From Verrucomicrobiota bacterium (GTDB lineage Bacteria > Verrucomicrobiota > Verrucomicrobiia > Limisphaerales > CANJXF01), in the NCBI GenBank assembly GCA_038214755.1, contig JBBQRQ010000047.1, positions 1 through 38,308 on the forward strand: DNA of 38,308 bases. Reading direction: 5' to 3'. Every line of letters begins with the position of its first letter. Position 1 is the first letter of the stretch. Positions 1 to 38,308 of this stretch are shown piece after piece. Made by a program: the position numbers and the translations under genes. Under the pieces are notes generated by a model. That model had not been told where the DNA came from, made no database searches, and worked only from the letters and a program-made list of their open reading frames with translations.

Positions 1-206
1 TTCCCGGGACTACAAAAGCCCAGCCGATTTACTGGCGCTCAAAGCTCCTCACCTCTCTCCCAAAATATTCTTGCTCCATCCCATCGCTTTGGAGTCTCTT
101 CTTTCTCAAACACGGGGTCACGATGTACCAAGGCGGCCCGCGCAATTGAATTTTCCACACTTGCAATTGTGGAGTCTCGAAAGTTAAATCCCTCGACAAA
201 AAGACC

Positions 207-617
207 ATGAGCCTTTCCCCTAAATCCAGCGACCGCACTTCTCCTCCTCTCATTTTTGTGGTGGACGACCATCCTGAATTGACGCAAATGGCCGAGATGG
301 TCCTGACCGGAGAAGGGTATCGTTGCCGAATATTTTCTGACCCAGAAGTAGCATTACACGCCGTCCGCAGCAGCGCTGAACCGCCTGATTTGTTGCTGAC
401 GGATTACGACATGGGCGCGATCAATGGATTGGAATTGATCGAGCTTTGCCGTCGCAGTTTTCCCGATTTGAAAGTTCTTTTGCTCAGCGGCACCATCGAA
501 GCGCACGCGGTGCTCGACCATCCGGTGAAGGTGAATCGTTTTTTGGGTAAACCTTATCGACCGGCACAACTGGTCGAGCTGGTGAAATCACTTTTGGCGG
601 AACCACCGCGGATCTGA
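207..617 (+). CDS. Stand-alone response regulator receiver (CheY-like) protein
   Basis: IFVVDD acidic pocket, DLLLTD phospho-acceptor followed by M..INGLEL, LLLSG, FLGKPY. Confidence 0.9.
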   Translation: MSLSPKSSDRTSPPLIFVVDDHPELTQMAEMVLTGEGYRCRIFSDPEVALHAVRSSAEPPDLLLTDYDMGAINGLELIELCRRSFPDLKVLLLSGTIEAHAVLDHPVKVNRFLGKPYRPAQLVELVKSLLAEPPRI

Positions 618-633
618 TTTCAATGGCGGCCAC

Positions 634-785
634 GTAGCGCAGGATTGCATCCTGCTGTATCGCCGGTTTGAAACCGGCTAAACGCCGCAAAAAGAAAAAG
701 TCTTTGGTTATCGAAAAGTCTCTCCTTCCTGGCGGCATTTCGCAGGTGGAAAACCGGCGATACAGCGGGATGCATCCTTCGCTAC
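634..785. repeat. REP-like palindromic element, family A (GTAG...CTAC, about 150 bp), copy 1
   Basis: First 46 nt (GTAGCGCAGGATTGCATCCTGCTGTATCGCCGGTTTGAAACCGGCT) are identical at 634, 5152 and 6376; the ends are mutually inverted. Confidence 0.9.
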
Positions 786-808
786 GTCGCCGCCACTTGA
801 AATTACAC

Positions 809-1011
809 GGGTGTGATTAAAAGTGGGTGAGGTTGGAACCGATGTTATTTTGGACTGCGGGGACACGTCCCCGCTTTGGCGGCATGGTGGAAAAGCCGGA
901 AAGGTTCTTCATTTTGCGCACGTGCTCCATCGCGTAACGTGCAGGAAAAGCGGCGTCCTGCCGCCGCAGTCCAAGAAACCAAATCTCGCCGCACCGCTTT
1001 TAATCACATCC
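809..1011. mobile_element. MITE-like element with 9-bp target-site duplication, carrying a REP-C core
   Basis: Ends GGGTGTGATTAAAAGTGG and (reverse complement) GGATGTGATTAAAAGCGG; flanked by the perfect direct repeat AAATTACAC at 800-808 and 1012-1020. Confidence 0.8.
850..974. repeat. REP-like palindromic element, family C (TTGGACTGCGG...CCGCAGTCCAA)
   Basis: Inverted arms, each with an internal hairpin; related sequences at 3070-3099 and 8701-8802. Confidence 0.8.
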
Positions 1012-1076
1012 AAATTACACCCCGCGAAAGTTGCTGGATTGAATTTCCCAAAAGCGCCCGCTAAAGTCATTTCGTC

Positions 1077-1685
1077 ATGGCAACTCCTCAAACCATTCAA
1101 CGCTTCGCCGAAAAGGATTACCTTGAGATCGAGCGCGCGGCCCATTGCAAAAGTGAATTTTTCGACGGGGAAATGTTCGCCATGGCCGGTGGCACCTTGC
1201 AGCATAGCTTGATCGGAACAAATGTTTCGGGAGAATTTCGCGCGCGTCTCCGAGGAAAGCCCTGCATCGCTTTTAACGCCGACCTGCGCATCAAAGTCGA
1301 AGCCACCGGTCTTTATACTTATCCCGATTTGTCCGTGATTGGCGGACAGCCGCGCTTCGTCGATGGCGAGATGGATACCGTGGTGAATCCCACCGTGATC
1401 GTCGAAGTTCTGTCCGATTCCACGGAAGCCTATGACCGCGGGAAGAAGTTTGAGCATTATCGCCAGGTCCCGTCGTTGCGAGAATATCTGCTCGTGAATC
1501 AGAAGGAGCCGCGTCTCGAACAATTTCTTTGCCAGAAAAATGGCGACTGGCTGCTGCGCGAGATTTCGGGATTGGATGGGATGCTTTTTTCCCCGGCGCT
1601 CGATGTCTCCATCTCGCTCGGGGAAATTTTTGCGCGAGTTGAGTTTTTTCCTTCACCCCTCCGGGAGCAACGATCCCTTCCTTGA
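1077..1685 (+). CDS. Uma2 family (PD-(D/E)xK-like) endonuclease
   Basis: EFFDGEMFAMAGG..QH, YTYPDLSV, NPTVIVEVLSDSTEAYDRGKKFEHY, SLREYLLV. Confidence 0.9.
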   Translation: MATPQTIQRFAEKDYLEIERAAHCKSEFFDGEMFAMAGGTLQHSLIGTNVSGEFRARLRGKPCIAFNADLRIKVEATGLYTYPDLSVIGGQPRFVDGEMDTVVNPTVIVEVLSDSTEAYDRGKKFEHYRQVPSLREYLLVNQKEPRLEQFLCQKNGDWLLREISGLDGMLFSPALDVSISLGEIFARVEFFPSPLREQRSLP

Positions 1686-1933
1686 CGAACCTCAGCCTGA
1701 GATACGGTCCCGCCCGATTTTGTTTTAATCGGACAAAGCCACGACGCGCGTGCGAAATTTCCACTGAGTCAAAAAAAGTTAGAGACGTCATAGACCGCAA
1801 TCAGGACGCAGAAGATTTTTATGGAGAGTAGGGGAGTTAGACGAAGTCCCCCTTATCCGCATTATCTCTGTACTACTACCCATAAAAATTTTGTTTTCTT
1901 GCGCGCATTTTTTGGCCTCGCAGAAATACGCAC

Positions 1934-2067
1934 GCAGCCCAGATTTCCAACCTGCCGTATCGCCGATTCCAATCGGCAGGCGGTGGCAGGAACTGAGATG
2001 GGCCGGCTTTTTTCAGTGCTCTGGGAATTAGAATTCCGCGACAAAGCAGATCGGAAATCTGGGCTAC
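1934..2067. repeat. Diverged family-A-like REP element
   Basis: GCAGCCCAGATTTCCAACCTGCCGTATCGCCGATTCCAATCGGC ... GCAGATCGGAAATCTGGGCTAC; same architecture as family A. Confidence 0.7.
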
Positions 2068-2234
2068 TTTCGTGGCGGCAAGCCGCGCTAAGATGATTCG
2101 CGGTTTCAAGAAATTTGAGCGAACAAGTCTTTACCGAGATTCCCTTACCGGAAATACAGGCGGACAGGGGTTGAAAATAAAATCAGGCCGGATATTTTTT
2201 CCGTCAGAAAACCTGGAATTTAAAAAAGGGAATT

Positions 2235-3029
2235 ATGAAAAAAATTCAACTGCACTGGTGGTTCGGTATTTTTGCTACAGCTTTTTCAGTCATCAGTTGC
2301 ACCACCGTCAAAGAAACCGGACGTCACCAATTAAATTTCGTTTCGGAAAGCCAGGAAACCCAACTCGGCTTGACCGCGTTTGGCGAAATGAAAAAACAGG
2401 TGCCCATCAGCAAAAACTCCTCGGCCAATGCGCTCGTCCAAAAAGTCGGTCGAAAAATTGCCGACGTCGCCAGTCCCGAAATGCCGAACGCCCAGTGGGA
2501 ATTTGTCGTTTTTGAAAGCAAGGAGGCCAACGCGTTTTGTTTGCCCGGCGGAAAAATTGGAGTTTACAGCGGCATCCTCCCCATCACCAAAGATGAAGCG
2601 GGTCTCGCCACGGTTATTTCGCATGAAGTTGCCCACGCCGTCGCTCATCACGGCGCGGAACGGATGAGTCAGGCGACCCTCGTGCAGGGAGGTGGGGAGG
2701 TGATTGGCGCGCTTTCGGCTAACGCTCGACCGATCACTCAATCCGCTATTGGGCTGGCCTACGGATTGGGAACGCAGGTTGGAGTTCTTCTACCCTACAG
2801 CCGCGCGCAGGAATCCGAGGCCGACCACATCGGCCTGAAATTCATGGCGCGCGCGGGTTACAATCCTACGGCAGCCGTGGATTTTTGGCAGCGTTTTTCT
2901 GCGTTCATCGAGAAGTCGGGCGGTGCGAATACACCGTCCCTTTTGCGCACCCATCCGGTGGATTCCAAACGGATCGCCGACATCCAGAAATGGCTGCCCG
3001 AAGCGGAAAAGGAATACAGCGGGAAATAA
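2235..3029 (+). CDS. M48 family zinc metallopeptidase, probable lipoprotein
   Basis: Signal ending VISC, NAFCLPGGKI, HEVAH zinc motif, YSRAQESEADHIG, THP. Confidence 0.92.
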   Translation: MKKIQLHWWFGIFATAFSVISCTTVKETGRHQLNFVSESQETQLGLTAFGEMKKQVPISKNSSANALVQKVGRKIADVASPEMPNAQWEFVVFESKEANAFCLPGGKIGVYSGILPITKDEAGLATVISHEVAHAVAHHGAERMSQATLVQGGGEVIGALSANARPITQSAIGLAYGLGTQVGVLLPYSRAQESEADHIGLKFMARAGYNPTAAVDFWQRFSAFIEKSGGANTPSLLRTHPVDSKRIADIQKWLPEAEKEYSGK

Positions 3030-3069
3030 CCTGGCCAATTATTTTCTCATGCCGAGTGGCGATATTTCT

Positions 3070-3099
3070 TTGGACTGCGGCCGGCATGACGCCGCTTTT
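3070..3099. repeat. Single REP family C arm
   Basis: TTGGACTGCGGCCGGCATGACGCCGCTTTT resembles the arms at 850 and 945-974. Confidence 0.65.
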
Positions 3100-3208
3100 C
3101 CTTCACGTTCGGCTGACAGGAAAGAATTCTCGAACTGAGTGACTTCTTGTTTTTTTTTACGTGCAACCAACGCGTCAGAGATCGACGGAGTCTCGCTCTC
3201 CGTTGGAA

Positions 3209-4120
3209 TCACAGTTGGCGCGCTCGATAGAAACGTTGACTCAAGTTAGTGGCGGGATCGGTGAAACGAGTGGCCCCGTTGGTGTTTGTCACGATTCCAA
3301 GGCTGGTCCAATTGCTCACCGATAAAGCTACATTGGTCGCCGCCAGAATCTCGAAGGTCAGTCCCGGTTCGCTTCGCATCGTGAATTGGAATTGGCGATT
3401 TGTCCTGGAGGGATTGATCAACGCCGGTCCGATAATTTCGGTCAAGCGGACATTGTCGAGGTCCCAATATCCGCCGGCCATGACCGGGTCAACGGTGGAG
3501 CGCAATTCAATTCCGATGTATTGCCCGGCCCACGCATCGCCGAACTTCACGGCGGGCGTTTGGACACGATAGTCAATAAAATGAGTGTTGGTCGGAAAAT
3601 TGGCGGCGGTATTGGTGACGGAGGTCGCCGCGATCACGACCCGATTGCTCGCGGCGTCCCGGTAATACAAATTGATTTCCATCGTCACGCCATTGCTCAT
3701 GCCACCGCCGCCTCCGATGATCCCGACGGCCAGGTTGTAGGAGTTGCCCACTTCAAACTTTGCGTTGAAGGAATGCGTCGGCGTCAAATGCGCGTAATCC
3801 AGGGAGTTGTAATCCTGGAATACAGTCACTCCAGGGACAGCAAATAAAAAGGCGGCTTGGATTCCATCGCAGTTGTCGATGAAACTCGTCCCAGGTCCAT
3901 TGAAAAATACGCCGGTCAGTTGATTCCCAGTCTGCTCCCACAAGTCGATCCGGGGATCGGCAAAAGGTGTGGAGGGTGATTCAAACGAGCCGTTCGGGAC
4001 GACGATTGCGCCAGCGTGGAGGAAACCGACACTCATCATCAAGACGGCCGCAAACGTCAAACGGCTCGTCAGGGCGTTGGCCGTGATCACCAACTCTCTT
4101 TTAGATTCAATCATTTTCAT
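3209..4120 (-). CDS. Secreted hypothetical protein with a beta-rich N-terminal domain and a C-terminal '...NW....F.D....RFYR' domain
   Basis: Signal peptide ending LHA, then VPNGSFESP ... DLDNVRL; C-terminus TNLSQRFYRARQL. Confidence 0.75.
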   Translation of the reverse strand: MKMIESKRELVITANALTSRLTFAAVLMMSVGFLHAGAIVVPNGSFESPSTPFADPRIDLWEQTGNQLTGVFFNGPGTSFIDNCDGIQAAFLFAVPGVTVFQDYNSLDYAHLTPTHSFNAKFEVGNSYNLAVGIIGGGGGMSNGVTMEINLYYRDAASNRVVIAATSVTNTAANFPTNTHFIDYRVQTPAVKFGDAWAGQYIGIELRSTVDPVMAGGYWDLDNVRLTEIIGPALINPSRTNRQFQFTMRSEPGLTFEILAATNVALSVSNWTSLGIVTNTNGATRFTDPATNLSQRFYRARQL

Positions 4121-4371
4121 TTTTTTCCAGTTAACAAAAAACTCTAAAATTTTCCGGCGCTTTGGCCATCCCTAATTTTTCGGCGAGATGAAAACCACCC
4201 CTCGGCCTCCTGCGAAAAATGTGCAGAAAGCAGTGGAACGGCGCAAGCGCATTCATGAAATTCTTCGACGCTCGATGGTCAAGGCTGCGTTGTTCCGCCG
4301 ATAAATCTTTCCTTCGATTTCCTTCCAGCGTAGCTAACGTAAAGAGGCTGGAAATGTCTGGTGCAAATTTC

Positions 4372-4722
4372 ATGCGTAAATTTTTTCGAACGCCGAGGCT
4401 GACGCGGGGCCGCATTTGGCTGGCTTTCGCCGTGGCAATTGTGACGGATGGTTTGCAATTAATCATGGGGCCGTTTGGCGGGACGTTCATTGATCAAGCC
4501 CTCGACGTGGTCGCAATGGTGGTGACGAGTTATCTGCTCGGTTTTCATTTGTTGCTATTGCCGACTTTCATTCTCGAATTTATTCCGCTGGCCGATTTGT
4601 TGCCGAGTTGGACCGGCTGCGTTGCTTTGCTCGTCTCGATGCGGAAGAGAGAACAAGCGGCGGCGTTTCATCCCGAACCGCCCATTTCTCGTCTGAAAAA
4701 TTCCAACTGGTCGGAGAAATAA
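4372..4722 (+). CDS. Hypothetical membrane protein
   Basis: Hydrophobic segments (IWLAFAVAIVTDGLQL; LLGFHLLLLPTFILEFIP..DLLPSWTGCV); start codon uncertain. Confidence 0.65.
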   Translation: MRKFFRTPRLTRGRIWLAFAVAIVTDGLQLIMGPFGGTFIDQALDVVAMVVTSYLLGFHLLLLPTFILEFIPLADLLPSWTGCVALLVSMRKREQAAAFHPEPPISRLKNSNWSEK

Positions 4723-4730
4723 CCACCTGT

Positions 4731-4801
4731 GTAGCCGCCGACGTGAGGAGGCGGATGGGTTGGTGTGATCCCGAATCCCGCCCCCTCACGTCGGCGGCTA
4801 C
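4731..4801. repeat. REP-like doublet, family B (GTAGCCGCCGACGTGAGGAGGCGG...CTAC)
   Basis: Near-perfect inverted arms with GTAG/CTAC ends; second copy at 6290-6363. Confidence 0.85.
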
Positions 4802-4917
4802 ATCTGTTCTCGAGGGCGCGGACTTCGAGGTCACGCACCTCTTTGTCCCGCCGCGTGATTGACGTGTGATAGAATCAAGGCGAATTAAATTGCGCGCCCC
4901 CAATCGCCAAGAATTTT

Positions 4918-5076
4918 TCAATGAGTCGCGCAACCGATTTTTCCAACAGCCACGACAAATCCAACCACGCTGAGCACGAGGAGCCAGACGATTCCCTTGA
5001 CCGCAAACAGCCAGATGCCGAGCCCCAAAATAGTTCCGATCACGATCCACGCGAGACAGGCGAAAAAAAAGTTCAT
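4918..5076 (-). CDS. Small two-helix membrane protein, 52 aa (below the ORF-track cutoff)
   Basis: Manual translation MNFFFACLAWIVIGTILGLGIWLFAVKGIVWLLVLSVVGFVVAVGKIGCATH*; preceded by TTGAAC-N16-TATTCT-N6-ATG. Confidence 0.7.
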   Translation of the reverse strand: MNFFFACLAWIVIGTILGLGIWLFAVKGIVWLLVLSVVGFVVAVGKIGCATH

Positions 5077-5126
5077 GGGCGAAGAATAGTCAGGTTACCC
5101 AAAGGTTCAAGTCTGGCGAACCGCGT

Positions 5127-5335
5127 GGGTGTGGATTTCAAGTGGCGTCACGTAGCGCAGGATTGCATCCTGCTGTATCGCCGGTTTGAAACCGGCTGAA
5201 GGTCGCAAATAGAGAAAGTCTTTAGTTCGAAAGTCTCTGGTTCTGACGGCATCTCGCAGTTTGAAAACCTGCTATACGGCAGGATGCAATCCTGCGCTAC
5301 AACTGACCGGCTGACTGCCAGTTTAAATCACACCC
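5127..5335. mobile_element. MITE-like element carrying REP-A copy 2 (5152-5300), inserted in the last codons of larE
   Basis: Ends GGGTGTGGATTTCAAGTGGCGTCA and (reverse complement) GGGTGTGATTTAAACTGGCAGTCA; flanked by GAACCGCGT (5118-5126) and GAACTGCGT (5336-5344), an 8/9 match. Confidence 0.8.
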
Positions 5336-6242
5336 GAACTGCGTCGCGAAGGTTTCGCGTCTGGACAAATTGACTCGGCGCTTCATTCAAACTCCCACGC
5401 CGATAGCCTTGCAAGTCGAGGGTAACGTGAGCGTAACCAATTTTTTTCAGCGCGTCGGCGATCTCAACAAAAGCATCTCCTATAAAAATCTTTTTCATTT
5501 CCTTCGTTCCAATTTCAATCCGCGCCAAATGCGTTTGCGTTCCAAACTTACCCGACGGCTCCCCAAACTTTGAACCTGGAACCTTAAACTTTGAACCGAC
5601 TTCATGGTGTCGCACACGCACGTCAAAAAAACCCAGATCGCGCAAAACGTTTTCCGCCGCTTCGATCATTTGTAATTTTTCGGGCGTGACCGCTTCGCCG
5701 TAGGGAATCCGCGAACTCAGACACGCCATTTGCGGTTTGTCGGCGGTGGGCAAACCAAGTTGTGCGGAGAGTTGGCGAATTTCGATTTTGGTCAAACCGA
5801 CTTCTTTGAGCGGCGCGCGAATTTGAAATTCCGTCGCGGCCTTCGCGCCGGGACGATGATCGCCGATGTCGCTGGCGTTTTCGCCATAGGCAATCACTGC
5901 GAAATTTTCCTCGCGCGCAATCGGTTCGAGTTCTGTGAACAATTCGTGTTTGCAGAAATAGCAACGGTTGTTCGGGTTCGCCAGATACGATTCGTTTTGA
6001 AATTCATTCGTGTGAACGACCCGCAATGGAAAAGAAAACCTCTCCGCGATTTCAACCGCTTCCTGCAATTCGCGGCGAGGCAAGCTCGGCGAATCCGCAA
6101 TCACCGCCAAAGATTTTTCTCGCAAAACTTCGTGCGCGACGTGCGCGAGAAAAACCGAATCCACTCCGCCGGAGTAAGCGACGAGGCATGAGCCATACGA
6201 GCGCAACAACGCGCGAAGTTTTTCCAGCTTGATTTCTGACAC
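5328..6242 (-). CDS. larE: ATP-dependent sacrificial sulfur transferase, LarE family
   Basis: PP-loop AYSGGVDS, RCYFCKHELF, D.RPG, ACLSSRIPYGE, VRVRHH, VTLDLQGYRRGSLN; GTG start assumed. Confidence 0.9.
   Translation of the reverse strand: MSEIKLEKLRALLRSYGSCLVAYSGGVDSVFLAHVAHEVLREKSLAVIADSPSLPRRELQEAVEIAERFSFPLRVVHTNEFQNESYLANPNNRCYFCKHELFTELEPIAREENFAVIAYGENASDIGDHRPGAKAATEFQIRAPLKEVGLTKIEIRQLSAQLGLPTADKPQMACLSSRIPYGEAVTPEKLQMIEAAENVLRDLGFFDVRVRHHEVGSKFKVPGSKFGEPSGKFGTQTHLARIEIGTKEMKKIFIGDAFVEIADALKKIGYAHVTLDLQGYRRGSLNEAPSQFVQTRNLRDAVRV
5562..5596 (-). repeat. Heptamer tandem tract inside larE
   Basis: Minus strand GTTCAAA GTTTAAG GTTCCAG GTTCAAA GTTTGGG. Confidence 0.75.
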
Positions 6243-6289
6243 GGAAAAAAAATGCCATTGTGTTCCACAAAAGTCGAGCCGTGACACCG

Positions 6290-6363
6290 GTAGCCGTTGA
6301 GGTGAGAAGGGCGGTTCGTAGTTTTTCTCCGACTAAAATCCGCCTCCTCACCTCGGCGGCTAC
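6290..6363. repeat. REP-like doublet, family B, copy 2
   Basis: GTAGCCGTTGAGGTGAGAAGGGCGG...CCGCCTCCTCACCTCGGCGGCTAC. Confidence 0.85.
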
Positions 6364-6375
6364 AAGTTGAAACCC

Positions 6376-6526
6376 GTAGCGCAGGATTGCATCCTGCTGT
6401 ATCGCCGGTTTGAAACCGGCTGACCGTCGCAAATAGCGAGAGTCTTTAGGTTTCGAAAGTCTCCCATTCTGGCGGCATCTCGCAGGTTGAAAACCTGCGA
6501 TACGGCAGGATGCAATCCTGCGCTAC
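6376..6526. repeat. REP-like element, family A, copy 3 (no MITE shell)
   Basis: Identical 46-nt left arm; right arm GGCAGGATGCAATCCTGCGCTAC. Confidence 0.9.
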
Positions 6527-6602
6527 GACGGTTCCTCGGTGAAATTTGCCCGCGCCCTTGCCAATGCCCGAAACGCGATTTATCCTCTGCAAAATTCAAA
6601 TT

Positions 6603-7925
6603 ATGAAACGACGTTTTGTTTACGGGGTTTTGGGACTGGTCCTTGGAATCAATCTTCTCATCGGCGCAAAAATTTATCTTTACTCCGCTCAGGCCGGCGC
6701 GAAAGACGATCCCTACGAAAATTATCGCCTGCTTTCCGAGGTGCTCGAAAAAGTTCGGCAGGAATATGTCGATGGCGAAAAACTTACCTACCAGGAATTA
6801 ATTCACGGCGCGCTCAAAGGGATGCTCGCCACACTCGATCCGCACAGCGAGTTCATGGACAAATCCAAGTTCGACGAATTGAAAAAAGATACGCAAGGCG
6901 AATTCGGCGGCGTCGGCATCGTGATCTCATTGAACAAAGAAAAAAAATTGACGGTCGTCTCGCCGATGGAAGACACCCCCGGTTTTCGCGCAGGAATTTT
7001 ATCGGGCGATCAAATTTTAAAAATCGATGGCAAGAGCACGGACAAATTTGGCCTGGAAGACGCGGTCAAACGCTTGCGCGGCGAACCCGGCACCGACGTG
7101 ATCTTAACGATGCTCCGCCCTTCCACCGCGCAAACCAAAGATTACAAACTCACTCGCGCCGCGATCAAGGTGGACACGGTAAAAGACATCAACAGCAAAC
7201 GAGAATTTCCCCTTGGCGAGAATCAAATTGGCTACGTTCGCCTCACCCAATTCGGTGAAAAAACTTCCGACGATTTGGAGAAAGCCCTGAAAAAATTGGA
7301 AAACCAGGGAATGAAAGCGCTGGTTCTTGATTTGCGCGGAAATCCCGGCGGGCTGCTGGATTCCGCCGCGCAAGTTTGTGAAAAATTTTTGCCGCGCGGC
7401 CAGCTCGTCGTCTCGACGGAAGGACGCAATGCCTCCCAGAAAATGCCTTATCTCGCCACTGGACGGAAGAGACATCCGAATCTCCCCACGGCCGTTCTGG
7501 TCAACGGCGGTAGCGCCAGCGCAGCCGAAATTGTCGCGGGATGCCTGCAGGATTTGCAGCCGATCACCAAAGCGATCGTCGTCGGCGAACAAACTTTCGG
7601 CAAAGGTTCGGTGCAAAGTATTTTGCCATTGCCGGACGGTTCCGCGCTGCGATTGACCACTGCGAAATATTATACGCCAAGCCACAAAGTCATTCACGAA
7701 CACGGCATCACTCCCGACATCATCGTGCCGATGACCGACGAACAGGAAGAAGACCTTTTCCGAAAACGCGTTCCGGGCGGGCTGGAATCGTTGGAGGAAA
7801 AAGATCGCGAACGAATTCAAAACGCCACCGACCCGCAACTGGAACGCTCCATGGATGTGCTCAAGGGCGTTTTGCTTTACACGCAACGAAGACCCGCCCC
7901 GTCAAAAGTTGCGGCGAAGAATTAA
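6603..7925 (+). CDS. S41 family C-terminal processing protease (CtpA/Prc-like)
   Basis: LDPHS, PDZ domain (GEFGGVGI), LDLRGNPGGLL, SASAAEI catalytic Ser, TFGKGSVQ. Confidence 0.93.
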   Translation: MKRRFVYGVLGLVLGINLLIGAKIYLYSAQAGAKDDPYENYRLLSEVLEKVRQEYVDGEKLTYQELIHGALKGMLATLDPHSEFMDKSKFDELKKDTQGEFGGVGIVISLNKEKKLTVVSPMEDTPGFRAGILSGDQILKIDGKSTDKFGLEDAVKRLRGEPGTDVILTMLRPSTAQTKDYKLTRAAIKVDTVKDINSKREFPLGENQIGYVRLTQFGEKTSDDLEKALKKLENQGMKALVLDLRGNPGGLLDSAAQVCEKFLPRGQLVVSTEGRNASQKMPYLATGRKRHPNLPTAVLVNGGSASAAEIVAGCLQDLQPITKAIVVGEQTFGKGSVQSILPLPDGSALRLTTAKYYTPSHKVIHEHGITPDIIVPMTDEQEEDLFRKRVPGGLESLEEKDRERIQNATDPQLERSMDVLKGVLLYTQRRPAPSKVAAKN

Positions 7926-7980
7926 TCTCGACCGCGCGATAATGATTGTTCCGCCTCGCGTTTCGTTGAACAAATAAGAA

Positions 7981-8685
7981 ATGCCACTGACGCCTCTGCT
8001 GCGGCTGGAGCAAGTCGCTAAATCTTACGAGTCTGGAACAGAAACCATTCGTGTGCTCGACGCGATTAGTTTGGAAATTTTTTCTGGAGAATCGATCGCC
8101 ATTACCGGGCCGTCCGGTTCTGGCAAAAGCACGCTGCTCAACCTCATCGGCACATTGGATCAGCCCACGACTGGAAAAGTTTTTTTGGATGGCGAAGAAT
8201 TGAACGGATTGACCGAGGACAAACTTGCGGAAATTCGCAACCGCCGCATCGGATTTATTTTTCAAGCGCACCACCTCCTGCCGCAATGCAATGTCCTCGA
8301 AAATGTTTTGGTGCCGACCCTCGCCTCCAAAGACAAACAGGTGCGCGCCGGATCGAAAGACCGAGCCATCCAACTTTTAACCCGAGTTGGACTTGGTGAT
8401 CGTCTGGCGCATCGGCCCGGACAACTTTCCGGCGGAGAACGGCAGCGCGTGGCGGTTGTTCGCGCGCTCATCAATCAACCAAAACTTTTGCTCGCAGACG
8501 AACCGACCGGCGCTCTGGATAAAAATTCCGCGCAAGCACTGGGCGAACTTTTGGTGGAATTAAATCGCGAAGAAAAAGTCACGTTGATTGTCGCCACGCA
8601 CGCGCTTGATCTCGCCGCAAAAATGCAACGGCCATTTGAATTGCAAAACGGGAAACTCGCTCCGTTCCGGGGGGGTGTGATTTAA
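7981..8685 (+). CDS. ABC transporter ATP-binding protein, LolD-like
   Basis: Walker A GPSGSGKS, IGFIFQAHHLLP, LSGGERQRVA, LLADEPTGALD. Confidence 0.92.
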   Translation: MPLTPLLRLEQVAKSYESGTETIRVLDAISLEIFSGESIAITGPSGSGKSTLLNLIGTLDQPTTGKVFLDGEELNGLTEDKLAEIRNRRIGFIFQAHHLLPQCNVLENVLVPTLASKDKQVRAGSKDRAIQLLTRVGLGDRLAHRPGQLSGGERQRVAVVRALINQPKLLLADEPTGALDKNSAQALGELLVELNREEKVTLIVATHALDLAAKMQRPFELQNGKLAPFRGGVI

Positions 8686-8840
8686 ACTGGCGGTCGGAAC
8701 AAGAGCGCCAGAGGACTGGCGCACTCCAAAACGCTTCGCGCCATTCGTGCGTCATCGAAATTCGCGCGAGCGTCTTGGACTGCGGCGGCCCTCCGCCGCT
8801 TTAACACCACCATGAGTGACCGTCACTTGAAATCACACCC
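8673..8840. mobile_element. MITE-like element carrying a REP-C-type core (8701-8802)
   Basis: 23-bp terminal inverted repeats GGGTGTGATTTAAACTGGCGGTC / GGGTGTGATTTCAAGTGACGGTC (20/23); no convincing TSD; supplies the TAA stop of the ABC ATPase. Confidence 0.75.
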
Positions 8841-8925
8841 TGCCCGGTGTCGCGTTGAAATCTTTTGACAGTTCGCGGTAAATTCTGTGCCATCTGCATT
8901 CGCTAAATAATCACAAAAATTTGCC

Positions 8926-9948
8926 ATGAAAAAATATAACGTCGGAATCATCGGATACGGTTGGGTCGCCACCGCCCACATCGCCGCCATCAACGCGACC
9001 CAGCAGGCGCAGGTCACCGCGATTTATTCGTCTCGCCCGCTCAACGACGCGGAACTCAGCGCCAAATGGGGAACGCCCATCAAGAGCTACACCAGCCTCG
9101 ATGAAATGTTGAAACATCCGGGGATGAATGTCGTTTCGATTTGTAGTTATCCCTATCAACATCGCGAACACGCCGTGGCCGCCGCGAATGCTGGCAAACA
9201 TTTAATCATCGAAAAACCGATCGCGCTTTCCTGGAAGGATTGTCAGGCCATCGACGCCGCCGTGAAAAAAAATAAAGTCAAAACATGCGTCTGTTTCGAA
9301 TGCCGTTATTCCAGCCAATTCACCGTCACGAAATCAATCATCGACCAAGGGTTGCTGGGCGAATTGCATTATGGAGAAGTGGATTATTATCACGGCATCG
9401 GTCCGTGGTATGGACAGTTTCGCTGGAACACGCGCAAAGATGCGGGCGGAAGTTCGTTGCTCACCGCCGGTTGCCACGCGCTCGATGCCTTGCTCATGTG
9501 CATGGGCAATGAGGTGGAGGAAGTCACCAGTTACGACACAAAATCGAAGAGCAAAATTTTCAAGCCCTACGAATACACGACCAGCAGCGTGACAATTCTA
9601 AAATTTCGCGGCGGTAAGATCGGCAAGTGCGCGGCCATCGTGGATTGTTTGCAACCGTATTATTTTCACACTCATCTCTGCGGCAGCGAAGGGAGTTTGC
9701 TTGACAACAAATTTCACTCGCAGAAAGTGAAAACAAATAAAAACGCCTGGAGCACGCTCGCCATGAAGATGCTCGATTCCGGCGACGTTTCCGATCATCC
9801 CTACACGACGCAATTCCAGGCGTTCTTCGACGCGGTTGATGCGGGAAAAGAAATGCCGCTGACCAGTCTCGGCGACGCCATGAAATCACATGCCGTTATC
9901 TTCGCCGCCGATAAATCCGCGGCAATGGGCCAATCGGTTAAATTGTAA
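8926..9948 (+). CDS. Gfo/Idh/MocA family oxidoreductase
   Basis: VGIIGYGWVA Rossmann motif, AGKHLIIEKP, GGSSLLTAGCHALD. Confidence 0.92.
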   Translation: MKKYNVGIIGYGWVATAHIAAINATQQAQVTAIYSSRPLNDAELSAKWGTPIKSYTSLDEMLKHPGMNVVSICSYPYQHREHAVAAANAGKHLIIEKPIALSWKDCQAIDAAVKKNKVKTCVCFECRYSSQFTVTKSIIDQGLLGELHYGEVDYYHGIGPWYGQFRWNTRKDAGGSSLLTAGCHALDALLMCMGNEVEEVTSYDTKSKSKIFKPYEYTTSSVTILKFRGGKIGKCAAIVDCLQPYYFHTHLCGSEGSLLDNKFHSQKVKTNKNAWSTLAMKMLDSGDVSDHPYTTQFQAFFDAVDAGKEMPLTSLGDAMKSHAVIFAADKSAAMGQSVKL

Positions 9949-9957
9949 TTCGCCTTT

Positions 9958-9992
9958 TTGACAAAGCCCATTAAAGATTTTATAAAGCCTTT
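9958..9992 (+). promoter_or_regulatory. Sigma70-like promoter with overlapping palindromic operator; leaderless configuration
   Basis: TTGACA-N17-TATAAA-N6-ATG; imperfect palindrome TAAAGATTTTATAAAGCCTTTA spans the -10. Confidence 0.65.
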
Positions 9993-10286
9993 ATGAAAAC
10001 TTTAACGATTACCGATGCCAAAAAGAATTTAGGCCAATGGCTCGTTGCCGCGGCGCGCGGTGAAGACATTGGAATCATTTCCGGCGCAGACGTGATTGCG
10101 TTGCGCAAAGTGGAGGTGGAATCAACCGATTATGCGTTTCGGGAATATGGAGCCACCCGAGAGGAAATGTTGAAGTTGGAAAAAGCCGCCGAGAAACGCT
10201 ATCAACAACAAAAGCGCGCCGGCAAGTTGGTTTCGCTGGATTCGGCAAAACTCAAAAAAATGATTGAAGAAGCCACTGTTAATTGA
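9993..10286 (+). CDS. Putative antitoxin with Phd/YefM-like N-terminus
   Basis: MKTLTITDAKKNLGQWLVAAARGEDIGI; overlaps the small downstream ORF. Confidence 0.7.
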   Translation: MKTLTITDAKKNLGQWLVAAARGEDIGIISGADVIALRKVEVESTDYAFREYGATREEMLKLEKAAEKRYQQQKRAGKLVSLDSAKLKKMIEEATVN

Positions 10287-10554
10287 TGACGAAGTCATCC
10301 GCAAACTCTTGTCTCTTCCCAAGGATCAGCGCGCGGAATGCTTGCTGGCAATGTGTGAAATATGCGAAGCGTTCGGCAAACCTCATCTTCACAGCGGTCG
10401 GAGCATCCGTAAGCTTGCTTCCAATACTTTTGAGTGTCGTGGCAATTTGGATTTGAGATTTATTTTTCATGATCGCTCCAACGATTTATATTTGTCCTTT
10501 CTCGGAAATCACAATGAGGTTCGAGCCTTGATCAAGAGCGGCAAGCTTTATTGA
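10264..10554 (+). CDS. Putative RelE-superfamily toxin
   Basis: 96 aa; IRKL...FECR..LDLRFIF......FLGNH pattern; downstream of an antitoxin-like gene. Confidence 0.6.
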   Translation: MKKPLLIDDEVIRKLLSLPKDQRAECLLAMCEICEAFGKPHLHSGRSIRKLASNTFECRGNLDLRFIFHDRSNDLYLSFLGNHNEVRALIKSGKLY

Positions 10555-10576
10555 AAATTTAAAACAATACCGATCT

Positions 10577-11038
10577 ATGTCAGAGCATAAAGCCACCATT
10601 GTTTGGAAACGCGAGAGTCCCGACTTTCTCAAGGGAAAATATTCTCGCGAACACACCTGGACGTTTGATGGCGGGATAACGATTTTGGCATCACCATCGC
10701 CAAGTGTTGTTCCCGTTCCATATTCAAATCCCGCCCACGTTGATCCAGAAGAAGCTTATGTGGCGTCGGTTTCGAGTTGTCATATGTTGACCTACCTTCA
10801 TCTGGCGTCTCGCAAAGGATTTGTGGTCGACTTCTATCAGGATGAAGCAATCGGCGTGATGTCCAAAAACGAACGGGGCTCGTTCTGGGTCAGCGCGATC
10901 AAACTGCGCCCAAAGATTTCCTACAGCGCAGAGAAGTTGCCTTCACCCGATGAAGAGAGACAACTCCACCACGACGCGCACGAACAATGTTTCATTGCCA
11001 ATTCCATTAAAACCGTTGTGACCGTCGAACAAGTTTAG
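10577..11038 (+). CDS. OsmC/Ohr family protein
   Basis: DPEEAYVASVSSCHMLTYL and AHEQCFIANSI (two conserved Cys). Confidence 0.9.
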   Translation: MSEHKATIVWKRESPDFLKGKYSREHTWTFDGGITILASPSPSVVPVPYSNPAHVDPEEAYVASVSSCHMLTYLHLASRKGFVVDFYQDEAIGVMSKNERGSFWVSAIKLRPKISYSAEKLPSPDEERQLHHDAHEQCFIANSIKTVVTVEQV

Positions 11039-11066
11039 TTGTTTGGGAACAATTTTATTTTCGCGC

Positions 11067-11888
11067 ATGACGTCACCCACTCGTAAAGTAGCTTTCGCCA
11101 TCGCCGCGCATCCCGATGACATTGAGTTCATGATGGCGGGGACGTTGTTGCTCCTGAAAAAAGCGGGCTACGAAATTCACTACATGAATCTCTCGACGGG
11201 CAACTGTGGCAGCATCGAGACTGATTCCGCAACGACGGCGAAGATTCGTTTGCGAGAGGCAAAAAAAGCCGCGCAGATTCTCGGCGCAAATTTCCATCCG
11301 CCGATTTGCAACGACCTTGAGGTTTTTTACGACTTGAAAACGTTACGCCGTCTGGCCTCGGTGATTCGCGAGGTGAAGCCGTCGATTCTTTTGACGCATT
11401 CTCCCGCTGATTACATGGAAGACCACACGAACACCTGCCGACTCTCCGTGACCGCGGCGTTTGCTCGTGGGATGCCGAATTTCAAGTCCACTCCCTCACG
11501 CCCGACGGAGAGTTACGACTGCACGCTTTATCACGGGTTGCCTCACAGTTTAACCGACAACTTGCGCCTGAAAATAATTCCCAGCGCTTTTGTTAATACC
11601 ACTACAGTTCACGAAAAAAAACTTGAAGCGTTGCGCGCGCACCAGAGCCAGCAAGGTTGGTTGGACGCGAGCCAGAAACTAAATTCCTATTTGCAAACGT
11701 GCGAAGACATTTCCCTCGCTGTTGGAAAATTGTCGAAAAAATTCCAACACGTCGAAGGCTGGCGACGCCATTTGCATTTTGGTTTTTGCAGCGAGGAGGC
11801 GGACCCGTTGAAAGATTTGAAGAAAGATTATCTAATCAATGGAGATTACGAACGAGATTTGGTGCAACCTTTCAATGCCTTGCCGTGA
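11067..11888 (+). CDS. PIG-L/LmbE family deacetylase
   Basis: AHPDDIE, RLREA, TH...DYMEDH, H.SQ. Confidence 0.9.
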   Translation: MTSPTRKVAFAIAAHPDDIEFMMAGTLLLLKKAGYEIHYMNLSTGNCGSIETDSATTAKIRLREAKKAAQILGANFHPPICNDLEVFYDLKTLRRLASVIREVKPSILLTHSPADYMEDHTNTCRLSVTAAFARGMPNFKSTPSRPTESYDCTLYHGLPHSLTDNLRLKIIPSAFVNTTTVHEKKLEALRAHQSQQGWLDASQKLNSYLQTCEDISLAVGKLSKKFQHVEGWRRHLHFGFCSEEADPLKDLKKDYLINGDYERDLVQPFNALP

Positions 11889-11914
11889 TCTTCCAGATAG
11901 AATAATCTGCTTTC

Positions 11915-12124
11915 ATGACAGCAGCCAAAGTGATTGAAGAAATTGATGATCTGTCTCCCGACGAACAGGCCAAAGTCATTCAACACGCTTTCAAACTGGC
12001 CCGCAGCCGTCAGCTCACCGCTGAGGAGCTGGGAAAATTGGCTGAAAGATTGGCCGAATCAAATGACCCCGCCAAAATTGTTCGTTTGAAGTCCGCGATG
12101 ACGCGCGGATTTTACGGTGAGTGA
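11915..12124 (+). CDS. Small helical hypothetical protein, putative antitoxin
   Basis: 69 aa; VIEEIDDLSPDEQAKV start typical of addiction-module components; TTGCCG-N17-TAATCT-N6-ATG upstream. Confidence 0.6.
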   Translation: MTAAKVIEEIDDLSPDEQAKVIQHAFKLARSRQLTAEELGKLAERLAESNDPAKIVRLKSAMTRGFYGE

Positions 12125-12127
12125 ATC

Positions 12128-12373
12128 ATGCCGACAATTCTACGCAGAAACCTGCCGCGCTCACTTTATGATCATCTGCTTGAACGCGTTCAACAGAGGG
12201 GAATTTCCCGCCAACAACTCACCCTATTAATCCGATGGCTGGATACTCAACCGGAGGTGCCCGTTGGAAAGTGGTTTAAAAAATTTCCCGGCATGATTAC
12301 GTGTGGTGAAGGTGAATTGATAAAAACTTTTCTATTATCTGGCCAGGTTCCGGTTGGAGAAGAGGCCTTTTAG
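12128..12373 (+). CDS. Small hypothetical protein, putative toxin
   Basis: 81 aa, starts 3 nt after the previous stop; [12 protein letters not shown] motif. Confidence 0.55.
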
Positions 12374-12443
12374 AAACCCTAGTTCAAAATATCTGATTGC
12401 GTTCTCTTACTTTAAACCATGTAACGATTTAACGCTTAAAACT

Positions 12444-13373
12444 ATGCCACGCAAACTCAGCTCCATCGCCCCCGATTGGTGGGATTATACCACGCTCGAC
12501 AGCGACATCATCAAAGAAGCCGCCAAGCTCACTCCGGAAAAATTGCTCAAACTTTCTCGACCGGGTTTCAAAGTCATTTTTTACGACACGCTCGAGGATT
12601 TTTATTGTGCTGAAGCGCTGGAATATATTTCCGCCTGGAAACAAGCCACGCCGGATAATCCTGTCGGCATTTGCGGCCCGATTGGGCCGACCGAGCAACT
12701 TCCCCTCGTCGCGCGCATGGTTAACGCGCTCGGCCTGGAACTTCACTCCGCGCACTTCTGGGGCATGGACGAATGGTTTCTCGACGGCAAAGAAATGTCG
12801 CCAAGTCACCCGCTCTCGTTTGAAAAAGCCGACCGCGAAATGTGTTTCAATCGCATCGAAAAGAAACTCGTGATGCCGGATGCGAATTTACATTTCCCAA
12901 AAGCCAACTCCGCTGCATATCGCAAAAGTTGGGATGGCGTTCGCTGCACGGTCATGCAAGGCGGCCAAGGCGACATCAAACATTGGGCATTCAACGATCC
13001 CCTCAAGCGCGAGGGGAAATACAAAAACAGTCCGCCGTCCCCCGAAGAATATCGAGAGCTTTCGACGCGCGTGGTGGATTTGCATCCCATCACCATCGCG
13101 CAAAACGCGCGCACGTCTGGCGGCGGAAATGTCACGCTCGTTCCGACAAAAGCGATCACCGTCGGCCCTGTCGAGACTTGGAAATCAGAAAAGGTTTCCA
13201 TCTGGCAGGCTGGCACGCACGATAATCCGTTTGGCCAACGCCTGACCGCGTTTATGATTTCCAAAAAGATTCCCGACGCCTCCGTGCCGATGTCATTGCT
13301 CGCCGATCATCCGAATGTTCAGTTCAACTATTTCCGCGGAGGACTGGGTTCGTGCGCGATTGAGATGCACTGA
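12444..13373 (+). CDS. Glucosamine-6-phosphate deaminase/isomerase (NagB-like) family protein
   Basis: [49 protein letters not shown]. Confidence 0.8.
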
Positions 13374-13415
13374 TAAGAATGTGTTGCCGAAATTCTGATC
13401 GCAATTGGTTGCCAC

Positions 13416-15446
13416 ATGCTCACCTCCGAAACCAAAAACCGCATCAACGCCTGTCGCGATGTCCTCGTCGGCAAACTTCCGTTGCCGACCGATCAAGTCG
13501 AACTCATTACTCTCGCGCTGATTTACAAATTCATGGATGACCTCGATGAGGAATCCGTGAAGATGGGGGGCAAACGCTCTTTCTTTATTGGCAGCATCGC
13601 GAAATATCGCTGGCGCGCTTTGCTGCCGCAGACGGTTTCCGCCGAGGAACGGGTAACGTTGTTTTCCGAAGGCGTCGAGGCGATTGGCAATGCGAAGAAA
13701 GCTCCGCATCTCCCGGCGTTGTTCCGCGATATTTTTCGCAACGCTTTTCTCAAATTCCGCGATGGCCGCATCCTCACGCTTTTTCTCAATGAGATAAACG
13801 GCTTCGCTTATTCGCACAGCGAGGAACTCGGCAACGCGTTTGAATATCTTCTGCAATGTATGGGCACGCAGGGCGAGAATGGCCAGTTTCGCACGCCGCG
13901 CCACATCATTGATTTCATGGTCGCCTGCCTCGACCCGCAACCGGGCGACACGATTCTCGACCCGGCTTGCGGCACGGGCGGATTTCTGGTTTCGGCTTAC
14001 AAACACATTCTTGCAAAAAACACTTCGCCCGGTTCCACGATTCCCGGCGACCGCCTCGATCACGAGCAACGCCAGCGGCTCTATTGCAATCTGACCGGCT
14101 ACGACATCACCGATCTGATGGTGAAATTGAGCAAGGTGAATTTGTTCCTCCACGGCTTTCCCGATCCCGCCATCCACATTTACGACACGCTGAGCAACGA
14201 CGCGCGCTGGCACGAAAAGGCCGACCTCATCCTCGCCAACCCGCCCTTCATGACCCCGAAAGGCGGCGTCACCCCGCACACCAAATTCCGCATCGCCGCG
14301 AAGAAGGCCGAGGTGCTCTTCACCGACTACATCGCCGAGCACCTCACGCCCGAGGGCCGCGGCGGCGTCATCGTGCCCAACGGCATCGTGGCCACGACGC
14401 AGAACGCCTACGTGAAACTGCGCCGCTTCCTCGTCGAGGACTCGCTCGTCGCCGTCGTCTCGCTGCCGGGGGGCGTGTTCAAGCCATACTCCGGCGTGAA
14501 GACCAGCATCCTCTTCCTCGACAAAAAACTCGCGCGGCAGACCAAGGAAATCCTCTTCCTCAAAATCACCGCCGACGGCTTCGACCTCGGCGACAAACGA
14601 AATCCCATCAAGGCCAACGACCTGCCGGAAGCAGAGTGCGTGGTGAAGGCGTGGTTGAAGGGAATGACGAATGACGAATGTCGAATGACGAATGGCGGCG
14701 GCATCGCGTGGACTGCCGTTGAGAAAAAGGCATTGCTCGAAATGCGCTCCGTCAGTCTCCAAGCTGAGGCGTTTCTCGGAAACGGGTCGGCAGCCACAGA
14801 AGTTGAAACGGTTTCGTTGGGTGAAGTTGCCACATTTGAATATGGGCACACGGCGACCGCAGCCGACGAAGGGGACGTTCGTTACGTTCGCATCACCGAC
14901 ATAAACGAGTTTGGCCGGCTTCGCCCCAACGATGCAAAGTTCATCAAGCTCGACAGGGAAGCGAAGGCTTGTCTGGCGTGCAAAGGCGACATCCTCGTTG
15001 CACGAATTGGTGCGACGGCAGGCAAGACGCTTCTTTTCGATTCCAATGAGCCAGCAGTCTTCGCTTCGTATCTTATTCGCATTCGCTTCGATCCTGAAAA
15101 AGTCTTGCCGGAGTTCTATTGGTGCTTCTCGCAGTCAAAACAATATTGGCAGCAACGCGACCAGTTGATTTCGGGAGGCGGTCAGCCGCAGTTCAATGCG
15201 AACGCCCTCAAGCAACTCGAAATCCCGCTGCCGCCGCTGGAGGAACAGCGGCGGATCGTGGCGGAGATCGAGGGCTACCAGAAGGAGATTGCACGCTTGG
15301 AATCCGAAATCGCCACGAACCGCGAACGCATCCAATCTACAATCGACGCCGTGTGGAACGGCAACTCCGAAAGCGCCAACGGCGCGCTGCCATCCCAGCC
15401 TGGGGCAACGCCCCAGGTCACGGAACGCAAGCCACGAAAGGGCTGA
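13416..15446 (+). CDS. hsdM: Type I-like N6-adenine methyltransferase fused to a single HsdS target-recognition domain (M-S fusion)
   Basis: GQFRTPRHII, DPACGTGGFL (motif I), NPPF (motif IV); then TRD (VSLGEV...GDILVAR...QPQFN) and IPLPPLEEQRRIV. The last ~24 aa derive from the inserted repeat. Confidence 0.9.
   Translation: MLTSETKNRINACRDVLVGKLPLPTDQVELITLALIYKFMDDLDEESVKMGGKRSFFIGSIAKYRWRALLPQTVSAEERVTLFSEGVEAIGNAKKAPHLPALFRDIFRNAFLKFRDGRILTLFLNEINGFAYSHSEELGNAFEYLLQCMGTQGENGQFRTPRHIIDFMVACLDPQPGDTILDPACGTGGFLVSAYKHILAKNTSPGSTIPGDRLDHEQRQRLYCNLTGYDITDLMVKLSKVNLFLHGFPDPAIHIYDTLSNDARWHEKADLILANPPFMTPKGGVTPHTKFRIAAKKAEVLFTDYIAEHLTPEGRGGVIVPNGIVATTQNAYVKLRRFLVEDSLVAVVSLPGGVFKPYSGVKTSILFLDKKLARQTKEILFLKITADGFDLGDKRNPIKANDLPEAECVVKAWLKGMTNDECRMTNGGGIAWTAVEKKALLEMRSVSLQAEAFLGNGSAATEVETVSLGEVATFEYGHTATAADEGDVRYVRITDINEFGRLRPNDAKFIKLDREAKACLACKGDILVARIGATAGKTLLFDSNEPAVFASYLIRIRFDPEKVLPEFYWCFSQSKQYWQQRDQLISGGGQPQFNANALKQLEIPLPPLEEQRRIVAEIEGYQKEIARLESEIATNRERIQSTIDAVWNGNSESANGALPSQPGATPQVTERKPRKG
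14662..14696 (+). repeat. Heptamer tandem tract in the M-S linker region
   Basis: GAATGAC GAATGAC GAATGTC GAATGAC GAATGGC (encodes MTNDECRMTNG). Confidence 0.85.
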
Positions 15447-16007
15447 AAGCCCGTCTCATCGCCGTGCCGCAATCGCTCGCTCTCGTCATCGTGCATCTGG
15501 TGTTCAGCAGCAAAGACCGGCAGCCGTTGCTCGGCACATCCGTTCGCCCCGCGCTCCACGCCTATCTCGCCACCGTGGCGCGCAACGCCGGGTGTGAATG
15601 CTTCCGCGTTGGCGGCGTGTCGGACCATGTTCACCTCGCGATTCGCGTCTCACGGACACTCGCCATCGCGGACATGGTCGAGGAACTGAAAACGTCGTCG
15701 TCCAAATGGCTCAAGACGCAATCACCGGAATTGGCGGGATTTTCGTGGCAACGCGGCTACGGCGTGTTCTCGGTCGGACCTTCGGACCTTGATGCGTTGC
15801 GTGCCTACATTGACGGGCAGGAGGAGCATCACCGCACCCGAACATTTCAGGACGAATACCGCGCCTTCCTCACCAAATACGGAATCGGATTCGATGAACG
15901 TTATGTTTGGGACTGAACGATGGGGCGGGCTTTCAGCCCTTGTGATTTGTTGGCCACGAATCCTGGGGCGTTGCCCCAGGCTGGGATGGCGACGGGCCTT
16001 TGGCCCT
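15372..16007. mobile_element. IS200/RAYT-like unit: Y1 transposase between ~90-bp inverted palindromic repeats
   Basis: 15372-15461 is the inverse of 15918-16007 (shared GCCATCCCAGCCTGGGGCAACGCCCCAGG and AAGGGCTGAAAGCCCG hairpins). Confidence 0.85.
15464..15916 (+). CDS. tnpA: IS200/IS605-family (HUH, Y1) transposase, RAYT-like
   Basis: MPQSL...HLVFSSKDR, DHVHL (HUH), K..SSKW, FSWQRGY, catalytic YI..QEEHH. Confidence 0.9.
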   Translation: MPQSLALVIVHLVFSSKDRQPLLGTSVRPALHAYLATVARNAGCECFRVGGVSDHVHLAIRVSRTLAIADMVEELKTSSSKWLKTQSPELAGFSWQRGYGVFSVGPSDLDALRAYIDGQEEHHRTRTFQDEYRAFLTKYGIGFDERYVWD

Positions 16008-16099
16008 CAATTAGCCGCCCGATGCAAATGCTGCCTACCGCGTCCTCACTTCGATGCGTAAAGGAAATCCCGTTACGGCCCTCACCTCGCCGCGTGAAC

Positions 16100-16255
16100 G
16101 AAATCCCGCTGCCGCCCTTGGCGGAGCAACGCCGGATCGTGGCGGAACTGGACGCGGAAGCGGCGCAAATGGAAACTGTCCGCGCGCTTATCCCGAAGTT
16201 CGAAACCAAAATCCAACGTGTCCTCGACCGCGTGTGGGGCACCGCAACAGAATAG
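16100..16255 (+). pseudogene. Orphan copy of an hsdS 3' conserved region
   Basis: EIPLPPLAEQRRIVAELDAEAAQMETVRALIPKFETKIQRVLDRVWG; similar to 15219-15360 and 18145-18273. Confidence 0.85.
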
Positions 16256-16296
16256 TCGCCAAACAAATTGCAATTGTTCAATATCCCGGAAACAAG

Positions 16297-17388
16297 ATGC
16301 GCACGCTGGAAAAACTGACGATTAAGAATTTCAAGTCCATCCGGGAACAGACGCTGGCGCTTGGCCGGTTGAATGTGTTTATCGGCGGCAATGGCGCGGG
16401 TAAGTCCAACTTGATTGGGGCATTCCGTTTTCTTCGGGAGATCGTGAATCAAAATCTCGCGGGCTACGTTGGAATGAAAGGTGGCGCGGACACACTGCTT
16501 TATTTCGGAAAGAAAAAATCTCCTGAAATGTCCTTTGATCTGGAGTTTGGCGAAGGGGACACCGCAAATGGTTATTCCGTCCAGTTGCGTAGCACGGATG
16601 AAGATAGTCTGGTGATTGTTTGGGAAACGGCGCTTTACCACGAGCGTAAAAAATATCCGAAGCCATTTAGTCTTCCGATTTCGTCCAGTTCCAAGGAGTC
16701 AAAATTGAAAGAGACGGGCCACATCTGTGCCCGTGAGGTGATGAGTGATTTAGACAGTTACCGAGTTTATCATTTTCATGACACCAGCGACACGGCGGTG
16801 GTCAAAGGAACCGGCGATGTGGAGGACAATCGCGTGCTGCGTCCACAAGCTGAAAACCTGGCGGCGTTTCTGTATTGGATCCAGCAGAAGAAACCAGATC
16901 ACTTCGCGAATATTCAAGATACGCTGCGCCAGATCGCGCCGTTCTTTGAAGAGTTTCGCCTCGCGCCTTCCAAACTGAACGAGAGCAAAATCCGGCTGGA
17001 GTGGAAAGAGAAAGGGAGCGATGCCTATTTCAATGCCTCGTCGCTTTCGGACGGAACATTGCGCTTCCTTTGTCTGACCACGCTGCTGCTCCAACCACAA
17101 TTGCCAGCGGTGGTGTTGCTCGATGAACCGGAACTTGGGCTTCACCCGGCGGCAGTGACGTTGCTGGCAGATTTGCTTTCTTCGGCGGCGACGCGCACCC
17201 AGGTCATCGTCGCAACGCAATCCGTCACGCTGGTCAATCAATTTGAACCGGAGGCAGTGTGGGCGGTGGACCGGCAAGATAATCAGAGCGTTTTCCGTCA
17301 CCTCAGCGATCAGGACATGACGACATGGCTCGATGATTACGGGCTGGGTGAACTCTGGGAGAAGAATGTTCTCGGCGCTCGCCCATGA
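16297..17388 (+). CDS. AAA_21/OLD-like ABC ATPase
   Basis: IKNFKSI, LNVFIGGNGAGKSN (Walker A), LSDGT signature, LLDEPELGLHP, QVIVATQS. Confidence 0.9.
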   Translation: MRTLEKLTIKNFKSIREQTLALGRLNVFIGGNGAGKSNLIGAFRFLREIVNQNLAGYVGMKGGADTLLYFGKKKSPEMSFDLEFGEGDTANGYSVQLRSTDEDSLVIVWETALYHERKKYPKPFSLPISSSSKESKLKETGHICAREVMSDLDSYRVYHFHDTSDTAVVKGTGDVEDNRVLRPQAENLAAFLYWIQQKKPDHFANIQDTLRQIAPFFEEFRLAPSKLNESKIRLEWKEKGSDAYFNASSLSDGTLRFLCLTTLLLQPQLPAVVLLDEPELGLHPAAVTLLADLLSSAATRTQVIVATQSVTLVNQFEPEAVWAVDRQDNQSVFRHLSDQDMTTWLDDYGLGELWEKNVLGARP

Positions 17389-18060
17389 GCAAGCGAGTGT
17401 TGATTCTGGTTGAAGGCCAAACCGAAGAACGGTTTGTGAAAGATGTTCTTGGGCCGGCTTTTTTTGACAAAGAACTATTTTTTCATCCGACGATTCTGAT
17501 GACGAAACGAGTTAAAGACGGGACGCGCTTCAAAGGTGGCGTGACGAACTTCGCAAAGTTTAAAAACGACGCTCAACGATTATTGAACAGTGCTGGTGAT
17601 GCGCTGGTGACGATGTTGCTGGATTATTATCGGTTGCCCTCTGATTTTCCGGGAATGAATTCGCGCCCGGCGGCAGGAACTCCAATGCAGCGGGTAACGC
17701 ATGTGGAGAATGCCATCGCTGCACATTTTGAATCCTCGCCAAGCTTTCTTCCGTTTCTCGCGCTGCATGAATTTGAAGCGTGGCTGTTTTCATCGCCCAC
17801 AGAACTTCCGCGTGCTTTGACTGAATCCCGGAAACAGCCAAAGTTTGAAGCAATCCGTGCCAGCGTAAAAACGCCGGAGGAAATCAACGAGCGCCCAGAG
17901 TTCGCTCCGTCGAAAACAAATCGAAAAGTTGTTTCCGGCTTACAAAAAAACTTTGCATGGGCCGACTATCGCGGCTCGGATCGGTTTTGAAACAATTCGT
18001 GCTGAGTGCCCTCATTTCAACGGCTGGATGGAAAAATTGGAGGCTTTTGCTGCCTCATAA
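17385..18060 (+). pseudogene. DUF4276-like (TOPRIM/RloB-related) protein with a +1 frameshift
   Basis: ILVEGQTEERFV, LDYY, HEFEAWLFS. Removing one A from the A4 run at 17913-17916 gives PSKQIEKLFPAYKKTLHGPTIAARIGFETIRAECPHFNGWMEKLEAFAAS*. Confidence 0.8.
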
Positions 18061-18065
18061 TAAGA

Positions 18066-18273
18066 ATGCCTTCAGAAGCCCAAGCACGCATCACGATCAA
18101 TCGCCTTCTTGAAGAGGCGGACTGGCGATTTCTCCCCCGACGCGCAACGTCGGATCGTGGCGGTGCTGGACGCAGAGGCGGCGCAAATGGAAACCGTCCG
18201 CGCGCTCATCCCGAAGTTCGAAAGCAAAATCCAACGCGTCCTCGACCGCGTGTGGGGCAATGGCGTAAAATAA
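18066..18273 (+). pseudogene. Chimeric remnant: hsdR 5' end joined to an hsdS 3' end
   Basis: 18066-18147 matches the hsdR start at 19360; 18145-18258 matches the hsdS-end copy at 16127-16240; one extra C in the run at 18134-18138. Confidence 0.85.
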
Positions 18274-18280
18274 TTCGCGG

Positions 18281-19360
18281 ATGAAACCTGCAACGAAACT
18301 CCAAATCCGAAACAGCACGGCAGAGTTCCTGATCTTCACCCGACAGGCGGGTGAGGACGGCATCGAGGTGCGGGTGGCGGAGGAAACGGTCTGGCTGACG
18401 CAAAAGCTGATCAGCGTGCTGTTCGACAAGGGTCGCAGCACCATCACCGAGCATTTGACGAACATCTTCGAGAGCGGAGAACTCGATGAGAAAGCAGTGT
18501 GTCGGGATTTCCGACATACTGCCGAGGACGGCAAGGACTACACGACGCGGTTTTACAACCTCGACGCCATCATCGCCGTGGGTTTCCGGGTGAACTCGGC
18601 GCGCGCCATCCAGTTCCGGCAATGGGCAACGGGGGTGCTGCGCGACTTCGCTATTCGCGGCTATGTGCTGGACAAAGAGCGATTGAAGAACGGCGCGTTC
18701 TTGAGCAAGGCGTATTACGAGAATCTGCTGGCGGAAATCCGGGAAATCCGGGCGAGTGAACGGAGGTTTTATCAGAAGATTACGGACATTTACGCCACGG
18801 CAATGGATTACAGCCCGGAAGCCGAGATGACGCAGACTTTCTTTGCCGCGGTGCAGAACAAACTGCATTTCGCCATCCACGGGCGCACCGCCGCAGAGTT
18901 GATCGTGGAGCGCGCGGACAGCCAGAAAGAGCGGATGGGGCTGACGACCTGGAAGAACGCGCCGCACGGAAAAATCCTCACACCGGATGTGGTCGTCGCG
19001 AAGAATTACCTCACCGAAAAAGAACTGAAATCGCTCGACCGCATCGTGACGATGTATCTGGATTACGCCGAAGATCAGGCCGAGCGGAACATCCCGATGA
19101 CGATGAAGGATTGGGCGACGAAGTTGAATGCGTTTCTCCAATTCAACGAGCGGGATATTCTCGATCATCCGGGCAAGGTGAGTCAGGAAGTGGCGAAGGT
19201 TTTTGCGGAGAGTGAATTTGAGAAATACCGGATTGTGCAGGACCGGTTGTTCGAGTCGGATTTTGACCGGCACATGAAGCAGGCTTTGGAAGACAAGCCC
19301 CTGTTGCAATCAAGTGGCGAAGTGGAATTGCCGCCGAAGAAGGGAAAGAAAAAACCATAA
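18281..19360 (+). CDS. Virulence RhuM family protein
   Basis: ETVWLTQK, YNLDAIIAVGFRVNS.RA.QFRQWAT, EIREIRASERRFYQKITDIYA, VQNKLH. Confidence 0.9.
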   Translation: MKPATKLQIRNSTAEFLIFTRQAGEDGIEVRVAEETVWLTQKLISVLFDKGRSTITEHLTNIFESGELDEKAVCRDFRHTAEDGKDYTTRFYNLDAIIAVGFRVNSARAIQFRQWATGVLRDFAIRGYVLDKERLKNGAFLSKAYYENLLAEIREIRASERRFYQKITDIYATAMDYSPEAEMTQTFFAAVQNKLHFAIHGRTAAELIVERADSQKERMGLTTWKNAPHGKILTPDVVVAKNYLTEKELKSLDRIVTMYLDYAEDQAERNIPMTMKDWATKLNAFLQFNERDILDHPGKVSQEVAKVFAESEFEKYRIVQDRLFESDFDRHMKQALEDKPLLQSSGEVELPPKKGKKKP

Positions 19361-21904
19361 TGCCCTCCGAAGCCCAAGCGCGCATCACAATCAATCGCCT
19401 TCTGGAAGAGGCGGGCTGGCGTTTTCTGCCCGACGCGCAAGGTCGGCGCGAGAACATTGTTTGTGAGCATCGCGTGACGCGGCGCACGTTTTCACCGAGT
19501 CAGGACTTGGGAAAAGATTTTGACCACGCGCCGGACGGCTTCGTTGATTACGTGCTGTTGAACACGGACGACCGCCCCGCAGCCGTCACCGAAGCCAAGC
19601 GCGAGAGCATTGATCCGCTTACAGGCAAAGAACAGGCGCGAGCTTACGCAGAGAGCCTGGGCGTCGTTCACATTTTTCTCAGTAACGGGTTAGTGCATTA
19701 CTACTGGAATCTCCGGCAGGGCAATCCGGTCAAGGTCTCGCGCTTCCTTCCGCTGGAAGAACTCGGCAAAGCGGCGGAATGGAAGCCTGATTCCAAACGT
19801 CTCGCATCGGTTTCCATTGATGAGAATTACATCGCGGTTTCACAGGATGCGGCGTGGCTGAATTATTCCGCAACGGATCGCGCGGCGGTGATGGTGAACA
19901 AAAAGATTCGCTTGCTGCGCGATTATCAAATCAAGGCGATTCGTGCGTTGCAAAAAGCAGCGAAACCAGACAAGCACCGTTTCCTTTTTGAGATGGCGAC
20001 CGGCACGGGCAAAACGCTTCTCAGCGCCGCCGTGGCAAAACTTTATCTGCGAACGGAAAATGCCACGCGCATTTTGTTTCTCGTGGATCGTTTGGAGTTG
20101 GAAAATCAGGCGTGGAAAAAATTTTAACGCCTATCTCGCAGCGGACGGAATTCAAACGGTCATCTACAAACAGAAACGCCAGGATTGGAAACAAGCGCAG
20201 GTTGTCGTCACCACGATTCAGAGCCTCGCCGCGAGAAATCGTTTTCTAACCGAGTTTGCGCCCACGGATTTTCAACTCATTATCAGCGATGAAGCGCATC
20301 GCACCATCAGCGGCAACAACCGCGCGATTTTTGAATATTTCATCGGCGCAAAACTTGGTCTGACGGCGACGCCCCGCGATTACATCAAAGGCGTGAAGGA
20401 CAAAGATCGCCAGAATGACCCGCGCGAATACGAGCGGCGCTTGTTGCTCGACACGTATCAAACGTTCGGCAGCGATGACGGAAAACCAACCTTCCGTTAC
20501 AGCTTGCTGGATGCTGTCCAACACGATCCGCCTTATCTCGTGAACCCGCTCACGCTCGATGCCCGGACCGACATTACAACTCAAATGCTCTCCGACGATG
20601 GTTACGCAATCAAAGTCGCTGCGGATGAAGATGGGCAGGAAGCTGAACTTGTTTTCACAAAAAAAGCGTATGAGCGAAAGTTTTTCTCTGATGAAACGAA
20701 TTTAAGTTTTGTCCGATGCTTTCTGGATAACGCGAAGCGCGATCCGCTCACGGGCGAGATTGGAAAAACCATTTGCTTCGGTGTGAGTCGCAAGCACGCG
20801 ACGAAACTCGTCACGGTTTTAAATGAAGAAGCGACGCGACGTTGGCCGGAAATTTACGCCGCAGGTTCGACGTTCGCCGTGCAAGTCACCTCAGATATTC
20901 CCGGCGCGCAACAGATGACGATTGATTTCGCGAACAACAATCTTAATGGCAAATCCAAGTGGAAAGCGGATGAGTTTCGCGATTATGACACGAGCCAGAC
21001 GCGCGTTTGCGTAACGGTCGGCATGATGACCACGGGCTATGACTGCGAAGATGTTCTCAATGTCGTGTTGGCGCGCCCCATCCTGTCGCCGACTGACTTC
21101 ATTCAAATCAAAGGACGCGGCACACGTTTGTTCACGTTCAAACACGACGGACATTCCGCAAAGAAAGACGGCTTTGCGTTGTTCGACTTCTTCGCCAACT
21201 GCGAATACTTCGAGGAAGATTTTGATTACGATAAGAAATTAAATTTGCCGAAAATAAGAGAAGGCGGAGCCGAAGGTGGCGATGCACCCGGTTCTCGACC
21301 AGAAACCTACGCCAACACTTCGCCCGATCCACTTGCCGGTCTTCTTCAGGAACAAATCGGCCAATGGGGAATGAAGATTGATCGCGAGATGTATCGCGAG
21401 AGATTTGCCCAACAAGCATCCGAAGCAGCGGCGACCGACGAAGCTTTGCGGCACGCTTTTGAATCGGAGGATTTGCCCGCGATGGAGGAACGTATTCGCC
21501 GACTTCTTTTCGAAAAGCCGGAAGAATTTTGGAATCTCCCAAAGCTACAACAACTTTACAAAACGGATCGTCTTCCCAGCTTGCGGGAAATCATCGCACA
21601 AGTTTTTGGCCTTGTTCCGGCGATTCCGACGCGCGGCCAGCTTGCCGACGAAGCCTTCGAACGATTTGTTGCGACACAGCGGACGAATGCGGTTCACAGC
21701 CGCGAGTTGCGCATGGTCTTTATCGCATTTCTTCTCGATCCGCTTTCTCGACAAATGTTGCAGGAAGGAAGGTTCGCAGAACTTCGAGCGCGCGATGCTG
21801 GTTTGTCCGGCGCTATGTCCAAATTAGCGCGTGAAGAATGCGAAGCCTTGTTTGATTATCTAAACTCAGAGGTCGCGCTCAAAGACTTCGAGCAAGCGGC
21901 GTGA
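19360..21904 (+). pseudogene. hsdR: Type I restriction endonuclease subunit R (DEAD-box motor) with a +1 frameshift
   Basis: DYVLL...EAKR nuclease, MATGTGKT, DEAHR, GLTATP, QIKGRGTR. Removing one A from the A6 run at 20116-20121 joins ORFs 19360-20127 and 19943-21904 (QAWKNFNAYL). Confidence 0.85.
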
Positions 21905-21945
21905 CGGGCAGTTTGGTGTGCGGTTTCGATGCGCAGCCTTGGCCA

Positions 21946-24912
21946 TCAATGCTCCAGCAGAAACGCGATTAAGTCCGCAAATTGTTGCGGTGTTAAGGTT
22001 GATTCCAATCCTTCCGGCATGAGAGAAACTCCTCCACTGGAAATCTTCTCCACATCTTCGCGCAACACAGTTTCCTGGACGCTGCCGGCGCGATTCAGCG
22101 TGATGCTCGTCGCGGTTTCAGCCGTAATAATGCCACTGACGGTCTCGCCATTCTTCAAATCAATCGAATAAGCCACGTAGTTCGGCGCAACTTCGCGGTT
22201 TGGGTCGAGAGTATTCACCAAAATCTTTTCGCTGTCCCAACCGCGAACCGTCGCGAGGTTTGGGCCAAGGTCGTGGCCAGCGTTGCCGAAGCGATGACAC
22301 GATGCGCAATTGGCTTCAAAGATTTTTTCCCCGCGCAATTTATCGCCCGCCAGTAAAAAAGCAGGTTTGTATTTCTCAATCACTTCTTTACGCGACGTGG
22401 TTGCGCTTGAACCAAACAATTTCTTCGCTCGCGCACGAATGGAGGCGTCGGCGTGGTTTAGAAGTCCCGTTCGTTTCGGCAAGGGAATTTGCCCAGCGGA
22501 AACTTTGTTGGCCTCAATCGCGTCGAGCAGGGGATTCAATCGTTCTTTGCGGGCGAACATGGCATCGGTTACGTCACCTCGAATAACGGGCGTTAAACCG
22601 CGCCAGCGCTCGAGCAAAATCTCTGCTACGCCCGGACTGGCAAAACTCGACAGAGTTTTCACCGTCGCGGATTGAATCTCCTGCGGTTCGCGCGAATCGA
22701 GCAACGCGACGAGAATGGGCTGCGCCTTCCCATAATCTGAAAAACCCAGCAGTCGAATCGCTTGAGTCCGCTCTACAGTTGTCGCATGGGAATTTTTTGC
22801 GGTCCGCTCTGCGTCCGAAAAAAGCTCGGTCATCATTTTACTCGCCGTCGGGTTCAACTCGACAAATCCGGCGAAATTTGTCCCAGCGCGCTTCATTCCG
22901 TCGCCAAGACTCAAAATGACTTTGTGTTGCAACTCGCGCGGTTCGTCCCTGAGCCTTAGCAAAAGTTGGATCACTTCAGACGATTGCATCTTTGCGCCGA
23001 CCACAAGGGAAAGTTTTTGAATCATTTCATTCCTGCCGTCGTTGCTCGCGAAATCGGTATTCCCAAAAAGAAACATCGACAACATCGCGGAGCTTGAATC
23101 CAGGCTCGAACTCAAAACAGCCGCGCGCATCCATTCATCGGCAGCATCTCTTTGGGCAATTTTTATCAACGCCGACATCCGTGCGGGGCCTTTGGCTTCA
23201 CCGAGTGTTAGCGCGGTTTGAAAACGGACGCGGATTTCAGGATCGTCCGCGAGAGAAAGAACTTTATCTAAAAGTTTCCGCGAAGTTTTCAGACGCGGTT
23301 CGGACAATTGCACGGCATGTTCGCGAATGTGTGCGTCATGATCATTCAAGCCGCGCAAGATTTCATCGTCGGTGAGCGCGTTCAATCCTTCAAGCGCCCA
23401 GAGCGCATTTAGCCGCGCCACACTCGATTTGCTTTTTGTCAGACGTTTGCGAAGCGGCGCGACGGCCTCTTTGTCCTGCCGCTCAAAAATCAGCCGATGC
23501 GCCGTCTCGCGCCACCAGGAATTTGGATTTTCCAACGTCGCAACGAGTTCTTTTGTCGAGGCATTACCGAGCCGGGGCTGTTTTGGATTTTTAAAATGGG
23601 ACGGCGCGAGCCGATAAATTCTTCCACGGTCACGACCGCTTTCCAAATCAAGTTGCGCGTGGATGTCATCGGGAATTGACCACGGGTGCTCGATGACTTC
23701 GCGATACATGTCGAGAACGTGCAATGTGCCATCGGGAGCATTCACAAAATTGACCGGGCGAAACCAGGTATCGGTCGAAGCGACGAATTCAACTTTGTCA
23801 AACATCGGGTGCGCTGTGAACGTGACCCCGTCAGGAGCGACTGTCTGAACATGCACGAGATTATTCGCCACTTCACCCATGAACGCGGCACCGTAAAACT
23901 TTTTCGGATACGCCGCGCCCCGATAAATGGTAATACCGCTCGTTGACGTAAACACACCGCCACCCACCAATTCGCTGCGTGGAATTTTTTTCTGCTCGCT
24001 TGTCCAGCGTCGCGCGCGCAACTCGCGCCACGGTTCAATGGGACTGATTCGATAAACGGGAATCGTGTCGCCCGCGTCGGCTGCATCGTGAATGGCGCTT
24101 TTCACTGGCAGAAACGGATTGCGCGCGAGGTAACGATTTTCCAGAACGACGTGCTGCGCCGGGTTGCGAATGTTGCAGAGAAAACGATTTCCCCAGTCGT
24201 CGAATGTGTTTCCGAAACGCTCGCCACCCGTGATCGCTTCGAATTTTTCCGTGTTTGGATCGAACTTAAAATCGTTATGCGACAGCGCGACAGGTTTCGC
24301 CTCTGGTTTATTGCCGGGGCGCACTTGTCCGCCATTGCCTGATCCCGCGCAGTAAAGTTCATGGTCCAAACCCCAGATGGGATTGTTCATCACGGCTTGA
24401 ACGTTAAATTTGCGGAAGCCGGTGAATACTTTGCGGCGCACGTCGGCTTTGTGATCGCCATCAATATCTTTGAGATACCAGATGTCCGGTGTGGCCGTGA
24501 CGAACACGCCGCCTTTCCAACACGCAATGCCTGACGGCCAGGAAAGATTGTCGGCAAAGATCCAGCTCTTATCGAACTTGCCGTCGCCGTCGGTGTCTTC
24601 CAACACCCGGACGCGGCCCAACGGTTTGTCCGTCACATTTTCTTTCCAGGGCTGATGCGATTTCTTGTCTGTGTACGGGTAATCATTCATCTCGACGACG
24701 TAGGCGAGTCCATTTTCGTCATAAACCATCGCGACCGGATCCGTGACGAGCGGTTCGGCGGCAATCAATTCCATACGGAAACCGTCCTGAACCCGGAAAG
24801 TTTTTTCCGCGTCAGCAGGAGAAGTTGGCGGCACTTGCGGAAACGGAAGTGTTTCTTCGGCGTGAAGAGCAAATGCGATGAAGCAGATAAGTAAGAACGA
24901 CGAACGAATCAT
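21946..24912 (-). CDS. PVC-type membrane-bound dehydrogenase-like protein (beta-propeller, HEAT repeats, c-type haem)
   Basis: Signal peptide, GFRMELIAAEPLV.DPV, DTDGDGKFD, WFRPV...APDG, CASCH haem motif, GPNL, SLMPEGLE; start assumed at MIRSS. Confidence 0.88.
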   Translation of the reverse strand: MIRSSFLLICFIAFALHAEETLPFPQVPPTSPADAEKTFRVQDGFRMELIAAEPLVTDPVAMVYDENGLAYVVEMNDYPYTDKKSHQPWKENVTDKPLGRVRVLEDTDGDGKFDKSWIFADNLSWPSGIACWKGGVFVTATPDIWYLKDIDGDHKADVRRKVFTGFRKFNVQAVMNNPIWGLDHELYCAGSGNGGQVRPGNKPEAKPVALSHNDFKFDPNTEKFEAITGGERFGNTFDDWGNRFLCNIRNPAQHVVLENRYLARNPFLPVKSAIHDAADAGDTIPVYRISPIEPWRELRARRWTSEQKKIPRSELVGGGVFTSTSGITIYRGAAYPKKFYGAAFMGEVANNLVHVQTVAPDGVTFTAHPMFDKVEFVASTDTWFRPVNFVNAPDGTLHVLDMYREVIEHPWSIPDDIHAQLDLESGRDRGRIYRLAPSHFKNPKQPRLGNASTKELVATLENPNSWWRETAHRLIFERQDKEAVAPLRKRLTKSKSSVARLNALWALEGLNALTDDEILRGLNDHDAHIREHAVQLSEPRLKTSRKLLDKVLSLADDPEIRVRFQTALTLGEAKGPARMSALIKIAQRDAADEWMRAAVLSSSLDSSSAMLSMFLFGNTDFASNDGRNEMIQKLSLVVGAKMQSSEVIQLLLRLRDEPRELQHKVILSLGDGMKRAGTNFAGFVELNPTASKMMTELFSDAERTAKNSHATTVERTQAIRLLGFSDYGKAQPILVALLDSREPQEIQSATVKTLSSFASPGVAEILLERWRGLTPVIRGDVTDAMFARKERLNPLLDAIEANKVSAGQIPLPKRTGLLNHADASIRARAKKLFGSSATTSRKEVIEKYKPAFLLAGDKLRGEKIFEANCASCHRFGNAGHDLGPNLATVRGWDSEKILVNTLDPNREVAPNYVAYSIDLKNGETVSGIITAETATSITLNRAGSVQETVLREDVEKISSGGVSLMPEGLESTLTPQQFADLIAFLLEH

Positions 24913-25094
24913 TTTTGCAGCAGCGAGCGGATGCCAGGCTGAGAGCGTCGCGCCACAATGAATTAAACAGCGGTTCATAATTTTGAAATAATCGCGGTCC
25001 CTCGTTAGTGGCAATGCACAAATCCCAGAGCGAGACCTCACCAGAAAGTTTTTGTTCGCTGACGCGTGGCTAAAGAGAGGGAAGAAAAGTGATT

Positions 25095-25129
25095 TTGACG
25101 AATGCATAACAATTCGCTACAAGTCTCCT
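25095..25129 (+). promoter_or_regulatory. Sigma70-like promoter, leaderless configuration
   Basis: TTGACG-N17-TACAAG-N6-ATG. Confidence 0.5.
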
Positions 25130-25405
25130 ATGACACACTGCAAGCCCATTCCAGTCCGACTTGAAGAAGCGTTGCTCCGATCCCTGGAGGAGGGCGTCCG
25201 GAACACTCCGCACAAAAAACAGGAATTGATTCGGATCACGCTGCGGCGCTACCTGCCCAAAGTGATCCAGGAAGAATCCGAGAGAAAACCGCGCGCCGGG
25301 TGGCGTGAATCCTTTGCCAAAGTCAAAAAGGAAATTGCCGCCGAAAAGCATAATGGGGACTGGCTTAACTCTGCCAATGAAGGGGACAAGGATTGGCAAT
25401 GGTAA
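25130..25405 (+). CDS. Antitoxin for the MazF/PemK toxin (RHH-like N-terminus)
   Basis: IPVRLEEALL...KQELIRITLRRYL, then PRAGWRESF...DWQW; overlaps the toxin start. Confidence 0.7.
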   Translation: MTHCKPIPVRLEEALLRSLEEGVRNTPHKKQELIRITLRRYLPKVIQEESERKPRAGWRESFAKVKKEIAAEKHNGDWLNSANEGDKDWQW

Positions 25406-25716
25406 GATTGGATGTTGTCACGGTGGATTTTGACCCCACCATCGGTTCGGAAATCAAAAAAATCCGCCCCGCGCTGATTGTTTCTCCAGACGAAATGAAC
25501 TCATCCCTGCGCACTGTTCTGGTCGCGCCGATGACCCGCGCGGGCTTTTCCGCGCCAACACGCGTGCCGTGCCATTTTCGCGGGAAGGATGGTTTTATCC
25601 TGCTGGATCAGCTCCGCGCGGTGGATCGCTCCCGCATTCGACGTGTTCTGGGGAAAATAAATCCCGCCACTGGAGCGGCTGTCCTTTCCGTGTTGCGGGA
25701 AATGTTTGCCGACTAA
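25399..25716 (+). CDS. MazF/PemK family endoribonuclease toxin
   Basis: VDFDPTIGSEIKKIRPALIVSPDEMN, VAPMT, LLDQLRAVDRSR. Confidence 0.92.
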   Translation: MVRLDVVTVDFDPTIGSEIKKIRPALIVSPDEMNSSLRTVLVAPMTRAGFSAPTRVPCHFRGKDGFILLDQLRAVDRSRIRRVLGKINPATGAAVLSVLREMFAD

Positions 25717-25800
25717 TCCATCAGCACATCTGTTCCCGCCTGCGCAAAGAGAGCGGCCAGATCCACCGTCGGTCCGGTTTCAACGCTTCCACAGCGGCCA

Positions 25801-26580
25801 TTAGTCCAACCGCGCCGTCGCGGCGTTTGTTTCGAGAATGGCTTTGGTTTGGTCATCGGTCAGCGCCGATTCCTTCAATTTCAATTCGGCAGATTCAAAA
25901 TAGAAAAACGGCGCGCCAGAGCCAAACAGCACTCGCGTCAGCGGAACTTGTTTAACCAGATTTTCAATTCCGCCGACGCCTTCGAGCGTTGAAATCTCGA
26001 AGAACACTTTTCCCGCGCCGGCCAATACCACGAGCAAGTCGCGCTTCACGCCACGAAAACAATTGAGCAGCACGATTCGCAACTTTGGAAAATCTTTCAG
26101 GAGAGAAATGAGAGGCGCGATTTCAACATCGGGAACTGTGGCCAGCCGATGCTGCGTGCGACGGTCTTCCATGCTCACCGCGATTTGCACGAGCAGCCCG
26201 CGCTCGTCGGCCGTTTTCAGCAGCTTCGCAAACACCGGCTCGTCGAGTTTGTAATCATGATAATTCGGATGCAACCGAATACCCGGCATCTTGTGTTCTT
26301 CATGACAACGGCGAAGATCGTCTTCCCAATTCGGCAAAGTCGGATTGACTGAACCGAACGGAATCAGCAAGCCGTGACCGCGCTTGCGACATTCTTCGGC
26401 AAGACGCGCGTTCACGCTCGCGATATCCTTGTGCAACAGCGCGTCAAAACTTCCAGCCCAGGCTTGCGCGACGCCGTGCTGCGCAAGTTTGTCGGTAAGC
26501 GCGGATGTGTCGTCGAGCGGCAATCGCCGAAACGGCCAGCGCGATAGATTGACATTTGTGTCAATGATATGGCCGCTCAC
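25801..26580 (-). CDS. Amidohydrolase-2 family protein (degenerate metal site)
   Basis: IIDTNV in place of D.H.H; GIRLHPNYH; RVLFGSGAP. Confidence 0.75.
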   Translation of the reverse strand: MSGHIIDTNVNLSRWPFRRLPLDDTSALTDKLAQHGVAQAWAGSFDALLHKDIASVNARLAEECRKRGHGLLIPFGSVNPTLPNWEDDLRRCHEEHKMPGIRLHPNYHDYKLDEPVFAKLLKTADERGLLVQIAVSMEDRRTQHRLATVPDVEIAPLISLLKDFPKLRIVLLNCFRGVKRDLLVVLAGAGKVFFEISTLEGVGGIENLVKQVPLTRVLFGSGAPFFYFESAELKLKESALTDDQTKAILETNAATARLD

Positions 26581-27359
26581 AGTCGGACTCCTTTCGCTTT
26601 GAGAATCGGTGTCAGCAACCGCTTGAGATTTTCGCCGAGAATTAATTTCTTCGCCGACTCAGGAATGTCCGCGCCCAAAACTTTTCCGAGTTGCGACGCA
26701 AAACTTCGCCCGCCCACGTCGCTGCCGTAGAGCACCCGCTCCGCGCCGAGTTCGCGCACCGCCATTTCGGTGACGCCCGCCGTCGGATCAAATCCTGCGA
26801 GGTCAACGCACACATTTTTGTGCGGACGCACCGCGCGAACTCCGCGCTCCCAATCCCCGCCGGTGTGACCACACACCAATGACACATTCGGGTGGCGCAA
26901 GGCCAGTTCAGCGAGGTCAACTGGCGAAGATTCACCGGGCTTGCCTCCGAGTCCATTGAACCACGTGTGTTGAAAGATGAGTGCCTTCAATTCGGCGGCG
27001 CGTTTGACGATTGGATCAAGCTCAGGCGCGTTGCAATGTTTTGCGATCCAAAGTTTCACGCCCACCATTGGCCCGTCGCGCACGCAACGATCCAACTCCG
27101 CGAGACTTTCCTCGACGTGATTTGGATTCAAATAAACAAAACCAAACGCGCGTTTCGGCCAGCGCGTGATCGCTTGCATGACTTCGTCGTTTTGCTGGCG
27201 CATGTCATCAGGCGACGGATCGTCAGACCATTTCATTCCCATGTAAACGCAGAGCCGCTCGATGCCAACACGATCGGCGAATTCGATGAGCTGCGCCAAA
27301 CGCTCGTCCGGCGTGCGACCGGATACGAATGAAAGATGGCAATGCAAATCCCAGATCAT
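26577..27359 (-). CDS. Amidohydrolase-2 family metallohydrolase
   Basis: WDLHCH, GVKL, QH, CGHTGG, ERVLYGSD, ILGEN. Confidence 0.88.
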   Translation of the reverse strand: MIWDLHCHLSFVSGRTPDERLAQLIEFADRVGIERLCVYMGMKWSDDPSPDDMRQQNDEVMQAITRWPKRAFGFVYLNPNHVEESLAELDRCVRDGPMVGVKLWIAKHCNAPELDPIVKRAAELKALIFQHTWFNGLGGKPGESSPVDLAELALRHPNVSLVCGHTGGDWERGVRAVRPHKNVCVDLAGFDPTAGVTEMAVRELGAERVLYGSDVGGRSFASQLGKVLGADIPESAKKLILGENLKRLLTPILKAKGVRL

Positions 27360-27509
27360 CGCGCTGAGTTTTCTCTGCACGGCGTGAGAGTTCAAGCCTC
27401 TACTCTTTTTCACGGACCGAACAGTCTGCTGTATTTAAATAACCAAGCGTGATGCCTCTCCGCACTATTTGCGCATGGCACCTTCGCCTTCGATGGATAA
27501 AGTATTTTC

Positions 27510-27824
27510 ATGCTGGTCGTCGAACCCATCACCCATATTCAGAGGGATAAACGCGGAGTCGCTTGGATTGCAGATACGAACACGAAGGTTGTTGAAGTAG
27601 CGATGGATCACGTGGCCTATGGATGGGACGGGGAGGAAATACACGCAGCGCATCCCCATCTTTCGCTGGCCCAGATTCACGCGGCACTCTCCTATTATCA
27701 CGATCACAAAGGCGAATTGGACGCGGCTTTGCAACGGCAGTTGGAGGGCTATCGCCGGTTACGAACCGAAACCAGCGGACAATTGACGCGGGCGGAATTG
27801 CAAGAGCGCCTCGCGCGGAAGTGA
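27510..27824 (+). CDS. DUF433 family antitoxin-like protein
   Basis: AWIADTNTKV, EEIHAAHPHLSLAQIHAALSYYHDH. Confidence 0.85.
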   Translation: MLVVEPITHIQRDKRGVAWIADTNTKVVEVAMDHVAYGWDGEEIHAAHPHLSLAQIHAALSYYHDHKGELDAALQRQLEGYRRLRTETSGQLTRAELQERLARK

Positions 27825-28021
27825 GCGTAGCACTCTACATGGATGTGCATGTGCCGCGGCCTGTGACACGTGGCCTGCGCCGCCGCGAAGTGGACGTGCT
27901 GACCGCGCAAGAGGATAACACCGCGCGATGGGAAGATCCTGATTTGCTCAATCGCGCCGGGACGTTGGAGAGAGTGCTAGTCTCGCAAGACGAAGATTTG
28001 CTCATCGAGGCGGCGAAACGA
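27821..28021 (+). pseudogene. Truncated DUF5615/PIN-like toxin
   Basis: LYMDVHVP..V..GLRRR.VDVLTAQED.....D..LL..A...RVLVSQD.D. Similarity stops after ~67 aa and the frame runs on antisense into mtnA. Confidence 0.7.
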
Positions 28022-28066
28022 GAGGATGCGCATGTCCCTAGGCTCGGAACGGTAAAGCTTCCTCGT

Positions 28067-29221
28067 TCAATTCCGTCCCTTGCCTCCAGTCCCATAAATC
28101 CCAAGCTTTACCCGGTTTTTCCAAAGCTGCGCCGGTTTGAAAATTCCCATCGGAGTGATAATGCCCGTGATCAATTCCGCCGGCGTCACATCGAACCCTG
28201 GATTGCGCGCATGGCTCGTCGGGTTGGCGACGCGCAGATAACCGCAGTCCCCCAACTTTGAACCTTGAACTTTGAACTTTAAACTTTCCGTAACGCCCCA
28301 CGCCCCTAAGACTTCCTTTTCATCCCGCTCTTCGATCGGGATGGCCAATCCTGATGGCAAATTCCAATCAATGGTCGAAAGCGGAATCGCAACGTAAAAA
28401 GGAATCCCATGCCGCGCCGCTAAAACCGCTTTGGTGTAGGTCCCGATTTTATTGGCCACCTCGCCGGTGCGACCGAGCGTCCGATCACTGCCAACAATGA
28501 CCAAATCAACTTCACCTCTTTGCATCAAGTGACCGGCGGCGTTGTCCGCGATAATTTCGTGCGATATTTTTTGTTGCGCCAGTTCCCAGGCTGTCAGTGT
28601 TGCGCCTTGGGAGCGCGGGCGGGTTTCATCACAAAACACGTGAAATTTTTTCCCGAGTTTTTGCGCGGCATACATCGGCGCCGTCGCACTCCCCACGTCA
28701 ACAAAGGCCAGCCACCCGGCATTGCAATGGGTCAAAATCCGCGTCCCATTTCGGATCAAGCCTACGCCGTGTTTTCCAATCTGTTCGCAGTGCTGGACAT
28801 CCTCATTCGCGAACTCCTCCGCTGCGGCCAGAGCGAGCGATTGTTTTTCCGAAACGGTCTGCCCGCGACTCATGCTGCGCAGGACCGCGTTCATCGCATT
28901 CACCGGATCCACCGCTGTCGGTCGGGCCGATTTCAGAGTTTGGTAAACATTGGTAATGTGGCGCGAAAATTTCCTCAAATTGTGTCCACGAAAAGAGAGC
29001 GCGCCCTGCGCCAATCCATAAGCGGCCGTGGCACCGATGGCACCCGCCCCGCGCACCACCATGTCGGCAATGGCGCGAGCGGTGTCACGAAAAGTTTTCG
29101 TGGCGACAATTTTAAATTGATGGGGCAACAGGCGTTGCTCGATGAGCAAAACGGAATTTTTGCCTGCGTCAAAAGCGACGGTGCGAAAGTGGCGACTACG
29201 CCCGTCCAGAGTAACGTTCAT
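28067..29221 (-). CDS. mtnA: S-methyl-5-thioribose-1-phosphate isomerase
   Basis: MVVRGAGAIG, ARPTAV, ILTHCNAGWLA, DETRPRSQGA.LTAWEL, ANKIGTY, NPGFDVTP. Confidence 0.93.
   Translation of the reverse strand: MNVTLDGRSRHFRTVAFDAGKNSVLLIEQRLLPHQFKIVATKTFRDTARAIADMVVRGAGAIGATAAYGLAQGALSFRGHNLRKFSRHITNVYQTLKSARPTAVDPVNAMNAVLRSMSRGQTVSEKQSLALAAAEEFANEDVQHCEQIGKHGVGLIRNGTRILTHCNAGWLAFVDVGSATAPMYAAQKLGKKFHVFCDETRPRSQGATLTAWELAQQKISHEIIADNAAGHLMQRGEVDLVIVGSDRTLGRTGEVANKIGTYTKAVLAARHGIPFYVAIPLSTIDWNLPSGLAIPIEERDEKEVLGAWGVTESLKFKVQGSKLGDCGYLRVANPTSHARNPGFDVTPAELITGIITPMGIFKPAQLWKNRVKLGIYGTGGKGRN
28252..28286 (-). repeat. Heptamer tandem tract inside mtnA
   Basis: Minus strand AAGTTTA AAGTTCA AAGTTCA AGGTTCA AAGTTGG (SLKFKVQGSKL); same unit family as the tract in larE. 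Confidence 0.8.
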
Positions 29222-29255
29222 GGAATATTGTAGCGCAGGGGAAGAAGAAAAAAAA

Positions 29256-29675
29256 TCAGCGTGCGCTCATTTTTAACTCACGAATTTTGGCGCGAATTTT
29301 TCGATAAAGAGAAGTGCGCCGGATATTTCGCAAGTCCGGATCCACCGCCAGCCACTTGAAGTCGCGATAGCCAAGCTCGATTGCTTTTCCGAGGGAGATT
29401 AGTGCCGGCTCAATGAATCCGGTTAAAGAATAGCTGCACGCTAAATTATAATGCACGATGGCGTCCGTCGGGCGAAGTTGGGCGAGTTGTTCATCAATTT
29501 TCAAGCCGTCATTGTATTCTCCCCGGCGAGTGTGCGCGTCCCCTAAAATTTGAAGCGCTTCGACGTAGGCAGGATCGCGACGCACAATTCCCTGTAAAAA
29601 AGTAATCTCAACTTCCAGGTCGCGCCTCTCCTGGCGGGTCAACTTCTTGCGGGAACTCAACGATTTTTTCAGCAT
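29256..29675 (-). CDS. TPR-repeat protein
   Basis: EALQILGDAHTRRG, VHYNLACSYSL, A...L.KAIELGY.D...L..DPDL. Confidence 0.8.
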   Translation of the reverse strand: MLKKSLSSRKKLTRQERRDLEVEITFLQGIVRRDPAYVEALQILGDAHTRRGEYNDGLKIDEQLAQLRPTDAIVHYNLACSYSLTGFIEPALISLGKAIELGYRDFKWLAVDPDLRNIRRTSLYRKIRAKIRELKMSAR

Positions 29676-29786
29676 ACGCTTCCGGAGGCTTTCTACCTCA
29701 GTTATTCCCTGATGTCTAATATTTTCTGGTTTGCCCATGAGAAGAAATTGTTTAATGCCCAAGGACGGTTTCTTCAAAAAACGTGC

Positions 29787-30848
29787 ATGAAATGTTTTGT
29801 CACCGGAGCTTCGGGATTTATCGGCGCGAATCTCGTCCACCAATTACGCGCGCGCGGGCATGACGTGAAAGTGCTGTTGCGTCGTGAAAGCGATTTGCGC
29901 GGATTGCAGGGCGTGGATGTCGAGCGCGTCAATGGAGATGTGTCAGACCGAAATGCGCTCATGTTGGGAATGCGCGGCTGCGACTGGTGCTTCCATGTCG
30001 CGGCGAGTTATCATCTTTGGCTGCGCGATTACAAACCGATGTATGCCGCGAATGTCGAAGGCACGCGCAACGTAATCGAAGCGGCGGCGAGCGCGGGCTG
30101 TTCGAGAATTGTTTACACGAGCACAGTGGGCTGCATCGGGCTGGCGCAGAAACGCGGAACGCGGAACGGGGAACGCGGAAACGAAAGAGAAAAAGGAAAC
30201 GAAGAAGTTGTTCCGACGGATGAAGCGACGCCCGTTTCCGCCGGGCAGATGAGCAATCATTACAAAATTTCCAAATGGCAGGCGGAACAAGTGGCGCGCG
30301 AATTGGCGGCGAAAGGATCGCCCGTAATCATCGTCAATCCGAGCGCGCCCGTCGGCCCACGCGACGTGAAACCCACTCCAACCGGACAAGTCATCGTCGA
30401 TTTTTTAAACCGGCAAATGCCCGCCTATCTCGATACCGGATTGAATTGGGTCCACGTCCGCGACGTTGCCATCGGTCACATTCTCGCCGCGGAGAAAGGA
30501 AGAATTGGGGAGCGTTACATTTTGGGAAATGCCAATGGTAACTGGACCATGAAAAAAGCGCTCGATGTTTTGGAAGGCATTACTGGAATTCCTGCGCCGA
30601 AATTTCGCGTCCCCTATTCCATCGCCCTGTTCGCTGCACACGTAGATGAAACAATTTCAAAATTTTCTCGCAAGCCTCCGAAAGCGCCGCTCGCCGGAGT
30701 GCGCATGGCGAAATACAAAATGTTTTTTAATCCCGCAAAAGCGATTCGCGAACTTGGCTTGCCACAGACGCCGCCGGAAAAAGCTTTGGCCGATGCGGTG
30801 GAGTGGTTTCAGGAAAACGGTTACGTGCGGAAAGGAAGTTTCTCTTAA
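29787..30848 (+). CDS. hpnA: NAD-dependent epimerase/dehydratase, HpnA-like (hopanoid-associated)
   Basis: VTGASGFIG, FHVAASY.LW, YTST, YKISK, GPRDVKPTPTG. Confidence 0.8.
   Translation: MKCFVTGASGFIGANLVHQLRARGHDVKVLLRRESDLRGLQGVDVERVNGDVSDRNALMLGMRGCDWCFHVAASYHLWLRDYKPMYAANVEGTRNVIEAAASAGCSRIVYTSTVGCIGLAQKRGTRNGERGNEREKGNEEVVPTDEATPVSAGQMSNHYKISKWQAEQVARELAAKGSPVIIVNPSAPVGPRDVKPTPTGQVIVDFLNRQMPAYLDTGLNWVHVRDVAIGHILAAEKGRIGERYILGNANGNWTMKKALDVLEGITGIPAPKFRVPYSIALFAAHVDETISKFSRKPPKAPLAGVRMAKYKMFFNPAKAIRELGLPQTPPEKALADAVEWFQENGYVRKGSFS
30151..30178 (+). repeat. Heptamer tandem tract inside hpnA
   Basis: AACGCGG AACGCGG AACGGGG AACGCGG (KRGTRNGERG). Confidence 0.85.
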
Positions 30849-30942
30849 ACGTCCCATTTTTTCTCATGACTGTTGCGCCATAAAATAAATCAGAATTCCA
30901 AAACAGTCTCGTCGAACCCGCCGGGATGGGAAACATTGAGGC

Positions 30943-31602
30943 GTGATTTCGATCATTATACCAACGTTGAACGAAGCGGAGCATTTGCCGATTACGCTCG
31001 AAAAAATTCGAGCTAATTTCGTGGCGCACGAAATCATTGTGGCCGATGGGGGCAGCACGGATGCGACTCTGGAAATCGCCAAAGCCGCGCGAGCAAAACT
31101 TGTCTGTTTGGAAAAACCGGGACGCAGTCTTCAATTAAACGCAGGCGCAAAAGGGGGGCGCGGTGAAACTTTCCTTTTCTTACACGCCGATACGCAGCTT
31201 CACCCTTTCAGCCTCGCGCAGATTGAAAAAGCTTTGAAAGACGCGCGTGTCTCGGGCGGCGGATTCGCGCGGCGATTTGATTCCAATTCACTTTTCCTTC
31301 GCTGCACCTGCGTTATCGGCGACGCGCGCTGTTCGTTGTTTGGACTGTTCCTGGGCGACCAGGGGATTTTTGTGCGGCGAAATATTTTTGAGCAGTTAGG
31401 CGGCTTCAAAGAAATGAAAGCGTTTGAAGATGTTGATTTTTCGCGTCGCCTGGCTTGCACGGGCAAAACCGTGACGCTCCGGCCTGCGGTGATTTCTTCG
31501 GCGCGACGTTTCGCCAGACACGGGCCATTCCTGACCACCTGTCGGGATCTTTGGCTCACTGGAAAATATGTGGGCGGGTTGGAAAATTATTCGGCGAGAT
31601 AA
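30943..31602 (+). CDS. GT2 glycosyltransferase, TIGR04283-like (arsenosugar/rSAM-associated)
   Basis: ISIIIPTLNEA, ADGGSTD, GR..QLNAGA, LFLHADT, GDQGIFVRR, FEDV, SARRF. Confidence 0.85.
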   Translation: MISIIIPTLNEAEHLPITLEKIRANFVAHEIIVADGGSTDATLEIAKAARAKLVCLEKPGRSLQLNAGAKGGRGETFLFLHADTQLHPFSLAQIEKALKDARVSGGGFARRFDSNSLFLRCTCVIGDARCSLFGLFLGDQGIFVRRNIFEQLGGFKEMKAFEDVDFSRRLACTGKTVTLRPAVISSARRFARHGPFLTTCRDLWLTGKYVGGLENYSAR

Positions 31603-32447
31603 TTTTTTTTATTTTCCAAATGCGTCTGGCGAGTGGGATTGTCGCCATTGGGTTTGCGCCAGTAATCGCGTTGTTTGACAAACGGCATTATCAAAATGCG
31701 CCAGATTTTATTGTCCTCAACTGAAGTATAGCCCGGAATGCCGATCTCAATTTTAGACTGCGTGATGTTGAGTCCCAGCGTGCGATGCAGCCTGTCCCAC
31801 CATGGAAAAACCACGCCGTAGTTTGAATTCGTTTCGCGCCGAATTTGCGAGTGATGAATGCCGTGCATGCGCGGCGTGACCAGCAGTTTGTTTAGCCCCC
31901 GTTCCAAACGGATCGGCAGGCGCAGGTTGCTGTGATGGAAGAGTGTGTTCGCCTGAAACACAATTTCGTAAATGGCAAACGTGGTAAACGACACGCCGAT
32001 CAAACTCACTTGCGCCACGCGAAACAACGTGGAGAAAAGGACTTCGCCGAAATGAAAACGGAACCCGGTGGAGACATCGAGGTCGGGATCGATGTGGTGG
32101 ACATTATGAAAACGCCAGAGCAGCGGAATTTTGTGATTCAGCAGATGCCAATAATAAAAACTCAAATCGAGCAGGAGAAATCCGGCGACGAATTGCGCCC
32201 GACCCGGCAGTCGCAGGAAATACATCAGGCCAAACGGTCGTTCGGACGACCACGCCAGCGCGGCCATCGCCGCAGGCCGGACGACGGTCATGGCGAAGAG
32301 AAAGGCGAGTCCGGTGATGCCGACATTGACGAACAGCCTGGCCAGAAAAGCCGCCTTTGCTTTGCGGAGCGGAAATAATTTCTCCAACGCAAAAAATAAA
32401 ATGAAAATTCCGAAGACAATGAGCGGCGTGTAAAAAGAGAATTTCAT
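31587..32447 (-). CDS. Sterol desaturase / fatty-acid hydroxylase family membrane di-iron enzyme
   Basis: HLLNH, HNVHH, RFH, FHHSN, HGIHH His boxes; NYG....WDRL. Confidence 0.9.
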   Translation of the reverse strand: MKFSFYTPLIVFGIFILFFALEKLFPLRKAKAAFLARLFVNVGITGLAFLFAMTVVRPAAMAALAWSSERPFGLMYFLRLPGRAQFVAGFLLLDLSFYYWHLLNHKIPLLWRFHNVHHIDPDLDVSTGFRFHFGEVLFSTLFRVAQVSLIGVSFTTFAIYEIVFQANTLFHHSNLRLPIRLERGLNKLLVTPRMHGIHHSQIRRETNSNYGVVFPWWDRLHRTLGLNITQSKIEIGIPGYTSVEDNKIWRILIMPFVKQRDYWRKPNGDNPTRQTHLENKKNYLAE

Positions 32448-32483
32448 TCAAAACTCAAAAGACAATACAGTCGTCGTGCAGAA

Positions 32484-33152
32484 ATGAAAACCCAACGCTC
32501 GATCAACAAGCTCGTGATTTTTGTTAAAGCACCTCGCCTCGGACAAGTGAAGAGCCGTTTGGCCGCCAGCATTGGCGAACCCGCCACGTGCGACGCCTAC
32601 AAAAAAATCGCCGCGCATCTGTTGGAAAATTTGCGCGGGCTGGAAAATGTGGAAATCCGATTCTCGCCGGACGACGCAGAAAACGAGTTGCGGAAATGGC
32701 TGGGTGATGATTTTGATTTTGCACGGCAAAGTTCCGGCGATTTAGGCGAGCGAATGCATGGAGCGTTTCAGAAAGCGTTCGCTGCTGGAAACGAACGCGT
32801 GGTCATGATCGGTTCGGATTGTCCTTACGTTACGAGGCAGGATGTCGCGTCCGCGTGGAAGCATCTTGAAACGCACGACATCGTTCTTGGCCCCGCGATG
32901 GATGGCGGTTATTGGCTCATCGGTTTGCGCCAGCCACAACCCGCTCTGTTTGAAAATATGGCGTGGAGCACAGAAAACGTTTTAGAAACCACGTTGAGCC
33001 GAATCCGCGTCATGAATTTGTCTTACCATTGTCTGCGCTGCCTGAATGACATTGATACTGAGAACGATTGGAATTGTTACCTGGAGAATTCCGTGAAAAC
33101 AGGTTCTCGCCCAATGAGTAGAAAGACTGACGAAATAAGAGCGGAATCCTGA
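32484..33152 (+). CDS. TIGR04282/DUF2064-like (CofC-like) transferase, arsenosugar/rSAM-associated
   Basis: FVKAP..G.VKSRLA, Q..GDLGERM, IGSDCP, VLGPAMDGGYWLIG, WST..V, DIDT..D. Confidence 0.88.
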   Translation: MKTQRSINKLVIFVKAPRLGQVKSRLAASIGEPATCDAYKKIAAHLLENLRGLENVEIRFSPDDAENELRKWLGDDFDFARQSSGDLGERMHGAFQKAFAAGNERVVMIGSDCPYVTRQDVASAWKHLETHDIVLGPAMDGGYWLIGLRQPQPALFENMAWSTENVLETTLSRIRVMNLSYHCLRCLNDIDTENDWNCYLENSVKTGSRPMSRKTDEIRAES

Positions 33153-33194
33153 TGGAAAGAAAACTCTCAATCAAACATCCTCGCCAAAGAAAAA

Positions 33195-33242
33195 ATGATT
33201 TTTTTGGATACCCAATGCATCCAAAACAAATCATCTTTCGTT
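33195..33242 (+). promoter_or_regulatory. Inverted repeat overlapping a candidate ECF-sigma promoter for the peptide gene
   Basis: ATGATTTTTTTGGAT-N9-ATCCAAAACAAATCAT (one bulge); GCATCC(33217)-N16-CGTT(33239). Confidence 0.45.
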
Positions 33243-33274
33243 AACTAGTTGGGAGTAAAAACAAAAATAAAACT

Positions 33275-33514
33275 ATGAACAAAACATCAAGATCCATGAT
33301 CGTTGCGGCAGCCATGACGGGTCTGCTTGCAGGAACCATCACCTCTGTCACCACCGGTTGCAAATCCGCTGGAACGGAATCCAGCACTTCAATGGGCGCA
33401 CACAGTTGCGCCGGACAGAATGGCTGCAAAGGTATGGGCGGTTGCAAAACCAGTGACAACGGCTGCAAAGGAAAAAATTCCTGTAAAGGAAAAGGCGGCT
33501 GCAAGGTTAGTTAA
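33275..33514 (+). CDS. Cys-rich secreted RiPP precursor (bufferin-like), possible lipoprotein
   Basis: Signal peptide ending VTTG-C29; core HSCAGQNGCKGMGGCKTSDNGCKGKNSCKGKGGCKVS with 6 Cys; directly upstream of DUF692. Confidence 0.85.
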   Translation: MNKTSRSMIVAAAMTGLLAGTITSVTTGCKSAGTESSTSMGAHSCAGQNGCKGMGGCKTSDNGCKGKNSCKGKGGCKVS

Positions 33515-33529
33515 GTTCGGCTCGAATAC

Positions 33530-33577
33530 TTTCAGGAGTTGGCGCGAAAGCGCCGACTTCCTGAAATTTTCTTTTTT
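33530..33577 (+). terminator. Stem-loop with U-tract between the precursor and MNIO genes
   Basis: TTTCAGGA-GTTGGCGC-GAAA-GCGCCGAC-T-TCCTGAAA followed by TTTTCTTTTTT. Confidence 0.75.
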
Positions 33578-33583
33578 GAGTTA

Positions 33584-34441
33584 ATGCCCGCCAATCCTTT
33601 CAACAACTTCACTGAGTACGGCATCGGCATCGGTTTGCGCGTGCCGCATTACGAACACATTCTTTCCCAGAAGCCGACCGTCGATTGGTTCGAAATCATT
33701 TCAGAAAATTTTATGGTGGATGGCGGTCGCCCGCTGGCCGTGCTCGATCAAATTCTCGAACAATACCGCGTCGTCCAGCATGGCGTTTCCATGTATTTCG
33801 GTTCGTCAGAAAAGTTGGATCGCGAACACATGAAAAAATTGAAGCGGCTGGTCAAGCGGACGAAAACGCCGTGGCTTTCCGATCATCTTTGCTGGGGCAG
33901 CGCTGATGGCCGTTTCACTCACGATTTGTTGCCGATGCCTTACACGTTTGCGGCGGCAAGAGTAACCGCCCAAAAAATTCGTGAAGCGCGTGATTTTTTG
34001 GAAGTTCCCATTGCAGTGGAAAATGTCAGCAGCTACGCCGAGTTTCATGTTTCGGAAATGACCGAGTGGGAATTTTTGAGCGAAGTCGTCGAGCAAGCGG
34101 ATTGCGGCATTCTGCTCGACGTGAACAACATTTATGTTTCTTCGCGCAATCACAGCTTTAATCCTTACGATTATTTGAACGGTGTTCCGGCTCATCGCGT
34201 GGCGCAGATTCACATCGCCGGCCACACCAAATACGAAAAATATATTCTCGATACCCACGATCATCCCGTGCTCGATCCCGTTTGGAAACTTTACGCCCAC
34301 GCCATTTCGGCCACGGGAAAAACCGCCACACTTTTGGAATGGGATGCTCACATTCCGTCGTTCGACGAAGTTCACCGCGAAGCGCTCAAAGCCAATCGAT
34401 TCATTGAAAAGCTCGAAAATAAAAAAAGTCTTGCCGCTTGA
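33584..34441 (+). CDS. DUF692 / MNIO (multinuclear non-haem iron oxidative) RiPP maturase
   Basis: GIGLR..HY, WFEIISENFM..GG, HGVS, WLSDHLCW, DLLPMPYT, ENVSSY, LLDVNNIYV, QIHIAGH, DTH, LLEWD. Confidence 0.93.
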   Translation: MPANPFNNFTEYGIGIGLRVPHYEHILSQKPTVDWFEIISENFMVDGGRPLAVLDQILEQYRVVQHGVSMYFGSSEKLDREHMKKLKRLVKRTKTPWLSDHLCWGSADGRFTHDLLPMPYTFAAARVTAQKIREARDFLEVPIAVENVSSYAEFHVSEMTEWEFLSEVVEQADCGILLDVNNIYVSSRNHSFNPYDYLNGVPAHRVAQIHIAGHTKYEKYILDTHDHPVLDPVWKLYAHAISATGKTATLLEWDAHIPSFDEVHREALKANRFIEKLENKKSLAA

Positions 34442-35387
34442 ACGTCGGCAGACCGAGGGCGAACTTCGTCAATTGCAACAACTCATGGCGGCGTCAGTGA
34501 TGCGTCCGCTGATCGCTGGCGACACGATGAACCCACGCTGGGACGACGGACGCCCAACGAAAAATGTGGTCGCCGAATTTATCAAACCGAATGACCGCCT
34601 GACTTCTTTTGAACGCCTGGAAATTTATAATCGCCAATATTGGTTGCGCGTCATTGATTGTTTTCAGGAGGATTATCCGGGATTGCGCGCCGTTTTGGGC
34701 GAACGAAAATTTTCCCGATTGACGCTCGCCTATCTCAAACAATTTCCTTCCACCTCGTTCACGTTGAGAAATCTCGGCCAATATCTCATTGAATTTATTC
34801 GCGCGAAACCAAATTTAACGAAGCCGCATTTTCAACTCGCTCTGGACATGGCGCGAATGGAATGGGCGCACATTGAAGCCTTTGATAACGAAGCGAAGCA
34901 GCGTCTGACCACGGACGATTTGCTCGGAATGCAACCGGCGGAAATTCATCTGCGCTTGCAACCTTATGTGACCCTGTTGGAACTGGATTATCCGCTCGAC
35001 GATTTTTTAGTGGCCGCAAAACAGGAAGCCGGTTTGCGCAGCGAGGCCAGCAACGCAATTGAAACCAAGCGCAAAGTTTCGCCAGTCAAACCGCGCCAAC
35101 GTCCAAAAAAAACAAAAACCTTTCTGGCGATTCACCGCTACAACGACAGTGTTTTTTACAAACGATTAACTCTGTCGCAGTTCACTTTGCTGTCGGCTGT
35201 GAAAAATGGTTCCTCACTTGAAAAGGCCTGCGAAGAAACGCTGGCCCTCGAGGATTCGGAAAATATCGGAGACGAAATCCGCGACTGGTTTCAAAACTGG
35301 ATGTCCCTGGGCTGGTTTTGCCGATCACAGAATTTATTTCCAAACAAAACGGGAAATAAAAATCCCTATGGAGTAAAATATTTGTAA
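34431..35387 (+). CDS. DUF2063-type MNIO partner protein (RiPP recognition)
   Basis: ERLEIYNRQYWLR...F.EDYPGLRAVLG...F..L...Y....PS.S..L..LG, DMARMEWA; TTG start overlaps the DUF692 stop. Confidence 0.85.
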   Translation: MPLERRQTEGELRQLQQLMAASVMRPLIAGDTMNPRWDDGRPTKNVVAEFIKPNDRLTSFERLEIYNRQYWLRVIDCFQEDYPGLRAVLGERKFSRLTLAYLKQFPSTSFTLRNLGQYLIEFIRAKPNLTKPHFQLALDMARMEWAHIEAFDNEAKQRLTTDDLLGMQPAEIHLRLQPYVTLLELDYPLDDFLVAAKQEAGLRSEASNAIETKRKVSPVKPRQRPKKTKTFLAIHRYNDSVFYKRLTLSQFTLLSAVKNGSSLEKACEETLALEDSENIGDEIRDWFQNWMSLGWFCRSQNLFPNKTGNKNPYGVKYL

Positions 35388-35436
35388 CTGCGGGAATTCA
35401 TTTTTTCCTGCAAGTCGAACACATTCAAAAATTTTT

Positions 35437-36600
35437 ATGAGCAATTCCCTTCGCGCTGAAACCGCCGTCAAAGAACGTTACGCCGCCGCAGCGAAAAAAC
35501 CGGAAGCAGCGCTCTGCTGTCCCGTCGAATACGAACCGGAATATCTCGAAATAATTCCGCAGGAAATCATCGAGAAAGATTACGGCTGCGGCAATCCGGC
35601 GAAATATTTGAAGCCCGGCGAAACCGTGCTCGATCTCGGTTCCGGCTGTGGAAAAATTTGTTTTATCGCCGCGCAGGTCGTCGGCGCGGCCGGCAAAGTT
35701 ATCGGCGTGGACATGACTGATGAAATGCTGGAAGTCGCGCGACGCAATGCGCCGATTGTTGCGGAGCGGCTCGGTTACGCGAATGTCGAGTTTCGCCGAG
35801 GTCGCATTCAAGATTTAGCCCTCGATTTGGAAAAGCTCGATGCTGATTTGCGGCAGAATCCAATTGCGAACGCCGCTTCATTTCTCGCTGCGGACGAACG
35901 CGCTGAAGAATTGCGCATCACCCATCCGCTTATTGCGAGTGATTCCACTGACGTGGTCGTTTCCAACTGCGTCTTGAATTTGGTCGAAGCGAAATCGAAA
36001 CGGCAACTCTTCGATGAAATTTTTCGCGTGCTGAAACGCGGCGGACGCGCCGTGATTTCCGACATCGTTTCCGATGAAGAAATCCCGGCGGATTTGCAAA
36101 ACGATTCGACACTTTGGAGCGGCTGCATTTCCGGCGCGTTGACGGAAGAAAGATTTTTGAAAGCATTTGCTGGCGCGGGTTTTTATGGCATTCAGATTTT
36201 GAAGCGCGATGAAAAGCCGTGGCAAACGGTGGAGGGAATCGAGTTTCGCTCCGTGACGGTTCAAGCATTCAAAGGCAAGCAAGGCGCGTGCTTCGAGCGC
36301 AATCAGGCCGTGATTTATCTCGGCCCGTTTCAAGAAATTTTGGACGACGACGGCCATCGCATGGAACGCGGCAAACGCTACGCGGTTTGCGACAAGACCT
36401 TTCAACTCTACAAAAAAGAGCCTTTCAAAAATTACTTCGCGTTCATTGAGCCGCTGACTGAAATCCCTTCCGCCGAAGCAAAACCGTTTGATTGTTCGCG
36501 CACAAGTTTTCGGCATCCCCACGAAACTAAAGGACTGGATTACACCGTCACGACTGACGCGAGCCAATGCTGCGACGGCGGAAATGGAAATTGCTGCTGA
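35437..36600 (+). CDS. Arsenite methyltransferase-like SAM-dependent methyltransferase (long form)
   Basis: LCCP, DYGCGNP, VLDLGSG.G, GVDMTDEML..AR, SNCVLNL, WSGCISGA; C-terminal extension ending CCDGGNGNCC. Confidence 0.85.
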   Translation: MSNSLRAETAVKERYAAAAKKPEAALCCPVEYEPEYLEIIPQEIIEKDYGCGNPAKYLKPGETVLDLGSGCGKICFIAAQVVGAAGKVIGVDMTDEMLEVARRNAPIVAERLGYANVEFRRGRIQDLALDLEKLDADLRQNPIANAASFLAADERAEELRITHPLIASDSTDVVVSNCVLNLVEAKSKRQLFDEIFRVLKRGGRAVISDIVSDEEIPADLQNDSTLWSGCISGALTEERFLKAFAGAGFYGIQILKRDEKPWQTVEGIEFRSVTVQAFKGKQGACFERNQAVIYLGPFQEILDDDGHRMERGKRYAVCDKTFQLYKKEPFKNYFAFIEPLTEIPSAEAKPFDCSRTSFRHPHETKGLDYTVTTDASQCCDGGNGNCC

Positions 36601-36602
36601 AC

Positions 36603-37547
36603 ATGAATCGTTTCGACGAAAAACTTTCCGCGCACCATCTCGTACTGCGCCGCGCAAAATTGCAGACGCTGCAAATCAATGTCGGGCGCAAATGCAATCA
36701 GGCGTGTCGCCATTGTCACGTGGACGCTGGGCCGTGGCGCACCGAGATGATTGACGAAACAACGGCGCATCGCATCGGCGAGTGGATTGAAAAATTCCGT
36801 CCGGAAATTGTGGACATCACGGGCGGCGCGCCGGAGTTGAGCGAATTTTTTAAATACTTCGTGGAGACAGCGCGCGGTGCGGGTTGTCACATCATTGACC
36901 GAAATAATCTCACCATCATCGAAGAAAAAAATTTCAGCTGGCTGCCGGAATACTTGGTTGAACACGACGTGGAAGTCATCGCGTCGCTTCCGTGCTACTC
37001 CAAGGAAAATGTGAACAAGCAGCGTGGAAATGGCGTTTTTGAAAAAAGCATTTCGGCGCTAAAAAAATTAAACGCGGTCGGATACGGAAAAACATTTCCC
37101 CTCCATTTGGTTTACAATCCGCTCGGCGCGAATCTGCCTGGACCGCAAGCTGAGTTGGAAGCCGATTACAAAGAAGTTTTGCTCCGCGATTTCGGCATCA
37201 CGTTCAACAATTTGTTTGTCATCACCAATCAGCCGATTGCCCGCTTTGCCGAAGATTTGCGGCAGCAAGGCAAGTGGGACGAATACCTTGAGTTGCTCGC
37301 CAACAGTTTCAATCCAGCCACAGTGGAAAATGTGATGTGCCGCTCGACGTTGAGCGTCGGCTATCGTGGAGAGATTTACGATTGCGATTTCAACCAGATG
37401 TTCGGAATGCAATTGCAAAATGGAAAACCACTTTACCTTTGGGACGTTACGCCCGACGACCTCTTGAACAGGCCGATTGCAACAGGCATTCATTGTCTTG
37501 CCTGCACCGCCGGATGCGGCAGCAGTTGCACCGGCGCTCTGAATTAA
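36603..37547 (+). CDS. arsS: Radical SAM enzyme, ArsS-like (arsenosugar biosynthesis, Cys-rich tail)
   Basis: LQINVGRKCNQACRHCHVDAGP, DITGGAPEL, ASLPCY, MCRS, YDCDFNQM, HCLACTAGCGSSC. Confidence 0.88.
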   Translation: MNRFDEKLSAHHLVLRRAKLQTLQINVGRKCNQACRHCHVDAGPWRTEMIDETTAHRIGEWIEKFRPEIVDITGGAPELSEFFKYFVETARGAGCHIIDRNNLTIIEEKNFSWLPEYLVEHDVEVIASLPCYSKENVNKQRGNGVFEKSISALKKLNAVGYGKTFPLHLVYNPLGANLPGPQAELEADYKEVLLRDFGITFNNLFVITNQPIARFAEDLRQQGKWDEYLELLANSFNPATVENVMCRSTLSVGYRGEIYDCDFNQMFGMQLQNGKPLYLWDVTPDDLLNRPIATGIHCLACTAGCGSSCTGALN

Positions 37548-37569
37548 AATGAGACCTCTGCAAAGCAGC

Positions 37570-37644
37570 GTAGGCGGCGTCTCGGCAGAGCGCCGTGAAT
37601 GGTGGAAACGCGAAGAAAACGGCGCTCTGCCGAGACGCAACGAC
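37570..37644. repeat. REP-like doublet, family D
   Basis: GTAG end; GCGTCTCGGCAGAGCGCCG ... CGGCGCTCTGCCGAGACGC perfect 19-bp inverted arms. Confidence 0.75.
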
Positions 37645-37677
37645 ACCCGATCAAGCCTTTTTCAAAGATCTCTGAAT

Positions 37678-38235
37678 ATGAAAAAAATAACAGCGCTCGC
37701 ATTACTTCTCATCCTCACGGGATGGGCAACCATTCAAGCCGCAACTCCACCCGAAGTGGGAAGCGCCGCTCCGAACTTCAAACTCAACACACTCGACGGC
37801 AAATCGGTTGAGTTGAAGCAACTCGTGAACAAGAAACCGGTGGTGCTCGTCGTGTTGCGCGGTTGGCCGGGTTATCAATGCCCGCTTTGCACGAGGCAGG
37901 TGCAGGATTTCGTCAAGCACGCCGACGAGTTCGCGCAACTGGCGCAAGTCGTGATGGTCTATCCGGGGCCAAGTGAAAATCTCAAAGCGCACGCAGAGGA
38001 ATTTCTTCGTGATAAAAATTGGCCGAAAGATTTTTTGTTCGTGACGGACCCCGATTACACATTCACCGGCCAATACGGCTTGCGCTGGAAGGCCGAGAAG
38101 GAAACGGCGTATCCCTCAACGTTCGTCCTAAATAAAAATGGCAAAATAAAATTCGCGCATGTGAGCAAAGGTCACGGTGACCGCATCTCCGCCGCCGCTG
38201 TGTTGAAGGCGCTGAAGGAACGAAATGAAAACTAA
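37678..38235 (+). CDS. Secreted AhpC/TSA (peroxiredoxin-like) thioredoxin-fold protein
   Basis: Signal peptide MKKITALALL..., VGSAAPNFKL, RGWPGYQCPLC, YPSTFVL. Confidence 0.85.
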   Translation: MKKITALALLLILTGWATIQAATPPEVGSAAPNFKLNTLDGKSVELKQLVNKKPVVLVVLRGWPGYQCPLCTRQVQDFVKHADEFAQLAQVVMVYPGPSENLKAHAEEFLRDKNWPKDFLFVTDPDYTFTGQYGLRWKAEKETAYPSTFVLNKNGKIKFAHVSKGHGDRISAAAVLKALKERNEN

Positions 38236-38308
38236 AAAATGCATCGTGAGCTTTTCGCTCCTGATGTTTTTCCTCGGACATTTTGCGAATGTGGGACGGG
38301 CAGAAAAT
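38225..38308 (+). CDS. 5' end of a probable secreted protein, cut by the window edge
   Basis: MKTKKCIVSFSLLMFFLGHFANVGRAEN... is signal-peptide-like, overlaps the previous stop and is open to the window end. Confidence 0.45.
   Translation, partial: MKTKKCIVSFSLLMFFLGHFANVGRAEN

Follow-up and report, generated by a model that had tools for sequence, protein, structure and literature searches.

Defence genes lodged inside restriction operons are established and have guided the discovery of further systems ('guilt by embedding'): they are described as 'embedded' in type I restriction-modification (R-M), Hma, BREX and DISARM operons in a study whose text, in the part available, leaves their route of entry unexplained (Payne, Hughes, Fineran, Jackson 2024; bioRxiv 10.1101/2024.01.29.577857). 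Further examples, likewise from partial text, are TgvAB in Vibrio VPI-2 (PMC11411939) and DarTG2 between hsdS and hsdR in EPEC, at a site termed 'a potential recombination hotspot' (PMC12255303). The locus considered here resembles these in that its cargo lies between hsdS and hsdR in operon orientation and belongs to families which the available text of the first study defines, namely HEC-01 and PDC-S05. It differs in its gene-end chimeras between units: neither these nor a mechanism of cargo entry or stacking is given in that text, the words 'recombination' and 'remnant' have 0 occurrences in its main text as available, and we found no published account of hsdR-start/hsdS-end scars in the accessible portions of the literature on embedded defence genes.

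As in integrons (IntI, attI, attC), the cargo units share an orientation and a single upstream operon start, and short repeats lie between them. However, no IntI tyrosine integrase is found among the 12 + 28 ORFs scanned in the window, the cassette borders have no common site, the junctions falling at different hsdR/hsdS positions or in cargo, and the repeats are pieces of the flanking genes. The minimal mobile elements of Neisseria are cassettes flanked by conserved genes and exchanged through homologous recombination. As in those, the cassette between two conserved genes varies here from genome to genome, without mobility genes; the present locus differs in that one border would sometimes be closed illegitimately, giving stacking and a flanking-gene chimera, and in that the whole R-M locus is found in differing genomic contexts. 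Homology-facilitated illegitimate recombination in transformable bacteria, reportedly described by de Vries and Wackernagel in 2002, would be similar in combining one homologous anchor with one join at short or no microhomology. It may serve as a model for the scars, not as a finding.

The window, by which we mean the whole stretch of 38,308 nucleotides analysed, carries a type I R-M operon in which hsdM and hsdS are fused and hsdR is frameshifted; between these genes two modules of candidate defence cargo are separated by a 208-nt chimera of an hsdR start and an hsdS end. We regard this piece, with a probability of roughly 60%, as a scar left when two versions of the operon with different cargo underwent an unequal, illegitimate crossover. 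Read in this way, the scar suggests how cargo genes pile up without a dedicated enzyme.

The gap between hsdS and hsdR as a cargo slot

The genes run in the order hsdM-S, Y1 transposase, spare hsdS end, ATPase and DUF4276, hsdR-start::hsdS-end chimera, rhuM and hsdR:

13416..15446, plus strand: fused hsdM-S, 676 aa (N6_Mtase 3.9e-48 and Methylase_S 4.4e-17, Pfam; MTase_I 5.2e-91, PADLOC)
15219-15371, plus strand: short-form terminal helix of hsdM-S (compared with L157, L173 and the transposase-bearing loci)
15372..16007, plus strand: Y1 unit, IS200-like and RAYT-like (gene 15443-15916; inverted hairpin flanks 15372-15461 and 15918-16007; Y1_Tnp 6.4e-25)
16044..16115, plus strand: imperfect tandem duplication of 36 nt (repeat, 78%), spanning the start of the spare hsdS end
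16097..16255, plus strand: spare S end 1, a complete classical hsdS distal conserved region (stop 16253-16255), the left border of the cargo gap
16297..17388, plus strand: ABC-type ATPase, gene A of cargo module 1 (AAA_21 1.1e-36; HEC-01A 5.8e-142)
17385..18060, plus strand: DUF4276 (TOPRIM-like), gene B of cargo module 1 (DUF4276 1.4e-34, profile positions 1-161 of 192; HEC-01B 5.8e-56)
18066..18147, plus strand: hsdR-start copy, first 27 codons (89% identity to 19360-19446, one gap)
18144..18273, plus strand: spare S end 2, last 44 codons of an hsdS (92% identity to 16126-16241; stop 18271-18273)
18281..19360, plus strand: rhuM, cargo module 2 (Virulence_RhuM 4.3e-110, profile positions 1-249 of 252; PDC-S05 3.5e-154)
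19360..21904, plus strand: hsdR (ResIII, HSDR_N_2, EcoEI_R_C; ORFs as they stand 19360-20127 and 19943-21904)

Repeat comparison, Pfam and PADLOC place the repeats and the gene order where the preliminary description, made from the sequence alone, had put them. The hsdM-S product combines the N6-adenine methyltransferase domain of a type I HsdM with a single target-recognition domain (one Methylase_S stretch), and its ORF continues into the left hairpins of the Y1 unit. It is thus not an HsdS with two target-recognition domains and two conserved helices; relatives with an M-S of ~820 aa have two such domains, and the short form with one is also seen in L157, L172 and L173. Half-size S subunits acting as dimers are known. 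The end at 15219-15371, which the preliminary description took for the same kind of end as the other two, is instead of a different, short-form kind with 43% amino acid identity to them.

The ATPase and DUF4276 genes overlap by ATGA; in the PADLOC search both products match the HEC-01 models, side by side and embedded in a defence operon, which marks the pair as a HEC-01 candidate. RhuM matches the PDC-S05 model over its full length, and the rhuM stop and hsdR start overlap by one base. Each module retains native borders, with an hsdS tail and short spacer before it and a short spacer and hsdR start after it, in agreement with the earlier claim that the ATPase/DUF4276 unit and rhuM are each bracketed by an hsdS 3' end and an hsdR 5' start.

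Judged by its reading frames, the operon is decaying, both hsdR and the DUF4276 gene being frameshifted. In the latter, one extra A in the run 17913-17916 causes a +1 frameshift, such that the ORF as it stands ends at 17990 while the conserved C-terminus carries on in the +1 frame to 18060 (frames compared with L091 and L060); the extra A is missing from a 95.5%-alike contig of run X2. In hsdR, one extra A in the run 20116-20121 gives a +1 frameshift with a stop at 20125-20127; alignment with L056, L053 and L184 has a single 1-nt gap, and a contig of run X1 covering 18225-21211 has the same letters. The helicase-nuclease domains of HsdR are hence present in a broken reading frame.

We compared 78 related loci with the same gene order, drawn from metagenome contigs and MAGs, many of which are cut near the locus. 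In the 56 distinct loci where a classical hsdS end is visible, the gap between hsdS and hsdR is empty (19-33 nt) in nine and ranges from 114 to 4003 nt in the rest, with a median over all 56 of 1768. Its contents are diverse genes of defence type and include Schlafen/AlbA_2, DUF488, Macro, DarT, M78+DUF4411, PIN, Abi_2, Fic, AAA_21 pairs and AAA_21+DUF4276, with Pfam matches for 33 of the 63 cargo ORFs (32 loci). The stretch from the hsdS stop to the hsdR start is a variable cargo hot spot in this R-M family. For instance, rhuM is the sole cargo in L174 and is also present in L204, L171 and L168. The best same-family match to the window rhuM (91% at the amino acid level) is in L184, itself stacked; no same-family donor allele close to it was found among the related loci, and the rhuM genes most like it across 401 genomes of the order are found in other contexts.

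The hsdR-start/hsdS-end chimera

The hsdR-start copy begins 5 nt past the restored DUF4276 stop, and the stop of spare S end 2 lies 7 nt upstream of rhuM. Relative to the real hsdR start the copy has one extra C in the run 18134-18138, and the fusion is now out of frame. At the junction the two pieces share GCAA within a 12-nt patch alike at 9 positions; the joins in L167 and L184 have at most 1-2 shared bases, with parent sequences identified for one side of L167 only. The repeats of the locus pair 16126-16241 with 18144-18259 (116 nt, 92%), 18065-18137 with 19359-19431 (73 nt, 89%) and 15218-15265 with 16099-16146 (48 nt, 88%). Given their E-values (1.5e-42, 5.5e-10 and 1.0e-25) and the confinement of all three to this locus in the 5.1-Mb genome, they are not due to chance.

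Over 24 codons the hsdR copy differs from the real hsdR by seven synonymous changes and one non-synonymous change, the same figures as in the preliminary description; for the two hsdS-end copies our recount over 38 codons gives seven synonymous and two non-synonymous changes, so that of the earlier tally of 6 + 2 the second figure stands and the first does not. The corresponding pS values of 0.25 and 0.40, against pN of 0.023 and 0.018 (pN/pS about 0.09 and 0.05), suggest that the bulk of the divergence arose in working genes; between alleles of different genomes the median pS is 0.29-0.44. Such near-exclusively synonymous differences would be expected if the copies diverged inside working genes of different alleles, which is in line with the earlier proposal that protein-level selection in different alleles had shaped them.

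No other allele seen is as close to the scar pieces as the copies in the window itself: these reach 92% and 89%, whereas all others stay at or below 84% and 83%. The pieces are not very foreign. Of the earlier view that the segments came from related R-M loci, the presence of different cargo in the same gap is upheld, whereas a very foreign origin of the copies is not. An old in-place duplication, or gene conversion, would likewise account for the closeness of the scar pieces to the resident copies.

As the source genome is a metagenome bin of 175 contigs (5.1 Mb, 97% complete), we considered whether the assembler had merged two strains with one cargo each. An independent Logan contig of run X1, the likely source run, covers 15398-18254, through the hsdR::hsdS junction, with 0 differences over 2857 nt. 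The scar is real DNA, and the GCAA common to both sides, the only 4 nt that they share, is far too short for an assembler join. A second X1 contig covers 18225-21211, and the depths of the two are equal at 24.8 and 23.3. The X1 contigs do break within the spare hsdS end, where they overlap by only 30 nt (18225-18254) in words common to other organisms, whose hsdS ends add depth there; what connects the scar to rhuM is therefore the original assembly, together with the equal depth. However, a wrong join at 18225-18254 would still leave a scar following DUF4276, and the same architecture recurs in independent samples (L167 and L178; L184 and L185), making such a merger highly improbable.

Stacked relatives and the origin of the chimera

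In 6 of 77 loci (the window, L160, L167, L178, L184 and L185) the real hsdR is preceded by a copy of its start, as the preliminary description had anticipated for related loci; 68 of the 77 loci searched gave no match whatsoever. The six represent four different junction types, at hsdR codons 27, 16, 17 and 13 and with the last 44, about 30 or about 14 hsdS codons, or none; one of the four falls inside a cargo gene. The stacked loci (n=4) contain at most two modules each. The scar of L184 is an internal subset of that in the window and could thus reflect a later deletion instead of an independent event. Two cargo units without a scar are found in L060, L079 and L094, which implies that stacking need not leave a scar or that these units are single systems.

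The single-cargo locus L059 and the stacked L167 agree at 99.1% across 3.5 kb that begin at hsdS codon -25 and take in the ATPase/DUF4276 pair and hsdR; their upstream flanks agree at 97.5%, and the intervening 3.1 kb is replaced. Similarly, in the X2 contig, which comes from a different study, DUF4276 (95.5% alike) is followed directly by an hsdR 5' end that continues uninterrupted for at least 36 codons. These two near-isogenic comparisons place single-cargo forms beside stacked ones.

Our preference for a crossover stems from the cargo slot, the recurrent differing hsdR-start junctions, and these near-isogenic single-cargo and stacked forms. Cargo would normally pass from allele to allele through homologous recombination within hsdR and the conserved hsdS end, leaving no trace. 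Occasionally, one side would be closed by an illegitimate join with little or no microhomology, linking the hsdR 5' end of one allele to the hsdS 3' end or the cargo of the other, with the remaining side of the exchange resolved by homology; a circularised fragment entering by a Campbell-type event would have the same outcome. A module would thereby be added rather than replaced and a chimera left behind. Because the scar keeps an hsdR start codon and an hsdS stop with a spacer, translation would run on into the next gene, the stacked operon staying expressed. Either cargo could have been the resident one.

The same product would be left by a deletion between two complete tandem operons (M-S, ATPase/DUF4276, hsdR followed by M-S, rhuM, hsdR) that started at codon 28 of the first hsdR and stopped short of the last 44 codons of the second hsdS. 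This R-M family commonly shows large deletions: in L186 M codon 81 is fused to mid-hsdR, in L213 and L222 M is fused to hsdR at codon about 305, L091 is without most of M-S, and the window operon with its two frameshifts is itself decaying. We nevertheless consider this origin unlikely: complete systems in tandem occur in none of the 78 loci, all four junctions, unlike random deletions, keep just 13-27 hsdR codons, and L059 and the X2 contig are simple single-cargo forms and not products of tandem loss; moreover, long homologous tandem operons would be expected to collapse by ordinary recombination. Quite unlikely, too, is an in-place tandem duplication from hsdS end to hsdR start, by slippage at microhomology, followed by replacement of one cargo from a foreign allele through homologous recombination. 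The likeness of the scar pieces to the window's own copies and the 12-nt patch at the junction speak for it; yet it needs two rare steps with an unstable first product, none of the 78 loci has the same cargo twice, and a pS as large as that between genomes, in almost purely synonymous form, is unlike a dead scar that diverged in place.

A dedicated integron-like capture system, with the hsdS end and hsdR start as recombination sites for building arrays, is the view taken in the preliminary description. Both gene ends are kept by the modules, hsdR-start remnants recur, and L057 and L096 have rows of three and four extra hsdS ends, most of which begin at nearly the same place, no more than about 10 nt from CAACG in the EQRRIVA motif. 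Against this, the junctions share neither a codon position nor a common site, one lying within a cargo gene, and the four stacked loci have at most two modules; the window has no integrase, other recombinase or tRNA (ORFs scanned as above), the Y1 transposase is missing from the available stretches of the other stacked loci (L160, L167, L178, L184 and L185), and the source-run contigs show no excision or cassette-number variants, rare ones being invisible there. This view was accordingly not upheld, and we judge such a system very unlikely.

If the chimeras are scars of crossovers, they would be physical traces of cargo that arrived, with the ends of its neighbouring genes attached, from sister alleles of the same operon, by a stacking process that needs no dedicated enzyme. 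They could be used to delimit cargo units, to date gains and to find more stacks via hsdR starts with no hsdR after them, and they offer a testable model for immune-gene turnover. More tentatively, it is possible that type I restriction operons are integrase-free cassette platforms, in which the last hsdS and first hsdR codons travel with the cargo as portable homology arms and translation couplers, ordinary recombination swaps units and an occasional illegitimate join stacks them; this might then be a general route for the growth of defence islands inside operons across phyla.

The transposase unit and the first spare hsdS end

The Y1 unit was rejected as an hsdS-end/hsdR-start cassette of the kind envisaged earlier: it has no hsdR start after it, and in 10 loci it occupies one and the same position within the R-M operon. 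Its Y1_Tnp protein of 157 aa with inverted hairpin repeats on both flanks resembles IS200/IS605 TnpA and RAYT. It differs from the dispersed REP-RAYT arrangement in that the flank repeat occurs in the 5.1-Mb bin only as the two flanking arms, and in its fixed position inside an R-M operon. The 36-nt tandem duplication downstream of the unit is missing from the other transposase-bearing loci in an alignment of the 10. Spare S end 1 has 74-90% amino acid identity to related two-domain M-S genes, and in the transposase-bearing loci it shows protein-like constraint, with its frame open in 9 of 9.

Layout of the operon and its cargo slot

The metagenomic bin holding the window comprises 175 contigs (5.1 Mb, 97% complete), of which the window is one entire contig. 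Within it, a single row of co-oriented genes spans 13416-21904:

Components of the R-M operon in the window
13416-15446, co-oriented: fused hsdM-S gene, with an N6_Mtase and a single Methylase_S domain
15443-15916, co-oriented: Y1 transposase gene, with inverted hairpin repeats on both sides
16097-16255, co-oriented: spare hsdS end, complete
16297-17388, co-oriented: ABC ATPase gene (PADLOC HEC-01A)
from 17385, co-oriented: DUF4276 gene (PADLOC HEC-01B)
18066-18147, co-oriented: copy of the hsdR start (codons 1-27)
18144-18273, co-oriented: copy of the hsdS end (last 44 codons), joined to the hsdR-start copy
18281-19360, co-oriented: rhuM gene (PDC-S05)
from 19360, co-oriented: hsdR

The ATPase and DUF4276 genes share an ATGA overlap, the ATG of the hsdR copy lies 5 nt after the restored DUF4276 stop, and rhuM starts 7 nt past the stop of the spare hsdS end before it, while its own stop overlaps the hsdR ATG; as read from the sequence, this packing would be suited to coupled translation. 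The repeated hsdS ends and hsdR starts noted in the preliminary description are real, and its counts of synonymous changes between them were correct or nearly so on recount. A search of the 5.1-Mb bin recovered no copies outside this locus; a weak match on another of its contigs (C11) is surrounded by transport and metabolic genes.

Neither an integrase nor a tRNA was found in the window. The genomic surroundings of the whole operon differ among relatives, in which the ORFs upstream of hsdM-S (11915-13373) were not seen adjoining it. Two small ORFs at 11915-12373 (69 and 81 aa, no Pfam match) could be a toxin-antitoxin-like pair. Further downstream (33539-37547), genes for an MbnB/TglH-family enzyme, a DUF2063 partner, a methyltransferase and a radical SAM/DUF3641 protein stand in a row that has the appearance of a peptide-modification cluster. 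The DNA of the first hsdM-S codons (13423-13446) resembles that of the first hsdR codons (19364-19387; 79% over 24 nt). The summed depth of contigs from X1, the likely source run, reaches ~2170 in the interval 14385-14701, which covers the transition from the methylase to the recognition domain, and many contigs have loose ends at 14661-14696; this pile-up represents a short word common to very many sequences of the sample.

For comparison, searches with the M-S protein supplied 80 loci from species genomes, and searches with the C-terminal part of HsdR another 80 from metagenomes (L-handles below); the proteins of the window were mapped onto them. The order M-S followed by hsdR, with a recognizable hsdR start, is seen in 78 sequences including the window; hsdR lies ahead of M-S in 44 sequences from other phyla, and the remaining loci are cut. 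The usual M-S protein is ~820 aa long and combines a methylase, a first recognition domain, a central helix, a second recognition domain and a distal helix. There is also a short form that has a single recognition domain and ends in a terminal helix of its own (...IDAVWNGESE); in L172 and L173 this form is directly followed by hsdR. We considered whether 15219-15360 and 16097-16255 might be the two helices, central and distal, of a single hsdS, with the transposase replacing the second recognition domain; in its simple form this reading was dropped since 15219-15371 is a separate short-form end that is present without the transposase in L157, L172 and L173. In L169 (5113-7728) an M-S part with the methylase end, a recognition domain and both helices is inverted between an hsdM start and hsdR, possibly an inversion or a shuffling system.

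The slot for cargo is the gap that separates the distal hsdS end from the hsdR start. It is empty (19-33 nt) in 9 of the 56 distinct loci with a classical hsdS end in view and otherwise measures 114-4003 nt, with a median of 1768 across all 56. The cargo is diverse and defence-like, including Schlafen/AlbA_2, DUF488, Macro, DarT with Macro, M78 with DUF4411, PIN, Abi_2 and Fic domains, AAA_21 pairs and AAA_21 with DUF4276. Pfam matches were obtained for 33 of 63 ORFs in cargo gaps (32 loci), many of the non-matching ones being antisense ORFs of GC-rich DNA. RhuM is the sole cargo in L174 and is also present in L204, L171 and L168. A donor of the window's rhuM was sought in 401 genomes of the order, of which 123 encode RhuM; none of the 29 best loci has the hsdS end or hsdR start of this family beside it. 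The second rhuM of the genome itself (contig C8, L237:8821-13081; 49% identical) lies outside any type I operon, directly before a DEAD/ResIII helicase gene and a DprA-like (SLOG) gene, and this row could be another defence-type cluster.

Defence genes embedded in type I operons have been published, and the cargo families of the window were defined in that work (Payne et al., 2024). Tested embedded examples include TgvAB (PMC11411939) and DarTG2 (PMC12255303), the latter paper naming the hsdS-hsdR site as a potential recombination hotspot. Full-text searches of the main texts of open-access papers turned up no account of hsdR::hsdS chimeras or of how cargo units come to be stacked.

Recurrent hsdR-start junctions

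In the window, the joined hsdR-start and hsdS-end copies (18066-18273), here termed a scar, separate two cargo modules. In each of 77 loci, the first 100 nt of the locus's own hsdR served as the query against as much as 7 kb of sequence preceding the real hsdR start. Clear upstream copies were found in six loci, and 68 gave no match. Weak matches in the other three, L082, L093 and L207 (21-30 nt, E 5e-4 to 7e-3), were discounted as due to chance or to a likeness to the hsdM start; those of L082 and L093 to the hsdM start may share a cause with the likeness between the first codons of hsdM-S and hsdR. The six loci represent four junction types:

Junction types in scar-bearing loci
Window: hsdR codons 1-27 followed by the final 44 codons of hsdS
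L167 and L178: hsdR codons 1-16 followed by the final ~30 codons of hsdS, in frame
L184 and L185: hsdR codons 1-17 followed by the final ~14 codons of hsdS, out of frame
L160: in-frame fusion of hsdR codons 1-13 with a DUF4325 cargo gene, after an M78 and PemK pair

The chimera of L167 and L178 lies between a pair of AAA_21 and a 296-aa protein and a pair of AAA_21 and DUF4276. In L184 and L185 the stop of the small chimera ORF overlaps the start of a rhuM that is 91% identical to that of the window. Three of the four chimeras are in frame, which by our own arithmetic has a chance probability of ~0.11 and was not treated as significant. Extra hsdS ends without an hsdR piece are found in L057 (three in all) and L096 (four in all); two of those in L096 are 94% alike, indicating local duplication. 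These rows of three to four ends (L096:1600-2750, L057:3060-3810) are gene-free and spaced by sequences resembling a dispersed hairpin-rich repeat, and the last remnant of L057 and the first of L096 have an upstream element in common.

Two near-isogenic comparisons show that single-cargo forms exist beside stacked ones. L059 carries one cargo unit, which in L167 is preceded by a second unit and a scar. Identity between these loci is 99.1% across 3.5 kb, from exactly hsdS codon -25 through the cargo and hsdR, and 97.5% in the upstream flank, while the intervening 3.1 kb is replaced. The comparison for the window is with a contig of X2, a sequencing run of another study, in which DUF4276 leads directly to an uninterrupted hsdR 5' end.

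Origin of the scars

The presence of an hsdS tail before and an hsdR head after each module indicates that each came from an operon of this R-M family. At the window's join the two sequences share GCAA inside a 12-nt patch alike at 9 positions, and at those of L167 and L184 at most 1-2 bases; lacking real homology, these are illegitimate joins. Relative to the resident copies, the scar pieces show pS of 0.25 and 0.40, comparable to alleles of different genomes (median pS 0.29-0.44), and pN of only 0.023 and 0.018. This almost purely synonymous, allele-level divergence indicates that they diverged within working genes and that the join is comparatively young. The scar most likely arose by unequal crossover between two operon alleles with different cargo, which would have involved homology on one side (in hsdR, or in M-S and its flank) and an illegitimate join on the other. 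The same outcome would be expected if a circularized fragment entered via one homologous crossover, and either cargo may have been the resident one. The hsdR heads in scars are short throughout (13-27 codons), in part a bias of the search design; this is consistent with longer overlaps being resolved by clean homologous replacement that leaves no scar.

A deletion between tandem complete operons would yield the same product, but no tandem is seen in the 78 loci, and such deletions would not leave just 13-27 hsdR codons every time. Duplication in place followed by replacement of the cargo could account for the scar pieces being closest to the window's own copies; however, it would take two steps and is at odds with the predominance of synonymous changes. 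The preliminary description correctly recognized the arrangement at this locus and the framing of cargo units by hsdS and hsdR ends, but its proposal of a dedicated integron-like system is not supported, as the junctions vary among loci, no recombinase accompanies the scars and each of the four stacked loci holds at most two modules.

Joining of co-assembled strains into an assembly chimera is unlikely: although the link from scar to rhuM passes through a 30-nt contig overlap, the junction is bridged by a 2857-nt contig without any difference, and depth is equal on either side. Joints indicative of cassette loss or circles were absent among the contigs of X1, which are blind to rare variants, so that this carries no weight either way. 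Joints from 15418 to 15960-15964 were rejected as cassette variants, as their sides are short (22-29 nt) and lie in palindromic hairpins, and were taken to be other copies of such hairpins.

The transposase unit and decay of the operon

The Y1 transposase unit, which with its hairpin flanks and the hsdS end behind it covers 15372-16255, is a matter separate from the stacked cargo modules. A Y1 gene is found at one place in ten loci (the window, L047, L050, L055, L056, L058, L068, L094, L204 and L190), with 75-80% amino acid identity to that of the window. It follows a short-form hsdS end and in nine of these precedes a complete classical hsdS end by 10-25 nt (~90 nt in the window); in L190 the latter end is truncated. 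In L197 a Y1 gene lies inside the cargo gap. The hsdS end behind Y1 should be untranslated, yet it is under protein-like constraint (pN/pS 0.23, versus 0.33 for working ends; nine loci), and in all nine its reading frame remains open upstream across the hairpins, the right one of which holds an in-frame ATG common to these loci. This hsdS end may be expressed as a small helix protein or else be renewed at each cargo swap.

Homopolymer runs of the window operon hold three single-base insertions that the preliminary description had missed. An extra A at 17913-17916 shifts DUF4276, whose conserved C-terminus, matching L091 and L060, resumes in the +1 frame to 18060; this A is missing from the X2 contig, which is 95.5% alike. 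Another A at 20116-20121 brings hsdR to a stop at codon 255. The third, read as a C within the run 18134-18138, breaks the shared reading frame of the hsdR and hsdS copies; in its absence the chimera would form one continuous frame. The DUF4276 and hsdR insertions were taken as real since contigs of X1, which were assembled independently, contain both. The restriction subunit and one cargo gene look inactive, and the scar, as a physical trace of the gain and stacking of embedded defence genes, stands in an operon that is itself decaying.

Operons of this family often decay. In L186, L213, L222 and L091 large deletions fuse hsdM to mid-hsdR or strip most of M-S while cargo and hsdR remain. The hsdR of L059, the locus that shares one cargo unit with L167, is split by an insertion of ~2.4 kb (16042-18466).

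What the first reader, a model, noticed from the sequence alone, without database searches (positions are those of the whole stretch)
30943..38235. MNIO (DUF692) RiPP module inside an arsenosugar-type gene cluster
Seen: TIGR04283-like GT, (desaturase), TIGR04282-like transferase, Cys-rich precursor, DUF692, DUF2063, ArsM-like methyltransferase, ArsS-like radical SAM and a secreted CxxC redoxin. All but the desaturase are co-oriented, and DUF2063 to ArsM is only 49 nt. Established: ArsM plus ArsS start arsenosugar synthesis in cyanobacteria; DUF692/DUF2063 pairs convert precursor Cys residues into heterocycle-thiol metal ligands in bufferin-type copper-binding peptides. Inference: a combined metal(loid) system in which a modified peptide captures As(III) or another thiophilic ion while the enzymes methylate and glycosylate it, or in which the rSAM/methyltransferase/GT set further tailors the peptide. 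I know of no described link between these two pathways. No DoxX partner or sigma/anti-sigma pair is visible in the window.
Basis: partly seen in the sequence, partly recalled or inferred. Interest (0 to 1): 0.82.

Follow-up and report, generated by a model that had tools for sequence, protein, structure and literature searches.

The report
Bufferin operon heading arsenosugar genes
A bacterium carries genes for a predicted copper-binding peptide in the middle of its arsenic-sugar gene cluster; the same pairing recurs in other bacteria, likely because one stress switch turns both on, not because the two pathways share chemistry.

Summary
All nine genes are real, at the stated places. The peptide module is an ordinary Buf2-type bufferin. 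The rest is the usual ArsM/ArsS/TIGR04282/TIGR04283 cluster, which continues past the window end. The pairing is not unique. It occurs in 4 of 12 genomes of this order that hold both modules, in metagenomes, and, with a Buf1 operon, on a Cupriavidus sp. KK10 plasmid. It is not obligate: presence of the two modules is independent (12 observed, 10.6 expected), 0 of 14 Acidobacteriota with both have them on one contig, and linked precursors look like unlinked ones. A GGAATAW box sits at a fixed distance before an ECF sigma gene (15 of 17) and arsS (19 of 61 loci), and before many precursors. This genome lacks that sigma; a SigK-like promoter before the precursor likely drives bufferin plus arsM-arsS. 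Best reading: two separate pathways in one stress regulon on a mobile cassette (0.6). Arsenic capture by the peptide or peptide tailoring has no support. No expression data exist here. Our literature searches found no description, but this scan noted the same link before on other DNA.

The parts
29787..30848 (+). hpnA, left flank of the cassette (not part of it)
   Evidence: TIGR03466 424.9/367.65; lies 144-330 nt from an aminotransferase-V gene in G042 and G005, i.e. an empty site
30943..31602 (+). TIGR04283 arsenosugar-associated glycosyltransferase
   Evidence: 209.7 bits, cut-off 182
31587..32447 (-). Fatty-acid hydroxylase / sterol desaturase family; a regular member of ArsS clusters
   Evidence: PF04116; also beside ArsS genes in G004, G042 and an Acinetobacter plasmid
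32484..33152 (+). TIGR04282 CofC-like transferase
   Evidence: 207.6 bits, cut-off 134
33217..33242 (+). Candidate ECF promoter GCATCC-N16-CGTT (motif M2), inside an imperfect inverted repeat at about 33195-33234
   Evidence: M2 before 16 of 34 Acidobacteriota and 7 of 36 Verrucomicrobiota precursors, 1.5% of random 200-mers; 1 of 5 intergenic exact matches in the genome, 2 of which precede a sigK/rskA-like pair and its neighbour operon. Function inferred.
33275..33514 (+). BufA2-type precursor, 79 aa: signal peptide ending in lipobox-like TTGC (C29), six-Cys core C45, C51, C57, C64, C70, C76
   Evidence: NF050166 E 6.7e-11, under cut-off; alignment with about 105 relatives (output cut; counts); Cys positions
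33530..33566 (+). Strong stem-loop followed by a U-rich tail, between precursor and MNIO; likely leaky terminator or mRNA stabiliser
   Evidence: -30.3 kcal/mol, z -6.27; 90 of 109 MNIO upstream regions fold at -25 or lower (no shuffle control)
33584..34441 (+). MNIO (DUF692) bufferin maturase BufB
   Evidence: NF050167 344.4/310, PF05114
34431..35387 (+). DUF2063 partner BufC (start uncertain: 34431, 34473 or 34485)
   Evidence: PF09836 E 2.1e-14; candidate starts
35437..36600 (+). Long ArsM-type As(III) SAM methyltransferase
   Evidence: C51, C178, C230 align with C72, C174, C224 of PDB 4kw7 arsenic methyltransferase; under all ArsM cut-offs
36603..37547 (+). ArsS radical SAM enzyme
   Evidence: TIGR04167 426.8/300; CxxxCxxC at 31-38 and Cys-rich C-terminus
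37577..37638 (.). Long inverted repeat between arsS and the redoxin gene, no U-run
   Evidence: z -6.88 for 37560-37660
37678..38235 (+). Exported CxxC redoxin (AhpC/TSA)
   Evidence: PF08534, PF00578; C68/C71
38225..38308 (+). Start of a 230-aa DUF3047-like gene; the cluster continues on C139 with TVP38 and a MerA-like flavoprotein

Best explanation
This is an inserted cassette in which an ordinary Buf2-type bufferin operon and an ArsM/ArsS arsenosugar-type cluster likely work as two chemically separate pathways under one envelope-stress (ECF sigma) switch. Shown: gene identities, tight spacing from the precursor to the MerA-like gene, insertion at a variable site between hpnA and an aminotransferase gene, recurrence in other genomes, and the conserved motifs. 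Inferred from Caulobacter Buf2: BufB/BufC would turn the four inner cysteines into thiooxazoles, C45-C76 would form a disulfide, and the exported, probably lipid-anchored peptide would buffer copper or a similar thiophilic ion in the periplasm. Inferred from ArsM/ArsS biochemistry: in the cytoplasm ArsM would methylate As(III) and ArsS would adenosylate dimethyl-As(III); the transferases would act later. Inferred from motifs: here a SigK/RskA-like sigma encoded on contig C31 would start transcription before the precursor, the hairpin would keep peptide mRNA in excess, and read-through would express bufB-bufC-arsM-arsS and the redox genes. In relatives an ECF26-like sigma, and in Cupriavidus KK10 SigF/NrsF, would do the same job. 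The likely reason for co-regulation is that thiophilic-metal or thiol-oxidation stress calls for both, with the bufferin shielding the Fe-S and cysteine-rich enzymes (untested).
For: Linkage above chance: 4 of 12 genomes of the order with both BufB and ArsS have them within 12 kb (G000, G042, G235, G288), against about 0.6% expected per genome; G004 adds an arsS end 4 kb from its MNIO. Also 2 of 80 closest GTDB MNIO loci and 5 of 80 closest metagenome ArsS loci. Linked MNIOs need 6 changes on the tree, 5 forced by starred branches. A Buf1 operon heads a gap-free run PiT-arsM-AhpD-arsS-MerA-like-TVP38-TIGR04283-TIGR04282-MTAP-rSAM-DUF547 in Cupriavidus sp. KK10, with GTAACC-N16-CGAA before bufA, the published SigF motif (PMC3511200). 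Motif M1, derived from precursor upstreams only, lies before 15 of 17 ECF sigma genes and at -34 to -40 of 19 of 61 arsS loci, against 1.1% of random 120-mers; never when arsM lies directly upstream (0 of 9). Its -35 box equals the ECF26 consensus GGAATA (PMC6180224). The same sigma/anti-sigma pair lies beside bufferin modules without ars genes (L046, L074, L075) and beside ars genes without bufferin (L057, L071, L233).
Against: No expression, transcript or binding data. The window genome lacks the M1 sigma (best hits 24-33% identity), so its promoter rests on M2, which is short: 583 PWM hits genome-wide, and it lies before only 1 of 3 SigK-like genes in two relatives. Genomes with the M1 box at arsS hold the sigma about as often as those without (16 of 19 against 28 of 39). 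Kin are not independent: most linked loci form one clade, and the AU test did not reject joining the window's MNIO to it (p 0.057). TIGR04283 and TIGR04282 lie upstream of the candidate promoter and show no motif. No link in 14 Acidobacteriota with both genes or in G494 (560 kb apart). Bufferin operons also sit beside mer and chrA genes.
Confidence: 0.6

Rival explanations
1. Plain co-location on metal(loid)-resistance islands: both modules are mobile, land in the same hot spots and are transcribed and regulated separately.
For: The block is an insert at a variable site ending in a chimeric remnant of both flanking genes. A B. thailandensis plasmid holds mer, two buf1 operons and ars genes in one island; B. 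contaminans has buf1 beside mer and chrA without ars genes in the 25 kb shown. A MerC-GDCCVxC gene lies between arsS and bufA in G042. Co-presence is at chance level.
Against: The shared box appears before arsS and before precursors also where they are unlinked. Gaps of 49 and 2 nt in the window and of at most about 54 nt along the KK10 run leave little room for separate promoters. By eye, no other metal-resistance family recurs near 68 Verrucomicrobiota MNIO loci (19 cluster representatives scanned).
Confidence: 0.24
2. Biochemical coupling: the modified peptide binds As(III) or a methylated trivalent arsenical in the periplasm and feeds or buffers the arsenosugar pathway.
For: Repeated association across MNIO clades and two bufferin families. 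MerC-Buf2 fusions show that bufferins may serve other metals (PMC12452194).
Against: No sequence specialisation of linked precursors. 108 of 112 ArsS-positive genomes of the order have no full BufB gene nearby. The peptide is exported while ArsM and ArsS show no signal peptide by eye. Characterised members bind Cu (PMC11626156, PMC13097082).
Confidence: 0.08
3. ArsS, ArsM or the transferases are RiPP tailoring enzymes that further modify the peptide.
For: Only adjacency and co-orientation.
Against: ArsS passes its equivalog cut-off and scores under 40 bits against peptide-maturase rSAM models; ArsM keeps the arsenic-methyltransferase cysteines; closest orthologs occur without any precursor; gene order is shuffled among linked loci.
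Confidence: 0.03

Closest known systems
Bufferin 2 (BufA2B2C2) of Caulobacter vibrioides; Buf_6/12Cys or Cys-Lys captophorins (PMC11626156, PMC12452194, PMC13097082; passages read)
   Same: Precursor-MNIO-DUF2063 order, signal peptide, six-Cys core, no DoxX, no adjacent sigma; controlled in trans by an ECF sigma (SigF in Caulobacter).
   Different: Lipobox-like signal (reported for about 16% of Buf2); candidate promoter is SigK-like, not SigF; embedded in an ArsM/ArsS cluster.
ArsM + ArsS arsenosugar pathway with TIGR04282/TIGR04283 (ArsS reaction from a passage of PMC13598754; primary papers not read)
   Same: ArsS, TIGR04282 and TIGR04283 over cut-off; desaturase, TVP38 and FAD oxidoreductase companions as on Acinetobacter and Pseudanabaena plasmids.
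   Different: Long ArsM under the arsenosugar-ArsM cut-off; no TIGR04169 or SBF/Acr3 match in the genome; no ArsR-family gene at the locus; bufferin module inside.
ECF26 (S. meliloti RpoE1/E4/E6), ECF16/SigF-NrsF and SigK-RskA regulons (PMC6180224, PMC3511200, PMC7509140; passages read)
   Same: M1 -35 box equals the ECF26 consensus; KK10 has the SigF motif and an NrsF gene; the window genome has a sigK/rskA-like pair preceded by the M2 motif.
   Different: None of the passages read names arsM/arsS as a target; group membership of the Verrucomicrobiota sigma was not tested by tree; the SigK promoter consensus is recalled, not from a call.

Membership tests
Buf2 bufferin cluster | MNIO of the bufferin group | tested here: met
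   NF050167 344.4 over 310
Buf2 bufferin cluster | DUF2063 partner next to the MNIO | tested here: met
   PF09836
Buf2 bufferin cluster | Exported precursor with six conserved Cys | tested here: met
   Six-Cys core and hydrophobic N-terminus; signal peptide judged by eye
Buf2 bufferin cluster | Precursor passes the BufA2 model cut-off | tested here: not met
   42.2 against 60; relatives score 37-51 too, so the model may not cover this clade
Buf2 bufferin cluster | Thiooxazole formation and Cu binding | not testable with these tools
   Needs LC-MS, UV and titration
ArsM/ArsS arsenosugar cluster | ArsS equivalog with CxxxCxxC and Cys-rich tail | tested here: met
   TIGR04167 426.8/300
ArsM/ArsS arsenosugar cluster | TIGR04282 and TIGR04283 transferases | tested here: met
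ArsM/ArsS arsenosugar cluster | As(III) methyltransferase with conserved cysteines | tested here: inconclusive
   Three cysteines align to PDB 4kw7 (their catalytic role is recalled), but all ArsM cut-offs are missed
ArsM/ArsS arsenosugar cluster | Production of arsenosugar | not testable with these tools
   Needs HPLC-ICP-MS
Classical ArsR-controlled ars resistance operon | arsR, arsC and Acr3/ArsB at the locus | tested here: not met
   HTH_5 and LMWPc matches lie on other contigs, no SBF match; ArsB not searched
rSAM-tailored RiPP cluster | Peptide-maturase rSAM that depends on a precursor | tested here: not met
   Maturase models under 40 bits; close ArsS orthologs without precursor
ECF26 regulon (relatives) | -35 GGAATA box before the sigma gene and targets | tested here: met
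   met in relatives, absent from the window cluster's intergenic DNA
ECF26 regulon (relatives) | Sigma falls in group ECF26 by phylogeny | not tested
   Only weak NCBIfam hits, PRK12511/12517/12522

The most novel reading that the evidence does not exclude
The bufferin is a working part of organoarsenic metabolism: a lipid-anchored thiooxazole peptide traps As(III) or methylated trivalent arsenicals in the periplasm for a pathway that several lineages have independently placed under the bufferin's own stress sigma factor. It would be the first RiPP metallophore for a metalloid.
Probability: 0.08. Interest if true: 0.85.

Novelty: new variant of a known kind. Interest (0 to 1): 0.5.

Why it matters
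What bacteria make arsenosugars for, and what induces the genes, is open (own knowledge). If arsM-arsS is read from bufferin promoters under three different ECF systems, the pathway answers to copper or thiol stress rather than to ArsR-sensed arsenic. Cupriavidus sp. KK10, a cultured soil isolate, offers a direct test. The finding also warns that rSAM, methyltransferase and GT genes beside a MNIO need not be RiPP tailoring enzymes.

Tried and rejected
Unique chance juxtaposition: rejected. Obligate co-occurrence: rejected for BufB over cut-off (12 against 10.6, p 0.68); all MNIO matches at E 1e-40 do co-occur with ArsS (34 against 20.8, p 1e-4), but none of the lower-scoring ones shares a contig with ArsS, so habitat or genome size is the likelier cause. 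Single origin of the link: not settled for the window's MNIO (AU p 0.057; 48 of 118 rows used, LG+G4 quick tree). Sigma-70 scan: nothing above shuffles, and it missed the precursor hairpin. DoxX loss in linked loci: tblastn found none in 18 loci but had no positive control, and KK10 has DoxX, so no claim is made. 40 further ArsS loci of the order had no MNIO or precursor. C. necator N-1 and P. phenoliruptrix buf1 loci show no ars genes within 12 kb; Hymenobacter, Acinetobacter and Pseudanabaena ArsS loci show no MNIO within 9-10 kb. No RNA holder listed. No structure or complex prediction was run. Literature: DUF692 + arsenosugar 0 papers; MNIO + arsenic 7 unrelated listings; TIGR04282/TIGR04283 2 listings, not read; DUF3379 + sigma 1 unrelated listing; 'arsen' 0 times in the main text of PMC12452194, PMC11626156, PMC13097082. 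Their supplements (gene co-occurrence tables) were not read and may hold the link; subscription journals are not in the library.
Full report
Observation. TIGR04283, TIGR04282, BufB-type MNIO and ArsS pass their NCBIfam cut-offs; the precursor (42/60) and the methyltransferase (best 348/500) do not. Pfam adds FA_hydroxylase, DUF2063 and Redoxin. Each is single-copy in the genome. The closest MNIO relatives in named records are Verrucomicrobiota, Limisphaerales among them. Gaps are 122 nt (TIGR04282-precursor), 69, about -11, 49, 2 and 130 nt. The cluster continues on contig C139 with a DUF3047-like gene, TVP38 and a MerA-like flavoprotein; the joint is a unique 141-nt overlap and is spanned by one contig of a separate assembly of the probable source run.

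Origin of the block. In G005 and G042 hpnA lies 330 and 144 nt from an aminotransferase-V gene; in G001 a different 3.5-kb insert fills the gap. In the window genome the interval holds the whole cluster, then a chimeric remnant (266 nt 90% like the aminotransferase start, 136 nt 78% like the hpnA end), then four other genes. G004, of the same genus, has the same left end (hpnA-TIGR04283-desaturase-TIGR04282) but TVP38 and the flavoprotein next, and on another contig arsS end-DUF547-two precursors-MNIO-DUF2063-DUF3047-like-aminotransferase. So this is a rearranging cassette at a variable site.

How often are the modules linked? Of 301 genomes of the order (80% complete or more, own included, one of them the unpublished G009), 28 have BufB over cut-off and 114 an ArsS match, 112 over cut-off. 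Twelve have both, 10.6 expected (p 0.68). In 4 of the 12 they lie within 12 kb (G000, G042, G235, G288). In 4 (G007, G031, G037, G077) the MNIO contig is 6.3 kb or shorter and says little; G007 has a precursor alone in its ars cluster. In 4 they are apart, though G079's module directly precedes a TIGR04282 gene and G301's abuts the flavoprotein and the sigma pair. Of the 80 best of 570 GTDB MNIO loci (9 of 64 parts scanned) 2 have close arsM or arsS homologs within 10 kb. Of the 80 best of 176 metagenome ArsS loci 5 have the module; only 32 loci reach 8 kb and some are near-copies. Outside the order: 1 of 250 other Verrucomicrobiota has both, 560 kb apart; 14 of 201 Acidobacteriota have both, none on one contig. 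Of 53 plasmid records with ArsS (48 Burkholderia) six were inspected. Cupriavidus sp. KK10 p1 has sigma and NrsF facing away from bufA1 (DUF2282)-bufB-bufC-doxX-unknown-PiT-arsM-AhpD-arsS-flavoprotein-TVP38-TIGR04283-TIGR04282-MTAP-rSAM-DUF547, all on one strand with short gaps. B. thailandensis has mer, two buf1 operons and the ars genes in one island; B. glumae has a MNIO 22 kb from arsS. Three have no MNIO nearby. The link is therefore real, recurrent and optional.

Origins. On a 118-row FastTree and a 48-row IQ-TREE the 12 linked MNIOs need 6 changes (shuffled mean about 11); seven form one clade, and the window's enzyme sits in a starred 13-row set of otherwise unlinked ones. The AU test does not reject moving it to the main clade (p 0.057). 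Two distant MNIOs (L037, L167) and the Buf1 of KK10 are separate cases.

No sign of shared chemistry. The six-Cys core pattern is in 13 of 14 linked and 80 of 91 unlinked precursors; the lipobox-like end is in 8 of 14 and 16 of 91, but five or more of those eight are one clade. ArsS is 81% identical to G244's and ArsM 87% to G163's, with no MNIO or precursor in 19.9 kb. ArsM keeps C51, C178 and C230, aligned with C72, C174 and C224 of a solved arsenic methyltransferase. ArsS adenosylates DMAs(III) according to a review passage (PMC13598754). Caulobacter Buf2 carries -4 Da on four inner cysteines and is induced by Cu through SigF (PMC11626156 passages).

Regulation. An unbiased gapped-word count on 101 precursor upstream regions gave two motifs: GGGAATAA (M1, 16 regions) and ATCC-N16-CGTA (M2, 14), against 7-11 for the best, A-rich words of five resamplings. 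Applied to genes not used to find it, GGAATAW lies within 120 nt of 15 of 17 ECF sigma genes that precede a DUF3379-like anti-sigma, and at -34 to -40 of 19 of 61 arsS loci (a few genomes give two loci), against 1.1% at random. It is absent where arsM directly precedes arsS (0 of 9), as expected of an operon-head promoter. It precedes 20 of 36 Verrucomicrobiota precursors and 1 of 34 in Acidobacteriota (partly circular). GGAATA is the ECF26 -35 consensus (PMC6180224). The sigma is found in 177 of 301 genomes, enriched with BufB (23 of 28, p 0.008) and weakly with ArsS (76 of 114, p 0.04), kin not corrected, but not in the window genome (97% complete). There the only intergenic match to either motif in the cassette is GCATCC-N16-CGTT before the precursor. 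Five such exact intergenic sites exist in the genome; two precede a sigK/rskA-like pair and the TPR-DUF4331-HupE/UreJ operon behind it. Spacers of 14-17 give similar total counts (15-21), so the motif is not enriched overall, and only 1 of 3 homologous sigma genes in relatives has it. KK10 has the published SigF motif 50 nt before bufA (2 matches, 0.10 expected). A strong hairpin with a U-rich tail follows the precursor.

Mechanism. Most likely two pathways in one regulon (0.6): a periplasmic, probably lipid-anchored copper buffer and a cytoplasmic ArsM-ArsS route, transcribed here from the precursor's promoter. Gene content, spacing and motifs are shown; promoter activity, co-transcription, chemistry and the inducing signal are inferred. 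Rivals: island co-location with separate control (0.24), arsenic capture by the peptide (0.08), peptide tailoring (0.03).

Novelty. Both modules are known. The searches named under Tried and rejected found no description of the link; papers were read as keyword passages only, without supplements. Earlier notes of this scan report the same pairing or regulon in other genomes; I saw them after finding M1 and treat them as leads, not support. Verdict: new variant of a known kind, interest 0.5.

Noticed in passing
L032:3184-3560 (G000:C139): Chimeric remnant: 5' part of the aminotransferase-V gene joined to the 3' end of hpnA, marking the right edge of the cassette; a second insert (C39-like peptidase, two unknown genes, ECF sigma) follows.
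   Followed up: partly
L273:1577-7433 (G000:C31): sigK/rskA-like pair and a TPR-DUF4331-HupE/UreJ operon, both preceded by GCATCC-N16-CGTW.
   Followed up: partly
L291 (Cupriavidus sp. KK10 plasmid p1, NZ_CP073678.1, 972383-991297): Unannotated record: complete buf1 operon with SigF/NrsF heading a 12-gene arsenosugar-type run, including a 368-aa exported protein of no known family.
   Followed up: yes
L023:8511-9104 (G042): MerC-like protein fused to a GDCCVxC domain, between arsS and the precursor; also beside arsS in L209 and L266.
   Followed up: partly
L132:12383-13393: A 337-aa gene with no Pfam match lies near 35 of 108 Buf2 modules.
   Followed up: no
L037:10562-11047 (G079): 162-aa twin-arginine-type precursor with a distant MNIO clade; its DUF2063 gene is followed directly by TIGR04282.
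   Followed up: partly
window 28067-29221: mtnA (methylthioribose-1-phosphate isomerase) lies 1.7 kb left of the cassette; MTAP genes accompany ars clusters elsewhere, but a role here was not tested.
   Followed up: no
window 13416-21904: Type I restriction-modification genes with an AAA ATPase/DUF4276-like pair, a RhuM-like gene and an IS200-like gene (names by eye, not scanned).
   Followed up: no
window 25052-25716 and 27510-28000: A MazEF-like pair and a DUF433/DUF5615-like pair (names by eye, not scanned).
   Followed up: no
L233, L234, L239, L240: Conserved run TIGR04282-arsS-ECF sigma-anti-sigma next to a CobW GTPase in one genus.
   Followed up: partly
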